A stretch of 63,740 bases of DNA, counting the filler. It is 8 parts of 8 records of this genome, joined end to end, with 100 filler letters (N's around TTAATTAATTAA, not from the genome) between each part and the next. Parts side by side here need not be neighbours in the genome. Positions count along the whole stretch, not along the records: positions 26,601 to 38,225 come from SRR31147125_38211; 7 more parts are not named here. One strand, given 5' to 3'. Numbering within the stretch: the stretch's first letter is position 1; the number at the start of each line of letters is the position of its first letter. This document shows positions 1 through 63,740 of this stretch, piece by piece. The notes beneath the pieces were generated by a model. It was not told the DNA's origin. It did no database searches and saw only the letters and a program-made list of their open reading frames with translations. The translations under genes and the position numbers were made by a program.

Positions 1-363
1 CCCCCCTCCGCAGTATGGAGTGCAGACGGATCCACCTGCGAAACCCGGTCCCCCCTGATAACCTTTACTGTTCAGCAACGGCTGCAGGGTAAACTTCGTT
101 CCGACCTTGTACTGACCCATCCAACGGTCACCAACCTCGACAATCTCTCCGGACATTTCAGGACCGATCATAATCGGATTCTCCCCCGGCTTCCCGGGGA
201 CTCTCTTCCGGCCCGGCCCCGTGGCAGTAGCCCTGGAGCTGCTTACAGAAAGGCTTGTCGCCAGGACCTTTACAAGGATCTCATCGTCCCTGATTTCGGG
301 AAGTTCAAATTCCTCCAGCCTGAAATCATCCTTTCCATACAATCGAACAGCTTTCGTCTTCAT
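1..363 (-). CDS. MDR-superfamily dehydrogenase, L-sorbose-1-phosphate reductase (SorE)-like; 3' end truncated by window edge
   Basis: Hand translation from ATG at 363: MKTKAVRLYGKDDFRLEEFELPEIRDDEILVKV...NPIMIGPEMSGEIVEVG...FTLQP, the GroES-like N-terminus of PTS-linked sugar-phosphate reductases. Absent from the ORF track. Confidence 0.8.
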   Translation of the reverse strand, partial: MKTKAVRLYGKDDFRLEEFELPEIRDDEILVKVLATSLSVSSSRATATGPGRKRVPGKPGENPIMIGPEMSGEIVEVGDRWMGQYKVGTKFTLQPLLNSKGYQGGPGFAGGSVCTPYCGGG

Positions 364-411
364 TTTTCCTGCTTAAAACTTCAATCAAAACTTCTGAGTA
401 AAACAAAAGTT

Positions 412-870
412 TTAAAGATCCAGCCCCTTCAGAATCTCAAGAATTTCTTCCCTGGTTCCCGCAGCCAGAATCTTTTCGATGGCAGGCTCATCATCACAGA
501 GGTCCGCAATCTGTACGATAGCCTCCTCGTTATGCTCCTTAACACTGGGTGCTGCCAGATAGATGAGAAGCTTGATGGGATCGTTTTCGGCTTCGCCCGA
601 TGCAACCCCGTCTTTCAAAGTGACCAGAGAGTAACCGAGTTTCAAAGCGCCCTCTTCCGGTCTGGCGTGGGGCATGGCAATCCCCGGGGCAATAACAATG
701 TAGGGACCATTATCCCGGCATTTCTGTACGATAGTCTCAAGATACTCCTGCGTACAACTCCCCTTCTCTGTCATCAGCCGGCCGCCCTTTATGATGGCAT
801 CTTCCCAGGAATCCGCCTCAAGATTGGCGATGACCGCCTCTTCGTTAATTACATAATCCAAAAAACCCAT
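412..870 (-). CDS. PTS sugar transporter EIIA component (mannitol/ascorbate type)
   Basis: GPYIVIAPGIAMPHARPE phospho-His motif; directly downstream of the EIICB gene. Confidence 0.9.
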   Translation of the reverse strand: MGFLDYVINEEAVIANLEADSWEDAIIKGGRLMTEKGSCTQEYLETIVQKCRDNGPYIVIAPGIAMPHARPEEGALKLGYSLVTLKDGVASGEAENDPIKLLIYLAAPSVKEHNEEAIVQIADLCDDEPAIEKILAAGTREEILEILKGLDL

Positions 871-894
871 GATTACTCCCTGTTGAAATTAATA

Positions 895-920
895 TGCGGC
901 GGAGCATAAGCCCCGCCGCA
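895..920. terminator. GC-rich hairpin between EIICB and EIIA
   Basis: tgcggcggagc-ataa-gccccgccgca stem-loop; weak U tail, so it may be an mRNA-stability hairpin. Confidence 0.45.
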
Positions 921-932
921 GATAAAGCATAT

Positions 933-2315
933 CTATTTATTCTGCTTGACGACGGTTTCAACCACGTCCTTGTATTCCGGAGCATTAACCAGGTTGGTCA
1001 CTCCAAAGCAGAGAGCCTTGGTTCCGGTGGCTTTAACACGTTCCATCAGATCCTTGTGGGAAATGACTATCTGAGCATCAGCCGGAATATCATCGACCGA
1101 GCAGTGCTCAACCTTGATGTCCTGTTCGGCAGCCTTAAGCATCTTGGTCAGCTTGTTGGCACCCATGGCACTGGAACCCATACCGGCATCACAGGCAAAG
1201 TAGATGTTGGAAATCTTGCCAACACCCTTAAGGTCAGCGACCTGCGCCTTGGCAGCTTCAAGTTTATCTTCGCCTTCATCGGCGTCGAACTTTCTTAAGA
1301 AAGGCATGGCAATAATGAAGGATACCGCAGTTGCGATGATAACACCCATGAGAATCTGGAAATGACCGCCCTTGGGAGAAACCATCATCAGGGCAAAGAT
1401 GGAACCGGGGGACGGAGAGGCAACAGCACCGGAACCGAGGACCAGGTTAGTAAGGACACCAGCGGCTCCCCCACCCATGGCGGCAAGAATCAGAATCGGT
1501 TTCATAAGAATGTAGGGGAAGTAAATCTCATGGATACCACCGAAGAAATGGATAATAATGGCACCGGGAGCAGAGGCCTTGATGTTGCCCTTGGCAAAGA
1601 CCCAGTAAGCCAGAAGAATACCAAGACCGGGACCGGGGTTGGTTTCCAGAAGGAAGAGGATCGATTTTCCCGATTCCTGTACCTGCGCCATACCGAGGGG
1701 AGTAAAGATACCGTGGTTTATGGCGTTGTTAAGGAAAAGGACCTTACCCGGTTCAATAAAGATAGAAGCCAGGGGAAGGAGTTTGGCATCAACGACAAAG
1801 CCGACACCGGCCTGAAGAATACCGATTATGAAAGACATAACCGGACCGATGAGCCAGTAACCGATAAGGGCCAGGAGAGCGCCGAGGATTCCGGCAGAGA
1901 AGTTGTCGATAAGCATCTCAAAACCGACGGCGACCTTTCCTTCGAAAAACTTGTCGGATTTTTTGATGACCCATCCGCCTAAGGGACCCATCATCATACC
2001 ACCGATGAACATCGGAACATCAGAACCAACAATTACACCCATGGTGGCAATAGCACCTACGACACCACCCCGGGTTCCTCCAACCATCTTACCACCGGTA
2101 TAACCGATAAGTAAGGGAAGAAGATTGACAATCATCGGTCCTACCAGGGAGGACATTCTCTCATTGGGAATCCATCCTGTCGGGATAAACAGGGTCGTAA
2201 TAAGACCCCAGGCGATAAATGCCCCGATATTGGGCATTATCATGCCGCTCATAAAACGGCCGAATTGCTGCAGCCGGGCTCTGCCCGATGCTGACTTTCC
2301 TGCTACATCACTCAT
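933..2315 (-). CDS. mtlA: PTS mannitol-specific EIICB
   Basis: QQFGRFMSGMIMPNIGAFIAWG, FLNNAINHG, ETNPGPGLG, GGIHEIYFP and the EIIB P-loop ACDAGMGSSAMG. Confidence 0.93.
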   Translation of the reverse strand: MSDVAGKSASGRARLQQFGRFMSGMIMPNIGAFIAWGLITTLFIPTGWIPNERMSSLVGPMIVNLLPLLIGYTGGKMVGGTRGGVVGAIATMGVIVGSDVPMFIGGMMMGPLGGWVIKKSDKFFEGKVAVGFEMLIDNFSAGILGALLALIGYWLIGPVMSFIIGILQAGVGFVVDAKLLPLASIFIEPGKVLFLNNAINHGIFTPLGMAQVQESGKSILFLLETNPGPGLGILLAYWVFAKGNIKASAPGAIIIHFFGGIHEIYFPYILMKPILILAAMGGGAAGVLTNLVLGSGAVASPSPGSIFALMMVSPKGGHFQILMGVIIATAVSFIIAMPFLRKFDADEGEDKLEAAKAQVADLKGVGKISNIYFACDAGMGSSAMGANKLTKMLKAAEQDIKVEHCSVDDIPADAQIVISHKDLMERVKATGTKALCFGVTNLVNAPEYKDVVETVVKQNK

Positions 2316-2695
2316 AAAAAACCTCCAAAACAGTTTGTATTGAAATTATGGGGCCGGTCTGAGAATCCTGCAAGAAAAAGCAAATCTTATTTGGCATTAA
2401 TCAAACCCATCGTTTTTGGCAGGATTCAGAGGCCTTTTTAGCTCGAAATCGGAGGAAAAAGGGGGTTGGTGGGCAGAAAACGGGAATTTCAGCGTCTTTT
2501 CTCAATAGAAAAGATAGATAAAATGAGGCACCGTCCCTGGCGGATAGAGGAGAATCCCCGCCATCAAACTTTTTGGCAACAATAGCCCTAGAAGTCAGAG
2601 CCATCCTGATTATTTGCAGATATGAAGGACAGAGGCGTGAAATAAGTTGACTTCAACAGAGCCGCCCTCTAGACTTGAAGTACCGGTAAGGAGAA

Positions 2696-4306
2696 ATGAT
2701 GAACCTGAAAGAAAAATCCCACAACAACTACGCCGATGCGGTCATCGACATAAGATTGAAGGCCCCCTTATTAATGGTAATTATGCTGATCCTGGACGTT
2801 CTGGCGACAGTTCTGGTCCTGGGAGATTTCATCGGCGCCGAACCTCTCTCTGAAATTCTGGCCCACCTTATCCTCTGGGCCCTGATTATTGCCGCCACCG
2901 CAGGGATCTACATCGGAAAGTATCGGCTTGTAAGCAATATTTTCTTCCCCTTCATCGAAGTATCCTTTTTAATTCTCAGACTTTTGGAGCCCTATGAAGG
3001 AGGTCTATCCATCGCTCTTTTCGCGGCGATCCTGGGTTCCTTCCTGGTCTTCGGGGCTATTTTCATTCCCAACAGAAAGATCATTTTCGCCCTCTGTATC
3101 GGCTATCTGGCGGCCTACAGCGGCTATGTTGTGTTTATCGCCCTGCCCTCCCTGGAGGCACTCCCCCTCCGCCAGGATCAATTGATCTACCCGTCCATCG
3201 CCGCCTTCTCCATAGGTTCCGGTCTGATTATTACAAGGGTCATATTTGATCGGATTATTAAGGCCAACAGGGATACCACGGCGGAAATCCGGCAAAAGGA
3301 GAGCTGGACCCGGCAGCTGGCGGTCTCCTCCTCGGAGCAGATGTCAAAATCCGAAGATCTCCTCCATGAAGCCGGAGAAACATTTCAGGCTTCCCATGAG
3401 ATAGAAAAGAATGTTGCCGCCATCGAAGGCCGTTTTGGAATGCTCAACGAGAAAATGGATGAGGCCGTTGGTACCCTTGAACATGTAAAGAGATCGGTTA
3501 TCGATATGATCCGGCTGTCGGACGACCAGTCCGCCCGGATTGATGAATCGGCAGAGGATGCCAGCCGAATGGCAGAGGCCATCACAACGGTTTCAGAGGT
3601 TATCGGTCAGCGAACAACGGAAATTGATCAGCTTACAGAAAGTGCCTCCCGGGGAAAAGTCAGTGTAGAAGGCACGATGACATCTTTTTCCCGGGTTGAA
3701 GAACTTGTAAACGGAATCAAGAATATGGCAGGAATCATCTCGGATATCGCCGAAAGGACCAACCTGCTGGCCATGAACGCCTCCATTCAAGCCGCCCACG
3801 CAGGCGAGGCGGGAAAGGGTTTTGCCGTCGTTGCCGGGGAGATTCGGACCCTTTCAGAGTCGACGGCCAAAAGTGCCGGCTCCATTGCCGAGTCCATCAC
3901 CGAACTGATCAGGGCCATGACCGAGGCCGACGGCTCCCTGGGCAGCACCCGGACGATATTTCAGGAGCTTGCCGAGGAAATCGAATCTTTCGGCAGGTCC
4001 ATCAGGGAGATTGGACAAAACCTGAACGATCTTGATACCGGCAGGGAAGCGATCCTTGCTTCAAACAGCGCTCTGAAACAGAACTCGGAAACCGCAAGCC
4101 AGCAGGCGAAAATCGTCGATGCGGCCCGGAACTCCATCACCGCCTCTATCAGCGAGGTATCGACCCTCACCGCAGAGATGGGTGAAGACACCGGAGAAAT
4201 CAACAGACAGGTCAACCTGATCAGCGGGTCCATGGGAAAGATCCAGAAAATGGCCAGGGAACTGGAAGACATAATCCGAAGCCTGAACAAAGAGTTCGAA
4301 GATTGA
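2696..4306 (+). CDS. Methyl-accepting chemotaxis protein with multi-TM N-terminus
   Basis: About 6 hydrophobic segments, then the signalling hairpin IAERTNLLAMNASIQAAHAGEAGKGFAVVAGEIRTLSE. Confidence 0.92.
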   Translation: MMNLKEKSHNNYADAVIDIRLKAPLLMVIMLILDVLATVLVLGDFIGAEPLSEILAHLILWALIIAATAGIYIGKYRLVSNIFFPFIEVSFLILRLLEPYEGGLSIALFAAILGSFLVFGAIFIPNRKIIFALCIGYLAAYSGYVVFIALPSLEALPLRQDQLIYPSIAAFSIGSGLIITRVIFDRIIKANRDTTAEIRQKESWTRQLAVSSSEQMSKSEDLLHEAGETFQASHEIEKNVAAIEGRFGMLNEKMDEAVGTLEHVKRSVIDMIRLSDDQSARIDESAEDASRMAEAITTVSEVIGQRTTEIDQLTESASRGKVSVEGTMTSFSRVEELVNGIKNMAGIISDIAERTNLLAMNASIQAAHAGEAGKGFAVVAGEIRTLSESTAKSAGSIAESITELIRAMTEADGSLGSTRTIFQELAEEIESFGRSIREIGQNLNDLDTGREAILASNSALKQNSETASQQAKIVDAARNSITASISEVSTLTAEMGEDTGEINRQVNLISGSMGKIQKMARELEDIIRSLNKEFED

Positions 4307-4310
4307 CGTT

Positions 4311-4332
4311 CCCGCCGTTTACCCGGCGGGTT
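4311..4332 (+). terminator. Hairpin after the MCP gene
   Basis: cccgccg-tttacc-cggcggg-tt directly after the stop codon. Confidence 0.55.
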
Positions 4333-4385
4333 AAATCCATTAAGATTAAATTACCCTAATACCCTTAGATATAAGGAAGAAAACA

Positions 4386-5560
4386 ATGAAATATGAATTG
4401 ATGCACCCGGCCGATCAGATCGTTATGATCATGGAAAGGATCTACGGCTACGGGATGACAACAACCTCCGGCGGCAATCTCTCCATCCTCGACGACAACG
4501 GGGATATATGGATTACCCCCGGAAGCGTGGACAAAGGAACATTAACCCGAAAAGACATTATCTGTGTCCACCCCGACGGCTCCACTACCGGTCCTCATAA
4601 ACCGTCGGTGGAATTCCCCTTCCACAAATCGGTCTACGACAGGCGCTCTGACGTAAAAGCCCTCCTCCACGCCCATCCGCCGGCCCTGATCTCCTTTTCC
4701 ATCGCCCGGACCATTCCGGACACAAGGATTATCCCCAATGTCCATACAATATGTGGTGATGTGGGAATTGCGGAATATGAGGTTCCCGGCAGTATGGAAC
4801 TGGGACAGAATATCGCCAAGGTTCTGGAAAGCGGAATTAACACGGTTGTTCTGGAGAACCACGGCATTGTCACTGTAGCAGAAGATCTCTTTCAGGCCTT
4901 CATGCAGTTTGAAACCCTGGACTTCAGCGCCCGGCTGGAAATTGAATCCCGAAAGATCGGCACTCCCGTCTCCCTCACCGATGAGCAGCTGGAACTATCG
5001 GGCCTTAAACATCCCGAACCTCTGGCGGAGTTCATCCCCGAAACGATCTCCAGTACCGAAAAGGACGCCCGGTACCAGATGTGCAGCCTTATTCACAGGG
5101 CCTATGACCAGAGACTCTTCACCTCAACCCAGGGAACCTTTTCCCAGAGGCTGGAGGAGGATTCCTTTCTTATCACCCCCTTCAACAGGGATAGAAAATA
5201 CCTGGAACCCGAGGATATCGTCCGGATTGACGGTGGATGGAAGGAAGCGGGAAAATTCCCCAGCCGTTCGGTTAACCTCCACAGGGAAATTTACAAGAAA
5301 AATCCGGATATTAACTCTCTGATCATCGCTCATCCGCCCCATATTATGGCATTCAGCATAACCAAAGAGGAGTTCGATACAAGAACGATCCCCGAAAGCT
5401 ACGTCATGCTCCGGGACATTCCGATAATGGAGTACGGAACCAATATCACCGCACCGGAAAAAATCGCCGATTCCCTCTCAGAGGAGGTCCCCCTTCTAAT
5501 GATAGAGAACGATTGTCTGGTTGTTTCCGGAAAAAGCCTACTCAACGCCTTCGACAGGCT
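4386..5560 (+). CDS. Class II aldolase/adducin-family protein with two tandem domains; truncated at gap
   Basis: TTSGGNLS, PSVEFPFH, HAHPP and LENHG in domain 1; TSTQGTFS, PSRSVNLH and AHPP in domain 2. Confidence 0.88.
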
Positions 5561-5660
5561 NNNNNNNNNNNNNNNNNNNNNNNNNNNNNNNNNNNNNNNN
5601 NNNNTTAATTAATTAANNNNNNNNNNNNNNNNNNNNNNNNNNNNNNNNNNNNNNNNNNNN
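5561..5660. other. Artificial contig spacer
   Basis: 100-nt N run with central TTAATTAATTAA (stops in all six frames). Confidence 0.98.
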
Positions 5661-7843
5661 CCAATTGAATTATCCATAGGGTTAAACCATGCTGCTTCTG
5701 TTCCTTTAGATTGTACCGGTATCCATTTATCAATCTTTTCGCCAGACCAATTGCTGATGAAATAACAAGTTTGTTCAGAACGTTTTACCCTTGCAAACCA
5801 TAATCCTTCGTTGGCTAAAAGTTCTTCGTTGATATTTTCATCATTGAGCATTTTTACAACATTGGAGCCAGCTAAAATATTTCCTTTTCCATGGTTAGAG
5901 AATTGATATCCTTTATCTTCTGTAGGTGTCAATCCATCTTTTAAGTTTTTAATTTCAACTTGTTGTTCCTCGAAATTATAAAATCCGGGAACTTTATCGG
6001 GTATTTCATTTTCAAATATAATTGGCGCCCCTGCTTTTGCCAGTTCGAACAGGTGATTTAATGTTTCCAATGGGATGTATTCACATTTTGGCACCAAAAT
6101 AGTTTTGTAGGAAGCCCCGGCCGATTGAATCTTGCCCTTTTCAAAACTCAATTTTTTGATCTGACGGTCGGATATATAATCCAAGGTAAAACCATTCTCA
6201 ATTAATGTATAACTTAATTCTTTTGTCAAATCCTCTGTATGCATTCCAAAGTGCTGTAACATGCTCCTACCTTTATCAGACCATTTTTGATAAATCGGGA
6301 AATAAAGCAAGATATCGTTATCTGGTGTTGCATTTTGCATAAACGACTGGCAATTTGCTACATACTGGTTAACTGTTTTTAAATCTTCCCACCAGGAATT
6401 TGTAGGGGCGAAATGAACAGCAGCATAGAACATCCATCCTGGCCATTCATCAGCTTTTGGAGAATACGGTGTTCCATGATAAACAATATGATTCACACCG
6501 TGGGCAAGGTATCTGTCCGCATTCTGTTTAACTGCCGAAAGGTTGCTAAGAAAATGCTCATCAAGCCATGTTGCAGATTCGCACGCAATTAATGGCTTAC
6601 CTGATGTATGTCCGGCAGATGTCGCCATTTTTATACGCATCGGATCTGTTCCTTCTGTTTCAGGAATATCGCTTGCTTCGTATAAATCAAGGATATTTGC
6701 CGGTGAACCATGTGCCTGGTTGCGAATGGTTGCTCCATGTGTTTTTGCCCAATCAGCCCAAACAACAGTAAATTTTTCCAAAATTAAATCCGAAATGGTT
6801 TCTCGATAGTCACACAATATACGAGCGTTCATCTCTTCCGTATCTAACCCTAAAAGTGCGGGTAAGTGATTTTTTAAGTTGTACCCCCTTCTTTGTTGGA
6901 ACTCATCAAAAAATTTAGGTGTCCAATTAGATTCTCCCCGCGCATCATCTACCTCGTAAGAATCGTTAAAGAAGGCTCGTAACCCGCTAAGATCGAATCC
7001 TTCAGAGTTTTTGTCATAATCACTTAAAAATAAATTAATCGCTTCTTCAGAAAAATGATCAATTACATTTCCTTCACCGCCAGTTCCGGCACGTTCTACC
7101 ATTTTCCCGTGCCATCCTTGGAAAACTGCATATAACTCCCAGTTTCCTTCAGGAGCAGTCCAGGTAAGAATACCTTCATGATTAACTTTATCCGTTAATT
7201 CAATAATTTCACCATTGTTGTTATATGCCATAAGTGTTTGGAGGGGCAGGGGCTTATCGAATCGTACCTGCTCCAAAGCAAGTTCCTGTAAATTTTCGTT
7301 GCTACTTATTGGGAATTTTATATCCGTAATGTCTAATCTTTTTCCGATGGCCCTAACCATAGGTTCCTGAATAAATTCAACCTTTTCAATTAATGACTCA
7401 CCCGATTTTAAAGTAAATTTTTTGAATTGAACATTTTTACAAGCATGCTCTGCATTTATCCATGGCCCGCCGAAAGGCCAACCCGAAGCATTTGCTAAAT
7501 CAACCCCCAGGCCAAGTCGTTTTCCCTCTTTTAGCGTATGCTCCAACATTTCCATCCATTCTTTTGACTGAAAACTGATGGATTGATCTTCGTATCCTTT
7601 AACATCGTAAATTGGGGTTATTTCAACACCACCAAATCCTGCATCCTTTAATTCTTCCAGGTTTGCTGTTATGTCTTCTTTATTTACAGCACTTCCATGC
7701 CACCACCACCTTGTCCATGGTTTTGTTTCGTTGGTTTGTTTAGGCCACGCAACTTCTTGATTCTGAATACTCTCATTTGAACAAGAAAAACCAATAAAAG
7801 TAATAAGGAATAAAAATAATTTTGAATAGGTAAATTTTTTCAT
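5661..7843 (-). CDS. Glycoside hydrolase family 106 (alpha-L-rhamnosidase-like) lipoprotein; 3' truncated
   Basis: KPWTRWWWHGS, GFGGVEITPIY, GWPFGGPW and FFNDSYEV motifs; lipobox-like GFSC. Confidence 0.85.
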
Positions 7844-8050
7844 TTCTAATTAAAGTGACTAATTAATAATTATTGATGTTTGTATATATCTATATGAGCT
7901 GATAATCATCCACATGACATCTGCCATAAAATACGACAATAAAACTCAACCCACCGGGCTGATTCACTAAATTAGAAATGTTAGTTCTATAAAATCGATG
8001 TAAATTTAGTAACTATTCACTGGGAAACAAATAAGAATTTTAAAGAATAA

Positions 8051-8101
8051 AAAAATAAGGGGAAAAATTAGTGTTAGTCTTAAGTATAATTTCCCCTTAT
8101 T
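8051..8101 (-). terminator. Rho-independent terminator of pruA
   Basis: ataaggggaaa...tttccccttat inverted repeat, followed by a T run on the minus strand. Confidence 0.65.
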
Positions 8102-8133
8102 AAGATAGTTAGTAGAAAGAATTATAGTCAGAA

Positions 8134-9765
8134 TTATTCTTTGTCCATAAATGGATATCTATAATCTGTTGGAGGAACAAAATTTTCTTTAATCGATCTT
8201 GGAGAAGTCCAACGTAATAGGTTAATCATAGAACCTGCCTTATCATTTGTGCCGGAACCTCTACCCCCTCCAAAGGGTTGTTGATTTACTACAGCACCGG
8301 TAGGCTTATCGTTGATATAGAAATTACCCGCTGCATGAGATAATTTTTTAGTTGTCATTTCAATAACAAACCTGTCTTTTGCAAAAACAGCACCTGTTAA
8401 TCCATAGATTGATGTTTTATCAAGAATTTCTAATGTTTCCTCGTATTTATCATCAGCATAAACATAAATTGTTAAAACAGGCCCAAAAATTTCTTCCTCC
8501 ATGGTCACATAATTCGGATCTGTTGTAACGATTACGGTAGGATCAATAAAATATCCTTTTGATTTGTCGTAAGAGCCACCAACAATTATTTCAGCCTCTT
8601 TGTCGTCTTTTGCCCTATCAATGTATCCTGCAATTTTATCAAACGAACTTTCGTCGATTACAGCCGTATAGAAATTTTCAAAATTTTCAGGGCTTCCAAT
8701 AGGAAAAGATTTTACGTCCTCTACCAAATATTTCTTAACATCTTCCCATTTACTTTCAGGGATATATGCCCTGGAAGCAGCAGAACATTTTTGGCCTTGA
8801 TACTCAAATGCACCACGGGATAGTGCTGTCGCAACTTGTTTTGCACCAGCAGAATTATGCATCATCACAAAATCTTTACCGCCAGTTTCTCCAACAATTC
8901 TTGGGTACGATTTATAATTGTGAATGTTTTGTCCGATTTTATTCCAGATTCCCTGGAAAACACCAGTTGAACCCGTAAAATGTATGCCTGCAAAATCAGG
9001 ATGAGAAAAGATTATATCTCCTGCAACTGGGCCTGAAGGGTAAATTAAATTAATTACACCATCCGGTAAACCTGCCTCTCTTAGAACTTCCATAAAAACC
9101 CAAGCAGAATATACTTGTGTTTTAGATGGTTTCCACACAACAACATTCCCCATCATAGCAGGAGATGTTGGTAAGTTTCCGGAAATAGCGGTGAAATTGA
9201 ATGGAGTTAGCGCAAAAATAAAACCTTCCAATCCTCTCCACTCTGTTTTGTTCCATATATTTTTTGATGATTCAGGTTGTAGCTTGTAGATACGAGTCAT
9301 ATACTCTACATTAAACCTGAGAAAATCGATTAATTCGCATGCAGCATCAATTTCTGATTGGTAAGCAGTTTTTGACTGACATAACATAGTAGCCGCATTA
9401 ATTTTTGCCCTGTAAGGGCCAGCAAGAAGATCCGCAGCTTTTAAAAAAATTGCAGCACGAGCTTCCCATGCAAGGTTACTCCATTCTTCTCTTGCTTCCA
9501 GCGCAGCATTTATTGCTTGTTCTACATGTTCTTTTTCTCCCTGATGAAAATGCCCAAGCGTGTGGTTTATGTCGTGTGGTGGATTTATTTCTTTTAAATT
9601 ACCACTAGTCACTTCTTGTCCGCCAATAAACATTGGTATTTCAACAGTCTTTGAGCGTGCTTCTGCAATAGCTTTTTTTAATTCTTCCCTCTCGGGTGTG
9701 TTTGGGGAATAAGATAAAACAGGTTCGTTTTTTACCTCGGGAACATTATAAAATCCGTTTGCCAT
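8134..9765 (-). CDS. pruA: L-glutamate gamma-semialdehyde (P5C) dehydrogenase
   Basis: EIDAACELIDF, PFNFTAI, HFTGST, GETGGKDF, AFEYQGQKCSA, EEIFGP and QQPFGGGRGSGTNDKAGS. Confidence 0.95.
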   Translation of the reverse strand: MANGFYNVPEVKNEPVLSYSPNTPEREELKKAIAEARSKTVEIPMFIGGQEVTSGNLKEINPPHDINHTLGHFHQGEKEHVEQAINAALEAREEWSNLAWEARAAIFLKAADLLAGPYRAKINAATMLCQSKTAYQSEIDAACELIDFLRFNVEYMTRIYKLQPESSKNIWNKTEWRGLEGFIFALTPFNFTAISGNLPTSPAMMGNVVVWKPSKTQVYSAWVFMEVLREAGLPDGVINLIYPSGPVAGDIIFSHPDFAGIHFTGSTGVFQGIWNKIGQNIHNYKSYPRIVGETGGKDFVMMHNSAGAKQVATALSRGAFEYQGQKCSAASRAYIPESKWEDVKKYLVEDVKSFPIGSPENFENFYTAVIDESSFDKIAGYIDRAKDDKEAEIIVGGSYDKSKGYFIDPTVIVTTDPNYVTMEEEIFGPVLTIYVYADDKYEETLEILDKTSIYGLTGAVFAKDRFVIEMTTKKLSHAAGNFYINDKPTGAVVNQQPFGGGRGSGTNDKAGSMINLLRWTSPRSIKENFVPPTDYRYPFMDKE

Positions 9766-10037
9766 TAAGATAATTTATTAAGATTAACAACTAAGGCATA
9801 AAATTAGAATGCGCGAGGTCTTTAAAAAATGACAATTATTAAGTATTACGTATTTCAGGACATGATTTTTGTCGTGTTTTTAAGAATTGGATAGAATTCT
9901 CGATTTCGATTTGTTTGATATTGTTATGATCATATAACATCTTTCAATCAAAGTTTTAGAGAATGTTGAAAATTATCAGTAAATTTAATTATTGGTATTT
10001 TAAGGGAGAGAACCATTAGAATAATTAACTCATTTTT

Positions 10038-13000
10038 ATGAAGATACTCGGATTAGCTTTCTTTTTATTGGTTGTAATTCAAACCGCCAATGGTCAAACC
10101 TATTTTGGGGATGCCTTAGATTTTGATGGTGTTGATGATTATGTGGAGATAGATTCTAATTTAACATTTGCAGCAATGACTGTTGAAGCCTGGGTATATA
10201 ACGATAACTGGGCTGATGCCACAAACGATGCTGTGATAATTGGGAATTATAACACCGATGGATGGAGAATCTACATGGAAGATTCCATAGAAATAAATAT
10301 TTATGATGGTGACACGCAGGTTGATTTGCAATGGGATGACGATGCATTAACTGGTTGGAACCATATTGCTTTTTCGATAAGCGCAGCTGATGATTTGCGA
10401 TTATATATTAACGGTGAAGAAGTAGCAACCGACTTAACAATAACAACATCACTTGAGAGCGATGTGAGTGTTAATACCATAATTGGGGCGCAAGTAGATG
10501 ATACGGATGGTGCGGGTGCCGACACATTATTCTATGAAGGCAAAATTGATGAGGTTAGAATCTGGAGCACAGTTCGGGATCCTGATTCAATAAATACTTA
10601 TATGTATGTCGAACTGGATGGAACGGAATCGAATTTGGAAGCCTATTATAAAATGTCTGATGGCTCAGGAACCTCGCTAACAGATAATGATAACGAAGCA
10701 CTGAATGGCGGCACCTTAAATAATATGGATGATGCCGATTGGGTTGTTTCAACGGCTTTTTCAGCAAACGATAATGCATTGGATTTTGATGGTTCCAATG
10801 ATTATGTTAAGATAGACAATAATTTTGACGCAACTAATTATACTATTGAGTTTTGGTTTAATCAAACAGGAGGTTCGGTAGTAACACCAATATTTTCCAG
10901 TTATGACGGTACAGGAGGTATTGAGATTGGATTTACTGATATTAACCCTCCTTTGCTTGATGCCAGATTCATAGACCAAGGTGCAAAAGTAGTTGATGCA
11001 TATATGAGTGATGGTTGGAACCATGTTGCCATTACAAAATCAGCAACTGAGGTCTTATTATATCTAAATGGAGTTTTAGAAGATAACCACACGATAGTAT
11101 TGAGTTATACTTCACCAACTGCTGATAGTTCTGTGTTTTGTGCGGGTACTTTCTCAACAAATTATTTTCAAGGCCAGGTAGATGAGTTTAGGGCATGGAA
11201 TGTTGTAAGAACAGCTTCTGAAATTCGTGAATATATGTGCCGCACCATTGATCCAGGCACAACAGGTCTTGTAGCATATTTAAATTTTAATCATAATGGT
11301 ACATCCAGTGTATATGATATTACGGGAAACGGCAATAATGGAACATTAACCGATATGGATGCTGCCAATGATTGGATATCTTCATCAGCCTACAATACGT
11401 GGCTCGGAGAGTCAAGCACAAGCTGGAGCGATGCAGATAACTGGAGCCTTGGCGCAGCCCCTACTTCGGCACATAATATCGGTTTATATAGCTATAATGC
11501 AGGGAATAGCGCAACCATTAATGATAGCAGAACTGTTCGAAACCTGGTTGTTGGCTCATCAGCAACAGTAACTGTAAGTTCTGATTTTTCTACGGATGAA
11601 AATGCAATTTTTGAAAGTGATATTACATTAACAACAAGCTCTACAACATATTCGATTGGTAATAACCTAGCAGTTGGTTCTTCAGCTACTGTAACATTGG
11701 AAGATTCAACATATACAACCGTAACCGGAGATACACATAACGATGGAACAATATTACTTAAATCCCCAGCCAATATGGGAGCAGCAGCATCAATAATTAC
11801 AACAGACAGTATAATCAACAATGGAACCATGCAGGCAGAGAGGTTTGTAACATTTGGAACTGAAGATGCTGATAATTATAATTGGCACATGATGACACCG
11901 GTGATTGGCTCATTTACAGCACAAACTTATTTTAATGGTGATTATGTGTACTCATTTGATGAATCTGCTGATACTGACGGTGGCGCAGTGGCGTGGGTAA
12001 ATATAAATACAGATAGCGTAATGTCTCCGGGAACCGGATATATAGTTAAAACGCTCACATCAGATAAAACATACACATATTCAGGCACTTTTAACGATGG
12101 AGAAATTAGCCTTGATCTAACCCGAACAGATGACACAGACGATCAGGGATTTAATTTAGTTGGTAATCCATATCCATCACCCATAGATTGGAATGCTGCA
12201 TCAGGATGGACAAAAACAAATATTGGCTCTGATATTTGGATTTGGAATCCGGCAGATACATTATATGCAGTTTGGGATGGAACCACATCTACGAATGATG
12301 GTTCGCGGTATATATATCCTGGACAGGCATTTTATGTGCAAGTAAATACTGGACAAACATCCGGCACATTAACAATGGATGATAATGTAAGGGTACATTC
12401 TACAGGAAGTGTTAGTTTTAAATCTGCCGATAATGAACCGCTTAATTTGATTAAACTGGCATTAATTGATGGGCAGAGCCGGGATGAATGGGCTGCATAT
12501 ATATCAGACAAACCAAATACGACTACCAAGTTTTTTAGTTGGAATAGTAACCGTTCCCAGATTTATTCTTATTTATCAGATTCGGAAAAGCCATTGGCAA
12601 TTCAAAAAGTTGATGAATTAGATACCATTCAAATTCCATTGGGAATTAAAGCCATAGATGGCAAGAAATTACGAATCGAAATTCTTGAAAACTCATTTAA
12701 TACCAATAAGTATGAACTTTTCTTGAAAGATGGTGAATCATTTACACCTCTCTCAGATATTGAATCAAGTGGGTATAGTTTTACTCATGATGCCATAAAT
12801 GCTTCAGAAAGGTTAAGTTTATTTTTTAAAAAATATTCTGTTACAGGAATCGAAAATAATTTAACTCACTTACCTAATCACGTTAAACTACTAAATACTC
12901 AAACGGGAATAGAGTTGCAAAGCACTACATTGGGTGATAAATTTGTAAGGATTTTTGATATAAGTGGGCGAGAAATTCGAAATGAGTCTTTTTATGGCCA

Positions 13001-13091
13001 ATCCATACAAATTTCATTACCAAAGAATGGATTATATATTCTTTATGTCAATGAACCCGAAGGTGTATATGTGAAAAAGTTTGTATATTAG
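10038..13091 (+). CDS. Secreted protein with two LamG-like jellyroll repeats and a T9SS C-terminal sorting domain
   Basis: Signal peptide ending TANG|Q; two ALDFDG..DYV...WNH.A...G..DE.R.W repeats; GFNLVGNPYPSPIDW; C-terminus IFDISGR...GLYILYV...KKFVY. Confidence 0.88.
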   Translation: MKILGLAFFLLVVIQTANGQTYFGDALDFDGVDDYVEIDSNLTFAAMTVEAWVYNDNWADATNDAVIIGNYNTDGWRIYMEDSIEINIYDGDTQVDLQWDDDALTGWNHIAFSISAADDLRLYINGEEVATDLTITTSLESDVSVNTIIGAQVDDTDGAGADTLFYEGKIDEVRIWSTVRDPDSINTYMYVELDGTESNLEAYYKMSDGSGTSLTDNDNEALNGGTLNNMDDADWVVSTAFSANDNALDFDGSNDYVKIDNNFDATNYTIEFWFNQTGGSVVTPIFSSYDGTGGIEIGFTDINPPLLDARFIDQGAKVVDAYMSDGWNHVAITKSATEVLLYLNGVLEDNHTIVLSYTSPTADSSVFCAGTFSTNYFQGQVDEFRAWNVVRTASEIREYMCRTIDPGTTGLVAYLNFNHNGTSSVYDITGNGNNGTLTDMDAANDWISSSAYNTWLGESSTSWSDADNWSLGAAPTSAHNIGLYSYNAGNSATINDSRTVRNLVVGSSATVTVSSDFSTDENAIFESDITLTTSSTTYSIGNNLAVGSSATVTLEDSTYTTVTGDTHNDGTILLKSPANMGAAASIITTDSIINNGTMQAERFVTFGTEDADNYNWHMMTPVIGSFTAQTYFNGDYVYSFDESADTDGGAVAWVNINTDSVMSPGTGYIVKTLTSDKTYTYSGTFNDGEISLDLTRTDDTDDQGFNLVGNPYPSPIDWNAASGWTKTNIGSDIWIWNPADTLYAVWDGTTSTNDGSRYIYPGQAFYVQVNTGQTSGTLTMDDNVRVHSTGSVSFKSADNEPLNLIKLALIDGQSRDEWAAYISDKPNTTTKFFSWNSNRSQIYSYLSDSEKPLAIQKVDELDTIQIPLGIKAIDGKKLRIEILENSFNTNKYELFLKDGESFTPLSDIESSGYSFTHDAINASERLSLFFKKYSVTGIENNLTHLPNHVKLLNTQTGIELQSTTLGDKFVRIFDISGREIRNESFYGQSIQISLPKNGLYILYVNEPEGVYVKKFVY

Positions 13092-13117
13092 TTTAGTTTC
13101 AAATTGTGGGATGTTAC

Positions 13118-13348
13118 ATGAAATATAGGTATCTGGTAATATTGTTTTTCAATCTTTTATTTTATTCATCAGTTGTTTTAGGACAACCTGGTGCGCCGCC
13201 ACCACCACCTGGTGGAGGGGGAGATGATCCTGTTGTAGGCGGTTCGGAAGAAGTTCCACTCGATGGAGCTACATTATGGCTGTTGTTAGCTGGTTCTGCA
13301 TTATTCTATAAGAGAATGTTTAAAAAATCGAAAGAAAATCAGTTATAA
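13118..13348 (+). CDS. 76-aa secreted peptide with PID/VPLDG-CTERM-type sorting signal
   Basis: Signal peptide, Pro/Gly-rich segment, VPLDG motif, hydrophobic helix and basic tail KRMFKKSK. Confidence 0.8.
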   Translation: MKYRYLVILFFNLLFYSSVVLGQPGAPPPPPGGGGDDPVVGGSEEVPLDGATLWLLLAGSALFYKRMFKKSKENQL

Positions 13349-13359
13349 ACTAATCGTTA

Positions 13360-14177
13360 ATGATTGATCAAAAGCATCTCAAATTCGGGTTTAAAAATTT
13401 TTATCTGTCTATTTTTTGCAATTCTCTGGGATTTTTGTTCTTAAGCTATTCTTTGGTCAGAGGGACATTGCTGTTATTTAGTTATTTACTTGCAAAAGCT
13501 ATTGGATTAACTTATCAACGAACATTCTTTGATTTAATTTATACAAACTCATCTACATCTGGTATTTGGAATTATTCCAATATCATTACTGTTTATTTGA
13601 GCCCTACCATTATTACCGGTATATTATTCATCCTTATTTATATTCTTTACAGGACAAGATTGAAATATATTAAAGGGATTCATAAAATATTCTGGTTGTG
13701 GTTATTGTTTCAGACGTTAATAATTTGCATGGGAGGGATTATTGCTTCTGTTACATCAGAAAGAGGTTCTTACTATGCCTTGCAATGGATGTATATGCCT
13801 TATGCATCCATGATGATTCTGTCTCTTTTTTGTTTCGTTACACTGATTATTCTTGGCTGGATTATTGGAAAAAATTTTTTGTATATAACCGAATCCCATA
13901 AACTGATTAAGAGTTTATGGTTGCAGAAAAAACATTTATTCTATTCGTTATTATTACCCTATTTAGTTTTTTTCTAACTGTATACATTGTGCAGGGTAAA
14001 TCAATGGATAAATACAATGTTATTTTGCTCGTTTGTGGTTTGCTTGCAATTCTGCCTATTCTTTTTCAAAATACAAAAATTGATTTGATTATTCTGAGGC
14101 GCGATAAGCTTAGCTTTGTGTCTGTATTTGCTGTTGCGGGAGTATTAATAGGTTTGGTACTTTTGTTTTTATTGTAA
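13360..14177 (+). CDS. Multi-pass membrane protein, split by a frameshift at the T7 run 13967-13973
   Basis: ORFs 13360..13977 and 13917..14177 fuse (LPYLVFFLTVYIVQ) if one T is added; both are hydrophobic. Confidence 0.65.
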
Positions 14178-14194
14178 TTAAGAACTCACACCCA

Positions 14195-15196
14195 ATGAAG
14201 TTCATAAATAAAAACCCAATACCTGTGCTAATAGTTGCATTCGTGCTTATTCTAATTTTTATAGACTCTTTTCCCAATTTGCACATCAAAGTCCAGCATA
14301 TTTATTTAACGATTCTAAAAGCAGGCTTAAATTTTATTGGTTCAGATATAGTTTATAAAGTTGGTAATAGCGAACTATCTTTAAAATTATTTGCATTTGT
14401 GATTATTTCTCTGGTTGTACTGCCCTTTAAGCTGAAACAAAAAATACTGCTCGCAATTTTTCTTCCTGTTTTAATTGTTGCGATCAACATATTAAGAATT
14501 GCTGTTTTTTTTAATGATACAAGAGTTAATGGCGTGTTCTTTATGCAAAATAGTTTTATTATTTTCCACCTGTTAATTGCTGCTATTCTCTTTGTAATAT
14601 GGAGTTATGGATTGAAAAATGAAAAGAGACTGGTCATATCTACAATTAAAGAAAATCTTAATGTGTCAACTAAATTTGGATTGGGATACTTGTTTGTTTT
14701 CTCCTTTCTTGTCCTTTATATCTCCCGATTTATCCTGCAATTTGTTCCAACCTTGACTAACACTGTATATACTTTTTTAGTTGATTTAATCCTAAACCTA
14801 AGCAAGTACTTGTTGCATCTATATAATTACCCGGCACAAATTATTGACAACAAAATATTCGACTCTCATACTGAGATTATTATGCGCTTCCCGTGTATAG
14901 GAATAAATCTATTGATGGTATTTATAGTATTCATATTCGTTGGCCAGGGGAACAAAAAGCAAAAACTCTATTATAGTTCTTTTGGTTTTCTTATTCTAAT
15001 TCTTGTAAACGCCATTCGTGTAGCTATTTTATACGCCTTTTTATACGACGGAATCCCTTCTGTAAATAGAATTGATTGGCATGACTTGTTCAATTTAATG
15101 GTTTATTTATCCATTTTTTTACTTTGGATGAAATGGATAACAATACAAAATAAGATAAGGGATCGTTCAATTAAAACGATTAATCACAAAAATTAA
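14195..15196 (+). CDS. Exosortase/archaeosortase-family protein with a degenerate N-terminal repeat
   Basis: Catalytic triad pattern FPCIG (Cys), VNAIRV (Arg) and DWHDLF (His) in a multi-TM protein. Confidence 0.82.
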   Translation: MKFINKNPIPVLIVAFVLILIFIDSFPNLHIKVQHIYLTILKAGLNFIGSDIVYKVGNSELSLKLFAFVIISLVVLPFKLKQKILLAIFLPVLIVAINILRIAVFFNDTRVNGVFFMQNSFIIFHLLIAAILFVIWSYGLKNEKRLVISTIKENLNVSTKFGLGYLFVFSFLVLYISRFILQFVPTLTNTVYTFLVDLILNLSKYLLHLYNYPAQIIDNKIFDSHTEIIMRFPCIGINLLMVFIVFIFVGQGNKKQKLYYSSFGFLILILVNAIRVAILYAFLYDGIPSVNRIDWHDLFNLMVYLSIFLLWMKWITIQNKIRDRSIKTINHKN

Positions 15197-15338
15197 ATGT
15201 GTCATACTGCGGGCAGTCATCCTTACCCGAATCAATAACGATGTGTATTTGCCTGTTATAAGATTTTACAACATCATAAAATACAAAATCTGTAATTTCA
15301 TCGACATTTACGGTTAATGGTTCTCCAGCCCACTCATG
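15180..15338 (-). CDS. C-terminal fragment of an unknown protein
   Basis: Open frame from the contig edge: HEWAGEPLTVNVDEITDFVFYDVVKSYNRQIHIVIDSGKDDCPQYDTFNFCD*. Confidence 0.45.
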   Translation of the reverse strand, partial: HEWAGEPLTVNVDEITDFVFYDVVKSYNRQIHIVIDSGKDDCPQYDTFNFCD

Positions 15339-15438
15339 NNNNNNNNNNNNNNNNNNNNNNNNNNNNNNNNNNNNNNNNNNNNTTAATTAATTAANNNNNN
15401 NNNNNNNNNNNNNNNNNNNNNNNNNNNNNNNNNNNNNN
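15339..15438. other. Artificial contig spacer
   Basis: N run with TTAATTAATTAA. Confidence 0.98.
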
Positions 15439-15473
15439 GGATTTGATCTGATCTCACATTTGGTTGGACCTAG

Positions 15474-16225
15474 CTCTACGGAACTTTGGGACGTACAACA
15501 CCGTCGTGAAGATGTACGACGGAGTCTCCTATGATCTATTCGTTGTAGGAGATGGTTTCAGTCAAACCATTCGGGGAATTCAAACGGATCAACGCGAGTG
15601 TCCGCGTGGCTACTTGGCAGAGTTCCGCCACCGCCTTCCTGATGTGAGTTATGGGAAGGATGTCGTCAAGCACATTTCATTCAGACACATCACAGGCACG
15701 CGACCTGCAGAGTGTGCGGTATGGAGTGGGTGAAGTGAAACACATGGAGTATCCCGACTACGTGGTGAAAACAGTAGAGACTCTGCCGTGTGGACCACAG
15801 GATCAGGAACTTTGGGTGCGTAGAGGATGGACGACAAGACTGGATGGATCGAGCCGATGAACCCTGCCTATAGGTTCATATCATCAATGGGACCCATGGA
15901 TCTCAGCTCCCTCGAACGGTAGACGGGGGTCCAGGTCTTCTCGTTGAAGCTCTTGGCCGAGATCCTGTCACCCTGCCGCTTGATCTTCCCACCCCCTAAG
16001 ACCTTGGGCCGACCCGCATCCGGCATGGTTCGACTGTTTCCTCCCAGTGTTCCCTTTTCTGTATCCGTCAAGGGGAGTCGCTCCCAACACGTGGACGGGC
16101 TCCAATCTCAACAGAGGTTCTGTAATCATGGCTTCTACGTTGTGTTTGAGAAACTGGAGAAGGATGAAGACACACATCGTACGCGTGTGGAGTTCTTACG
16201 AAATCGTGAAGAGGGCCTTGTGTAA
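15474..16225 (+). CDS. 3' part of a spliced eukaryotic gene of unknown function; exon structure partly unresolved
   Basis: Frame-preserving GT..AG introns near 15644-15695 and 15816-15873. The final stop is either TAA 15999 or TAA 16225, depending on further splicing. Confidence 0.4.
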
Positions 16226-16398
16226 TCAATCGATCGATCGATCCGTCGATTGTGTGTGAGGAGGGAGGGTGGTTAGGGTTGGGTTGGATTGGTTGGTTGG
16301 TTGATAAGGGAAAAGGGTAAATGGAATGAATGAACGAACCTTCCTTCCTTCCCTGCGGCGGCGGGTGGCTCAGCGCACACAAGGGAGACGGACGACAG

Positions 16399-17889
16399 AT
16401 GGAGGCGTATCCTCAAAAGGTTCTGGGACCTCCTGTGGTGCAGCTACGCCACGTCACAAGGCGTACGTTCTCTCTCTCGTTGTGTGTTTGTTGTCTCCCT
16501 CACCGTCATCCAACACACACACACACACACACAGGATACGACCTACCAGGCCGTGAGGAGGAGGTGACAGCCATTCAACACATGCACTTGTGTTGTGGGT
16601 CAGAGTTCCATGCGGTTCGGAGGTAGGCTTCGTTGGAAACCCTCACACACGTTCATAGCCCTCACACCCTCCTACGGATAGAGGAGAGTTCGTCATTCTT
16701 CGTGGACCAAGCGGCGGAGGCAAAACAACCCTTCTCAACATCATCGGTTGCATCGATCGTCCTTCGTCCGGAGAACTTGGTGCCTTGGATGGGATGGGAT
16801 GGGATCCAGGAGATGGAGAGCGTGACACTTCGTCACAGAGTTGATGGGTGAGAGGATCAACGAAGGCGCGACCGACGTGCACCTCTCCCACCTTCGTCTG
16901 AAGAAGATCGGTTTGTGAAACGCATAGCGCACACGCCCTGTCGTTTGTGTATTCAAGGGCACCGGCAGGATTCGTCTTCCAGACGTTCAATCTTATCGCC
17001 ACCATGTCGGCGTTTGAGAACGTAGAGTTGCCGATCACCATTCTGGGAGCATTGTCGCGCAAGGATCGTAAGCGTAAAGCAAAGGTGCAAAGAATGCCTG
17101 ACGAAGGGACGGGACTGATAGATGGGAGGGATCCTAGGAGTTGTTGAAGCTTGTAGGACTACAGGATCGTTTGGAACATCTCCCCTCTGAACTCTCAGGT
17201 ACCTGGAGGCTGGGTGTGCAGGGACAATGTTCTCAATACGAACAAGGTGGAGAACAACAGCGAGTGACCATCGCACGAGCCCTGGCGAACGATCCTGAGA
17301 TCTTGTTACTAGACGGTCGGTCGGGGAACTTTGTTTGGGAGTTGCTGATCTCTCGTTCAGAGCCAACGGGGGATTTGGATACGCGAAATACAGTGGCCAT
17401 CATGGATATCGTTCTTCATGTTAACCGTGAACGGGGTACCACGGTCATAATGGTTTGGCGATACGTGGGAGAGGGGAGTGACTGACTGACTCCTGATTCA
17501 ATGTCCTCCCTCATCAACCAAGGTAACGCACAATCCAGATGTGGAGTGTTACGCCGATCGCATTTTGTGCGTTCTCTTCCCGTCCGCAGCACACTCACAC
17601 TTACATACTATACATACTACCTACATACACACCCTCTCTCACTTACCCGTCCGTCCATCCTCCGTCTGTCTATCATCATCACACAGGTACATAGAAGATG
17701 GACGATTTGTCAGGCAAGCGTTGAATGTTGTGCAAACACCGCTCGACTTTGAGGAGTACATGACGGTGTGTGCTGGCTGTTTGTTGTTTGTTCTCTCTTT
17801 TTACCGTTACAACAACAAACAACAAACAGTACTTGCATCGTCATGAAGATGAGGAACATATGAAATCGTGGCAATGGCAAGAGGAATGA
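16399..17889 (+). CDS. Spliced stand-alone ABC ATPase of LolD/MacB/FtsE type (about 280 aa, 11 exons)
   Basis: Exons 16399-16462, 16535-16622, 16682-16779, 16839-16910, 16969-17084, 17138-17198, 17247-17315, 17361-17452, 17523-17566, 17687-17765 and 17830-17889 join in frame. They give [39 protein letters not shown] and VTHN. All introns are GT-AG. The start codon is less certain. Confidence 0.9.
16512..16532 (+). repeat. (CA)n microsatellite in intron 1
   Basis: acacacacacacacacacac directly before the 3' splice site. Confidence 0.85.
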
Positions 17890-17944
17890 ATGGTTGATGA
17901 ATTGTATGATGCAGTAAAGTAGCTAGCTAGCACAACAAGCATTC

Positions 17945-20722
17945 TCACTTTTTCCCCTTCTTGCTTCGTCGTTTCTTCTTCTTGTTGACCCTCCCCTTGC
18001 CGCTATTGCCCCTACCGTTGTTGCCATTGTTACCATTGTTGTTGCTGCTGTTGTTTCCGCCGTTGCTGTTGTTGTCGTTCGTGCTGTCGTTGCTACCGGT
18101 ATCATCGCTGTTGTCCCCTTCGTCATTCTCTTCAACATCAAAGCCCAAACTCTTGGCAACTGTCCTGGGGTCACGCCTACACAACACACAAACAAACAAA
18201 CACGCACATGTAGACCCCAGATCAATCCCCTCATCCACGGGTTCGGGTTCTGGCTCCTCCTCGTCCAAATCATCTAACATAAACAGGGCGAGGGGCCTGT
18301 GTGCTTGTATACGAAACTTCCTCTGCGTCTGGCACATGGTTTCCTCTCTGTTTCACAGGGGAATGCATGTTGAATAGCAGCAAAACGCATTTGATTCCTT
18401 CTCCCACCTCAGCTGTGGTAGGAACTCTCGCCACTTCTTATGAGAGGCAAGATAATTCCTCACATAGTCATCGGGCCCCTGCATGTCCGCGGTAAGGCGT
18501 AACATGTTGCCAAGCAGGAGAATGTGTCCACGTAGCGCTGCACCGAATAAGAGGCGCCTCCATCGCTGGCCATTCTACGCACCAGAACTCCGTTCACAAC
18601 CCTGAAAGTAGTCAATCATCCGCGACAACATCTTGCCTTCACTTATCAGGGCCCGTAGAGCGAACACGTGATTGCTCTGGTGTGTGGGTGTGTGGGGGTG
18701 CACAAACACACGTCGCTTGTATCCCTTCCTTACCTTCAACGTGGCATCAAAAAGCCGACACACGACAGTGTGAAGCATGTTGTTGTGGTTATACTCGAAG
18801 AACAAGCGAACCATATGGATCCAAAATTCACGGGGCATTCGATTCAGAGCCGCAGTGCCTAAGAGGCTGACCACTTCAACGATGACTTCCAAGGTCTTCA
18901 GACGAAAGACAGTCAACGGCTTCACTTGATACGTTGGCAGCACTACCACCTCACTACCAGGCCATTAGTATCAGAACCGAGACAACCCATCAACGCACGC
19001 TTCATGAGGAATGCCAGCCTCCTTTTCTGTCATGTGCAATTCGGCCTCACCGAAATCATTCTCCATATCCTCCCAAGAACGCGGACGGCCACGTCGACGA
19101 CCCCTTCGATGCTTCTTCCGACCCCTTCCCTCGGATCCGGGCTCATCTTCCCCCCAACTCTGGATGGGTTCACTGACAGCAGCCGGGGATGGGGCAGCCG
19201 GGGATGGGGCAGCCAGGGATGGGGACCCTTCCTCGCATTCCACCGAGGGTCCTGCATCGGAGCACTCAACAGGGACACACTCCACCACAGGAGTTGCCGT
19301 TCCTGACTCTGACGATGCGCTCGCGGAACTACGAGTGCTATCGGCTCGTGGCAACGTCGTAGGTGGGACGGGACCCGTGCGAACGATGTAGCGACACAAA
19401 TCTCCCAGGTGTGTGGCCACTTGCTCGTGCATTGCAGGTCGAATACAACGCAACATGTTTGGAAGCACTGAGAGAGCAAACACGGAGTGAGAAGTGTCCC
19501 AGGAGAAAGGGATATCATGTCCATGTACCTTCTACAGGCGGTTCTTGGTCTTCAAGTGGTACAGGAAAGAATTTGCTGATCTCGTTCACAATCGTCTCCT
19601 TACTCTTGAGAAGAAGGGCGTGAAGGGCACAACAACATTCTTGCTGTTGCTGAGGATCACAAGACTCATCACGGTTGATGATCGTGGCGACGACAGCCTC
19701 GACGAAAGTGTTCGTGGACACCAGATGATGAAACAGGATCTCTGCATTATCTTCAATGGCCAGTTGTTCCACCAGTTGTAAGAAGAAATCTGCAGCAGGA
19801 GAGAACACGTCGTGGGGACTGGCCGAGGAACTGAGACGATTCGTCAGGATATCGAGGAAGTTCACATCGACCAGTGATGTAAAAAGACGAATCTTCTGCT
19901 CTTCCCGAGGGGGATGAGACTTAAGAACGGCCAAAATGGACTCAACGACAGGTGGCTCGTGAAGGTAGTTGAGCATCTGACAAAGCCAGCCGTGGGAAAT
20001 GATGTGGGCCAGAGTCTCTTGAGTGTGCCGACGAAGAAAGAAGGCCAAGATACGTTTGAAATGGTGAAAATTGCAGTCGGAGTCGGGAGAGAAGGAGCGG
20101 AAGAGTTCACACACTACCAGTGCCCCACCGTCAACCATCATCATTCCTCCCAGGACTCCCAGGACACCGTCTTCTACGCACACAAGACGTCACACCTGTC
20201 GTTGACGAGTCGAGTCACAGGTTTGGACGGCGTGGTGAGGAGTTCCATGCAACGGAACGATCGCTTCACCGCCTCGAGATCTGTTAGGTCCCGTGCGCGA
20301 AGAAACCTTTGTTCAAGGACAACCGGACACTGTTGGGACACAAACACAAGGGACCGGCTAACAGACTATACCTCGTGGGATCAAGCATTGAGAACGTAAG
20401 AGAAGGGTTGAGACGGACGACAAAGGAGAGAAGTTCCTCACATACACCTGTGTGTCTGTCGGTAAGAACAGGAGGGCTGATTGTCGTGTAGATCGTACCA
20501 TCCTCAAGGAGAAAGTCTACCATGGGGTTGTTAAGCACGGGCTTCTCCAAGTCCAGCACCATCTCAAGCAACAAACGATTCCGTCGATGTCGTGCGGAGG
20601 CCAAGTCTTCTCCCTCTAGGGCCATATCCTCACACGGCGGAATGAGGTCATTGGGGTTCCACATCTCTTCAGGAGAGGAGAAAGGCTCGTCACTTGACGA
20701 GGACGCATCACTGTCGAAGTCC
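17945..20722 (-). CDS. Spliced SAPS-family protein (SIT4/PP6 phosphatase regulatory subunit-like); 5' truncated
   Basis: Exonic motifs KPLTVFRLKTLEVIVEVV, LFFEYNHNNMLHTVV and GHILLLGNMLRL resemble SAPS PLG..RLKIVE / FF.Y.WNNFLH / GHLT.IAN; helical repeats; acidic, Asn-rich and basic tail; multiple GT-AG introns. Confidence 0.65.
19180..19224. repeat. 15-nt tandem repeat x3 encoding PS(P/L)AA
   Basis: cagccggggatgggg twice, then cagccagggatgggg. Confidence 0.8.
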
Positions 20723-20790
20723 TGAAGTCGCGGACACCTCGTCACATCTCCGTCTCCCACACCATGCCACGCCACGCACACCCTCTTCCC

Positions 20791-20890
20791 NNNNNNNNNN
20801 NNNNNNNNNNNNNNNNNNNNNNNNNNNNNNNNNNTTAATTAATTAANNNNNNNNNNNNNNNNNNNNNNNNNNNNNNNNNNNNNNNNNNNN
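20791..20890. other. Artificial contig spacer
   Basis: N run with TTAATTAATTAA. Confidence 0.98.
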
Positions 20891-20911
20891 AAGGAACTCC
20901 CATGGAGTGAT

Positions 20912-23668
20912 ATGTCAATATGGTCGATGGGAATATTGTTTGCGTCGGAATGGCAGGGGAAATGGATCGGTTATGTCGCTGAAAAACAAAAACACAATCC
21001 GTTTGCAGGAGAATGGTTTGACAACTCCAGATGGATATGGTATGACAAGGATAATCAAAAAAATGTAGAACCCGGCATTCGGTTTTTTAAACGAGAGTTT
21101 CATATTAAAAATAATTCGGACGTAGAGCGTGCTGACATTTTATTTACGGCAAATGACGCGTTTCAGATCGCTGTGAACGGGAATGACCTGAATAAAGATA
21201 AAATCATTTTTTGTGCGGCTGATTCAGCACCTCAATTTTGTATAACCCGTTATTTAAAGAATGGATTGAACAGCATTTCAGTCATTGCTGAAAAACGTGC
21301 ACCACAATCAGCCAATAAAAAGACACATGAGGTGGCTGGTATTATTGGTGTGATGAAGATAAAATACAAAAATGGTTATGCGGAGACCATAATAACAGAT
21401 GAAAAATGGCAATCCCGATCCTCTGAACAGGAAAACTGGTCCACTGCCGCAGATGTGGCAGGTGCCAGTACCCATTGGCGAAAGCTGCCCGGCTGGCGAC
21501 AACTTGTACCCAGTCCTGTTTTTCGCAAGGAGTTTACGGTATCTAAAAAGTGTGTCTCTGCCAAAATCGCTATTAGTGGCCTGGGATACTATGAACTCTA
21601 TTGTAATGGAGATAAAGTTGGGGATCATCGTCTTGATCCTGCTTTTACAAATTACGATTCACAGGCGCTTTATGTTTGTTATGATATCACCGAATTACTG
21701 AAAAATGGCGGGAATGCCCTTGGTGTGATGCTGGGAAGTGGCTGGTATGATATGCACACCAGAGCGACATGGGATTTTGACCGCGCTCCATGGCGGGATA
21801 ACCCAAAGATGATAGCACAACTGCTCATTACGTATGAGGATGGTTCAAAGGAGATTCTTGCGACTGACGATTCCTGGAAGGCGACAACAGGGCCTGTTAG
21901 AAATGACGGCATTCGAAACGGAGAAGTCTATGACGCACGCCAGGAAATGCCAGGGTGGTGTCAACCTGGATTTGATGAAACTTTGTGGGCTCCGGCACAG
22001 CTGGTCCAGGCGCCAAAAGGCAAGCTGGTATCTCAGGTTATGCCTGCAATTAAGGTGACGGAAACGATCACGCCTGTTTCCATCACAGAACCTGCGCCGG
22101 GTGTTTTTGTAGTAGATATGGGCCGTAATCTTGCAGGTTGGGCCAGAATACAAGTGTCCGGAACTGCCGGAACAAAAATTCAGCTGCGCTATAGCGAACG
22201 ATTGGATGCAAATGGGAAAATTGATCAGCGTCGCAACAGGCGTTATATGTATCAGGGTCCATTTCAAACAGATACCTATATTTTAAAGGGTGAGGGACTT
22301 GAAGTATGGGAGCCGCGTTTCACCTATCATGGATTCCGCTATGTTGAAGTGAAAGGATGGCCAGGGGAGCTCACAACGAAAAACATTGAAGGACAGATGG
22401 CCAATACTGATTTCGAACGTATTGGTTCATTTGAGTGCTCGAATTCACTTTTGAATACAATATTTACGTTAACAGATCAATCATATAAAAGTAATTTCCT
22501 GGGTTATCCGACCGATTGTCCACAACGAGAGAAAAATGGATGGACAGGGGATGCACAGTTGGCTGCTGAACAAGCCATGTTTAATTATTTTAATATAAAT
22601 GCCTATGAGAAATGGGCCTGGGATATGTGGGATGCACGTACACCGGAAGGGGATTTACCCGGGATTGTTCCCACATGTGGGTGGGGATATGAAAAAGGTA
22701 ATGGGCCAGGTTGGGGTAGTGCCGCAGTAATGATTCCCTGGTATTTGTACCTTTATACCGGTGATTCGAATATTCTGAATGATCATTACGCTCTTTTAAA
22801 GGGTTATGTGGATTTCCTTAATAAAACATTCCCGGCACACATTGTAGAAATGGGACGGGGTGACTGGTGTTATTATCAAACCAAAACTCCGGGACGACTT
22901 ACGTCCACGGCACTTTACTATGAAGATACCCGCCTGGTTGCCAAAGTGGCAAAGGTGCTTGGAAATACAAAAGATGCTGAAAGGTATTTGAGTCTGGCTG
23001 ATGACATTAAACAGGCATATAATAACGAATTTTATCAGGAACAGGGACTTTATGGTCCGGGAAGTCAGACATCACAGGCTGTATCTCTGTTTTATGACCT
23101 TGTACCGGATAAAGAAAAGACAAAAGCGGTAGACAAATTAGTTGAGGCTGTTCACAAAGCAAAGGATCATGTTGATTGTGGTATTCTCGGGGCAAAGGCC
23201 CTGTTTCAGGCACTCACGGAAAATGGTTTTCATGAACTTGCTTATAAAATTGTGACTCAACCCGATTTCCCGGGGTACGGATACTGGATATTTCAAGGTG
23301 CGACATCGCTATGGGAGGACTGGACAGACAAAGAAGGATCTCTCAACCATGTGATGTATGGCGACATTGTCACCTGGTTTTATCGAAATGTGGCTGGTAT
23401 CAATGTTGATCCGGATAAACCGGGATTTAAACACGTGATCATTCGCCCGCGTCCTGTTGCAGATTTGACCTCCGCGTCCGGTGTCACTGAATCCATGTAC
23501 GGCGTGATAAAATCAGCCTGGGACATTTCAAAAGGCACCTTTAAACTGGACGTGACAATACCACCCAATACTACGGCAACCGTCTTTTTACCAAATGGAG
23601 ACAAACATTCTATCGGATCCGGAGAATATCAATTTTCTGTAGCGGAAACGGATTTTAATCGTCGCTAA
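20912..23668 (+). CDS. Alpha-L-rhamnosidase, GH78 (start possibly beyond the contig edge)
   Basis: SGLGYYEL, GEVYDAR, DMGRNLAGW, PRFTYHGFRYVE, PTDCPQREKNGWTGD, GATSLWEDW and SLNHVMYG. Confidence 0.93.
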   Translation: MSIWSMGILFASEWQGKWIGYVAEKQKHNPFAGEWFDNSRWIWYDKDNQKNVEPGIRFFKREFHIKNNSDVERADILFTANDAFQIAVNGNDLNKDKIIFCAADSAPQFCITRYLKNGLNSISVIAEKRAPQSANKKTHEVAGIIGVMKIKYKNGYAETIITDEKWQSRSSEQENWSTAADVAGASTHWRKLPGWRQLVPSPVFRKEFTVSKKCVSAKIAISGLGYYELYCNGDKVGDHRLDPAFTNYDSQALYVCYDITELLKNGGNALGVMLGSGWYDMHTRATWDFDRAPWRDNPKMIAQLLITYEDGSKEILATDDSWKATTGPVRNDGIRNGEVYDARQEMPGWCQPGFDETLWAPAQLVQAPKGKLVSQVMPAIKVTETITPVSITEPAPGVFVVDMGRNLAGWARIQVSGTAGTKIQLRYSERLDANGKIDQRRNRRYMYQGPFQTDTYILKGEGLEVWEPRFTYHGFRYVEVKGWPGELTTKNIEGQMANTDFERIGSFECSNSLLNTIFTLTDQSYKSNFLGYPTDCPQREKNGWTGDAQLAAEQAMFNYFNINAYEKWAWDMWDARTPEGDLPGIVPTCGWGYEKGNGPGWGSAAVMIPWYLYLYTGDSNILNDHYALLKGYVDFLNKTFPAHIVEMGRGDWCYYQTKTPGRLTSTALYYEDTRLVAKVAKVLGNTKDAERYLSLADDIKQAYNNEFYQEQGLYGPGSQTSQAVSLFYDLVPDKEKTKAVDKLVEAVHKAKDHVDCGILGAKALFQALTENGFHELAYKIVTQPDFPGYGYWIFQGATSLWEDWTDKEGSLNHVMYGDIVTWFYRNVAGINVDPDKPGFKHVIIRPRPVADLTSASGVTESMYGVIKSAWDISKGTFKLDVTIPPNTTATVFLPNGDKHSIGSGEYQFSVAETDFNRR

Positions 23669-24160
23669 GGATGAGATTGACTATGATGGCTGGCACTGTA
23701 AAATAATGTAGAATAAAACTAAACCTCGTAATATTTTATGTTACTGTGTCAGCCATTCATTAAATGTCATTTTTTTAAATTTCAGCTTGATTCCCTGCTT
23801 TCTTTTTCATAGGTTATATAAGCACTTTTAAAATTCAATCGAATTTGATTTTTTTAGGCAAAAATATAAACGTTAACGAAAAGGCATTTTATTTTACTAA
23901 TTATTAATTAGTTAGCTTTTTGTTAAAGATGTAAAGCAATATATTGAAGAAAAAATCAAATAAAACGTGCAAAATAATAATCCCCAAAAAACATATTTTA
24001 ATCCTGATCGTCCACTCGTTCATCGTAAATTCAGTATATTTGTGATTATTCATGCGATCAAAGAAGGAATGGTTCTATCATTCGCAATGAATAATAGAAA
24101 TTGTTTAGTAAAAATATAATAATCAATAGTTAAAAATACATTTACAGAAAGGTACGGATT

Positions 24161-26020
24161 ATGCGGAAAAGGATGTTTGTTTTTGTTGTTTGTCTCTTCA
24201 TGTCAGGTTTGATATTATCATGTGGCTCTAATGGGAATAATGTTGATGATTTGTTTAATTATGCGCAGACACGGAAAAACGATTTAAAATTAAGTGTATA
24301 TATGACCGCGCACGATGTCAAAAATCATCTTTCTGATGAGATGGGACGTCGCGAAGCTGTTTCAGTGATGCGAGCCAATGGCATAACCAAAGCTTATGTA
24401 TCCGGTTTTCGCAGTGGTTTATCATTGGATGAAGATTTACTTAAAACTGTGCGAGATTTCCTTCTTGAAAACAATATTGAGGTGGATGGTGCTATAGCAA
24501 CGTTGCCTGGTGGTGAATACGGTGTCAAGCAGGATGGTCCATTGACTTGGTTTAACTGGCAGAACGAAAAAACACAAAAAGATCTGGAAGTTCAAATCCG
24601 AAAACTCGCTAGGGTATTTGATACATTTATTCTGGATGATTTCTTTTGCACGTCAGATACCAGTATGGAATCCAAGGCAGCTAAAGGTGATCAGCGCTGG
24701 TCAACATATCGGATGGATCTTCTCACCGATGTGGCAAAACGATGTGTCATTGATCCGGCCAAAGAGGAGAATCCGGATATAACCGTTATTATCAAATTTC
24801 CGCAATGGTATGATCGATTTCATTTGTTCGGTTATGATGTTCCGCGGCAAACAGCCCAGTTTGACGGGATCTGGATTGGCACTGAAACTCGAGGGCAGTA
24901 CAGGCAACGTTATGGTTTTGTGCAGCCATATGAAGGATTTGTCAATTATCGTTGGATATCCACGTTTGGCGGTGAAAAAACAGGCGGTGCCTGGTTTGAT
25001 ACAGGAGACTGTGAGGCAATAGATTATGTTGAACAAGCCTATCAAACCGTTTTGGCTGGTGCCAATGAAATCGTTCATTTTAATTATAGCCGTTTTTTAG
25101 CTGGTTTTGATGGATATCATGTTATGCGTCGCCAGATCGACATGCTCGCCGATCTGGCTGCTGAGGTAGAGGTCAATCCGGTATCCGGAGTCATGGGATA
25201 CAAACCAGCCAACAGTGATGCTGGTGGGGATCTTTACATTATGGATTATTTGGGTATGTTTGGCATACCGCTTGTTCCTTGTTCTCAATTTCCAACGGAA
25301 GCATCTGTTGTTTTTCTGCCAACCCAGGCAGCCGCGGATGCGGATATTGCGGAAAAAATTGACGCTCTGGTTGCAAAAAAAGCAACTATCATTCTGACAA
25401 CCGGCTTTCTGGTCAACGCTAAAGATGGAAAACGACTCGCCGAACTGGCTGGCATCAAATGGCCTGTAAAAGTGAATCATGTTAAAGCCGCTTATGTCTA
25501 TGAAGGTAAGAAAAGAATACCTGTTGAATTCAGTCTGGATCTTGAAGCAAAGATTGGCACAACAACCGCCTCCACACTATTATCTGCGAGAACCAAAAGA
25601 GCCACTTTGCCTTTCCTGACTCTCAATACGATGAAAGGGGCAAGGATCTATACACTAAATACACATACGTTTGATCAAAAGGATTTTGATGCGGTTGGTG
25701 AAGTTCTTCTTTGTCCACGCCAACTGGGACTTTTGGAATTACCGGAATCCTGGGCCAATACAATCCGCGCTGCCTTTAATGAGCCACTTGGCTTGAATCT
25801 TACAGCACCAACCAGAGTGTCTTTACAACCTTTGGGTTCAAATGGCTGGTTTATTAATAATTATAACCAGGAACCTGTTCAGATGACGTTGAATCTTGCT
25901 AAAGAAGCAAACGTAAAACTTGTTGATGGTTTCAGTGGTAAAAAGATTGAAAAACAGGGCGATTCCATAAAGACTGAACTACCACCTCGATCACGGCTGT
26001 GGTTGAAAAAAACAAATTAA
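24161..26020 (+). CDS. Lipoprotein of unknown function, possibly a TIM-barrel glycoside-hydrolase-like protein
   Basis: Lipobox LILSC; FILDDFF, IIKFPQWYD and IGTETR motifs; sits in a sugar-catabolic context. Confidence 0.6.
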   Translation: MRKRMFVFVVCLFMSGLILSCGSNGNNVDDLFNYAQTRKNDLKLSVYMTAHDVKNHLSDEMGRREAVSVMRANGITKAYVSGFRSGLSLDEDLLKTVRDFLLENNIEVDGAIATLPGGEYGVKQDGPLTWFNWQNEKTQKDLEVQIRKLARVFDTFILDDFFCTSDTSMESKAAKGDQRWSTYRMDLLTDVAKRCVIDPAKEENPDITVIIKFPQWYDRFHLFGYDVPRQTAQFDGIWIGTETRGQYRQRYGFVQPYEGFVNYRWISTFGGEKTGGAWFDTGDCEAIDYVEQAYQTVLAGANEIVHFNYSRFLAGFDGYHVMRRQIDMLADLAAEVEVNPVSGVMGYKPANSDAGGDLYIMDYLGMFGIPLVPCSQFPTEASVVFLPTQAAADADIAEKIDALVAKKATIILTTGFLVNAKDGKRLAELAGIKWPVKVNHVKAAYVYEGKKRIPVEFSLDLEAKIGTTTASTLLSARTKRATLPFLTLNTMKGARIYTLNTHTFDQKDFDAVGEVLLCPRQLGLLELPESWANTIRAAFNEPLGLNLTAPTRVSLQPLGSNGWFINNYNQEPVQMTLNLAKEANVKLVDGFSGKKIEKQGDSIKTELPPRSRLWLKKTN

Positions 26021-26088
26021 AACGAAACGAGTGTTATAAGGTTTATAATAGTTATGTCTATGTCTTTATGTGTTGATTGAGGTATCGT

Positions 26089-26500
26089 ATGAAAGCAGTT
26101 GTTTTAAAAGAGCCAAATAAACTTGAATTTTTGGAAATACCGGAACCGAAACTCGTTGAAAAGAATCATGTTCTGGTAAAAGTAGAGGCCTGTGGCATTT
26201 GCGGCAGTGACATCCGGTATTTTAGCGGTGATAATCCCTGGGCTCTGCATACGCTGGGAAAACATATTGATAATCCTCCCAATATGGTAATGGGCCATGA
26301 GTTTGCCGGACAGGTTGTCAAAGTGAATTCAAAACAATATGAATCCCTGCTTGGAAAACGAGTGGGTGTGCAAACCTACTGTGTTTGTGGCCAGTGTACA
26401 TTTTGCAAAACCGGACGGGAAAATTTGTGCCGTAACATGACCCATATTGGTCACGCGCAGGGGTGGGGACAAATGGATTTTTATCCGGGTGGGTACGCGG
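26089..26500 (+). CDS. Zn-dependent alcohol/sugar dehydrogenase; truncated
   Basis: CGICGSD, GHEFAG and structural Zn motif CGQCTFCKTGRENLC. Confidence 0.9.
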
Positions 26501-26600
26501 NNNNNNNNNNNNNNNNNNNNNNNNNNNNNNNNNNNNNNNNNNNNTTAATTAATTAANNNNNNNNNNNNNNNNNNNNNNNNNNNNNNNNNNNNNNNNNNNN
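26501..26600. other. Artificial contig spacer
   Basis: N run with TTAATTAATTAA. Confidence 0.98.
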
Positions 26601-26787
26601 CCCCCGAAGGCGCGTGTTTTTGCCAAAAAGGCAAAGTTTTCCAGGAATTTGCAACTTTAAATCAGCAAACAATTTCAATGGAACTATTGTCTTGTGTAAT
26701 TCAATAAAAAGTAGATAATTATCATTTGAATATTTGACCAATAGTTTATAATTTTAAAATATAAATTTTTTGTGGGTAAAACAAAAT

Positions 26788-27615
26788 ATGGATAAAGTTG
26801 TCTTATATGGAAAAGGCGGGATTGGAAAATCTACAATCGCGGCGAATGTAAGCGGAATTTTGGGATATCAGGGACGCAAAGTTCTGCACGTCGGTTGCGA
26901 TCCAAAACACGATTCTTCGACATTGCTAATTGGAAAAAGGCGAGTAAAAACAGTTATTAAGGAGCTTTTCTCCACTCCCGGAAATCGAGTTTCAAAAGAA
27001 CAAATAATTATGAAGGGAATTTACGACATCGATTGCATCGAAGCTGGAGGGCCGGAGCCGGGCGTTGGTTGCGGCGGTCGTGGAATAACTCGAATGTTCG
27101 AGGCTTTAACTGACCTTGGAATGTTTGAAGATGAAAAATACGATCACGCAGTTTTCGATGTTTTGGGCGATGTAGTTTGTGGCGGTTTTGCCGCTCCACT
27201 TCGATCCGGCTATGCAGAAAAGATTTTTATCGTAACTTCCGAGGAAATTATGTCGCTTTTTGCCGCAAATAACATTTGCAAGGCGGTTAAAAGATACGAA
27301 TCAAATGGCGTCGTTTTGGGCGGTTTAATCGCGAATATCCGCGATCTTGGTGAAGACGCAACTGTCGTTGAAAAATTTGCCGAAACAATCGGCACGAGAG
27401 TCATGACGGCCTTTGGTCGAGACAAAGTTTTCAGATCGGCGGAAAGGCAGTTAAAGCCGCTTGTGGCGATTGATGAAAACAACAAATTAGTCAATAGATT
27501 CAAAGATTTAGCAGATGACATGCTTGCCTTGAAAATGACTGATTGTGCTTCTCCAAATCCGCTTAGCGAAGATGCTTTTCATGAGTTTGTAGATAAACAT
27601 CACAAGGATTATTAA
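26788..27615 (+). CDS. NifH/BchL-family nitrogenase-like iron protein (group IV-type paralog)
   Basis: YGKGGIGKST, GCDPKHDS, EAGGPEPGVGCGGRG and DVLGDVVCGGFAAP; both [4Fe-4S] Cys ligands present. Confidence 0.93.
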   Translation: MDKVVLYGKGGIGKSTIAANVSGILGYQGRKVLHVGCDPKHDSSTLLIGKRRVKTVIKELFSTPGNRVSKEQIIMKGIYDIDCIEAGGPEPGVGCGGRGITRMFEALTDLGMFEDEKYDHAVFDVLGDVVCGGFAAPLRSGYAEKIFIVTSEEIMSLFAANNICKAVKRYESNGVVLGGLIANIRDLGEDATVVEKFAETIGTRVMTAFGRDKVFRSAERQLKPLVAIDENNKLVNRFKDLADDMLALKMTDCASPNPLSEDAFHEFVDKHHKDY

Positions 27616-29797
27616 TGGCGTTGGTTCGTTTCGATACAAACTCAAAAGCCACGTTTCGATCACTTGAAAAAGTTATCACAGCGGCTTTTTTGAAGTTAAA
27701 CCCCGGAAGTCTGATTAAAATCAAGTGCTTGCCTTTATCAAATGGCACACTCAGAATTCAATTCGATGATGCAATCAATCAAAGTTCCGCAATAGTCGAA
27801 TGGGGCGACATCGACCTGATCTCGGAAAAATCGCCTCGAAATAAATCCGCAGGTCGATTAATTCTCACTAGTGGAGACTCAGAATTTGGCAAAATTGCAC
27901 TAAAATCAGCCGGAGCTGGCTGGCTAATGACCCAAAAGATCCAAGATTCAACCTAATAAAATACCACAATAGAAATCTTCAAAACTTCATTTGTGACGAT
28001 CACGCAATGGATCGAATCATTGCAACAAGACTTGGAGTCGGCACAAGCAATATTTCCGATTTTATTTTTATCGAAGCTCATGAACAAACCGGCCCAAAAT
28101 ACAAGCTGGTGTTTGAAAAAAATGATAAAACTTCAATAAAAACATGTATTTATCCAAATCTGGTGAAAGAATCTGCACTGCTGCAAATCGGTTTGTTTGC
28201 AATAGAATTTGAACTGCATCAAAGCGATGGAACAAGAATCAAACTTGAAAACGAAAATGATATCAATGCTTTAGCAGATGATAATGCCAAACTTGCAATT
28301 GATACAATTTGCTTTTTACTTAATCGCTCGATTCATAAGGAAATGGCATTAAGCATTCCAGATGCTTCTGCATATAATCCTGATGGCGCGGGAGGCGATG
28401 AAGACAACACTTTTGAAGGCAAAGCCATATCAACGACCGATTTTTCGCCGGAAATCGCCTGGAGGCGATTTTTCACGCCTTTTGAAATAGAACGAGATGC
28501 GATTTGCGATTTCAGACCACAAGATAAATCAACAATGGTGCAACACGGAGAACTTGAGTGCAACTTCATTCAGCCAATTTTGAAAGATGCCGTCAGTTTT
28601 CATAAACCATTGTGGCGACTTGTTACCGATTCAGACACCGAAACACATGGATATATGACCTATCTCGACGATAACGACCTGATTATGGGCGAATCGGAAA
28701 AACTAGATGAGCTTCTTTCGAGAGTACGAAAAGCTCACACTGATGATGAATATATCTTTTTGAACGAAACCTGCGTATCAAAAATTATCGGAGAAGATAC
28801 TCCAGGAATTATCAGGCGGCATAAAAACGCCGGTGGTTCCTCGGTGCTTTATCTGGATATTTCCTTGCCTGGTCCAAGTTACATTATTTCCAATTTGCTT
28901 GAACAAATCAAGGATTTGACAATCGAGAAATTTGGCGAAGAAATTCTCACAAACAAAGAACCTCGATCAATTGCATTGATCGGCTATCCTCTGGATCGAT
29001 CCATGCAGGAATTACAGCAGTGGATCGGCAACATGGGAATCAGGAAAAGTGCAGCATTATTGCCACAGTTCGGCATTGATCCAGTCAAACAAGCACTTAG
29101 CTCCGAGCTTATTGTCGCATCTCAAGCAAGAGACTGGAACAAGATTGCCAGAGACATTTTTGTAATTGGCGACAAAAAGCACATTTCGCCGACCATGCCT
29201 TTTGGAATTAAAAACACATATAACTGGATTGTAGAAATTGCTGAAGAACTTGGAATTGACAATATAAAAAGAAAAGTAAAAACAGAAAAAGAAAAAGACT
29301 GGGATTATTTTTCAAATACATACCAGGAAAAACTTTCGGAATGCGGTGTAGCTTTTATCGCTGATATCAATGAGTTAGCTAGAATTATAAATCCTGCTTC
29401 TCTATTTGGAGTTCCTCTTTTATCTTTTCTTGATGAACTTGGTGTAAACATCAGCTTGCTTTTATACTCGAACAATCCGGATCATGATGTCACCAAAGCA
29501 AAACAAATGCTTTCCGAAACAATCGAGAATCAAAACAAGCTATCAATAAACGTTTTCAGTCAAAAAGATGAACTCTTCAACTTGCTAAAATCATCAGACA
29601 ATTTCCAGACTGTTTACTCGCAATATTCCTTTGACAGAAGACTATATCAGGCTGGAAAAACATCTTTCTCGCTTCTTGAAATGGAAAAAGGAATAAAAGG
29701 AGCAGAGAGAACAGCGAAAAAGATTATCTCACTTTGTAAATGGAACATGCCCAAAAAGTGGGGAAAATACATAAGCGCACAAGGTTGGTCGGAATGA
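27615..29797 (+). CDS. Nitrogenase component-1-like subunit with long N-terminal extension (about 727 aa if the frameshift at ~27902-27905 is corrected)
   Basis: DLIMGESEKLDELL, FLNETCVSKIIGED and PFGIKNTYNWIVEIA match the oxidoreductase/nitrogenase fold. The 596-aa frame is open back to 27872, and one added A joins it to the 113-aa ORF. TAATG overlap with the nifH-like stop. Confidence 0.75.
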
Positions 29798-31140
29798 ATA
29801 GTGTAGGCGGAGAATACGGTTTCAGAATGGAGATTCCCTATATGGCGGGAATCTACCTTGCAATAAACGCAATCAAAAACAGCTATCTGGTTGTAGATGG
29901 CCCAATGTGCGCTTTTTATAAAATCGAACAAATTCAGGGAAATCACGACCTTACATCGCAACTGGCAAGATTGGCTCTGCCTCATAGAATTGTTCATACA
30001 GAACTTGCGGTTAATGATGCCGTTATGGGCGAGGAAAAATCGGTTGTAGAAAAACTTGAGGGCGTTGATGGACTGGATGATTGTTCGGCAATATATTTGA
30101 CCGGATTGTCATCAGCAGTTTTAATTGGTCGGGATCAGGAAAGACTCGCGGCAAACTTCAAGAGCCAGCACGATAATCCTGTTTTGCCGATTAAATCTCG
30201 TACCCTTTCCGGTGATTGGCTTGATGGATGGGCGGAAACTCTTGAAATCACTGCGCAAAACATCCCGCTGGTTGAAAAAACAAGCAGTAAAAAAACGAAG
30301 ATTGGAATAGTTGGCAATCTGTTTTTACGAAACGAAGGCGACTCGATCGGCAATGTCAAAGAGCTTGAAGAGATTATAAAGGCTCTGGATGCCGAACCTG
30401 TTTCGATCTGGTTATCAGGACAAAGCTATGATGAACTTGGCGAAATAGGTCAGGCCGATCTTCTTGTTTCACTCCCATACGCAAAAAAAGCGGCTGAAAT
30501 TTTGCAGGAAAGAACAGGAGCGGACTTGATTGAACTCCCCCTGCCCTTTTCATGGCAACAAACAGAAGAATTCATCCTCCTGTTAGCTGAAAAACTGGAT
30601 AAAACAAATAAGGCTAAGACTTATATAAGTCAGGAATTATCACAACTAATTGATATCTCGATGTTTATCAGTGAAGAGCATCTTTTGATGAGTAAATGGA
30701 TGGTTCTCGGCGATCCGCATCATATGCGTGGATGGACGGAAATTGCGGCGAATGCCGGAGCCAAAATCGCCGGTTTGATTTCATCTACCCAACCTCATCA
30801 TATAGGTGGAGAAAAAATTGTATCTTCCGACAATAAAGAACACGAAATAAAATTTGGCAGCAATCCGGACTGGCACAAATTTGCAACGAATTTCATTGAT
30901 GAACGCGCCATTGATTTAGTGATAAGTAATGGATTTGGGTTTAACCTGCTAAACAGTCCTCGTGTCCTTTTCTATGAGTTTGGATATCCATGCTATTCCT
31001 ACCATGTTCCGATCCCGATTCCTGCTTTGGGATTCAAAGGCGAGGCTGTTATTCTTTCGAGAATAGGTGAACTTTTCCACAGAAAAAAGCTGCTCAACGC
31101 AGAAAGAAATTCCAGAAGAAAACCACACAAACATGGTTAA
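29794..31140 (+). CDS. Second nitrogenase component-1-like (NifK/BchB-like) subunit
   Basis: VVDGPMC, HTELAVNDAVMGEEKSV, LIGRD, GNVKELEEIIKALD, LPLPFSWQQTEEFI, EFGYP and LGFKG; ATGA overlap with the preceding stop. Confidence 0.82.
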   Translation: MNSVGGEYGFRMEIPYMAGIYLAINAIKNSYLVVDGPMCAFYKIEQIQGNHDLTSQLARLALPHRIVHTELAVNDAVMGEEKSVVEKLEGVDGLDDCSAIYLTGLSSAVLIGRDQERLAANFKSQHDNPVLPIKSRTLSGDWLDGWAETLEITAQNIPLVEKTSSKKTKIGIVGNLFLRNEGDSIGNVKELEEIIKALDAEPVSIWLSGQSYDELGEIGQADLLVSLPYAKKAAEILQERTGADLIELPLPFSWQQTEEFILLLAEKLDKTNKAKTYISQELSQLIDISMFISEEHLLMSKWMVLGDPHHMRGWTEIAANAGAKIAGLISSTQPHHIGGEKIVSSDNKEHEIKFGSNPDWHKFATNFIDERAIDLVISNGFGFNLLNSPRVLFYEFGYPCYSYHVPIPIPALGFKGEAVILSRIGELFHRKKLLNAERNSRRKPHKHG

Positions 31141-31229
31141 TTGTTGAAAACTCCACAGATGTTGAAAACTAAATTTTACATGTAATTTCGGAGGGTTAGA
31201 CTTCTTACCAACAGATTAGTAACAAATCT

Positions 31230-32729
31230 TTAAACACTTTCTCCACATGCGACCCACAGCATGCGTTCATCCATATCCTGATCTCTACCTTCGGCAAATT
31301 CCTTGCGAAACTGTTTTACAATACCAAAAAATTCCTTATCCGGAATTGCATCACCTTCGACGATGTATGGCAGGTTAAAAACATCAAGACTTTTATGAGC
31401 TTCTTCTGGAATACCGATTCCAAGAATATCCGAATCCAAATAAACAGCACTGTTTCTTGCAAGTTGAAATCTCTGGATTATTACATCATTGATATACCCT
31501 CGCCATTCATGTAGCCAGTCAAGAGTTTCTATAAAGTAATCAACAGAGAAAGTAGGAAGATCCAGCACAAACAAGTTCACGCCTATTCCTGCATGATTGC
31601 AAGCTATTAGCATATTTTCTGCCTGTTTTATTGTAATACCCTTTTTTACGGCGCGTAAAACGACACTCGAAGCAGACTCAAGCCCGGCAAACAAATATCT
31701 GCAACCTGCTTTGTGTATCAACTCACAGAAAACTTTTGTGTATTCTTTTTCAACTCGACAAAGAGCCGACCACTGGACATTTAAACCCCGATCAAGAATT
31801 TCTATGGATATTGCTTCCATCATTGCCGGACGAGTCGCATGTTCAGCAAAAAAGAAAGAATTAATTCCATGTCGTTTTGATAATTCCTCCATGAAATCAA
31901 CTACTTGTATCGGATCTCTTTCATGTATTTTGCTTTGTTTGACAGAGTGCCTACAAAACGTGCATTTGTCCCAATAGCATCCATAACTAGTTGCAATCGG
32001 CAACATATTTGAAGGATATATACTGACATCAAGGTCTTCAAAATCAGGTATTGGAATAGATCTTATCGGAACACGAGTTCCAACTTTGTTTATCTGTATT
32101 TCATTATCACTATCTCGCCATATCAATGATGGTACATTTTTTAAATCAGTGCCTATCAATGTAGGTTTATTCTCACAGTTCTGTACCAATTTCAGTAATG
32201 GTTTCTCTCCTGCAAAAGGTACTGCTCCATCTATATATTTGATATTGTTAAGGATTTCCGGCAGCATAGTTTCGGCAGCAGTTATCCAGGCACCTCCAAC
32301 CACGACAAAAACATTCGGATCAATCTCTTTAATAATCTTTGCAAGGATTATTGCAGGATAAAATTGCTTTAGGTCAAAAATAGAAATACCAACTATTTTG
32401 GCCGGATTTTTCTTGAACTTCTCGATGAAACTTAATTTATAAAAGGTGTTGTAGATTTGACTTGGCTTTTCTATGTAATTCTTTAATGCTTCGAGACTTT
32501 TGGATCTTTCTTCAATAGCTAATAAAGTTTTTATAAAAGCCGCTTCATTCGATTTCAAAACTTTTGGAAAAAAGTATTGATTGAAAACGACATTTAGATC
32601 CATCTGCCTTGCAGAAAATCCGTTTTTCTTAATATATCCAACCAGTTGAGGCACACCAAGCTCCGGCATCATGATCTCATCATTTGCAGGAGGCATTACC
32701 AACAAAATGGAATTTGTCTCTTTTTCCAC
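31230..32729 (-). CDS. B12-binding-domain radical SAM protein
   Basis: N-terminal LLVMPP...PELGVPQLVGY...VVVGGAW cobalamin-binding domain; SYGCYWDKCTFC CxxxCxxC; AGC...GLESAS..VL..VKKG. Confidence 0.92.
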   Translation of the reverse strand: MEKETNSILLVMPPANDEIMMPELGVPQLVGYIKKNGFSARQMDLNVVFNQYFFPKVLKSNEAAFIKTLLAIEERSKSLEALKNYIEKPSQIYNTFYKLSFIEKFKKNPAKIVGISIFDLKQFYPAIILAKIIKEIDPNVFVVVGGAWITAAETMLPEILNNIKYIDGAVPFAGEKPLLKLVQNCENKPTLIGTDLKNVPSLIWRDSDNEIQINKVGTRVPIRSIPIPDFEDLDVSIYPSNMLPIATSYGCYWDKCTFCRHSVKQSKIHERDPIQVVDFMEELSKRHGINSFFFAEHATRPAMMEAISIEILDRGLNVQWSALCRVEKEYTKVFCELIHKAGCRYLFAGLESASSVVLRAVKKGITIKQAENMLIACNHAGIGVNLFVLDLPTFSVDYFIETLDWLHEWRGYINDVIIQRFQLARNSAVYLDSDILGIGIPEEAHKSLDVFNLPYIVEGDAIPDKEFFGIVKQFRKEFAEGRDQDMDERMLWVACGESV

Positions 32730-32932
32730 TACGAACTCACTTATTTTTTATTAAACTCTATTTAAGTTTCGAGATTGTAGGATGAATTTATAAAGTTTGC
32801 AATGATTTATTACGCAAAAGTAAACCCGTTTTTTCCCATAGGTTTAGTGCCAAAAATTGACGTTTCTAATGCGCTGTGTTATTTTCTTTTCTTTTGAGAT
32901 GATTTCACAATTAGATTCTTTTGGAGGGAAAC

Positions 32933-35533
32933 ATGCCTGAATCAACTAACAGGCCATTTGTAGTTATGAAATTTGGTGGAACCAGCGTTTCCTCGCTGAC
33001 AACATGGGAGAACATTGCCGGCTTGCTGAAAAAGCGAATCGCCGAAGGCTATAAACCGATTATGGTCGCATCAGCCCTTTCCGGCATTTCTAACACGCTT
33101 GAAGATTTGATAAAGAGCGTTTCCACAGGTAAACATGAAGAAATCATCAAACAAATAAAACAGAAGCATATCAAACTAGCCAACGACCTTGGTGTTGATG
33201 GCGAAGAATTATTGAAGGGCTTTTTTACAAGTCTCGAAAGATTGTCTTTAGGTGCATCATTAATTCAGGAAGTAAGCCCAAAACTGCATGCACAGATTAT
33301 GGCGCATGGTGAACTCATGTCCACGACTCTCGGTGCTGCGTATCTTAATAAAAATGATGTTTCCTGCTCATGGGTTGACGCAAGAACCGTTCTTTGTGCA
33401 AGCAATCCAGAAACCGAAGGACAACGCAAGCACTTCATGTCTTCAGCCTGCAATTGCGATCCGGATGATACAACCACAAGCATGCTAAAAGCCAAAGACA
33501 CATCAGTAATACTGACTCAGGGATTTATCGCTAACGACGATCAGGGTGCGACTGTCCTGCTCGGTCGTGGTGGATCTGATACATCAGCTTCATACATCGC
33601 TGCCAAAATAAGTGCAGAAAGATGCGAAATCTGGACTGATGTTCCCGGAATATACACAGCGAATCCCAAACAAATACCTGCCGCAAGACTGCTTAAAAGT
33701 TTGTCATATGACGAGGCTCAGGAAATCACATCGACAGGAGCCAAGGTTCTTCATCCCAGATGCATTCAGCCCGTCATGATGCATGACATTCCGCTGCACG
33801 TTTATTGCACTGATGATCCTGACACAGAAGGCAGCGTCATTTCAAATAACGCTCCGGAAACTATCGCTCAGGTAAAAGCAATTTCAACTAAAACCAACGT
33901 AATGCTGATTTCGATGGAAACTATCAGCATGTGGCAGGAAGTCGGCTTTTTGGCGAAAGTCTTCAACTGCTTCAAAAAGCATGGATTATCTGTCGATCAG
34001 GTTTCGACATCGCAAACAAATGTTTCAGTTACACTCGATGCAGCCGCAAACGTTCTTGCCAAGGAAACGATGGACGCTCTTATGGCAGATTTGAACGAAT
34101 TCTGTAGTGCCGAATCCATCGACGATTGTGCCTTGGTTTCACTTGTCGGCAGAAACATTCGATCCATTCTGCATAAGCTTGGCCCGGCACTGGAAGTTTT
34201 CGGCGAGCAGAAAATCCATCTGGTCACACAAGCTGCGAATGATTTAAACCTTGCTTTTGTCGTCGCCGAAGAAAACGCAGACAGACTTGTCAGAGAATTA
34301 CACGGACTATTGTTCAAGCATCGCAAAGAAGATGACTTGTTCGGCCTGACATGGGAAGAAGTGTTCGTCAAAGAGAAAGAACAGAGAGTAATCGGCAAAA
34401 GCGCATGGTGGAGAGCCAAGCGAGAACAATTGCTGGCCTATATGGACAAAACTCCGGCATTTGTATATGACGAAGAAACACTCCTCGAACAAGTCAGTGA
34501 ACTCAATACACTTAAATCAGTAAACCGATTTTTCTATGCAATGAAGGCGAACAATAATCCTCAAATCCTGAAAATGTTTTACGACTCAGGATTGGGCTTT
34601 GAATGCGTAAGTCCCGGTGAAGTTTCTCATATTTTCGATCTTTTCCCGGAAATCTCACCAGACAGGATTATTTACACACCAAACTTCGCACCGAAATCGG
34701 AATACGAATTCGGTTTTGAAAAAGGCGTTTTTGTAACTCTCGATAATTTGTTCCCGCTTGAAAAATGGCCGGAACTCTTTGCAGGCAAAGAAGTCTTTTT
34801 ACGTCTGGATACAGGTAAAGGCGCGGGACACCACAAATATGTCCATACCGCCGGAGCGCATTCCAAGTTTGGCATTTACCCGGAACAAATGGATTACCTG
34901 CAAGAATTGCTTGAAAAATGCGGAGCCAAAGTAATCGGTCTTCATTCTCATATCGGAAGCGGAATTCTGGCCGCCGGAAAGTGGAAACAAGCAGCAACCT
35001 TCCTTTGTGAAAACTCGGAAAAATTCAAGGATGTCAAATACATCGACCTTGGTGGAGGCTTGGGAATTCCGGAAAAGCCGGGACAAAACAAGCTTGACCT
35101 TGAAGCCGTGGACAAAAATCTGGCAGAAATCAAAAGAGCTTATGCCGATGTAGAGCTATGGATGGAACCGGGACGTTTTCTTGTCGCTACCGCCGGAGTA
35201 TTGCTCGCGCAAGTTACACAAACCAAACAAAAAGGACCGTTCAACTACATTGGTGTAAACAGTGGAATGCATACTCTGATCCGTCCGGCTCTATATGGAG
35301 CGTATCATGAAATCGTCAACATCACGCATTTGGATGAAGATCGCGATATCGAAGCCAATGTCGTCGGTCAAATCTGTGAAACAGGTGACACTCTCGGTTA
35401 TGACAGAAAGCTACCCAAAACAAGCGAAGGCGACTTGATGCTTATCGCAACGGCTGGGGCATACGGTCGTGCTATGAGTTCTTCATACAACATGCGACCA
35501 CCGGCAACAGAATACATACTCAAAAAAGGCTAA
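32933..35533 (+). CDS. Bifunctional aspartate kinase / diaminopimelate decarboxylase (LysC-LysA fusion)
   Basis: MKFGGTSV, LGRGGSDTSA and WTDVPG plus ACT region; then FYAMKANNN, HSKFG, DLGGG, EPGRFLV, GQICETGD and GAYG. Confidence 0.95.
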   Translation: MPESTNRPFVVMKFGGTSVSSLTTWENIAGLLKKRIAEGYKPIMVASALSGISNTLEDLIKSVSTGKHEEIIKQIKQKHIKLANDLGVDGEELLKGFFTSLERLSLGASLIQEVSPKLHAQIMAHGELMSTTLGAAYLNKNDVSCSWVDARTVLCASNPETEGQRKHFMSSACNCDPDDTTTSMLKAKDTSVILTQGFIANDDQGATVLLGRGGSDTSASYIAAKISAERCEIWTDVPGIYTANPKQIPAARLLKSLSYDEAQEITSTGAKVLHPRCIQPVMMHDIPLHVYCTDDPDTEGSVISNNAPETIAQVKAISTKTNVMLISMETISMWQEVGFLAKVFNCFKKHGLSVDQVSTSQTNVSVTLDAAANVLAKETMDALMADLNEFCSAESIDDCALVSLVGRNIRSILHKLGPALEVFGEQKIHLVTQAANDLNLAFVVAEENADRLVRELHGLLFKHRKEDDLFGLTWEEVFVKEKEQRVIGKSAWWRAKREQLLAYMDKTPAFVYDEETLLEQVSELNTLKSVNRFFYAMKANNNPQILKMFYDSGLGFECVSPGEVSHIFDLFPEISPDRIIYTPNFAPKSEYEFGFEKGVFVTLDNLFPLEKWPELFAGKEVFLRLDTGKGAGHHKYVHTAGAHSKFGIYPEQMDYLQELLEKCGAKVIGLHSHIGSGILAAGKWKQAATFLCENSEKFKDVKYIDLGGGLGIPEKPGQNKLDLEAVDKNLAEIKRAYADVELWMEPGRFLVATAGVLLAQVTQTKQKGPFNYIGVNSGMHTLIRPALYGAYHEIVNITHLDEDRDIEANVVGQICETGDTLGYDRKLPKTSEGDLMLIATAGAYGRAMSSSYNMRPPATEYILKKG

Positions 35534-35551
35534 ACGAAACAACATAAAACG

Positions 35552-35587
35552 AAAGAGGCTGCGTCGATCAGATACAGCCTCTTTTTT
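35552..35587. terminator. Bidirectional terminator between convergent genes
   Basis: aaagaggctg...cagcctctttttt. Confidence 0.8.
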
Positions 35588-35600
35588 GTTTATGTACAAT

Positions 35601-36572
35601 CTATGACTTCAATGCATTCATCCTTGAACTAACTTCCTCAAATTCGCCCATAATTTCCTGAACGATATCTTTTGCAGGCATTACCTTTTTCATGAGTCCA
35701 ACAGATTGCGAACAAGAGATAGTTCCTGCATTCACATCACCGGTTTTAAACATCTTTCTTGCAGCTTCGCCTGAAACATATGGAATTATGTCATCAAGTC
35801 CACCACCCTTTTTCTCGATTTCAATCGTCTTTTTGGTAGGCTCGTTCAACCAGCATCTATGAGCAAAACCGATGCTACGCATAATGATATCAGTATCAAG
35901 TTCGGTTGCATCGACCATTGCCTGTTTTAAGTTATCATGAATCGGGCATTCTTCCGAAAGCATGAACCTTGAACCGACAATACCGGCTTCCGCTCCAAGT
36001 GACAAAATGGAATAAAGTCCACGACCATCGGCAATACCACCACCACCGATAACAGGAACATCGATAGCGTCAACAGTCGATGGCACCAAAACGAGAGTTG
36101 TCACGTTGAGATTGCCTGTTGCTCCTCCGTTTTCGTATCCAACCACGGTGACTGCATCGGCTCCCATTGCTGCAACCTTTTTAGCGTATCTGACTCCTAC
36201 ACATTTATGAATCCATGTCATTCCGTATTCTTTAAACAGCGCAACCAGATCGGCAGGCGCACCAAAACCGGAAGTTTCTACAATATTTACACCTTCGCTT
36301 GATAACACTTCCAGAAAAGCTTTATTGTCTGGAGGAGCCAGCATCGGGAAAAGATTGATATTTACAGCGAACGGTTTATCGGTCAAATCCTTGGTTTTTT
36401 TGATTTCATCACGAAGTTTATCTGTTTCCTTGAAAATAGCCGAAGCGATAATGCCCAAAGCACCCGCATTGGAAATGGCAGAGACAAATGGAGCCAAAGA
36501 CAGATCCATCATTGTTCCGCCAATAATCGGATATTCGATTCCCAAAAGTTCGGTAATTTTGGTTTTAATCAT
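35601..36572 (-). CDS. Nitronate monooxygenase / FabK-like flavin oxidoreductase
   Basis: TELLGIEYPII, SNAGALG, TDKPFAVN, WIHKC and GGGIADGRG. Confidence 0.88.
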   Translation of the reverse strand: MIKTKITELLGIEYPIIGGTMMDLSLAPFVSAISNAGALGIIASAIFKETDKLRDEIKKTKDLTDKPFAVNINLFPMLAPPDNKAFLEVLSSEGVNIVETSGFGAPADLVALFKEYGMTWIHKCVGVRYAKKVAAMGADAVTVVGYENGGATGNLNVTTLVLVPSTVDAIDVPVIGGGGIADGRGLYSILSLGAEAGIVGSRFMLSEECPIHDNLKQAMVDATELDTDIIMRSIGFAHRCWLNEPTKKTIEIEKKGGGLDDIIPYVSGEAARKMFKTGDVNAGTISCSQSVGLMKKVMPAKDIVQEIMGEFEEVSSRMNALKS

Positions 36573-36815
36573 TTATTACTCCCTGAAATTTATAAAACAC
36601 AAAAATTGATTCACAAATCAATAACAAATTAACACACCCTAACTCCCGTAGCAAACACATAATCAGGAAAATGAGACAGGTAGCAAGAATTAAATTCTCT
36701 CACTTTTTATCATGTCTCATCGATTTATGTATTTTGCTTTATTGATCTGACTATGCGTCTGACTATATTATTATTGAACACCTTGGATGCTTTTTGAAAA
36801 GAAAAAGAAGTCAAT

Positions 36816-38225
36816 TCACGGACCACCACGTACACAACGCACGGTAAGCTTTGTTGTTTTTTTCTCCACCGCGACTCGGCCATAATACACATTCAAAACC
36901 CAGGACCGCCCTCTGTAACTAAAGTCGCATGGGTCGGTTACGTTTGAATGAGATGTGGATGACCAGTACTCTCCGCCCAGTTCATTGTCGGGCATTGCGG
37001 TGGCCGGCATATTCAGTGTTGTATCAACCATACTTCCCAACTCGTGGATATTTGGCAATCGCCAATCAGTGAACGTTGCATAGTCCAGTTCTTCACAATA
37101 CGCCAATGCCTGCTGCCATGTTTTTCCAGTCTCACGAGTGCCTTTCCAGATAAGATCCGTAATTTTATCTTTGATCGTAGTTTGTCCGTTGGTTTCTTCG
37201 GTAACGAAACGAGTCCCTGCTAAAGCCTCTTTGACTCGTGGCAACAAAATTGGCTCACCCCTTACACAACGGGCATAACGGTAACCGGTACTGGTATCGG
37301 GAGCGTTATTAGCAGAACCGCCCCCTTTCACGTACCAGTGGGAGTTGGCGGTCTGAATGTGAGGTGAAGCGGACCAGAAGAAACTATTCGGGTCCATTGT
37401 TGGAAACACGGTAAGATCGGCTCCGGATTTCGTCCAGTTGTCGTAATTGTACATTTCATGCGTCATGATGCTATGTAGCTCAAACCGCTTGGGTAAACGC
37501 CAATCGCTATAATTGGCATAATCGGTAAGATTTTCGCAGTAATCATTTGCCGTTTGCCAGTTTATTTCGGAGATGAACGTTCGTTGCCACATCAAGCCTG
37601 TTAAACTGTCTGTCACCACCTCATCAGTACTTACGGTTGGCAAATTCTCACATGGGGTTTCAACTCCACTCGAATTATAGCAGGTCAATGTCTGAAGGTT
37701 GGTCGGATATTGCGCGGCCTGACCACAGCCGGGAATCGCAGGATTATCACCGCAATTAGCAGGAATACCACCAGGACATTCTATTTCATCATAAGGCTCA
37801 GCCCACGTATAGCATTTATCTTTTTGGGTAGGTGGAACAGGCCAGCAGATAATATGACCGCATACGCTCGTATCGACTTCTCCATCAAATTCTAATTCCT
37901 GCTCAGCTTCCACATCAGGCTCAAGTTCAACTTCAGGTTCAGGTTCGAGATCGACTTCGGGCTCAAGTTCAGGCTCAAGTTCGGCTTCAGTGTCCTGTTC
38001 AATTTCTTTATCTATTTCTATATATATTTCGGTTTCCGTGGTTTCCTCTGTGTCACTGTCTATATCGCCATCAATTGGGTTGTCTAAATCTACTTCTGCA
38101 ACACAATCACATTCCAATTCCTGCTCTGCTTCGACCTCAGGTTCCAATTCAAGTTCGACTTCAGGTTCAATTTCGGTTTCAGTGTCCTGTTCACTTTCTT
38201 TATCTGCTTCAAGATCCAATTCGGT
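36816..38225 (-). CDS. Protein with an acidic repeat stalk and two DUF1566 (C-type-lectin-like) domains; 5' truncated
   Basis: DSLTGLMWQ...A.DYCENL..ANYSDWRLP...EL and DKITDLIW...YCEELDYATFTDWRLPNIHEL...YWSST...VRCVR. Confidence 0.87.
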   Translation of the reverse strand, partial: TELDLEADKESEQDTETEIEPEVELELEPEVEAEQELECDCVAEVDLDNPIDGDIDSDTEETTETEIYIEIDKEIEQDTEAELEPELEPEVDLEPEPEVELEPDVEAEQELEFDGEVDTSVCGHIICWPVPPTQKDKCYTWAEPYDEIECPGGIPANCGDNPAIPGCGQAAQYPTNLQTLTCYNSSGVETPCENLPTVSTDEVVTDSLTGLMWQRTFISEINWQTANDYCENLTDYANYSDWRLPKRFELHSIMTHEMYNYDNWTKSGADLTVFPTMDPNSFFWSASPHIQTANSHWYVKGGGSANNAPDTSTGYRYARCVRGEPILLPRVKEALAGTRFVTEETNGQTTIKDKITDLIWKGTRETGKTWQQALAYCEELDYATFTDWRLPNIHELGSMVDTTLNMPATAMPDNELGGEYWSSTSHSNVTDPCDFSYRGRSWVLNVYYGRVAVEKKTTKLTVRCVRGGP

Positions 38226-38325
38226 NNNNNNNNNNNNNNNNNNNNNNNNNNNNNNNNNNNNNNNNNNNNTTAATTAATTAANNNNNNNNNNNNNNNNNNN
38301 NNNNNNNNNNNNNNNNNNNNNNNNN
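38226..38325. other. Artificial contig spacer
   Basis: N run with TTAATTAATTAA. Confidence 0.98.
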
Positions 38326-38326
38326 A

Positions 38327-40219
38327 AAAATCAGACTAAAAAACTTTAAAGGGATCGATCAATTCGAGGTCTTCCCGAACGGAGAGGATATCACGCTTCA
38401 TGGTGATAATGCATCCGGAAAGACTACCATTGCCGATGCCTTTTTCTGGGGAATATGGGGTAAGGACAGTGCCGGAAAAGCCAATTTTCAGCTGAAGCCT
38501 CTGGGTGATACTGGAGAAGAGATCCATAACCTCGATACCGAGGTCGAGCTGGGTCTCACCCTGGATGGCCAACCCTTGGTGCTCATGAAACGGTTTAAAG
38601 AAGATTGGATAAGAAAAAGAGGAAGTACCAGGAAGGAATTCACCGGTCACACCACCGATTATTTCATCGATGGCGTTCCGTCTAAAAAGAAGGAATACGA
38701 CGATAAAATCAAGAGCATCATTGATGATGCCATCTTCCGACTACTCGCCAATCCATTGGAGTTTAATTTGATCAAATGGCAGGATCGTCGAGCCATTCTC
38801 ATGCAGATCTGCGGGGATGTCGATGACTCAGATGTCGTTGAGGCAGATGCCGCCCTGGCACCCCTTCAAAGTATTCTCAATGGTTGCCCCATTGATGATC
38901 ACAAGAAAAAGGTCCAGGCCAAAAAGCGAGATATCAATAAAGAGTTGGAGCAGATCCCGGCCAGAATCGATGAGTTGAAATCGGCTATTCAGGCCATTGA
39001 ACAACCAGATTTGAAAGAGAAAGCCAGGCTCAAGAAAACCCTTGATGAATGTACGGCTGAACTGAAATCTCTAACCGACAATACAGCCATCTCTGAGAAG
39101 GAAGTCCGGATCAATGAGATTGAATCCGAGATTCTGAAGACCCGAAATGCTGCACCGGATGTCATCGCTCTGAGAAAGCCGATTCTTGATGATATTGCCA
39201 GCTTTGAATCCAAGTGTCGGGAAAAAGTCGCACAGATCGAAACCCTCGAACACGACATCGACAAAGAACAGAAACGCCTTCTTATCAATAATGATGCTGT
39301 CGAGAAGATACGGAAGCGGTGGTACACGGAAAATGAGAAGGCTTTCACCCATTCCGGTACCTGCCCCACCTGCGGTCAGGACATCCCGGAAGATCAGATG
39401 AAAGAGACGGAAGAACGGTTTAATGCCAAAAAGGCTGAGGAATTGGCAAAAATCACTGCAGAAGGAAAAGAACAGGCCAACGCAGCCGCAACCAGAGCCA
39501 AGACTATTAAGGACGAGACAGCCCAAGTTAAGGCTTTGTCAGCTGAGATTGAAAAACTCGACAAGGCTATCAACGCCAAAAAGGATGAGGTGGAAGCGAT
39601 AGTTCCCCAGGTGGACCAGGATACCATCGATTCATTGACCAAGCAGAAGAATGTGCTCCGGATGGAGATTGATGCTCTTAAAAACGGATCGAGCGTCAAG
39701 AGTCAAGACCTGGAAAAGAAGATCGAAGCAATTGAGACCGATCTGGAAATCATTGCCGGTCAGGAAGCGGAAGTCAAAGCCGGGGAAAAGTCCCAAAAGA
39801 GAATTGAAGAGCTGGAAGACAGAGAAAAAGCCCTTGCAAAAGAGTTTGAGAGCCTCGAGCAAGAACTCTTTCTCATCGAGAAGTTTGTCGTTACCAAGGT
39901 AAACCTGCTTGAAGGAAAAATCAATTCTAAATTCAAGATGGCTCGTTTTAAACTCTTCTCAGAACTGTTGAATGGGGGACTCTCTGAATGCTGCGAGACG
40001 CTGTGTGGGGGAGTCCCGTACAACCATGGGCTCAACACCGGTGCCCGGATCAATACCGGCATCGACATCATCAATACCCTGTCGGACCATTACGGCTTTC
40101 AATGTCCGATTTTCGTGGACAACTCAGAGTCCATCACCAACATCATTGACACTGACTCTCAACTCATCCGGCTGGTGGTGGATCCCAATCATAAAAAACT
40201 GACTCAATTGGAGATATAA
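38327..40219 (+). CDS. Phage SbcC/Rad50-like coiled-coil ATPase; 5' truncated
   Basis: Frame open from the contig edge: LKNFKGI...GDNASGKTT (Walker A), zinc hook CPTCG, LNTGA signature and IFVDNSE (Walker B). Confidence 0.9.
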   Translation, partial: KIRLKNFKGIDQFEVFPNGEDITLHGDNASGKTTIADAFFWGIWGKDSAGKANFQLKPLGDTGEEIHNLDTEVELGLTLDGQPLVLMKRFKEDWIRKRGSTRKEFTGHTTDYFIDGVPSKKKEYDDKIKSIIDDAIFRLLANPLEFNLIKWQDRRAILMQICGDVDDSDVVEADAALAPLQSILNGCPIDDHKKKVQAKKRDINKELEQIPARIDELKSAIQAIEQPDLKEKARLKKTLDECTAELKSLTDNTAISEKEVRINEIESEILKTRNAAPDVIALRKPILDDIASFESKCREKVAQIETLEHDIDKEQKRLLINNDAVEKIRKRWYTENEKAFTHSGTCPTCGQDIPEDQMKETEERFNAKKAEELAKITAEGKEQANAAATRAKTIKDETAQVKALSAEIEKLDKAINAKKDEVEAIVPQVDQDTIDSLTKQKNVLRMEIDALKNGSSVKSQDLEKKIEAIETDLEIIAGQEAEVKAGEKSQKRIEELEDREKALAKEFESLEQELFLIEKFVVTKVNLLEGKINSKFKMARFKLFSELLNGGLSECCETLCGGVPYNHGLNTGARINTGIDIINTLSDHYGFQCPIFVDNSESITNIIDTDSQLIRLVVDPNHKKLTQLEI

Positions 40220-40222
40220 CCC

Positions 40223-41080
40223 ATGGCAAATAACAACCTACCCGCAATCAGAAAGACAATCACCGCTGACAGCATGCAGGCCATGATCCGTCAGCGTATC
40301 GGAGAAAAGGCCGGAGCATTCACCACCAGTGTTTTGGATCTTATTGGAGACAACAACTACCTGCAAAAATGCGATCCCAATCTTGTCATCAAAGAAGCTA
40401 TCAAGGCTCCAGCCTTGGATCTTCCGGTAAACAACAATCTCGGGTTTGCCTACATCATTCCTTACGGAAACAAGCCGCAGTTCCAGATTGGCTACAAAGG
40501 CTTCGTGCAATTGGCTATTCGTACCGGCCAGTATAAGCACCTGAACGCTGACGCTGTTTATGAAGGCGAGGTTTTTGAGATTGACAAAATCAAAGGAACC
40601 ATGAAGATCACCGGCCAAAAGACCAGTGAAAAGGTCGTGGGATACTTTGCTTATATGGAGCTGATCAACGGCTTTGAAAAGGCTATCTTCTGGACAAAAG
40701 AGCAGGTCACCACGCATGGAAAGAAGTTCTCCAAGACCTTCAACAACGGCCCATGGAAATCAGATTTTGATGCCATGGCAAAAAAGACCGTCTTGAAAAG
40801 CCTCATCTCCAAATACGGCCCCCTCTCCATTGAAATGACCACTGCTTTGAGCTCGGATACTGCCGACTTTAAAAATCATGATGGCCATGTTCAAGACGAC
40901 ATTGACCAGAACGCAAATCAGGATGTCATAGACATCACGCCGGACACGTCCCAGGCAAACCCCACCCCACCACCACCGGGGGCAGAGGGTGAAGCGCCCA
41001 TGACCGAAGAGGAAAAAGCGGAGATCATGGAACAGGAAGCGGTCAAATCAGCACCTGCAGTCAACACACCGCCATTCTGA
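40223..41080 (+). CDS. recT: RecT-family single-strand annealing recombinase
   Basis: LGFAYIIPY, QFQIGYKGFVQLAIRTGQY and PWKSDFDAMAKKTVLK. Confidence 0.92.
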   Translation: MANNNLPAIRKTITADSMQAMIRQRIGEKAGAFTTSVLDLIGDNNYLQKCDPNLVIKEAIKAPALDLPVNNNLGFAYIIPYGNKPQFQIGYKGFVQLAIRTGQYKHLNADAVYEGEVFEIDKIKGTMKITGQKTSEKVVGYFAYMELINGFEKAIFWTKEQVTTHGKKFSKTFNNGPWKSDFDAMAKKTVLKSLISKYGPLSIEMTTALSSDTADFKNHDGHVQDDIDQNANQDVIDITPDTSQANPTPPPPGAEGEAPMTEEEKAEIMEQEAVKSAPAVNTPPF

Positions 41081-41787
41081 TGATTGACATCCACGTCATA
41101 GCCACCGGCTCTTCCGGCAATTGCTACCGCATCACAGATGGTTCAACCACTATCATGATAGAGGCGGGGATTCAGTTCCGGAAGATCCGGGAGGCATTCA
41201 ACTTTAAACTTTCCGAGGTTTCCGGGTGCCTGGTGTCTCATGAGCATGGTGACCACTCCAAAGCAGTGAATGATCTCTTGAATGCCGGGGTTGACTGCTA
41301 CATGAGTCAGGGCACCGTCAAAGCTGTGGTGTCAGAGTCGGGGCATCACCGGGTAAAGATCGTTAAACATGGTGATCAATTCTGCCTTGGGACATTCCAA
41401 GTGCTGGCGTTTACCACAGAGCACGACGCGGCAGAACCTCTTGGTTTCCTTCTTGCCAGCGGAGAGGACAAAATTCTTTTTGCCACGGACACGTATTTTA
41501 TCCGTAATCGATTCCTGGGGTTAACTCATATCATCGTAGAGGCGAATTATTGCAGGGCGATCCTTGAGGAAAATATCGCATCGGGAGCGGTACATGCGGC
41601 GTTGCGCCCACGACTGATCAAGTCCCACTTTGAAATTGAGAATGTGAAAAAGTTCTTGCTGGCAAATGATTTGTCAAAAGTGCGGGAGATCCACCTGATC
41701 CACATTTCCAGGGATAATGGGTATCCGGAGAGGTTTAAGTTAGACATCCAAAAAATAACAGGGAAGCCGGTCTACATTCATCAGTGA
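41080..41787 (+). CDS. MBL-fold metallohydrolase (probable partner exonuclease)
   Basis: TGSSGNCY, SHEHGDH, HDAAEP, FATDT, EANY and LIHIS; TGATG overlap with recT. Confidence 0.9.
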   Translation: MIDIHVIATGSSGNCYRITDGSTTIMIEAGIQFRKIREAFNFKLSEVSGCLVSHEHGDHSKAVNDLLNAGVDCYMSQGTVKAVVSESGHHRVKIVKHGDQFCLGTFQVLAFTTEHDAAEPLGFLLASGEDKILFATDTYFIRNRFLGLTHIIVEANYCRAILEENIASGAVHAALRPRLIKSHFEIENVKKFLLANDLSKVREIHLIHISRDNGYPERFKLDIQKITGKPVYIHQ

Positions 41788-41793
41788 GGGAAA

Positions 41794-41973
41794 ATGAGCG
41801 ACGCAAAACCAAGAAGAGTTAAAGCGAAGATTACTAGTCTAGTGACAGAGATTGCCATTGTGGAATTAGACAGAGATGGAGGCGTGGTAGAGGTGGAAGA
41901 TACTCATGAGACCTTGGAGTACGAAGATACGGAAATTCACGATATTCGTACAGTACTTTCGGTTCATCCATAA
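41794..41973 (+). CDS. Small phage protein (59 aa)
   Basis: Hand translation MSDAKPRRVKAKITSLVTEIAIVELDRDGG...VLSVHP*; RBS gaggg; fills the gap. Confidence 0.65.
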   Translation: MSDAKPRRVKAKITSLVTEIAIVELDRDGGVVEVEDTHETLEYEDTEIHDIRTVLSVHP

Positions 41974-41986
41974 ATTAGGTGGTGCC

Positions 41987-42259
41987 ATGGGATATATGGA
42001 ACAATTAGCGGATCAGGCAATAGAGGCGGGGCTTTATCACCAAAAAGAATTCATGGATCAGGTTGTTTTGGAAACGACTCAAAAGGCCAGTAAAGCCGCG
42101 GCGAAGTGGTTTTATGAAACCTTTGAAGATGATCTGCTTGAGAAAATGGAGGAAAAGGGGCTGATAGCTCAAGCGGAAGGCTTCAGCACAAGTGCCGTCG
42201 CAGAGCTTCAAGCAACCATTGAAATTGAAATCCTCGGCAAGCTTGCTGAAGAAGCATAA
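41987..42259 (+). CDS. Phage hypothetical protein (90 aa)
   Basis: RBS aggtgg before ATG 41987; ends just before a terminator. Confidence 0.65.
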   Translation: MGYMEQLADQAIEAGLYHQKEFMDQVVLETTQKASKAAAKWFYETFEDDLLEKMEEKGLIAQAEGFSTSAVAELQATIEIEILGKLAEEA

Positions 42260-42262
42260 ACA

Positions 42263-42296
42263 AAAAAGCCCCGTCATTGGCAGATGACGGGGCTTA
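42263..42296. terminator. Terminator-like hairpin in the phage early region
   Basis: aaaaaa-gccccgtcat-tggcag-atgacggggc-tt. Confidence 0.7.
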
Positions 42297-42332
42297 CATC
42301 AAGATACTTTATGGCAATGAAAGGAAACAGGC

Positions 42333-42542
42333 ATGACCATCGAAAGAAACAAAGGCGATTTTGAGAAAGCCCTATCGACAATGGAAGACCGATTGGGCGA
42401 CCTGTCCGGCATCATCCACGAGGACATCCAGAGCGATCTGAATAACGTTGTTGATGAGTACGCTCATCTTCAATCTGACATCGAAGAGATGATGTCTCGG
42501 ATTGAAGAGCTTGAAGAAAAGCTTGAAAGGGCCGAATCATGA
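42333..42542 (+). CDS. Small acidic coiled-coil phage protein
   Basis: 69-aa ORF with RBS aagga; heptad pattern. Confidence 0.65.
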   Translation: MTIERNKGDFEKALSTMEDRLGDLSGIIHEDIQSDLNNVVDEYAHLQSDIEEMMSRIEELEEKLERAES

Positions 42543-42811
42543 AGAAATTAGGATTATCTCCACTCCCGACTGGACTTCCGCCTGGAGCAAAGCATGAGTG
42601 TAATGCAATGCGCAAAGAGAGCTACAGGAATGCGGTTATGGATGTCTTGAATTTCTCGGCAGATGCCATGAGTGATGAACTGTTTATTAAGGTTGTCGAT
42701 GAGTTCTTCCCCGCCATGAAGAGCGCCGGATTGGTTTGTCTGAGACATATCGTTAAAAACGCTGAAAGCCCCATCAGCGAGAGATATTTGAGGATAAAAG
42801 AAAATGGCTGA
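42539..42811 (+). CDS. Phage hypothetical protein
   Basis: ATGA overlap with the preceding ORF. Confidence 0.55.
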   Translation: MKKLGLSPLPTGLPPGAKHECNAMRKESYRNAVMDVLNFSADAMSDELFIKVVDEFFPAMKSAGLVCLRHIVKNAESPISERYLRIKENG

Positions 42812-42888
42812 AGAAAGCAAGTCTTATTCGAAAAGGTTGAGAGACGCATCCAGAGCAGAAAACGTGGACACGATGGAGAGATAAAACA

Positions 42889-43230
42889 ATGCATAGAGGC
42901 TACGCCAAAATATGGAGAAGTTTGTTGGAATCCGATCTCTGGGAGGCGGAGCCTTTTACTAAGGGTCAGGCATGGGTCGATCTGTTAACCACCTCGTTCG
43001 GTCCTAATTTTACAGTCCGGCTGGTCACCCAGGATGAAGAGAGCGGCAAAGAAACCTTGGATATCATCGTGATCCGACCGGATGGGTCGGAAACCCTCAT
43101 TGAGAATCTATCCGGTGGTGAAAAAGTGTGGGTAATGAAAGCTTTGCGACTTGCCACGCCCTGGGCTCCGGAAAAGGACGAATCAAAGAGAGTTCGTCAG
43201 GCGATTTTTGAAAGGCATAGTAGTTTTTAG
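42889..43230 (+). pseudogene. Chimeric ORF: replication-protein N-terminus fused to an SbcC-type C-terminal fragment
   Basis: MHRGYAKIWRSLLESDLWEAEPFTKGQAWVDLL, then ...LDIIV...IENLSGGEKVWVMKALRLA, with no Walker A or B. Confidence 0.55.
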
Positions 43231-43296
43231 AGGGCGATGTGAGTAACTCTGGATCGCATCATAAAGAATGGATGAATGAGTAAATGGGGTGTTTAG

Positions 43297-43936
43297 ATGT
43301 CCTACCGCAAATTTGATACTGGAGCCTGGCAAGATCCGTGGTTTGAAGAACTGAGTCCAAAGGCAAAGCTACTGTTTATCTATCTGTTCACAAATGATGT
43401 GTGCAACCAGGCTGGCCTTTATGAAATAAGCAAACGGCGTATGTCGTTTGAGATTGGATTTGACGTTGAAGAGGTAATGCCGGAGTTGTCTCCAAAGGTA
43501 ATGTGGGACGGAGAGAGGCAAGTTGTTTGGGTGAAGTCATTTTTCAAGTGGCAGTGTCAAAACGAAAGCTTTGTGAAAGGGGCACTGAAAGGGATTGCAT
43601 CATCACCGTATTTCGAAGAATACACCATGTATAATGGTGACATCCTCTCAAAATACCCGGATTTGTGTGAAGAATACCATATCAATACTGTGTTAACACC
43701 CAATCAGGACAGTGCAGACATGCTGCCGACACCGTGTCAAGACAGTGCGGACATGGTGCCCGCATCAGAACAGAACAGAACAGAGCAGAACAGAACAGAT
43801 AAGTTACCTGACGGTAACTCGTCGGCGGAACCTCCGCCGACCCCCAAGTGCCCCCAGACAGAAATTCGAGAGTTATACAATTCTTGCCTACCTGAGTTGC
43901 CACAATGCAAGCACGTCAACAAGACCATGGAGAAAA
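43297..43936 (+). CDS. Phage replication initiator (N-terminal winged-helix type); truncated
   Basis: YRK..T..WQDPWFEELSPKAKLLFIYLFTN...AGLYEIS; low-complexity linker; IRELYN..LPELP second domain. Confidence 0.8.
43705..43800 (+). repeat. Direct repeats inside the initiator gene (candidate origin iterons)
   Basis: 23-nt repeat twice (43705, 43738) plus seven CAGA(A/G/T) pentamers at 43766-43800. Confidence 0.7.
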
Positions 43937-44036
43937 NNNNNNNNNNNNNNNNNNNNNNNNNNNNNNNNNNNNNNNNNNNNTTAATTAATTAANNNNNNNN
44001 NNNNNNNNNNNNNNNNNNNNNNNNNNNNNNNNNNNN
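43937..44036. other. Artificial contig spacer
   Basis: N run with TTAATTAATTAA. Confidence 0.98.
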
Positions 44037-44358
44037 GAAATACGGAACAAAATGAACAAAAATACCGTCGATTTTGAGCCCGAAAAGTGTAAAGAAAATG
44101 TACACTTGTTAAGAACGGAAATTGAATTTTAGGGTTAGCTTTTAGTGAGTCTGAACCAAGTCCGGAGACACCGCTTAAAGACAAAATATAACTTACTCTT
44201 CCAAGTGATTTCGAGATAATTTCAACCATCAAACAATTATATTTCCAAAATCAGGAATCACGCCAGTATAAATAAGATTTTTAAAAAACATTGCTTATGG
44301 CTGATTAGCTTTCTATAATATTGTATTGATTTTATTGATTTTTTCGATTGCAGGGGAA

Positions 44359-45918
44359 ATGAACAGCAGATTCTATAAAACAAGGTCAATTTGGGTAGCA
44401 ATTTTCCTGATTTTAGTTCTAATCTCATCCTGTACACCAAAAGACCAGGTACAGAATAAGAAGAAAAACTTAACTTCAAGAGTTAGCATCCTTTATTTCA
44501 ATGATTTTCATGGCCACCTCTTGCCATTCAAACGTTTTTATGGAGATAAACAACCATCAGGCGGGTTCGCAAGACTTGCTCGTATGGTCAACCATATTCG
44601 AGAAGAGAATCAAAAAAAGGGAGCCGATACACTGGTTTTGTCTGCCGGAGATAATCTGCAAGGTTCGGCAATGTCAACCGCATTTAAAGGAAAGGTTGAG
44701 TTTGAAGTTTTCAATAAACTTAAACTTGATGCGGCCACCATCGGCAACCACGATTTCGATTATAGTGGAGAAAACCTGTTTCAACTCAAGGAGTTAGCAA
44801 AATTCCCTCTTATTTCGGCAAACATTCTGGCAATCGACAGCCCGAAAAATCTGTTTGATCCATATGTCAGAATCAAAACCAAAAACAAACTTATGGTTGG
44901 AATTGTTGGCCTGACAACAGATGAAACTCCAATTACAACTCATCCGCTAAATGTCTCGAATTTCCACTTCGCAAGACCTGAACTTGCTATGAAAAGGTAT
45001 ATTGGTGATTTGGATAAGTCCACGGATTTACTGATAGTTTTAAGTCATTTGGGAATAAAAAAAGAAAGAGAAATCGCTCAGGCTTTCCCGGAACTTGATG
45101 TGATTATCGGTGGTCATAGTCATACACTTTTGCCGGAACCTCTTTACGTAGGTGAAGTTATGCTATGCCAATCTGGTGATCGAGGTCTATATCTCGGAAG
45201 ACTTGATATTGAAGTTAAAAATGACAGGGCAAAAATGATCTCTGCCAGAATAATACCAATTAGAGACTACCTTGATGAAGATAAAGAGATCAAAGCTATA
45301 ATTGATGAATATAACGATAAATTGAGTGCAGAAACCGGAAGAGTTATAGGAAAGACTGATGTTTTCCTTAATGGAGAAAGATCAGATATCAGAACCAGCG
45401 AAACAAACCTCGGAAATCTCGTTGCTGATTTGATAAGAATGCAGGCAGATACAGACATAGCTTTCGTCAATGGTGGTGCAATAAGATCAAGCATTCAACC
45501 GGGAAATATCACGTTGGGCGATATTATACGAACTTTGCCGATGAACAACGACATTGTCACCTTTGATGTTTCAGGAGACACTGTTTATCTGGCTTTGGAA
45601 AGATCGATTAAAGGTTTGCTGGATAGTGGTCCGGATGAATTGTTCGGTGGATTCCTGCAAGTATCCGGAATCCGTTTTAGAGTAAAAGACGGCAAACCAA
45701 TCGATATCGTAGTAAATGGACGAGAAATTAAACTTCACAAAATGTATAAAGTCGCTACAGTAGATTTCCTATCATCTGGTGGTGATGGATACAAAATGTT
45801 TAAAAATTCCAATAACATATATAAAACAGGCATTACTTTGAGGGATCTTTTTACAAATTATCTTAAGAAAAACAAAACAGTAAAAGCAAAAAAAGACGGT
45901 CGCATTATTCGCCTTTAA
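44359..45918 (+). CDS. 5'-nucleotidase / UDP-sugar hydrolase lipoprotein
   Basis: LISSC lipobox; NDFHG, AGD, GNHDFD, LSHLG, GGHSH, NGGAIR and GGDGY. Confidence 0.93.
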   Translation: MNSRFYKTRSIWVAIFLILVLISSCTPKDQVQNKKKNLTSRVSILYFNDFHGHLLPFKRFYGDKQPSGGFARLARMVNHIREENQKKGADTLVLSAGDNLQGSAMSTAFKGKVEFEVFNKLKLDAATIGNHDFDYSGENLFQLKELAKFPLISANILAIDSPKNLFDPYVRIKTKNKLMVGIVGLTTDETPITTHPLNVSNFHFARPELAMKRYIGDLDKSTDLLIVLSHLGIKKEREIAQAFPELDVIIGGHSHTLLPEPLYVGEVMLCQSGDRGLYLGRLDIEVKNDRAKMISARIIPIRDYLDEDKEIKAIIDEYNDKLSAETGRVIGKTDVFLNGERSDIRTSETNLGNLVADLIRMQADTDIAFVNGGAIRSSIQPGNITLGDIIRTLPMNNDIVTFDVSGDTVYLALERSIKGLLDSGPDELFGGFLQVSGIRFRVKDGKPIDIVVNGREIKLHKMYKVATVDFLSSGGDGYKMFKNSNNIYKTGITLRDLFTNYLKKNKTVKAKKDGRIIRL

Positions 45919-46044
45919 AAGTACTTTGATTCATTTCTCAATCGTGGTATGAATATGTTTGTTTTTTTGCGGCATTCGATAGGGAAATAGATTTGCCGCA
46001 AATATCGTACAAAGTTATTTCGCTTTTAAACATGGAGGGTAGCC

Positions 46045-46881
46045 TTGAAACATGTAGAAGCTACTATAAATGGGGCTGATGGACTGAAACTTTTCACCCA
46101 GAGGCATGAAATCGATTCACCTAAAGCGGCTGTCGTAATAGTACACGGTTACTGTGAACACAGCATGAGATACGGTCATGTAATAGAAAGACTTGAAGAA
46201 TCCGGTTACTCTTCATACACCCTCGATCAAAGAGGACATGGAAGATCGGAAGGTCCAAGAGCCTCTGTATTGAAATTTGAAGAATATCTTGATGATCTTG
46301 AGATTTACTTAAAAGAAGTAAGATCCCATTATGGCGATGGCCCATTGTTTTTACTTGGTCATTCTATGGGCGGACTGATTGTTACTCAGTATGCTTTGGC
46401 AAGAAAACCTGATATAGCCGGAGTAGTTTTGTCTTCTCCATTTTTAGGATTAAAAGTTGCTGTTCCCGCATGGAAATCGACTTTAGGAAAACTGATTTCC
46501 AAAATCGCTCCATCGGTTTCACTTAAAAGCGATCTTGATCCACATCTGCTTTCTCATGATGAAACATTGGTGCAGGATTATATTGCAGATCCAAACGTTT
46601 CAAAAATTGCAAACGCCAGATGGTTTACAGAATCAGCCGCTGCACAAGAATACTGCATGGAAAATGCAAACAACTGGAGCTACCCTGCCCTGTTCATGCA
46701 TGGTGGAGATGACAGAATCGCTGATCCCGATACGACCAGAAAAGTATTCAGCCGCCTTCCTGACAATATGGCGGAATTGATAATTCATGAAGGTCTTTTC
46801 CACGAAATATTCAATGAAACAGATCGCCAGAAAGTCATGGACGACATGATAAACTGGATTGATAAGCAACTGGAGAAATAA
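46045..46881 (+). CDS. Lysophospholipase / monoglyceride lipase (alpha/beta hydrolase)
   Basis: VHGYCEH, DQRGHGRS, GHSMGG and HEIFNE. Confidence 0.92.
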   Translation: MKHVEATINGADGLKLFTQRHEIDSPKAAVVIVHGYCEHSMRYGHVIERLEESGYSSYTLDQRGHGRSEGPRASVLKFEEYLDDLEIYLKEVRSHYGDGPLFLLGHSMGGLIVTQYALARKPDIAGVVLSSPFLGLKVAVPAWKSTLGKLISKIAPSVSLKSDLDPHLLSHDETLVQDYIADPNVSKIANARWFTESAAAQEYCMENANNWSYPALFMHGGDDRIADPDTTRKVFSRLPDNMAELIIHEGLFHEIFNETDRQKVMDDMINWIDKQLEK

Positions 46882-46884
46882 GCC

Positions 46885-47709
46885 TTGCCTACAAGAGAAC
46901 CACTCCCAACATTAATGCGTCAGAAATCGAAGTTCGTACTTCCGAATGTAATTACCGCCCTAAGCCTGGTTATGGGACTGGTTTCGATGTATATGGCAAT
47001 CAACGGTGAATACATTAACGCTAGTTGGGTCATTCTTTATAGCGTAATTCTTGATAAGCTTGATGGTTCTACAGCAAGAGTATTAAATGCCTCATCGGAA
47101 TTCGGTGTACAGTTCGACTCTTTTTCCGACTTTGTTGCCTTCGGAATTGCACCGGCATTTTTGGTCTTTATGATTTGCACAAACGATCCAAACGTAAAAG
47201 TCGCGTTTGAATCATCAGATACTCCGTTCTTTTTGCACCTTTCAATAATATTCTTTATCCTTGCATCAGCTATGAGACTGGCAAGATTCAATGTCATAAC
47301 TGTTGAATCCGCAACTCACATGCTTGGTCTTGCAACAACAGCAGGTGGAGGCTTAATCGCTTTATTCATATTGACATGCTACTTCCATACAGACGACAGC
47401 ACCATTTTCTATTATCCGCTTAAGTGGTCGCCATATATTCTGCTATTTATCGGTGGATTGGAAATTTCAAACCTGCCAATAGCCAAAGTCGGACACAAAA
47501 AATCGACTTGGGCAAAATATGTGGATTTTTTCGGCTTTATTCTCGTATTATTCTGCATCCTCACACGATCTCTTCCTGAACTGCTTTTCGCCTGCGCTCT
47601 TGCCTACATAACTATAGGATTCTTTAACGGTTATAAAAATCGTGGAGAAATACAATCCGGATTCAAACCAATCAAGGCAAGCGATGACGAGGAAGAAAAC
47701 ACAGATTAA
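46885..47709 (+). CDS. pssA: CDP-alcohol phosphatidyltransferase (PssA-like)
   Basis: PNVIT, DKLDGSTAR..NASSEFG.QFDSFSDFVAFGIAP and RLARFN. Confidence 0.8.
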   Translation: MPTREPLPTLMRQKSKFVLPNVITALSLVMGLVSMYMAINGEYINASWVILYSVILDKLDGSTARVLNASSEFGVQFDSFSDFVAFGIAPAFLVFMICTNDPNVKVAFESSDTPFFLHLSIIFFILASAMRLARFNVITVESATHMLGLATTAGGGLIALFILTCYFHTDDSTIFYYPLKWSPYILLFIGGLEISNLPIAKVGHKKSTWAKYVDFFGFILVLFCILTRSLPELLFACALAYITIGFFNGYKNRGEIQSGFKPIKASDDEEENTD

Positions 47710-48871
47710 AACAGGGCTGGATATTCTGGTCGAAGAAAATTTTGCCCGTCTTAAAGGCAATCGAATTGCCGTACTGGCTCATCAACCAAGTGTAGATTCC
47801 AGATTTATCCATATCATCGACCTTCTATCAGAAGTCAAAACGCATCAATTGATACGTGTATTTGCTCCTGAACATGGAATTTTCGGTGCCGCTCAGGATA
47901 TGATTCCGTTAAAGATCAAGGGGAAATCTCAAGGAATTCCACTTGTAACTCTATACGGCGACAATTTCGAGTCTCTATGGCCAGCGGTTGAAGACTTATC
48001 TGATATTGATATACTAATCGTTGATCTGCAAGATGTCGGTAGCAGGTATTACACCTATTTCAATACTTTGGCTTTCTGTATGGACAGAGCAAGAGACGCA
48101 AGCACCAAAGTTATTGTACTCGATCGCCCTAATCCTATCGGTGGAATAGACATCGAAGGAACGATTCTTAAAGAAAGTATGCAATCTTTCGTCGGTTACT
48201 ATCCGATTGCATCCAGACATGGAATGACTATTGGAGAGCTTGCACTTCTTATAAATGACACTGAATTCATTAATGCCGATCTTGAAGTTATTCCCATGCA
48301 AGGCTGGAAACGCTCGATGCATTGGCCAGAAACCGGACTTCAGTGGATTTTGCCATCTCCCAACATGCCTACATATGAAACAGCACTGGTTTATCCCGGT
48401 GGATGCCTTATAGAAGGAACTAACCTTTCCGAAGGCCGTGGAACGACAAAGCCATTCGAGCTTATAGGCGCACCTTTTATAGATACCGACAAACTGATTA
48501 AAAATCTTAAAGCGGATAATCTTCCGGGCGTTGCATTCAGACCCATAAGTTTCATGCCAACATTCCAGAAATGGGCAGGAGAGCTTTGTAACGGCATCCA
48601 GATCCACGTTACAGATGCAATTGGGTTCATGCCATGGCTAACATACACTCGGATAATACAGCACATTTTACGCACTCATGAAGAATTCAAGTGGAGATCT
48701 GAAGAATACGAATTTGTTTCGGACAGATTGGCTATTGATTTGCTATTCGGTGATGATGAACTATCCAAAAAACTGGAGACAGATATTAAAATATCCCAAA
48801 TAGCGAAATGGGATATCGACTCTCTGCTTGATTACGATCAATTACGCCAAGACTATTTTATCTACACCTGA
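47684..48871 (+). CDS. Exo-beta-N-acetylmuramidase NamZ (DUF1343) family
   Basis: FAPEHG, DLQDVGSRYYTY, LDRPNP, RHGMTIGE, PSPNMP and SEGRGTTKPFE. Confidence 0.92.
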   Translation: MTRKKTQIKTGLDILVEENFARLKGNRIAVLAHQPSVDSRFIHIIDLLSEVKTHQLIRVFAPEHGIFGAAQDMIPLKIKGKSQGIPLVTLYGDNFESLWPAVEDLSDIDILIVDLQDVGSRYYTYFNTLAFCMDRARDASTKVIVLDRPNPIGGIDIEGTILKESMQSFVGYYPIASRHGMTIGELALLINDTEFINADLEVIPMQGWKRSMHWPETGLQWILPSPNMPTYETALVYPGGCLIEGTNLSEGRGTTKPFELIGAPFIDTDKLIKNLKADNLPGVAFRPISFMPTFQKWAGELCNGIQIHVTDAIGFMPWLTYTRIIQHILRTHEEFKWRSEEYEFVSDRLAIDLLFGDDELSKKLETDIKISQIAKWDIDSLLDYDQLRQDYFIYT

Positions 48872-48892
48872 TTTCGACAAATAATTCAAGCC

Positions 48893-50161
48893 ATGCATTT
48901 ACCAGAAATTACAGGTTACAATGTTATTAGCAAAATCGGTCAGGGAGCTATGGCCGAAGTTTTTCTTGCAGAAAAGCCTGGTGCGAACCACATAGCCAAA
49001 AAAGTCGTAATCAAACGAATTCTACCTCACTTAAACTCCGACAAGGAATTTGTCCGGCTATTTACAAAAGAAGCGAAAATCTCTATCAATCTTCAACATC
49101 CGAACCTTGCTCAAGTGTATGGGTTTGAAAAAACAGATAGCCAGTACTTGCTTATAATGGAATATGTTGAGGGCTGCTCTCTGAATGATCTGGCAAAAAA
49201 AGAAATGCCGGATCAAATCCTTACCTACATTGGCATACAAATACTTGAAGCTTTGAATTATCTCCACAACCACGAAGAAGGCACGATTATCCATAGAGAT
49301 TTAAAGCCGGAACATATAATTATCAACGACCAGGGACTTGTGAAACTTGTTGACTTGGGAATCGCAGTAAAAGCTTCAGGCAACAATCTGGCGACTCAGA
49401 CAACAGCACGAGGAAACTTCAAATACGCATCTCCCGAACAAAAATCAGGAAGTGCTGTCGATTCTTCGAGTGATATTTTTTCACTCGGCTTGATTTTGCT
49501 TGAGCACCTTACAGGCTTTTTCAATACTCCATTACAGACACAAGAGCAAGTTTCGGCACTTTTGAACTCAACCAAGAAACTGGGTCGCGAATTTTGGTAC
49601 AAAGAACTTGCCAACTGGCTTCAGTTCGATCAGATAAAACGCGAACACGATACTCGGAAAGCAAAAGAAACTCTTCTTAATCATTTGAAGGAAACCGAGA
49701 GCAAGCTGAAAGAAAAAGTGGGAGATTTCGTTTGCGAAAACAGAAATAAAGAATCTGACGAAACTAAAACTAAAATTCTCGACACGCATGAAAACACTGT
49801 AAAACCAAACATCAAATTTGTCGCAATAGGTGCGCTTTTGGTTGTAATTTCAATCCTTGCTTTTGTGTTTACGTTCTTCGATCAACCGATGAGGGACTAT
49901 CCAAAAGTTGATATGACTAATAATTTTAATGAGTTAAGGAAATCCCATTCGATCTTCAGCATTGTATCTAATCAGGATTCAGAGATATTTATTGATGGCA
50001 AATCATACGGAAAAGCACCAACAAACGCAGTTGTACTACCGGGAAAACACCAAGTAACTGCCAAACAAACACCAAACAATATACAGACAAAACGGACGGT
50101 CTACCTTGTCCCCGGAGCAAATCCGACTCAGGTTTTCAGATTCAAAAAAGCAAAAAAGTAA
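48893..50161 (+). CDS. Membrane Ser/Thr protein kinase with C-terminal PEGA-like domain
   Basis: GQGAMAEV, VVIKR, HRDLKPEH, DLG, YASPEQ and DIFSLG; TM helix; IFIDG..YG.AP...PGKH.V. Confidence 0.88.
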   Translation: MHLPEITGYNVISKIGQGAMAEVFLAEKPGANHIAKKVVIKRILPHLNSDKEFVRLFTKEAKISINLQHPNLAQVYGFEKTDSQYLLIMEYVEGCSLNDLAKKEMPDQILTYIGIQILEALNYLHNHEEGTIIHRDLKPEHIIINDQGLVKLVDLGIAVKASGNNLATQTTARGNFKYASPEQKSGSAVDSSSDIFSLGLILLEHLTGFFNTPLQTQEQVSALLNSTKKLGREFWYKELANWLQFDQIKREHDTRKAKETLLNHLKETESKLKEKVGDFVCENRNKESDETKTKILDTHENTVKPNIKFVAIGALLVVISILAFVFTFFDQPMRDYPKVDMTNNFNELRKSHSIFSIVSNQDSEIFIDGKSYGKAPTNAVVLPGKHQVTAKQTPNNIQTKRTVYLVPGANPTQVFRFKKAKK

Positions 50162-50441
50162 GCTTTTTTTAGTCCAAGAATCGAATTTAGCTAAAAATCA
50201 CGAAATTATAGAAAATTCAGTGTTCTATCAAAACGATATCGCACTAGTATACGACATTTGAGATATCTACATGAAATCACTAATGTTTTTACGATATTGA
50301 CTGTATTCCACACACTGCACAACTCTGTATAATTATATAAAATTTTGATAAATTAAAATAAAATACTGAAAATATGTTGACATTGCTAAGCAATAGACTA
50401 TAATTAGTGTATATTTAATTGCAACAGAAGGAGTTTGATAG

Positions 50442-50933
50442 ATGTCACAGTTATTATCCAAAGCAGAACTTAAGAAAATTTCGGAAAAATATTCAGACGG
50501 TATCTCTTCACAGGAAGTGGTAAAAATCTTCCAGAGCCGTGGAATCAAGTTCTCGGAAGCAACATTCCGCAAATACGTGCAGATGGGTCTTGTCGAACGC
50601 TGCCGCCGTGTTGGCCAAAAAGGCAAACATAAAGGTTCTCATGGATTGTATCCTATCGCCACTGTAGAGCGCATTAATTCTATCAAGCGCATGATCTCCG
50701 GTGACATAACTCTGGAGCAACTTAAAGGCTCATATTTCTCTATGAGAAAGAAAGCTGACGAAATCGTACGCATCCTTGACGACATTTCAGTCGATATTGT
50801 CAAGCAGGAAGAAATCAAAGGAAAAAAAGAACGTGCAGACGTTCAACTGGCTCGTGAAGTCGACACTTTGCAAAAAAATGCAACAAAACTCATAAAAAAC
50901 CTAGAAAAATTAGAGATTTCCGCACTTTCCTAA
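50442..50933 (+). CDS. MerR-like DNA-binding protein of myxobacterial type
   Basis: SEATFRKYVQMGLV..RRVGQKGKHKGSHGLYP...RINSIK. Confidence 0.7.
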   Translation: MSQLLSKAELKKISEKYSDGISSQEVVKIFQSRGIKFSEATFRKYVQMGLVERCRRVGQKGKHKGSHGLYPIATVERINSIKRMISGDITLEQLKGSYFSMRKKADEIVRILDDISVDIVKQEEIKGKKERADVQLAREVDTLQKNATKLIKNLEKLEISALS

Positions 50934-51010
50934 ATTTTCCGGTTGACAATTGAGTAAAATTTCTGCAAAAGAGTACGAGGCTTTTAATAATCGCTTTTTG
51001 GAGTAGTTAA

Positions 51011-51487
51011 ATGAAAGTGGATGATCTAATGACAAGCGGAAACTGCGCAAAAAGAACTGGCTCAAAAGTTAAAAGCACCCGTAGAAAAGCAAATCTCAAA
51101 CGAGCAGAACTAGAAGAAATTCGGGCGCAAAATAATGAACCAGAGATGGCAGAGTTGATTAAAATGATCGACTACATAAGACCAAAATCGCGCGAAGATT
51201 GTGAACATAGACAGCGTCCATGTTTATTTGTATCTTGCAAACATCACCTGTACCTTGATGTCAACATGGAAACAGGGTCTATCAAGTTTAATTTCCCTGA
51301 CAAAGAAGTTTGGGAAATGGCAGAAACTTGTGCCTTGGATGTTGCCGACAGAGGCGGAATTACTTTGGAAGAAGTTGGAGAAATCCTGAACTTGACCAGA
51401 GAACGCATCAGACAGGTTGAAGTTAAAGGACTTACAAAACTGAGGCATCACTCAAGAAAAATCAGTCTAAAAGACTTCATCCAGTAA
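51011..51487 (+). CDS. Cys-rich protein with only a sigma-70 region 4 HTH
   Basis: [20 protein letters not shown]...TCALD, then [20 protein letters not shown]. Confidence 0.8.
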
Positions 51488-51510
51488 TAACCAACGAAAG
51501 TTTAAAATAA

Positions 51511-51541
51511 AAACGGCTATACTTTGATTGTATAGCCGTTT
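51511..51541 (+). terminator. Rho-independent terminator
   Basis: aaacggctatac-tttgatt-gtatagccgttt. Confidence 0.8.
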
Positions 51542-51552
51542 AATTTTATCTC

Positions 51553-51717
51553 ATGAAAAACAATGATAGACAACCAATCAAAGTCAAATTCTGGGTAAAG
51601 ATACTTGTCTTTATGGTTGTCGGTTCACTATTCTGGATCAGATACAACTACTGTCATCACCCTATTATGAATCCCGAAGTAAAAGACAACTCGTCTATCA
51701 AGCAATCAACAAAGTGA
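51553..51717 (+). CDS. Putative 54-aa single-TM small protein
   Basis: Hand translation MKNNDRQPIKVKFWVKILVFMVVGSLFWIRYNYCHHPIMNPEVKDNSSIKQSTK*. Confidence 0.4.
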   Translation: MKNNDRQPIKVKFWVKILVFMVVGSLFWIRYNYCHHPIMNPEVKDNSSIKQSTK

Positions 51718-51728
51718 GTTATTACACA

Positions 51729-53267
51729 TCAGTTTTGGGGAACAACTATTGCCGGAGTTGATCGTGCAGCTTTGTTCGCTTCGACCTTTTTAGATACCGC
51801 AATAAACCTTGGTCCATATTTTACAGTCCTGAAATCAGGATGGTTTAAGAACTCGGTATCTGTAAAACCTAATTCAGCCGCCTTCTCCAAATAGTCAAGA
51901 GCTTTTACAAAAATCGAGCGTGTAGTATAAATCACCGATAGGCGACTATACGGAACCGGATTATTTTTATCGACTTCACTGGCATATAACAAAGCCTTTT
52001 CTGCTTCATTGTATTTAGCCCTTCCCTGATTAAACAAAGACAAAGCCAAATAGAGTCTTACTTTAAAATCTTTGTTATCCAGTTTCAGGTGCTCACCAAA
52101 ATGCTTTATTGAATCATCGTATTGCCCATCATCATAGTTGATGATCCCCAGAGTTTTTCTGGCAAGCTTTTTATTTGGATCAAAACGCAAAGCGAACAAA
52201 AGCATTTGCTTGGCTGCATTTTTTTTGCCCTGTTTTAAATAACAAACACCGAATTTTTCGTAGGCATCAGCGTTCTTTTTATCTACGATTAAAACATCTT
52301 TATATATTTTTTCTACAAGATCGCATCTTTCAAGCTTGAATGCACTGTCTCCAATAATTTTTTTGAGAGCCACATTTTTTGGCATGACTTCAATAGCTTT
52401 TAGTCCAAATGTAATAGTATTCTCATAATCGCCTTGAATGTAGTAAACCTGAGCTTTCAAGGCATTAGCATCTCCCGAATTTGGATCAGCTTTTAGCAAA
52501 GTATCCAATTCTACCAAAGCTGCTTTAAATTTTGCAGACATATATAAAGCACCAGCTAAAGACAAGCGTACATCTTTGTCATCTTCTATAATCAAAGCTG
52601 CTTTTAGCTTGTCGACAGCTTTGGCTGGTTGGCCCTGACCAATATATAATGAAGCGTAACGAAGTAAAACTGGTAAGCATTTGGGATTTATCAACAGTGC
52701 TTCATCATAGCTTTTCATAGCCTTATTAGTCTCTGCCAATCTGAAATGGTGGTTACCAATAAACGCATATGCATGATACATTTTGGGTTGAGCCGCTTTG
52801 ATTCTCTCCAGCCACACCAAAATTCGTTGATCTTTATCCAGGTTTTTCCACAAAGGAGCACTTGAGATTGTAAGCTTTTCATCAACCGGATCAAGTTCAA
52901 TAGCCTTGACATAGTGTTCAGCAGCTTCAATATATTTGCCTAGCTTCATATTGCAAAAAGCTAAATCTTTTTCTTTTTGAGTTGCATCTTTTAGATCATT
53001 AGCTAAATCCAACAACTCTATAGCTTCCTCACACTTTTCTCTCATCGCCAGAATGTGGCCAAGATTGAATTGCGCCTCATTGGTGTTTTCCAACTCCAAG
53101 GCCAGCCTGAATTCATTTTCGGCATCTTCAAACTTGTTATTTATTTGAAATTGTTTTCCTTGTTCAACGTGCTTTAAAGCCTTTTGTGAAGCACAACCGA
53201 AAGAAATAACGAATACAACTATAAAAACAAAAACAACTGCTTTGCTTTGCCAATTTCCGTTCTTCAT
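51729..53267 (-). CDS. TPR-repeat lipoprotein
   Basis: Lipobox SFGC; many TPR motifs (A..NLG, YxKAIELDP); C-terminal ALDYLEKAAELGF...DF..V....RF. Confidence 0.88.
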   Translation of the reverse strand: MKNGNWQSKAVVFVFIVVFVISFGCASQKALKHVEQGKQFQINNKFEDAENEFRLALELENTNEAQFNLGHILAMREKCEEAIELLDLANDLKDATQKEKDLAFCNMKLGKYIEAAEHYVKAIELDPVDEKLTISSAPLWKNLDKDQRILVWLERIKAAQPKMYHAYAFIGNHHFRLAETNKAMKSYDEALLINPKCLPVLLRYASLYIGQGQPAKAVDKLKAALIIEDDKDVRLSLAGALYMSAKFKAALVELDTLLKADPNSGDANALKAQVYYIQGDYENTITFGLKAIEVMPKNVALKKIIGDSAFKLERCDLVEKIYKDVLIVDKKNADAYEKFGVCYLKQGKKNAAKQMLLFALRFDPNKKLARKTLGIINYDDGQYDDSIKHFGEHLKLDNKDFKVRLYLALSLFNQGRAKYNEAEKALLYASEVDKNNPVPYSRLSVIYTTRSIFVKALDYLEKAAELGFTDTEFLNHPDFRTVKYGPRFIAVSKKVEANKAARSTPAIVVPQN

Positions 53268-53313
53268 ATTCTACCTACCAAATGTATTTGAGTATAATAT
53301 TGCCTATATACTG

Positions 53314-53342
53314 AAAAAAGCCCCGAAACTAGGGGCTTTTTT
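53314..53342. terminator. Rho-independent terminator
   Basis: aaaaaagcccc-gaaacta-ggggctttttt. Confidence 0.85.
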
Positions 53343-53366
53343 CGATTTATTAACATATTTGCTGAA

Positions 53367-55154
53367 TTATTTCAAATCCAGTTTTACAGCGTCATGGAAC
53401 GTATGCAGATGTTCACCCAGTTTTTGTGACAAGAATTGCATTACGTTAATTTCACCCTGTGACCATCTATCGGAACCGACTTTATTGACCAGTTCTAAAG
53501 CTCCAAATGTTCTTTCGTTATGAGAAATCGGTACACACAAAATTGATTTTGTTGCGAACCCTGTTTTTTGCGAAATTTCTTTGTAGAAATTCTCGTTACT
53601 GGCAACATTGGAAACAGCAAGAGTACATCCATATGATACAGAGAAACCAACTATTCCCTTACCTCTTGGGATACGAATTTCCGATAATTGTGCTGCAACT
53701 TTTCCTCTGGCAACCGAGAAGTAAAGATCGTTCAGTGCAGAATTGATATCAGATAAAATTACAGAACCTGCCTCGGACTTAATAGCCTTCATCGCTAGAT
53801 CAAGAATGTATTCCTGTGCCCCATCTTCCGTCATTTGTGGAAGATCCATGGTATCCATAAACATATCGGACAAAACCTCGTCCACATCGAAAGGCTCTGG
53901 CTCAATTTCTTCAATATCTCCAAAGTCTTCTTCTATCTCGGCAGCAGTAATTGCAGACTTGGTAACCTTAATGCTTCTGCTTGCTCCTTCGGCCTTCTCC
54001 TCTGCTTTCTTCTTTGCCTCATCTGCTTTTTTCTTCTTTTCAGCAAGGGCTTTTTCAAGTTCATGCCGTTCTTTTTCAGCTTGTTCTTTACGCTTTCTTT
54101 CTTCTTCTTCTTTTTTCTTTCTTGCTTCTGCTTTTTTGCGCTTCTTTTCTTCTATCTTTTTGCGTTTTGCTTCTTCAGCTTCTTTTTTCTTGCGTAGTTT
54201 TTCTTCTTCTTTTTTCTTACGCTCGGCCTGAGCTTTCTGTTTTTGCGCTTCTATCTCTTTGCGCTTTTTATCTTCAGCTTCTTTGCGTTTTTTAGCCTCA
54301 ACCTCTTTACGCTTTCTGTCTTCTTCTTCTTTACGTTTTCGTTCTTCAGCTTCTTTACGCTTTTTATCTTCGGCTTCTTTTCTAATCCTTGCAGACTCTT
54401 CCTCAGCTTTTTTCCTAGCCTCTGCGTCAGCTATCTTTTTCGCCTCTTCAAGACGTTTTTTCTCTTCTTCAGCAAGCTTTTTGGCTTCTTCTGCTTCCTT
54501 TTGTTTTCTTGCTTCTTCAGCCTTGCGCTTTTGTTCTTCTTCTTCTTTAAGTTTCTTTGCGGCTTCAGCTTTACGCTTGGCTTCAGCTTCTTCAGCTTTT
54601 TTGGCTTCTTCAGCTTCCTTCTGTTTTCTTGCTTCCTCTTCTTTGCGCTTTTTCTCTTCCTCTTCTTTTCTTAATTGCTCTTCTTCTTCCTTGCGCTTTT
54701 GTTCTTCTGCTTCTTCACGTTTTTGCGCTTCAGCTTCTTCGGCCTTGCGTTTTTCTTCTTCTTCTTTTTCTTTTTTGAGCTTTTCCTCAAGCTGTTTTTT
54801 GGCTTCTGCTTCTTCTTTTGCAGCTTTTTCAGCCTCTTCTCTTACACGCTTGGCTTCAGCCTCTTCAGCTTTCTTGGCTTCCACTGCTTTCTTCTTTGCT
54901 TCGTCAGTAGCAGCATCACCGCCTTCAGCTTTTTCATTGATTCGGAACATACGCCTTGAGGTAGGGTCCTTTATAACGACTGTTCCATCAGGACGGTTTT
55001 CGCACATTATTGAAGCGAGAGAATCTCCCTGCTCACCAATTTGCTTCATGCCTGTACGCAAAGCTAATAACCAACTAGAAGCTTCTACTTCAACTGTTAC
55101 AGCTTCTCCTCCAGACCCAGGCTTTGCAGGTATAAACACCTCATAGAGCGGCAT
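53367..55154 (-). CDS. GAF-domain protein with a ~300-aa E/K/R/A-rich helical spacer
   Basis: N-terminal globular domain YEVFIPA..EASSWLLALR; C-terminal GAF (GKGIVG, TKSILCVPI, GALELVNK). Confidence 0.85.
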   Translation of the reverse strand: MPLYEVFIPAKPGSGGEAVTVEVEASSWLLALRTGMKQIGEQGDSLASIMCENRPDGTVVIKDPTSRRMFRINEKAEGGDAATDEAKKKAVEAKKAEEAEAKRVREEAEKAAKEEAEAKKQLEEKLKKEKEEEEKRKAEEAEAQKREEAEEQKRKEEEEQLRKEEEEKKRKEEEARKQKEAEEAKKAEEAEAKRKAEAAKKLKEEEEQKRKAEEARKQKEAEEAKKLAEEEKKRLEEAKKIADAEARKKAEEESARIRKEAEDKKRKEAEERKRKEEEDRKRKEVEAKKRKEAEDKKRKEIEAQKQKAQAERKKKEEEKLRKKKEAEEAKRKKIEEKKRKKAEARKKKEEEERKRKEQAEKERHELEKALAEKKKKADEAKKKAEEKAEGASRSIKVTKSAITAAEIEEDFGDIEEIEPEPFDVDEVLSDMFMDTMDLPQMTEDGAQEYILDLAMKAIKSEAGSVILSDINSALNDLYFSVARGKVAAQLSEIRIPRGKGIVGFSVSYGCTLAVSNVASNENFYKEISQKTGFATKSILCVPISHNERTFGALELVNKVGSDRWSQGEINVMQFLSQKLGEHLHTFHDAVKLDLK

Positions 55155-55552
55155 GTGAATCTCCTTATTTATGATTATAACCCCAAGCTCACTATAGTGA
55201 GCCTATCTTTCGCACCTTTATTGATACTTACAATTAACAGAAAATCTCTCGAAAGTCAAAGGAATCCTAACAGTTTTTAGGTATTTTCATATCAGGAACA
55301 AGCTAGACGTATCTTTAAAAACCGCAATAAAATCACCTAATTAGCATGTTTTTGTTAAATCTTGATTGCTAATTACAAGAATATACCCAATACCGGAAAA
55401 AAGTTCAGGTAATTTCAATATTGAACAAACCTTAATATTATTGCGTTTCCATGTTGACGTTTTTGTTTTTGTCATGTAAACAATCCTAGTCTAGTTTTTA
55501 AAGGTATTTTTGTAATACCTTGATTTTTTATTTCACTAAGTACGAGGATTTC

Positions 55553-57829
55553 ATGCAGGAAATCAGTAGAAAAACAATTTCAGCGACCTTGAAAATTAAA
55601 GAAGATATCATCGAAAAAGTTGCTGCGCTTTTTGGCGAAGGCAATACGCTACCCTTTATCGCAAGATACAGAAAAGAACATACAGGTGGCTTGGATGAAT
55701 TGCAACTTCAACACATCAAGGATCAACTTGACTACTTTAAAGAACTTGCTGACAGAAAAACAACTGTTTTAGAAACGATAGAAAAGCAAGGAAAACTCAC
55801 AGAGGAACTAAAGGCAAAAATTGATTCCTGCATTGAAAAATATGAACTTGAAGATCTCTACCTTCCATACAAGCCAAAAAGACGCACAAAAGCACAAGTA
55901 GCAAGAGAGCTTGGTCTTGAACCATTGGCTTTAAGAATTCTCGCCCAGGAAGAAACTGAAGGCCGGGAAATGACTATCGTAGAGGAATTGACAAAAGACT
56001 CGGTAGTGGATGACCCGAATGAGGCTCTAAAAGGAGCTTTGGATATTATTGCTGAAAATATTTGCGAAAATTCGGAAATCAGAAAATCAATCCGTGACCT
56101 TACATGGAGAGAAGGTATTATCAAATCCCGTGCAGTTGGAGATGAAAACGAATCATCAGGTAAATTCAGAGACTACGACCAAAAATCTGAACCAGTCAAG
56201 GAAATGCCATCTCACAGAATTCTGGCTATTTTCCGTGGTAAAAAAGAAAAAGAACTGTCATTCAGAATCTCGGTAGATGAACATGAAGTATATTCCATAC
56301 TTGATGAAGACGTTATAACCAATCCTGATTCTATCTGGAAACGATATATGCTTGAAGCTATCAGAGATTCTTATGAAAGACTGCTAGCACCACAGATGGA
56401 AACTGAAATCAGGCAGGAACTAAAGAAAAAGCAGATGAAGTTGCAACCGAAGTCTTTTCGGAAAACTTGCGGGTTCTTTTGCTTTCTCCACCGCTTCTTG
56501 GAAAATCGGTAATGGCTCTCGATCCCGGACTTCGCACTGGAGTGAAAGTTGCTATCGCTGACAATACCGGAAAATTCTTATCCAACGAAACTGTTTTTCC
56601 GATTCCTCCCAAAAACGATGTAGATGGAACTTTCAAAACTTTCGACAAGCTTATTGAAGCGCACAAAATTGAAGCGATTGCTATTGGTAATGGAACGGGC
56701 GGAAAAGAAACATTCCGTGTAGTTAGAAATTACCTGAAAGAGCGCGGCAAAGCTGATGATATTATCGCTGTAATGGTAAATGAAGCTGGAGCTTCTATTT
56801 ATTCAGCTTCAGAAATTGCACGAAAAGAATTCCCGGATCTGGATCTAACGGTTCGTGGAGCAATTTCCATTGGTAGACGCCTGCAAGATCCACTTGCGGA
56901 ACTTGTGAAAATCGATCCAAAAAGCATTGGGGTTGGACAATACCAACATGATGTCGATCAAAAACTGCTCGCTAAAAAGCTCGATGAAATCGTCGTTTCA
57001 TGCGTTAATAAAGTTGGAGTAAACCTGAATACAGCTTCTGCGCCTCTTTTATCGCGAGTATCAGGAATGACAGCCAAAACAGCTACAAACATTGTTAATT
57101 ACAGAAACGAAAACGGAGCATTCACCAATAGGCAAAGCTTGAACAGTGTTCCGGGAATCGGTGCAAAAACATTCCAGCAATCGGCAGGCTTTCTGCGTGT
57201 AGTTGGCGATGAACCTCTTGATAATTCCGCAGTTCACCCTGAGCGATATGAACTTGTCCGTAAAATGGCGGAAGATATTAATATAGAAATCCAAACACTT
57301 CTAGGTAACAGTGATCTGGTAAAGAAAATTGAAAAAGACAATTACACCAGCGACGAAGTAGGAAGCTTCACATTAAATGATATTATCGAGGAACTCGCTA
57401 AACCGAACCGAGATCCACGAGATGAATTTACTCCTCCGGATTTCAATGATGATATAAATGACATCAAAGATCTGGAAGAAGGCATGGAACTCTCCGGTAT
57501 AGTAACAAACGTAGCTAAATTTGGAGTTTTCGTAGACATCGGTGTACATCAGGATGGCATGATTCATGTATCAGAAATAGACTATCGTTTTATTTCAGAT
57601 CCAGCCGAAGTTCTTAAAGTCGGAGATAAAATAAAAGTCAAGGTTATTGAAATCGATAAAGAGAGAAAAGAATTAGCTTGTCCAGAAAACAGCTTCTATC
57701 TCCACCTCCAAGAAAACCCAAATCGAAAAAAGAGAATCAGCCAAGAGGAAGAAATGATCGCCGCCCAAACCAAAGAAAGCAATCTTTTAAAGGCGACAGA
57801 AAAGGCAATTCTCAAAGAAGTCGAAAAAA
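55553..57829 (+). CDS. tex: Tex transcription accessory protein (S1 domain); two one-base frameshifts; truncated at gap
   Basis: TLPFIARYRKEHTG, LEDLYLPYKPKRRT, DPGLRTG, NEAGASIYSAS, KSIGVGQYQHDV and FGVFVDIGVHQDG. One A is missing at ~56422 and at ~57665. Confidence 0.92.
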
Positions 57830-57929
57830 NNNNNNNNNNNNNNNNNNNNNNNNNNNNNNNNNNNNNNNNNNNNTTAATTAATTAANNNNNNNNNNNNNNN
57901 NNNNNNNNNNNNNNNNNNNNNNNNNNNNN
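57830..57929. other. Artificial contig spacer
   Basis: N run with TTAATTAATTAA. Confidence 0.98.
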
Positions 57930-58678
57930 GGGCTTTAAAAACAGCTGTTGAAGATTTAAAATATAACAAAATAGATGTTCTTGTTACAGGACCATTTAAC
58001 AAGTACAACATTCAATCGAAGGATTTTAATTTTCCGGGACATACAGAATACTTGCAAAGTGAGTTTGCAGCAGACGATGTTTTAATGTTGATGGCATCAG
58101 AATACATGAAGATTGGTGTTGTAACTACACACGCGCCTATTTCACAAGTGGCAAGCTTAATTACAAAAGAAACGGTTGCCAGTAAGATTGATATTTTAAA
58201 TACCACGCTTATTAAAGATTTTGGTATTAGAAAACCCAAGATTGCAGTATTAGGTTTAAATCCGCACGCTGGTGAGAATGGTTTTCTGGGCGATGAAGAA
58301 CAAAAAACAATATTGCCGGCAATTAATGAGGCAAAAGAAAAAGGAATATTAGCACTTGGTCCTTTCCCCGCCGATGGTTTTTTTGCGACCGATAGCTTTA
58401 CAAAATTTGATGGAGTGCTTGCCATGTATCACGATCAAGGATTGATTCCGTTTAAAGCAATTGTTACAGATGGCGGTGTAAATTATTCTGCCGGATTGCC
58501 TATTATTAGAACTTCTCCAGCACATGGAACCGCATACGAAATTGCAGGTAAAAATCTCGCTTCGCCTGATTCTTTTAGAAAAGCGATCTACATGGCTTGC
58601 GACGTGTATGCAAACCGAAATAACATGGAGGAGCTCATGAAAAATCCAATGAAAACATACGATATCTCTAAAATTTAA
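57930..58678 (+). CDS. pdxA: 4-hydroxythreonine-4-phosphate dehydrogenase; 5' truncated
   Basis: FPGHTEYL, GLNPHAGE, PADGFF, MYHDQGL and RTSPAHGTA. Confidence 0.93.
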
Positions 58679-58698
58679 TTATACCAGTGCCACATAGT

Positions 58699-59280
58699 AT
58701 GTTTGAATACCTAGAAGGAAAGATTGCAGAAATTACACCTGCTTTTGCAGTATTGGATGTAGGTGGTGTAGGATATTTTGTCAATATCTCTTTAACAACA
58801 TTCTCCGATATTAAATCATCAGAAAAAGCAAAACTTTATATTCACCAGGCCATAAGGGAAGATGCACATTTGCTTTTTGGATTTAGTAAAAAAGATGAAC
58901 GAACATTATTCCGGATGTTAATCTCAGTTTCAGGCGTTGGCGCTTCAACAGCACAGATGATGTTATCATCAATAAATCCGGCTGAACTATCTCAAAGCAT
59001 TATGAATGGGGATGTTCAGCAACTAAAAAGCATAAAAGGGATTGGCGTTAAAACAGCGCAACGTATCATTGTGGAACTTAAAGATAAAGTTGGAAAAGAA
59101 TCGTTAAGTGAAGATTTTTTTGCAGAGCAGGACAATACATTGCAACAAGAAGCGTTTTCTGCTTTACTGGCTTTGGGTTTTCAAAAAAATACTGTCGAAA
59201 AGGTGGTAAAGAAAATTTTGGCGCAAAACCAGAGTTTGACAGTAGAAGAATTAATAAAAGAGGCTTTAAAAAATTTATAA
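58699..59280 (+). CDS. ruvA: Holliday junction branch migration protein
   Basis: GVGY, REDAHLLFGF, LISVSGVG, IKGIG.KTAQRIIVELKDK and ALLALGF. Confidence 0.95.
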   Translation: MFEYLEGKIAEITPAFAVLDVGGVGYFVNISLTTFSDIKSSEKAKLYIHQAIREDAHLLFGFSKKDERTLFRMLISVSGVGASTAQMMLSSINPAELSQSIMNGDVQQLKSIKGIGVKTAQRIIVELKDKVGKESLSEDFFAEQDNTLQQEAFSALLALGFQKNTVEKVVKKILAQNQSLTVEELIKEALKNL

Positions 59281-59307
59281 TATTGACTCGGGAAATTTAC
59301 TAGTAGT

Positions 59308-62300
59308 TTGAGAAAGAGTTTAAAATACTTAGGATTATCAACGGTTTTTTTCTGTGGATTGTTTGTTATTTGGCAATCGCGGGCCATCGAACCGATCGAC
59401 CTTTCGGATGATTTTTTCAGCAGTTATTTTGGAGATCAACCAGACACCATAATTAATCAAAACGAAGAATTACCATACCCATTAAAAGAAAATACAGGCG
59501 ATCCTTATTCGGATGATAGGAGCACTTCTCCCTTATATTTAAATGATCCTCCAAATCTTGGATCTGATGTTGAATACAACCCCGAAACAGGAGAATACAT
59601 TTACCAAAGAAAAGTTGGAGGTATTGGTATTACACCTCCTGTCAGCATGTCGCTCGACGAATATAGCCAGTATCAATTGGATAAGGCCAAAAGAGATTAC
59701 TGGAGCCAAAAGGCGCGCAGTTCAGAATTTCAGGATTCTCGTTCGTTTGTCCCCAGTTTTCAAATCCGGAGCGAAGCATTTGATAAAGTTTTTGGTAGCA
59801 ACACCATAAATATTACCCCACAAGGTTCTGCGGAGGTAATTTTTGGTTTTACCATGAATCGGATAGATAACCCACAATTATCAGAGCGATTAAGAAGAAC
59901 CCCATCGTTTACATTCAAAGAAAAAATTCAGATGAATGTTACCGGTAGCATCGGTGATAAGATGGAAATGGGGATTAATTATAATACAGAAGCCACATTC
60001 GATTTTGAGAATAAAACCAAGTTGGAATATGCCGGCGATGAAGATGAAATTATTAAAAAGATTGAGGCGGGTAACGTAACATTCCCACTACCAGGTTCTT
60101 TAATTACGGGTAGCCAGAGTTTATTCGGGGTTAAAACAGAATTGCAGTTCGGTAAGTTAAATGTTACCACCGTGCTTTCGCATCAAAAAGGGCAAAGCTC
60201 AGTTATTGAAGTGGAAGGTGGTTCCCAGGTAAGCGAATACGAAGTAACGGTTGATGATTACGATGCCAACAGGCACTTTTTCCTTTCTCATTATTTCAAG
60301 GATAGATATGATGAAGCCATGTCTGGTTTGCCCCTTATTCAATCGAATGTGCAAATTGAAGAAATAGAAGTTTGGGTAACCAATAAAAGCAAAAATTTTG
60401 ATGGGGCAAGAAACATTGTAGCCCTTATGGACTTGGGTGAATATGGTGATAATATTGACAATACAAATATTAAATCAAATAATCAGAATGATGAATTCCC
60501 TAGAAATGAGACGAATGAATTGTACCAAAGTATTTATGAAGACGATGGAATAAGGGATATAGGTACTGCTACGGGTAGGTTACAGGGGTATTTTCTTATG
60601 GAAAATGGCGTTGATTTTGAAAAAATTGAAAATGCCCGTAAACTTACTACACGAGAATATACCTTAAACAGAACGTTGGGTTATATTTCATTAAACACAG
60701 CCCTTAATGCGGACGAAGTGCTTGCAGTTGCCTATCGATATAAATTAGCTGGTGAAAGCAATTACAGGAAAGTTGGTGAATTAACAAACAATGCACCCAG
60801 TGCCCCCCAAACAATTATCGTAAAGCTTCTTAAAGGAACGAATTTATCACCCAAGTTTAAAACCTGGGAACTAATGATGAAAAATATATATGCCATTGGT
60901 GCATACCAGGTTAGTCAACAAGATTTTTCATTAAATATTTTTTACGAGGATGATGAAAACGGGCAGGCTGTAAATTATCTGCCAGGTAGTGGTACAAGCG
61001 ATGAGATTTTACTTCGCGTGTTTGGTTTAGATAAACTCAACCAACAAAGCGATCCGTATCCCGATGGTCTATTTGATTATCTGTCAGGAATAACAATTAT
61101 CCCGTCAAACGGGCGAATAATTTTTCCAACGGTTGAGCCTTTTGGTGAGTCGTTAAAAACTTACCTGGAAAACATCTATGGTCCTTACAATTCAACAAAT
61201 CCCAAAAAAGATTCCATCGATCGGTTTTTGTTTACCGAGCTATATGATTCAACAAAAACAAAAGCCCAACAAATTGCTGAGAAAAATAAATTTATTATTG
61301 CAGGGGAATACAGCGGTTCGTCAGGTTCAGAGATTCAGTTGAATGCGATGAATGTTCCCAGGGGTTCTGTAAAAGTTACGGCTGGTGGTATACAACTTGC
61401 TGAAAACGTAGATTACACAGTTGATTATACCTTAGGACGTGTAAGAATCATAAACTCAGGATTACTTGAAAGTGGAACGCCCATAAGAATATCGCTTGAA
61501 AGCAATACACTTTTTAACCTTCAAAGAAAAACGTTGGTGGGTACGCATCTTAATTACCAGTTTTCTGATGATTTTTATTTAGGTGGTACTGTGCTTCATC
61601 TTAAAGAAACACCACTTACGAAAAAGGTTAATTTCGGTGATGAACCCATTTCAAATACAATTTGGGGATTGAATGGTTCATACCGCACAGAATCACAATT
61701 TATCACATCTTTGGTCGATAAAATTCCATTGATTGAAACTAAAGAAATGTCGAATATCACTGTTGATGGTGAATTTGCCCAGTTAATTCCGGGTTCATCC
61801 AAATCGGTAGGGAAGAGTGGAAGAGCTTATCTCGACGACTTTGAAGGAAGCGAGACTTCTATTGATGTTAAAAATTATTCTGCCTGGGTATTGGCAAGTA
61901 CACCAAGTAGATTTACAGAAGCTAGTAATAGTAGCCTGGACTATGGATTTAATCGTGCTAAGTTAGCCTGGTATGTAATTGATGATTTATTCCAGGAGAA
62001 CACCTCATTAACACCAACTCATATCAAAGATGATGAAGATCAGCAATCAAACCATTTTGTGCGTACTGTCTTAGAACAAGAAATATTTCCGAACAGGGAC
62101 AATGAAAATAATATTCCCAGCCGCTTGGCCATGTTAAATGTTGCTTATTATCCAACTGAAAGAGGGCCTTATAACTATAGGGTAAACGAAGTAAATGAAG
62201 ATGGAACACTTCAAAATCCGGAGGATAAGTGGGGTGGTATCATGCGGGAGGTATTAACAAGCGATTTTGAATCAGCAAACATTGAATTTCTTGAATTCTG

Positions 62301-63740
62301 GATGCTCGATCCTTTTGCTGAAGATTCAACGGCATATTTAAACCCTGAATATTTGGGTGATGATCCTGCATTATATTTTAACTTGGGTAATGTTTCGGAA
62401 GATATATTAAAAGATTCGCGTAAATCGTTTGAAAATGGATTGCCAAGAGATGCAGAACCTGTTGATTACCTGGACACAACAGATTGGGGTTATGTTTCCA
62501 GTAAAATTCAATACCAAAATGCATTTGATACCGATCCGGATTCAAGGGCATTTCAGGATGTTGGTTTAGATGGTATGAATAGTGAGGAGGAAAGAAGCTT
62601 TTTTAGTGATTATCTTCAAGATATCCAGGGAGTGGTTAATAGTGATGCTTACCGAATAATTGAAGCAGACCCTTCGAACGATGATTTTAATTATTACCGG
62701 GATAGCGATTACGATGAAGCCAAAACCAGTATTCTTGACAGGTATAAAAAATATAACAACTACGAACAAAACTCGCGTACTTCTGAACAATCAGATGAAG
62801 AATACCCAACAACAGGTAAAAATTCACCTGATGTTGAAGATATAAACAGGGATAATACACTTAGCGAGACAGAGAGTTATTTTGAGTACAAAGTAAGCTT
62901 ACGGCCGTCAGATCTGGAGACAGTAGGCCAAAATTATATCACCGATATTGTTACCGCTACTCCAAAACTTAAGAATGGTGAAAGAGAAGAAGTCCGTTGG
63001 ATTCAATTTAAAGTTCCTCTTGAAGATTTTCATGAAACACAAGGAGCAATTGAGGATTTTAAGTCAATACGTTTTATGAGGATGTACATAAACGGTGTTG
63101 AAAGAGATGTAATCCTTAGGTTCGCAGAACTTAACTTAATTCGCAGTGAGTGGAGAAAATACGAGCAACCTTTGTATGATGCCATTGAATATGTTGAAGA
63201 CCAGGATGAACGCGGTACATTAGATATTTCGGCTGTAAACATTGAAGAAAATGGCAACAGAGAACCGGTAAATTATGTTCTACCACCGGGTGCTGATAGG
63301 GAAATCGATCCTTCGAACCCGCAAATCAGGCAGCTAAATGAACAGGCTATGGTTCTTAAAGTTACGGATTTGGCTGATGGTGATGCCAGGGCAGCCTATA
63401 AGAATGTAAGTTTAGATCTTCGCCAGTACAAAAAAATGATCATGGATATCCATGCAGAAGCTTTACCAGACGAAGTATTGGAAGATGGTGAACTTACCGC
63501 TTTTATAAGGATTGGTTCCGATTACACCAATAACTTCTACGAATATGAAGTACCGCTGGTAATAACACCAGAAGGAAGGTATAACTCAGGTAATGATGAT
63601 GATAGGTTAGTTGTTTGGCCAGATAGCAATAAAATGGAGATTGAACTGGATGTATTTACTGATGTAAAATTAGCCAGGAATGAAGCAAGACGTGCAGCAA
63701 ACTCAACGATAGAGCTTACTACTATTTATGAAGCTTTCCA
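59308..63740 (+). CDS. sprA: T9SS translocon SprA/Sov; runs off the window end
   Basis: Long open frame, absent from the ORF track because it has no stop: QMNVTGSIGDK, YNTEATFDFENK, GDEDEIIKKIEAGNV, GSLITGSQSLFG, YDANRHFFL and YLDDFEGS; follows ruvA as usual in Bacteroidota. Confidence 0.93.
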   Translation, partial: MRKSLKYLGLSTVFFCGLFVIWQSRAIEPIDLSDDFFSSYFGDQPDTIINQNEELPYPLKENTGDPYSDDRSTSPLYLNDPPNLGSDVEYNPETGEYIYQRKVGGIGITPPVSMSLDEYSQYQLDKAKRDYWSQKARSSEFQDSRSFVPSFQIRSEAFDKVFGSNTINITPQGSAEVIFGFTMNRIDNPQLSERLRRTPSFTFKEKIQMNVTGSIGDKMEMGINYNTEATFDFENKTKLEYAGDEDEIIKKIEAGNVTFPLPGSLITGSQSLFGVKTELQFGKLNVTTVLSHQKGQSSVIEVEGGSQVSEYEVTVDDYDANRHFFLSHYFKDRYDEAMSGLPLIQSNVQIEEIEVWVTNKSKNFDGARNIVALMDLGEYGDNIDNTNIKSNNQNDEFPRNETNELYQSIYEDDGIRDIGTATGRLQGYFLMENGVDFEKIENARKLTTREYTLNRTLGYISLNTALNADEVLAVAYRYKLAGESNYRKVGELTNNAPSAPQTIIVKLLKGTNLSPKFKTWELMMKNIYAIGAYQVSQQDFSLNIFYEDDENGQAVNYLPGSGTSDEILLRVFGLDKLNQQSDPYPDGLFDYLSGITIIPSNGRIIFPTVEPFGESLKTYLENIYGPYNSTNPKKDSIDRFLFTELYDSTKTKAQQIAEKNKFIIAGEYSGSSGSEIQLNAMNVPRGSVKVTAGGIQLAENVDYTVDYTLGRVRIINSGLLESGTPIRISLESNTLFNLQRKTLVGTHLNYQFSDDFYLGGTVLHLKETPLTKKVNFGDEPISNTIWGLNGSYRTESQFITSLVDKIPLIETKEMSNITVDGEFAQLIPGSSKSVGKSGRAYLDDFEGSETSIDVKNYSAWVLASTPSRFTEASNSSLDYGFNRAKLAWYVIDDLFQENTSLTPTHIKDDEDQQSNHFVRTVLEQEIFPNRDNENNIPSRLAMLNVAYYPTERGPYNYRVNEVNEDGTLQNPEDKWGGIMREVLTSDFESANIEFLEFWMLDPFAEDSTAYLNPEYLGDDPALYFNLGNVSEDILKDSRKSFENGLPRDAEPVDYLDTTDWGYVSSKIQYQNAFDTDPDSRAFQDVGLDGMNSEEERSFFSDYLQDIQGVVNSDAYRIIEADPSNDDFNYYRDSDYDEAKTSILDRYKKYNNYEQNSRTSEQSDEEYPTTGKNSPDVEDINRDNTLSETESYFEYKVSLRPSDLETVGQNYITDIVTATPKLKNGEREEVRWIQFKVPLEDFHETQGAIEDFKSIRFMRMYINGVERDVILRFAELNLIRSEWRKYEQPLYDAIEYVEDQDERGTLDISAVNIEENGNREPVNYVLPPGADREIDPSNPQIRQLNEQAMVLKVTDLADGDARAAYKNVSLDLRQYKKMIMDIHAEALPDEVLEDGELTAFIRIGSDYTNNFYEYEVPLVITPEGRYNSGNDDDRLVVWPDSNKMEIELDVFTDVKLARNEARRAANSTIELTTIYEAF

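Follow-up and report, generated by a model that had tools for sequence, protein, structure and literature searches.

A probable Group VI-type nitrogenase-like reductase locus (NflHDK) flanked by a B12-type radical SAM gene

Nitrogen-fixation-like (NFL) proteins of Group VI are NifH paralogs with radical SAM (rSAM) gene neighbours, reported in Elusimicrobia, two Gracilibacteria and 14 Myxococcales genomes in the available text of Meheust et al. 2020 (10.1101/765248). The group is still uncharacterised according to Chem Rev 2026 (PMC13474568, section 7). In Group IV, the available text of Morimoto et al. 2024 (PMC11423573) marks isethionate reductase (IsrBHDK) by a D subunit having Cys88 only (Cys154 is changed to Pro or Ser) and a K subunit with all three cysteines. 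MarD, of methylthio-alkane reductase (MarBHDK), retains three cysteines.

The window analysed here, a DNA stretch of 63,740 nucleotides with its filler, is made by eight contigs joined by N44-TTAATTAATTAA-N44 spacers. The contig at 26601-38225 carries a three-gene nitrogenase relative, whose substrate is almost certainly not N2. A preliminary description of this DNA had pointed to a nitrogenase paralog co-occurring with rSAM genes in Elusimicrobia, Gracilibacteria and Myxococcales, correctly so, as far as the available text of these sources goes (10.1101/765248; PMC13474568). As the family was published in 2020, novelty is lower than that description implied.

Gene layout and relatives

The nflH-like gene (26788-27615, plus strand) encodes a Fe protein of 275 aa. 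It starts with the ATG at 26788, and 187 nt of contig lie upstream. It is followed on the same strand by an nflD-like gene (27615-29797, ~728 codons), to which it is coupled by a TAATG overlap (27613-27617), and by an nflK-like gene (29794-31140), encoding 448 aa from a start within an ATGA overlap (29794-29797). A B12-type (class B-like) rSAM protein of 499 aa is encoded on the minus strand (31230-32729). The gene converges on nflK, leaving a gap of 89 nt, and is divergent from the gene of a bifunctional aspartate kinase / diaminopimelate decarboxylase (32921-35533, plus strand; NF006515 1210 bits, cut-off 802). We regard the aspartokinase fusion as a syntenic neighbour, without assigning it to the system. 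Scans with family models found no nifB/E/N, bch or cfb genes on the contig, and 34 ORFs from the remaining seven contigs were negative as well. The layout given in the preliminary description (contig start ~190 nt before the nifH-like gene, both overlaps, rSAM gene converging on the 3' end, no nifB/E/N, bch/chl or cfb genes on the contig) is therefore confirmed.

K-like relatives were found in 70 of the 401 Myxococcota genomes searched. The ortholog group includes the window and six loci in five genomes; H is not adjacent in four of the six. In the related locus L006 the order is H-D-K, and the aspartokinase fusion (59% identity) resides directly after nflK. Two PF00148 genes, one true NifH-like gene and no NifE/N were found in the complete relative genome G001, and the NifB cut-off was reached in none of the genomes of five relatives. 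ALAD is present in all five; tetrapyrrole precursors are thus available, which leaves room for the published tetrapyrrole hypothesis. Recognised tetrapyrrole biosynthesis families were found in none of 26 loci scanned, the ORFs of which were called by a simple script that may miss small or oddly composed genes. Several genomes (G399, G359, G069) feature four full-length K-like places each, and neighbour genes differ among NFL loci. Together with the lack of recognised tetrapyrrole families at the loci, these observations would argue against a single housekeeping cofactor role.

The three subunits and their cluster ligands

The H protein (PF00142, E 2e-80) features a P-loop (GKGGIGKS, residues 8-15), Cys95 within GVGCGGRG, and Cys131 in a DVVCGGFA context. 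By these motifs it qualifies as a complete ATPase of the NifH type, both [4Fe-4S] cysteines being present, in keeping with the preliminary description. Scores against curated models are 281 bits for nifH (TIGR01287, cut-off 394), 279 for CfbC (402), 196 for BchL (345) and 185 for BchX (331). In the H tree the window protein pairs with L006 H (support 100/99), and four NifH references form a clade (100/99) from which it is excluded.

As assembled, the D-like gene consists of two ORFs in different frames, of 113 aa (27615-27956) and 596 aa (28007-29797). The TAATG overlap opens into the former, not into the latter. Three-frame translation places the break at an A4 homopolymer (27934-27937, plus strand). 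An intact 711-aa homolog (P0001) aligns across both pieces, and a contig of the public run X1, covering 27888-28091, carries an extra A behind 27933 (A5 versus A4), which joins the frames. Beyond the break, no further stops occur in ~728 codons. Most likely, the break is an assembly or strain-level homopolymer indel, not gene decay. Because the repair comes from one contig at depth 3.9, in a run possibly corresponding to the source sample, an indel is pointed to, not proven. Of the two very divergent component-1 subunits previously described, both are indeed PF00148-type proteins, but D is split by a 1-nt difference, which that description missed.

The PF00148 match of D (E 8e-26) spans residues 214-508 of the 596-aa piece. 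An N-terminal extension of ~250 residues, missed in the preliminary description, precedes the nitrogenase-like domain; no known fold was matched to it. The extension measures ~105-300 residues in D proteins of the ortholog group. At the level of fold, the C-terminal part of the P0001 model resembles NifE (E 1.3e-13), NifD and MarD over ~450 alignment columns. The D profile matches NifE (9e-31) and MarD (1.4e-30), the second-best solved match by sequence. D identity to L006 D is 37-38%. The K protein was scanned as the ORF from an upstream ATG (29740-31140), and matches PF00148 with E 2e-40; AnfK (E 2.6e-27) and NifK chains are the best matches of the family profile. D is an alpha-type, K a beta-type subunit.

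Ligand positions were compared in 18 D-like and 18 K-like proteins. In D, the column of NifD Cys62 is a gap in all, that of Cys88 is Cys in 17, including the window, and that of Cys154 is Cys in all. Cys is missing from the Cys275 column in 18/18, and the His442 column is His in three only (Leu in the window). In K, the column of NifK Cys70 is a gap in all, Cys95 is conserved in all (Cys39 in the window), and the Cys153 column is without Cys in all (Ser in the window). In wider alignments, two cysteines are invariant among 25 D-likes, one among 25 K-likes. Judged by these columns, three of the six P-cluster positions are still Cys, two in D (Cys88- and Cys154-like) and one in K (Cys95-like), and D has no equivalents of the FeMo-cofactor ligands Cys275 and His442.

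None of H, D and K reached the cut-off of any curated Nif, Bch or Cfb model; D and K score at most 40 bits against curated equivalogs (cut-offs 268-1229). In the D/K tree, D-likes and K-likes (18 each) fall into separate clades, with support of 100/99 and 95/95, respectively; NifD/E (100/99), NifK (100/100) and four Bch references stand outside both. Models, trees and ligand columns thus bear out the earlier view of a nitrogenase-like, non-N2 reductase outside characterised clades, and trees of the kind proposed with it set the window proteins outside the NifH, NifD/E, NifK and Bch references. Since the trees comprise no Elusimicrobia Group VI, CfbCD, MarHDK or IsrHDK sequences, membership in Group VI is drawn from shared features, the published Myxococcales occurrence and a lead from the ESM Atlas, where the nearest K cluster consists mostly of Elusimicrobiota (score 0.95). 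Taken as a whole, the locus probably encodes a self-contained Group VI-type NFL reductase of three subunits (NflHDK), from an uncultured bacterial host related to Myxococcales MAG SURF_8. It adds a member to a published, uncharacterised family.

In the mechanism proposed, an H dimer would hydrolyse ATP and feed low-potential electrons to a cluster at the D/K interface. This would be a single [4Fe-4S]-type cluster bound by three Cys and one non-Cys ligand, as the NB-cluster of DPOR, and would act, in place of N2, on an organic compound that binds in D/K and is reduced there. The two-module extension of D may add binding surface for substrate or for a partner protein. Cluster type and extension role are read from alignments and from the predicted model of the homolog P0001, not of the window's own protein. 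As candidate substrate, we lean towards a small organic molecule that is not among the standard tetrapyrrole intermediates; a tetrapyrrole, as suggested in the literature, seems rather unlikely, and something else unlikely.

The radical SAM neighbour and alternative readings

The rSAM protein scores 42.5 bits against PF04055 (cut-off 29.5) and carries the motif C251-x4-C256-x2-C259. Its best NCBIfam matches are all B12-rSAM families, none at cut-off (TIGR03975 on top, 107 versus 282), and the B12-binding domain is sub-threshold (PF02310, 22.8 bits versus 32.1). The reductase and this enzyme might form one pathway, in which, for example, rSAM methylation or rearrangement would be followed by ATP-driven reduction, yielding a new cofactor or metabolite. 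Such a reading is less likely than not. It draws on the short distance between the genes, and on the rSAM genes at other Myxococcota NFL loci. Of 20 such loci, 8 have rSAM genes within 7 kb; in 6 the rSAM gene directly adjoins H, D or K, where roughly ~3% per locus would be expected (P ~1e-5). In the available text of 10.1101/765248, Elusimicrobia Group VI loci can have as many as 13 rSAM genes, of which some encode B12 domains, and the characterised IsrBHDK likewise couples NFL and rSAM proteins (available text of PMC11423573). However, rSAM and nflK are convergent, hence separate transcription units, and an rSAM neighbour is found in none of the six loci of the closest relatives; the ORF converging on nflK in locus L004 is unrelated to the window rSAM. 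The latter has no blastp match (E<1e-5) among called ORFs of 26 NFL loci, and none at E<=1e-15 in G055 and G001, genomes of closest relatives. Its best homologs (40% and 38% identity in genome G025, 31% in G006) reside in contexts without NFL genes, and none of its 15 best matches shares a neighbourhood with a K-like match. Since relatives' genomes carry 50-79 rSAM genes each, chance rSAM neighbours are not rare. The window rSAM is therefore probably a neighbour with no fixed role in the NFL system, the pairing being incidental. The enrichment in other loci is what speaks for a lineage-specific functional link, which we regard as doubtful. At this locus, the pairing asserted in the preliminary description is not sustained, homologs showing no linkage to this particular rSAM gene; the neighbourhood survey that it called for found rSAM genes enriched at other NFL loci, but homologs of the window rSAM away from NFL genes.

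Returning to the operon itself, its assignment as NflHDK was weighed against three other readings. A real nflD frameshift, making the locus the pseudogene remnant of a decaying operon, would fit the break present in the assembled window and the low depth of the run (~2-4). It is quite unlikely, as one A restores the frame in X1, D is otherwise free of stops, and H and K are intact (71% and 49% identical to those of L006). A sulfur-salvage NFL of Group IV, either isethionate or methylthio-alkane reductase, is very improbable. Isr is found in Myxococcota and has an rSAM protein paired with HDK (Morimoto et al. 2024, available text of PMC11423573), and MarD ranks high in the D profile search; here, however, D keeps the equivalents of both Cys88 and Cys154, and K that of Cys95 only. 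Mar requires the NifB-like MarB, in contrast to the relatives' failure to reach the NifB cut-off; no sulfonate/taurine transporter gene resides on the contig, and a long D extension is not described in the available text on these enzymes. The order H-D-K, and the 35-42% identity of H to NifH genes on plasmids (among the matches listed), could be taken as marks of a cryptic true nitrogenase, or of an accessory to N2 fixation. This is extremely improbable, given the three P-cluster cysteines only, the absent FeMo-cofactor ligands, the failure of all Nif equivalogs, tree positions outside Nif clades, and relatives devoid of NifB and, in the complete genome, of NifE/N.

Comparison with known systems

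CfbCD, the Ni-sirohydrochlorin a,c-diamide reductive cyclase of coenzyme F430 synthesis, resembles the window system in that H scores nearly alike against CfbC and nifH models, and in that simple [4Fe-4S] clusters are predicted here to act on an organic substrate. CfbD is a homodimer without K subunit, in contrast to D/K; CfbC and CfbD cut-offs (402 and 268) are unreached, D scoring 25.6 against the latter, and the window host is bacterial, not a methanogen. DPOR (BchN/BchB; ChlN/ChlB) and COR (BchY/BchZ), which make up Group V, share an ATP-driven Fe protein, a heteromeric catalytic component and, probably, the lack of a complex cofactor and the presence of one [4Fe-4S] cluster between the subunits, held by three Cys and a non-Cys ligand. 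The cysteines are two in D and one in K in the window, versus three in N plus Asp in B in DPOR. Unlike DPOR and COR components, H falls below BchL and BchX cut-offs, D and K lie outside Bch references in their tree, and bch or chl genes are found in 0/26 loci.

IsrBHDK (Group IV-F), as presented in the available text of PMC11423573, is likewise found in Myxococcota, and has simple Fe-S clusters, no FeMo-cofactor ligands and an rSAM gene beside. Its cysteines are distributed differently (one in D and three in K), isrB is co-directional, upstream of H, and resembles BciD, unlike the B12-type rSAM of the window, and the sulfonate-transporter context of Isr is absent at the window locus.

Group VI NflHDK is the closest system. 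Differences concern the ortholog group, usually without rSAM neighbour and often without adjacent H (4/6 loci), and the D extension of ~105-300 residues, not mentioned in the available text on Group VI. Shared with Group VI are an H protein ~40% identical to NifH with P-loop and both cluster cysteines, very divergent D and K retaining at most four of six P-cluster cysteines (three in the window) and no Cys275/His442, the lack of NifB, the occurrence in Myxococcales-type genomes, and the rSAM genes frequent beside the other Myxococcota NFL loci examined.

Gene layout of the operon contig

The nitrogen-fixation-like (NFL) operon resides on one of the eight contigs joined in the window (26601-38225). 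The contigs are separated by spacers of the form N44-TTAATTAATTAA-N44, at 5561-5660, 15339-15438, 20791-20890, 26501-26600, 38226-38325, 43937-44036 and 57830-57929. GC content in 2-kb bins ranges from 0.34 to 0.53 across the window, a spread indicating that the bin may mix organisms, and genes on the other contigs are unusable as operon context. The short contig 38326-43936, which features a RecT gene (40223-41080, E 5e-47) amid ORFs without family match, may be phage-derived.

Genes on the operon contig were called from an ORF listing and Pfam. The plus strand carries nflH, encoding a NifH-like protein (26788-27615; PF00142, E 2e-80), a 113-aa ORF without family match (27615-27956), a 596-aa ORF encoding a NifD-like product (28007-29797; PF00148, E 8e-26, residues 214-508 only), and nflK, encoding a NifK-like protein. 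The latter spans 29794-31140 from the ATGA-overlap start, and matches PF00148 (E 2e-40) in a scan run from the upstream ATG at 29740. A radical SAM gene (31230-32729, minus strand; PF04055) and a plus-strand gene for a bifunctional aspartate kinase/diaminopimelate decarboxylase (32921-35533; NF006515, 1210 bits, cut-off 802) follow. The minus strand also hosts a FabK-like NMO gene and, reaching the contig end, a gene (36816-38219) for a 467-aa protein with two Lcl_C matches (PF07603, E 3e-47), the N-terminus of which is a long E/P/D-rich acidic repeat.

The locus recognised as nitrogenase-like in the preliminary description is genuine, and its architecture was correctly drawn. The TAATG and ATGA overlaps are both present, and the contig start, set at about 190 nt upstream of nflH, measures 187 nt. 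The Fe protein is complete: it features the Walker A P-loop GKGGIGKS at residues 8-15, and both cluster cysteines, Cys95 (in the context GVGCGG) and Cys131 (VVCGGF), which correspond to Cys97 and Cys132 of NifH. Promoter-like sites (13, 16.2 expected) and terminator-like sites (9, 5.0 expected, sd 2.3) in the region 26601-33100 are not clearly beyond chance, and none was found within the gap between nflK and the radical SAM gene.

The NifD-like gene is broken in the window. The intact 711-aa protein P0001 (37% identity to the D-like product), the sole close homolog retrieved by a word-index search, aligns by its N-terminus to the 113-aa ORF and by its remainder to the 596-aa ORF. In a three-frame translation, homology switches frame near 27915-27940. 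Contigs of the public sequencing run X1, the only run found to contain the region, not recorded as RNA and possibly the source sample, were compared over 27300-28600. The X1 contig covering 27888-28091 differs solely by an extra A behind position 27933 (five A residues, four in the window), which restores a continuous reading frame and yields a single gene of about 728 codons; at a depth of 3.9, the repair is suggestive, short of proof. The alignments suggest that nflD is a single long gene split in the window assembly, and the break is read as an assembly or strain indel. That the break reflects real decay of the gene is highly improbable.

Word-index searches with the D-like product, as a single sequence and as a 7-row profile, returned P0001 only; each scored 8000 candidates, and is thus silent on rarity. 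Among 233 pattern matches to P0001 in metagenome contigs none was confirmed. The best ESM Atlas scores obtained with the D-like piece (0.84-0.85) correspond to generic Oxidored_nitro clusters, and are leads only.

Relatives in Myxococcota, cluster ligands and the D extension

H, D and K reach no curated NCBIfam equivalog cut-off. H scores 281 bits on the nifH model (cut-off 394), 279 on CfbC (402), 196 on BchL (345) and 185 on BchX (331), and is 35-42% identical to the listed plasmid nifH genes. D and K score at most 40 bits on models with cut-offs of 268-1229 (BchN, 33 against 420; BchB, 19 against 490; CfbD, TIGR03282, 25.6 against 268). When 1.84 billion representatives were scanned in full with K by HMMER, 464 relatives emerged at E<=0.001, 211 of which at E<=1e-30, the best being 43% identical. 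In the ESM Atlas, the cluster closest to K (score 0.95) consists mostly of Elusimicrobiota, a lead only. No Elusimicrobia label was found among the cluster members of 10 K-like representatives, where the one organism name, attached to the protein of locus L001, is Myxococcales. Searching 72,556 plasmids with K by tblastn gave three weak matches, two NifK (20% identity) and one unannotated.

Genome contigs were scanned for related loci with the six closest K sequences, the 25-row K alignment being too diverse. Six loci were identified: L001 and L006 in Myxococcales bacterium SURF_8, L002 and L004 in Myxococcota MAGs (L004 on a complete 5.18-Mb chromosome), L003 in an Anaeromyxobacteraceae MAG, and L005 in a MAG labelled Oligoflexales. 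L006 features H-D-K followed by the aspartokinase fusion, with identities to the window products of 71% (H), 49% (K), 37-38% (D) and 59% (fusion), and is the ortholog of the window locus. DsrC and DsrMKJOP-like genes (Nitrate_red_gam, CCG/Fer4, Fer4_11, NrfD) are located directly upstream of nflH in L006 (712-6773).

Tree references were taken from plasmid records, and include NifH, NifD and NifK of Nitratidesulfovibrio vulgaris, Clostridium butyricum and Sinorhizobium meliloti, NifH of Bradyrhizobium, NifE of C. butyricum, and BchL/N/B and BchX/Y/Z of Sulfitobacter; CfbCD, Mar, Isr, Nfa and Elusimicrobia sequences are outside the set. Careful searches were run on 24 rows for H and on 47 rows, with 17 of 26 locus pairs, for D/K. 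The four NifH references make a clade (100/99) with the window H outside, and the latter groups with the L006 H (100/99) and next with the L004 H (88/91). In the D/K tree, 18 D-likes (100/99) and 18 K-likes (95/95) form one clade each, and the NifD/E (100/99), NifK (100/100) and four Bch rows fall outside both. Within both halves, the window and L001-L006 make a 7-row subclade (D 97/96, K 100/100).

Relatives of K are common in Myxococcota. The six-sequence K profile has matches in 70 of 401 genomes of the phylum (E<=1e-10), 34 of which host at least two K-matching places, a number not to be equated with copies; four places each, all above 300 bits, mark genomes G399, G359 and G069. Scores of 487-683 bits were found in the five subclade genomes only, and scores elsewhere among the 401 genomes are at most 351 bits. 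H adjoins D/K in two of the six subclade loci, and SURF_8 has one true NifH-like gene against two D/K pairs. A weak second NifH-like stretch in SURF_8 (G055:C36:14952-15692), interrupted by an internal TGA and scoring about 50 bits in pieces, may be a remnant. The NifB cut-off is reached in none of the five subclade genomes, that hosting L002 included, and a CobN/Mg-chelatase-type protein was found in one. A 138-aa NifX/NafY-type protein (L002:286-702; PF02579, E 3e-20) is encoded about 3.7 kb upstream of the L002 D/K pair. The complete genome hosting L004 (G001) contains exactly two PF00148 genes, the D and K of the operon itself, besides a single true NifH-like gene. The system thus occurs in G001 in a minimal H-D-K form, with each of the three subunits encoded once and without NifB, NifE and NifN, and this set would be a clean choice for heterologous expression.

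Metal-cluster ligands were located in two alignments, one of 18 D-likes and three NifD sequences, the other of 18 K-likes and three NifK sequences. Positions are given in Azotobacter numbering (Cys62, Cys88, Cys154, Cys275 and His442 in D; Cys70, Cys95 and Cys153 in K). The numbering agrees with that used in PMC11423573. In D, all 18 sequences have a gap at the Cys62 column, the Cys88 column is Cys in 17, and the Cys154 column is Cys in all; the Cys275 column is Cys in none, and the His442 column is His in three, and Leu in the window. In K, the Cys70 column is a gap and the Cys95 column Cys in 18 of 18, while Cys is found at the Cys153 column in none (Ser in the window); in three of the five closest K database representatives (P0002-P0004), a Cys follows at the next position. 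Only two cysteines, both of P-cluster type, are invariant across 25 D-likes, and only one across 25 K-likes. Three of the six P-cluster cysteines are kept (D Cys88-like, D Cys154-like, K Cys95-like), and, as read from the alignments, the FeMo-cofactor ligands Cys275 and His442 are both missing from D. The NB-cluster of DPOR is held by three Cys and an Asp. By analogy, D and K may hold a single [4Fe-4S]-type cluster at their interface, with one non-Cys ligand.

P0001 was modelled with AlphaFold2 from 25 aligned D-likes (pLDDT 82). The C-terminal part of the model, about 450 alignment columns, matches NifE (9onk_A, E 1.3e-13), NifD, MarD (9d9u_A, E 6e-13) and ChlB (2xdq_B, E 2e-11). At the level of sequence profiles, NifE (9e-31) and MarD (1.4e-30) come closest to D, with DPOR subunits near 1e-13, and AnfK and NifK (2.6e-27) come closest to K. 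Residues ~10-235 of P0001 are predicted with confidence to form two alpha/beta modules, and this N-terminal extension modelled alone has pLDDT 87 and pTM 0.86. Foldseek found nothing significant for it in the PDB (best E 0.011, probability 0.12), and the best hit of a wide VIA-align search, SPLUNC1, has a Z of 5.8, below the meaningful level, as are BPI, latherin and CETP (Z 4.2-4.8). Weak resemblance to lipid-binding proteins of BPI/SPLUNC type thus recurs, at Z 4.2-5.8; a new fold is not claimed. The stretch ahead of P0001 residue 240 measures 222-307 residues in 14 of the 25 D-likes and 104-160 in 10, the 25th row being the truncated piece of the window. Since it is present across the alignment, the extension is a trait of the Myxococcota clade examined, beyond a single gene. 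Made by one or two alpha/beta modules, it is a previously unremarked, testable structural feature of the D subunit.

The radical SAM neighbour

The radical SAM gene (31230-32729, minus strand) scores 42.5 bits on PF04055, over the cut-off, and its product features the motif C-x4-C-x2-C. The B12-binding domain PF02310 is under the cut-off (22.8 bits against 32.1), and the best NCBIfam matches, all to B12-radical SAM families, are all below theirs (top TIGR03975, 107 against 282 bits). The gene converges with nflK and diverges from the aspartokinase gene, and hence forms a transcription unit of its own.

The pairing of this gene with the reductase operon, central to the preliminary description, is not conserved. 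No radical SAM gene was detected at E<=1e-4 among 70 ORFs scanned in the six subclade loci (69 of 74 called ORFs, and the coordinates of the K match in place of one wrong-strand ORF), and the window gene has no blastp match (E<1e-5) among the ORFs of 26 NFL loci. A converging 459-aa ORF in L004 was considered as a diverged copy and rejected (blastp E 8.1). The window gene matches 138 of 401 genomes at E<=1e-15, but neither G001 nor SURF_8. Its top matches, 40% and 38% identical, reside in genome G025, where the closest NFL locus of that contig is more than 1.4 Mb away; none of the best 15 matches neighbours a K-like match, and the contexts of three homologs (22 of 31 called ORFs scanned) lack NFL genes.

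The neighbourhood survey advocated in the preliminary description had a divided outcome: radical SAM genes, absent from the subclade (0 of 6 loci), are enriched at other NFL loci. The survey covered 20 further Myxococcota loci, 7 kb on either side of K, with 178 of 189 called ORFs scanned. Radical SAM genes were found in eight (L041, L044, L045, L046, L047, L050, L051, L052), and in six of these are directly adjacent (<200 nt or overlapping). L041 has one on each side of HDK, L051 two, L047 four as well as a SPASM protein. Each of the five subclade genomes contains 50-79 radical SAM genes, or roughly one in every 70 kb; against this rough background, 8 of 20 loci correspond to P ~0.03, and 6 of 20 with direct adjacency to P ~1e-5, so that the association across other NFL loci is real. 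Three of these loci encode, directly 3' of nflK or overlapping its end, a protein of some 1000 aa that matches the radical SAM domain twice (L041:3959-6907, L046:8208-11375, L050:4024-7026); these proteins are candidate conserved partners of that branch.

Association of radical SAM genes with NFL loci is frequent yet facultative, and involves different radical SAM types; the reductase and radical SAM steps are therefore probably separable for study. Weighing the enrichment at other loci against non-conservation, a functional link between the window radical SAM gene and the NFL system is rather doubtful, and the pairing is probably incidental. The aspartokinase fusion is found 3' of nflK in the window (32921-35533) as in SURF_8 (L006:11452-14067). 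The radical SAM gene is interposed, on the opposite strand, in the window only, which points to insertion in the window lineage or loss from the other. The fusion was itself evaluated as a pathway member and discarded, being a curated housekeeping equivalog syntenic in one of six related loci.

Substrate and comparison with known systems

Genes near the 26 NFL loci are varied, their products including radical SAM proteins, carbamoyltransferases, methyltransferases, glycosyltransferases, FAD amine-oxidase-type proteins and sensor kinases. In three of 20 loci (L040:2288-3982, L051:48-2546, L054:5053-7185), a carbamoyltransferase gene (Carbam_trans_N and Carbam_trans_C) lies no more than 7 kb from the NFL genes. 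A tetrapyrrole, the substrate proposed by a published hypothesis, is possible: ALAD is encoded in all five subclade genomes, but no tetrapyrrole-biosynthesis family was recognised at the 26 loci scanned. Varied neighbours, the lack of recognised tetrapyrrole families and multiple paralogs fit diversified small-molecule reductases better than a single cofactor-synthesis enzyme. In its full form, this reading is unlikely: Myxococcota NflHDK would be diversified ATP-driven, very-low-potential reductases of small molecules (natural products or lipids), not involved in cofactor biosynthesis, the D extension a new domain binding substrate or carrier, and the window group a stand-alone variant free of radical SAM partners. 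A non-tetrapyrrole substrate, if true, would widen known nitrogenase-like chemistry.

Known relatives of nitrogenase differ from the window system in several respects. A Mo, V or Fe nitrogenase (Groups I-III) is rejected, as the nifH, nifD and nifK models, and those for nifE and nifN, all score far under cut-offs, three of six P-cluster cysteines are kept, Cys275 and His442 are missing, and the trees place the proteins outside Nif. DPOR/COR (Group V) was discarded because Bch models are under cut-offs, and D keeps two of the three N/Y-type cysteines. CfbCD was set aside since the CfbC and CfbD cut-offs are missed, and a separate K-like gene is present here, in contrast to the homodimeric CfbD, which has no K. 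The serious look-alike is IsrBHDK, an NFL system with a radical SAM protein which PMC11423573 reports in Myxococcota. According to section 13 of that paper, IsrD retains just the Cys88 equivalent, with Pro or Ser in place of Cys154, and IsrK all three cysteines. The distribution of one Cys in D and three in K is opposite to that of the window (two and one), and IsrBHDK was rejected on this published pattern. In Isr loci, isrB lies directly upstream of H. The window contig begins 187 nt before H, leaving the upstream gene out of view; at L006, the genes upstream of H are DsrC/DsrMKJOP-like with no radical SAM gene. Isr loci are found next to a sulfonate transporter, and no transporter gene was found on the 11.6-kb operon contig.

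Group VI NifH was reported in 14 Myxococcales genomes by Meheust et al. 2020 (10.1101/765248). Among the named branches of the nitrogenase superfamily, Group VI alone has no substrate, product or cofactor assigned to it (PMC13474568, section 7). Literature on Group VI, nitrogenase-like/radical SAM systems and Myxococcota, with supplements outside its scope, gave nothing further on a Group VI function or a D extension. The locus narrows the approach to the function of the group. Group VI NflH proteins feature Walker A and the Cys97/Cys132 equivalents, as the window H does, are about 40% identical to NifH, and lie outside the NifH, BchL/X and CfbC families; the window H is 35-42% identical, falls outside the NifH clade and is below four curated cut-offs. 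NflD proteins of the group lack the Cys275 and His442 ligands, as the window D does, and at most four of six P-cluster cysteines are present, three in the window. Genomes of the group lack NifB and NifEN; among relatives of the window locus, 0 of 5 genomes reach the NifB cut-off, and the complete G001 has two PF00148 genes only. On sequence grounds, features of the window match those published for Group VI, and the locus is probably a further member of this already known, unsolved enzyme group.

Follow-up and report, generated by a model that had tools for sequence, protein, structure and literature searches.

The locus studied here raises the question of which metal cluster a nitrogenase-like enzyme may hold when only three of the six P-cluster cysteines are present in its catalytic subunits. 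It is an operon located at positions 26770-31140 on the plus strand of the window, a stretch of 63,740 nucleotides in which eight parts of eight records of the genome are joined by filler, and it encodes, in this order, a NifH-like ATPase, a 113-aa ORF, NflD (596 aa) and NflK (466 aa). A preliminary description had argued, from an alignment done by eye, that the cysteines of the two catalytic subunits would not suffice for a P-cluster of the [8Fe-7S] type and that an intersubunit [4Fe-4S] cluster of the DPOR/COR type is more likely. Our analysis indicates that the operon probably encodes a Group VI-type NFL reductase with one small Fe-S cluster, most likely [4Fe-4S], bound at the subunit interface by Cys185 and Cys256 of NflD and Cys57 of NflK, and without a site for a P-cluster, FeMo-co or an L-cluster.

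The operon is located on a contig of 11.6 kb (26601-38225), which is preceded by an artificial linker at 26501-26600 (N44-TTAATTAATTAA-N44) and followed by another linker at 38226-38325. Upstream genes for an ADH and a 619-aa lipoprotein were discarded as operon context because they are located on another contig, past the N-containing linker. The G+C content associated with the operon is about 40%, and the host need not be a myxobacterium. Convergent with the operon is a gene on the minus strand (31230-32729) for a radical SAM protein with a B12-binding domain (Pfam Radical_SAM 1e-10, B12-binding 8e-5), the only radical SAM gene visible on the contig. The top NCBIfam match of its product is to a RiPP-type radical SAM C-methyltransferase, with 107 bits versus a cut-off of 282. 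None of the 31 larger ORFs in the concatenated window was seen to encode NifB or NifEN, which does not amount to a claim of genome-wide absence since the contig of the operon covers just 11.6 kb. An Rfam scan of the whole window yielded no match, and in particular none to a cobalamin riboswitch.

The first gene of the operon (26770-27615, plus strand; 281-aa ORF with a probable start at the ATG at 26788) encodes NflH, a NifH-like ATP-dependent reductase (Pfam Fer4_NifH, 2.3e-80). Its translation contains an intact P-loop (GKGGIGKST) and both cluster cysteines, Cys101 (GVGCGGRG) and Cys137 (DVVCGGFA). The protein reached none of the NCBIfam cut-offs (nifH 281 bits versus 394, CfbC 279 versus 402, BchL 196 versus 345), and it resembles CfbC in that the scores for the CfbC and nifH models are nearly equal. 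The nearest relatives are Myxococcota proteins, with P0059 at 71% identity, and an Elusimicrobia NifH-like protein (P0163/P0338) with 49% identity was within the best 120 matches; another NifH-like relative, P0119, bears the name of an isolate, Nannocystaceae bacterium ST9. In a tree of 34 rows, the two true NifH references share a branch of length 2.0, and that of BchL has a length of 3.3. The backbone of this tree was not resolved and its references included no labelled Group VI sequence, so the assignment of NflH to this group is tentative. The start of the 113-aa ORF (27615-27956, plus strand) overlaps the nflH stop. This ORF had no match in the Pfam and NCBIfam scans. In the closest relative, its homologue is the N-terminal stretch of ~100 residues fused onto NflD; the comparison with P0001 (711 aa) gave 28% identity for residues 13-102 (E = 3e-9).

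NflD (28007-29797, plus strand) is the alpha-type (NifD/NifE-like) catalytic subunit, for which the Pfam match to Oxidored_nitro (8e-26) covers residues 214-508 only. Its AF2 model (pLDDT 83.7) consists of a beta-rich N-terminal domain (1-108), a disordered linker (110-141) and a nitrogenase-fold core (149-590). The top Foldseek matches were NifD, NifE and ChlB at 13-16% identity; for the N-terminal domain by itself, no usable match came from an atlas search. Single-sequence searches against PDB were too weak, and residues were mapped using family profiles. The D family profile matched MarD at 1e-29, NifE at 1e-21 to 9e-28 and NifD at 1e-17, with the match to MarD (9d9u_A) spanning the central part only (profile positions 241-473).

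The family was collected via the neighbours of K relatives and an exhaustive profile search; a word-index search with D gave one relative. The D family is large, with 588 clusters at 50% identity for E<=1e-30, and 150 representatives were taken from these. The relatives, as far as they were named, are overwhelmingly Myxococcota MAGs. Direct translation of NflD gives VQHGELEC at residues 178-185 (nt 28538-28561) and NETCVSKIIGED at residues 253-264 (nt 28763-28798). In the profile-profile alignments HGELEC, with Glu184-Cys185 at 28556-28561, falls on HGPVGC of annotated NifD, and likewise in NifE, which in both hhalign comparisons makes Cys185 the equivalent of NifD Cys88. The ETC cysteine, Cys256 (28772-28774), coincides with the TC..IGDD cysteine of both proteins and thereby with the NifD Cys154 position, as obtained with hhalign to NifD/NifE and with HMM alignments to MarD and NifE. 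Among the 150 representatives, the Cys185 column contains 142 cysteines, 7 gaps and 1 serine, and the Cys256 column 147 cysteines. Glu184, which directly precedes Cys185, is a glutamate in 140 of the 150 and represents a family-specific acidic residue.

NflK (29740-31140, plus strand) is the beta-type (NifK/NifN-like) subunit, a 466-aa ORF that possibly starts at Met19 (29794) and matches Pfam Oxidored_nitro (2e-40) at residues 36-444. The AF2 model has a pLDDT of 88.3, and the top Foldseek matches were NifN and NifK (TM 0.72-0.75, 15-18% identity). The translation contains EIPYMAG (31-37), LVVDGPMC (50-57) and IYLTGLSSAVLIGRD (118-132). Cys57 (VVDGPMC; 29908-29910) is located at the middle of the three NifK positions (Cys95), while the first (Cys70) is occupied by Pro33 (29836-29838) and the third (Cys153) by Ser124 (30109-30111), the latter aligned with the cysteine of the TTC motif in NifK and VnfK. 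Thus, the earlier observations that the second subunit keeps only the middle cysteine and that the first keeps the ETC and QHGELEC cysteines agree with the translations and alignments, and all of these motifs lie within 28500-30140. Cys57 is a cysteine in all of the 57 K sequences compared, in which no other Cys column exceeds 65%. The Pro33 column contains T (26), S (14), P (13) and G (3), and the Ser124 column P (50), S (6) and A (1), such that the family consensus at the third position is Pro. The helix after Cys57 carries a family signature, QGNHD (residues 66-70; 29935-29949), with Q66, N68 and H69 in 57/57 sequences and D70 in 55/57.

The correspondences to the NifD and NifK positions were obtained in different ways. 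All hhalign alignments of the K family to NifK, to BchB and to a three-sequence NifK/NifN alignment began at profile column 93 or later. In a MAFFT alignment of the N-terminal regions and references, the HGSQGC motif of NifK was misplaced and the D Cys62 region fell in a gap. The equivalences to Cys62, Cys70 and Cys95 are therefore drawn from residue spacing, secondary structure and the modelled interface. The assignment of Pro33 and Cys57 has a weaker basis accordingly composed of the Pfam coverage from residue 36, a spacing of 24 versus 25 residues, a strand followed by a helix in the AF2 model, and the modelled interface. The pattern is beyond chance since it is conserved across the family, and the three cysteines are a family trait.

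In the profile-profile alignment with NifD, the Cys275 column corresponds to Gln373 in NflD and to Pro in the family, and the His442 loop of NflD is shortened by a gap of 4 residues relative to NifE. No His column past residue 180 of the D family reaches 90%. Judged from these comparisons, neither NflD nor NflK has a counterpart of Cys275 or His442, the ligands of FeMo-co, consistent with the preliminary description, in which no such ligand motifs could be identified. These data also bear on whether the operon might encode a true nitrogenase or a maturase-type protein that holds a P-cluster-like [8Fe-7S] cluster on unconventional ligands, which we consider extremely improbable. The top two PDB matches of the D profile, MarD and NifE, do carry or handle large clusters. 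Against this, cysteines are present at only three of the six positions, in agreement with the earlier statement that there are too few for a P-cluster; the family consensus in K is Pro at the third position and Thr/Ser/Pro at the first; both FeMo-co ligands are missing; and the NCBIfam scores are far below all of the cut-offs, for example at 17 bits versus 654 for nifD and 34.5 bits versus 427 for nifK.

A model of the D-K complex yielded an ipSAE value of 0.77, compared with 0.01 for the best control, with at least 59% of the contacts shared between runs and a partner pLDDT of at least 84. Of the solved complexes, 51 of 78 attained that mark, as did 2 of 108 mismatched pairs. Because complexes of the NifDK type have already been solved, this value is taken as a measure of likeness to such complexes rather than of binding. 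The residues at the interface were 182-193, 256-257 and 540-545 in D, and 31-36, 55, 57 and 123-125 in K; residues 60-64 and 66-68 of K, in the QGNHD region, also contact D. All three retained cysteines, D Cys185, D Cys256 and K Cys57, are located at this modelled interface, where the preliminary description had placed the cluster. The result bears on the protein contacts and not on the cluster or its position.

With cysteines at three of the six P-cluster positions, NflD and NflK most likely share one small Fe-S cluster. Taken together, the shortage of cysteines for an [8Fe-7S] cluster, the missing FeMo-co ligands and the co-location of the cysteines in the model make one inter-subunit [4Fe-4S]-type cluster the best reading. 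In this respect the earlier proposal stood. Its comparison with DPOR and COR is imprecise, since the ligand pattern is 2+1 with a CfbD-like pair on D and one cysteine on K.

For the fourth ligand, the candidates are carboxylates of D or an open iron site. The best candidate would be the carboxylate of Glu184, which in the D-K model touches K residues 33-35, 123-124 and 155, the first two of these segments being where the cysteines absent from K would lie. The position of Glu184 right before the ligand Cys185 counts against it, as this geometry would be unusual for a second ligand. A second candidate is Glu160 (28484-28486) at the N-terminus of helix 158-167, which corresponds approximately to the place of NifD Cys62 by spacing and the AF2 helix, not by profile alignment. 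Glu160 is a glutamate in 38/38 rows of a smaller D alignment, yet in only 97 of the 150 representatives. The C-terminal helix of NflD (562-578) contains a further conserved cysteine, Cys577 (29735-29737); neither this residue nor the near-invariant Glu184 had been mentioned in the preliminary description.

Cys577 could in principle fold back as the fourth thiolate and generate an all-cysteine [4Fe-4S] cluster with three cysteines from D and one from K, the stoichiometry of DPOR. Its conservation, with a cysteine in 36/38, 59/63 and 123/150 members of three D sets, is unusually high for a non-functional cysteine, and its helix is confidently modelled (pLDDT about 97). However, 16 of the 150 representatives have Ala at this position and still keep Cys185 and Cys256, and in the hhalign comparison the column is aligned with an Ile that closes the final helix of NifE and is no known ligand. 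Moreover, Cys577 is not among the named interface residues of D, whereas 540-545 are; the same applies to Glu160, and for both being unnamed signifies uncertainty only. We therefore regard an all-cysteine site as very unlikely. There is no fully conserved cysteine candidate for the fourth ligand, since Glu160 is found in 97 and Cys577 in 123 of the 150 representatives, and four of these lack both.

The count of exactly three universally conserved cysteines across D and K also raises the alternative that the cluster is [3Fe-4S] or otherwise sub-stoichiometric, or that it is a site-differentiated [4Fe-4S] cluster with a free iron that binds the substrate, such that the interface cluster would be the catalytic centre and not a relay. 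The sequence comparisons of D and K revealed no second cofactor site, and invariant polar residues gather at the same interface (H180, E184, D543 and R545 in D; Q66, N68 and H69 in K). In the characterised [4Fe-4S] relatives DPOR and CfbD, however, all four ligands of the cluster between the subunits come from protein, and Glu184 provides a near-invariant carboxylate at hand for the fourth position, which makes this alternative unlikely.

In the reading that we favour, a single small interface cluster on the three cysteines, the NflH homodimer would act as an ATPase that passes electrons from its own bridging [4Fe-4S] cluster to the NflD-NflK complex. Each D-K pair would hold one small cluster at the interface, where nitrogenase has the P-cluster, and the fourth iron would either be bound by a carboxylate or be free for water or substrate. 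The residues, their conservation, the fold and the modelled interface are results, from which cluster type, fourth ligand, electron flow and function are inferred. The gene context of the relatives may offer a hint about the substrate: CxxxCxxC ORFs amounted to 123 and were spread over 48 of 63 loci, and among the 43 of these that were compared with Pfam, 42 matched Radical_SAM, including 11 that also contained a B12-binding domain. On this basis, the substrate might be a molecule that is also handled by (B12-)radical SAM enzymes. A more specific scenario, quite unlikely as a whole, is that the interface cluster is a site-differentiated three-Cys [4Fe-4S] cluster whose fourth iron is bound to Glu184 and the substrate or switches between the two. 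The former P-cluster site would then be catalytic within the nitrogenase fold, much as the clusters of aconitase and IspH are, the substrate would be a metabolite modified by radical SAM enzymes and not a tetrapyrrole, and the N-terminal domain of D and the 113-aa piece would help bind the substrate or a carrier.

To which of the known systems does the locus correspond? The passages on Group VI NFL in bioRxiv 10.1101/765248 place such genes in Elusimicrobia, in 2 Gracilibacteria and in 14 Myxococcales genomes, with many adjacent radical SAM genes and some P-cluster cysteines missing. Those in PMC13474568 ascribe to the group no more than four P-cluster cysteines out of six, neither Cys275 nor His442, and a likely [4Fe-4S] cluster. 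No other branch of the nitrogenase superfamily is so poorly understood, and according to PMC13474568 neither substrate, product, cluster nor structure is known for it. As in Group VI of groundwater Elusimicrobia, Gracilibacteria and Myxococcales (Meheust et al. 2020; North and Shafaat 2026), the locus encodes a NifH-like protein with the P-loop and both cluster cysteines, D and K are strongly diverged, the P-cluster cysteines number fewer than five out of six (three here) and the Cys275 and His442 equivalents are absent. The identity of NflD and NflK to NifD/NifK-type proteins is 13-18% by Foldseek and 15-19% by hhalign; for Group VI, identities of ~22-25% to NifD/NifK have been reported. The adjacent gene for a radical SAM protein with a B12-binding domain, also found in relatives, is another shared feature, whereas the presence of a single radical SAM gene on the 11.6-kb contig differs from the group. 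The locus fits Group VI NFL and probably belongs to this already described, uncharacterised group. The inference of the preliminary description was largely right and not new, as [4Fe-4S]-type clusters had already been predicted for Group VI in the passages cited. Features for which we found no counterpart in the cited passages on Group VI are the exact combination of the NifD Cys88 and Cys154 positions on D with the NifK Cys95 position on K, the Glu-Cys dyad, the conserved N-terminal domain of D together with the separately encoded 113-aa piece, and Cys577.

Other members of the superfamily share parts of the ligand set. NflD keeps the same cysteine pair as CfbD, in which Cys39 and Cys94 (the NifD Cys88 and Cys154 positions) hold an inter-subunit [4Fe-4S] cluster, but in CfbD two identical subunits each give two cysteines to a symmetric all-Cys site (2+2), whereas here a separate K subunit contributes one cysteine; the score for the CfbD model methan_mark_13 was 25.6 bits versus a cut-off of 268. 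In DPOR, according to PMC13474568, one [4Fe-4S] cluster at the N-B interface is bound by three BchN cysteines (NifD positions 62, 88 and 154) and a BchB Asp at a NifK Cys position. A site of three cysteines and a glutamate in the present enzyme would work like the three cysteines and carboxylate of BchNB/ChlNB (Group V). The difference is that the cysteines are here split 2+1, the candidate carboxylates are on D, and the middle position in K is Cys rather than Asp; the BchN and BchB models scored 33 and 19 bits versus cut-offs of 420 and 490.

The isethionate reductase IsrDK (Group IV-F) is similar in having a reduced cysteine set, a predicted [4Fe-4S] cluster and an associated radical SAM protein. 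Its ligands are arranged 1+3, with the NifD Cys88 position and all three NifK positions, in contrast to 2+1 here, where K lacks the first and third cysteines and D has an extra cysteine at the Cys154 position. MarDK (Group IV-C; PDB 9d9u, 9fmg) is the best match of the D family profile among solved structures, but MAR contains a P-cluster and an L-like cluster on Cys270/His429, and neither ligand set is present here. NifDK, VnfDK and AnfDK differ by the full set of six P-cluster cysteines, of which three are kept here, and by the FeMo-co ligands.

The analysis fixes a ligand set for the whole family: two cysteines of D that correspond to NifD Cys88 and Cys154, one of K that corresponds to NifK Cys95, a near-invariant Glu-Cys dyad and a conserved cysteine near the C-terminus of D. 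This provides concrete residues to mutate and a predicted content of ~4 Fe per DK pair, for which the thiolate ligation would be mixed or incomplete. It also provides a warning for annotation, in that matches of this kind to nifH, nifD and nifK are not evidence of nitrogen fixation.

The cysteine finding lies in an operon of four genes on the + strand, which encode a NifH-like ATPase (NflH, 26770-27615, +; Pfam Fer4_NifH, 2.3e-80), a 113-aa ORF located between nflH and nflD that matches no family (27615-27956, +), the 596-aa NifD/NifE-like subunit NflD with a partial Oxidored_nitro domain (28007-29797, +) and the 466-aa NifK/NifN-like subunit NflK with a full-length Oxidored_nitro domain (29740-31140, +). 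A B12-binding radical SAM gene (31230-32729, -) converges on the operon. All scores of the NCBIfam nitrogenase, DPOR, COR and CfbCD models on the operon proteins were far under cut-off. Translated NflH contains the P-loop and both cluster cysteines, which would point naturally to ATP-driven electron delivery, as across the superfamily. The 113-aa ORF aligns at 28% identity (E 3e-9) with residues 13-102 of P0001, the 711-aa NflD of the closest relative, which carries the corresponding piece as a fusion; it is either a split gene or an N-terminal module that has become detached. As listed, the NflK ORF shares 58 nt with nflD (29740-29797). Were translation to begin at Met19 (29794), the two genes would share just a short stretch at the NflD stop; residues 1-23 have pLDDT <50 in the AF2 model, and the true start is probably downstream of 29740.

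Seven linkers of the form N44-TTAATTAATTAA-N44 (5561-5660, 15339-15438, 20791-20890, 26501-26600, 38226-38325, 43937-44036 and 57830-57929) indicate that the window consists of eight artificially concatenated contigs, probably from a binned genome, with G+C contents ranging from 0.34 to 0.52. The operon's own contig covers 26601-38225 only and ends at a linker, so that nothing encoded left of 26501 is a neighbour of the operon and synteny across linkers is meaningless. The same contig encodes an 870-aa fusion of an aspartate-kinase-type protein (AA_kinase and ACT) with a diaminopimelate/ornithine-type PLP decarboxylase (32921-35533, +). Elsewhere in the window, a Tex-like protein (55520-57885, +) is encoded in two ORFs that overlap each other, 55520-56512 and 56467-57885, likely because of a frameshift, and PdxA (58052-58678) starts just past a linker and covers profile positions 107-286 only, likely due to contig-end truncation. 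A large SprA-type protein (type IX secretion or gliding; 59308-63738, +) on a different contig hints that the bin is mixed or that the organism is not a typical myxobacterium.

Each motif quoted in the preliminary description was recovered by translation between 28500 and 30140: VQHGELEC with Cys185 and NETCVSKIIGED with Cys256 in NflD, and EIPYMAG with Pro33, LVVDGPMC with Cys57 and LTGLSSAVLIGRD with Ser124 in NflK. To place these residues, we used annotated NifD, NifK, NifE, NifN, BchN and BchB from plasmid records, with nitrogenase numbering as given in PMC13474568. In profile-profile alignments, the HGELEC segment of NflD fell on HGPVGC of NifD/NifE, the NifD Cys88 position, and its ETC cysteine on the TC..IGDD cysteine, the NifD Cys154 position. 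In NifK and VnfK, the residue opposite the Ser124 column of NflK (family consensus Pro) was the cysteine of TTC. Over its N-terminal ~90 residues, NflK was too divergent for hhalign, which gave no alignment there, and was misplaced by MAFFT; equating Pro33 with NifK Cys70 and Cys57 with Cys95 therefore relies on weaker supports, namely the start of Pfam coverage at residue 36, a Pro33-Cys57 spacing of 24 residues versus 25 in the NifK reference, the strand-then-helix pattern of the AF2 model and the interface model described below. The retained cysteines correspond to the NifD Cys88 and Cys154 positions on NflD (the CfbD pair) and to the central position on NflK. As for the FeMo-co ligands, the NifD Cys275 column holds Gln373 in NflD (Pro in the family), the His442 loop is 4 residues shorter, with a gap relative to NifE, and the family alignment contained no conserved His column past residue 180.

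The reduced cysteine set is a family trait, beyond chance. We aligned NflK with 56 of its 57 database relatives, omitting P0058 (24% identical). Cys57 was cysteine in 57/57 sequences, the next best Cys column reaching at most 36/57, while the first position held T26, S14, P13 and G3 and the third P50, S6 and A1; the residue preceding Cys57 was Asp in 50/57 and Met in the window protein. Scanning 185,579 species genomes for NflK motifs yielded 63 loci, almost exclusively from Myxococcota MAGs, with an nflD homologue directly upstream at 61 and a NifH-like gene at 44. Some Myxococcota contigs (L040, L044, L047) carried two full nflH-nflD-nflK sets inside 10 kb. In the 63-row NflD alignment, cysteine was found in 63, 63 and 59 rows at Cys185, Cys256 and Cys577, respectively. 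An exhaustive profile search (E<=1e-30) expanded the NflD family to 588 representatives of 50% identity clusters, and among the best 150 of these we counted C 142, gap 7, S 1 at Cys185; C 147, gap 2, E 1 at Cys256; and C 123, A 16, S 3, gap 3, G 2 and others at Cys577. Several representatives were 990-1160 aa long with the profile matching over part of the length only; these may be fused forms or ORFs called over-long in high-G+C DNA.

The AF2 models were confident (pLDDT 88.3 for NflK, 83.7 for NflD). NflK superposed best on NifN and NifK (TM 0.72-0.75, 15-18% identity) and NflD on NifD, NifE and ChlB (13-16% identity). Residues 1-108 of NflD (28007-28330) form a conserved beta-rich N-terminal domain followed by a disordered linker (110-141), both outside the reference alignments; the domain was covered by most of the best 150 of the 588 representatives and had no match in Pfam or the atlas. 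We modelled NflD(142-596) with NflK, with a 4Fe-4S cluster riding along. The complex reached an ipSAE of 0.77 versus 0.01 for the best control, a mark attained by 51/78 solved complexes and 2/108 mismatched pairs, although, since solved NifDK-type complexes exist, this signifies likeness to them rather than proof of binding. Contact agreement among runs was at least 59% and partner pLDDT at least 84. The named interface residues were 182-193 (including Cys185), 256-257 (Cys256) and 540-545 in NflD, and 31-36 (Pro33), 55, 57 (Cys57), 60-68 and 123-125 (Ser124) in NflK.

Three cysteines are too few for an [8Fe-7S] P-cluster, and the pattern agrees with one inter-subunit [4Fe-4S]-type cluster whose remaining coordination site is non-cysteinyl or open. 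One candidate for the fourth ligand is Glu184 of NflD, which is near-universal (E 140, gap 7, D 2, H 1 among the best 150 representatives) and family-specific, the residue before the Cys being Gly in NifD, NifE, NifK and NifN and Thr in BchN. In the model, Glu184 contacts NflK residues 33-35, 123-124 and 155, and occupies the space vacated by the missing NflK cysteines. Glu160, roughly at the place of Cys62, is another candidate; it is E in 38/38 rows of the close subfamily, yet in only 97 of the best 150 representatives (A 12, gap 10, D 6, V 5, Q 4, others). A third option is no protein ligand whatever. Cys577 seems to be far from the modelled interface, and neither it nor Glu160 is among the named interface residues.

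Group VI nitrogenase paralogues were defined in groundwater Elusimicrobia by a study that also reported homologues from two genomes of Gracilibacteria and fourteen of Myxococcales, flanking radical SAM genes in large numbers, some B12-binding, and D and K subunits without some P-cluster cysteine motifs (Meheust et al. 2020, bioRxiv 10.1101/765248). A review gives at most 4/6 cysteines, absence of Cys275, His442 and NifB, and a likely [4Fe-4S] or similar cluster (North and Shafaat 2026, PMC13474568); our searches for subsequent Group VI literature yielded only this review and an MCR activation paper. Likewise, the window operon has its relatives in Myxococcota, the close relatives of NflH include a NifH-like protein from Elusimicrobia, and ORFs with CxxxCxxC occur at 48/63 related loci; 43 of 123 such ORFs were run through Pfam, giving 42 Radical_SAM matches, 11 of them also B12-binding. 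Membership in the Group VI clade is probable, with a NifH tree that has an unresolved backbone and no labelled Group VI reference.

Both the function and the cluster type of the operon's enzyme remain at the level of inference. The earlier proposal of an inter-subunit [4Fe-4S] cluster was largely right and matches the Group VI prediction, already published at group level, but "DPOR/COR-like" was imprecise for a 2+1 pattern. This pattern is unlike that of every characterised group, which include DPOR with 3 Cys on N and an Asp on B, CfbD with a symmetric 2+2, ISR with 1+3, and MAR with a P-cluster and an L-like cluster. New here are the residue-level ligand set across the whole family, the Glu184-Cys185 dyad, the conserved Cys577 and the N-terminal domain of NflD, and the size of the NflD family.
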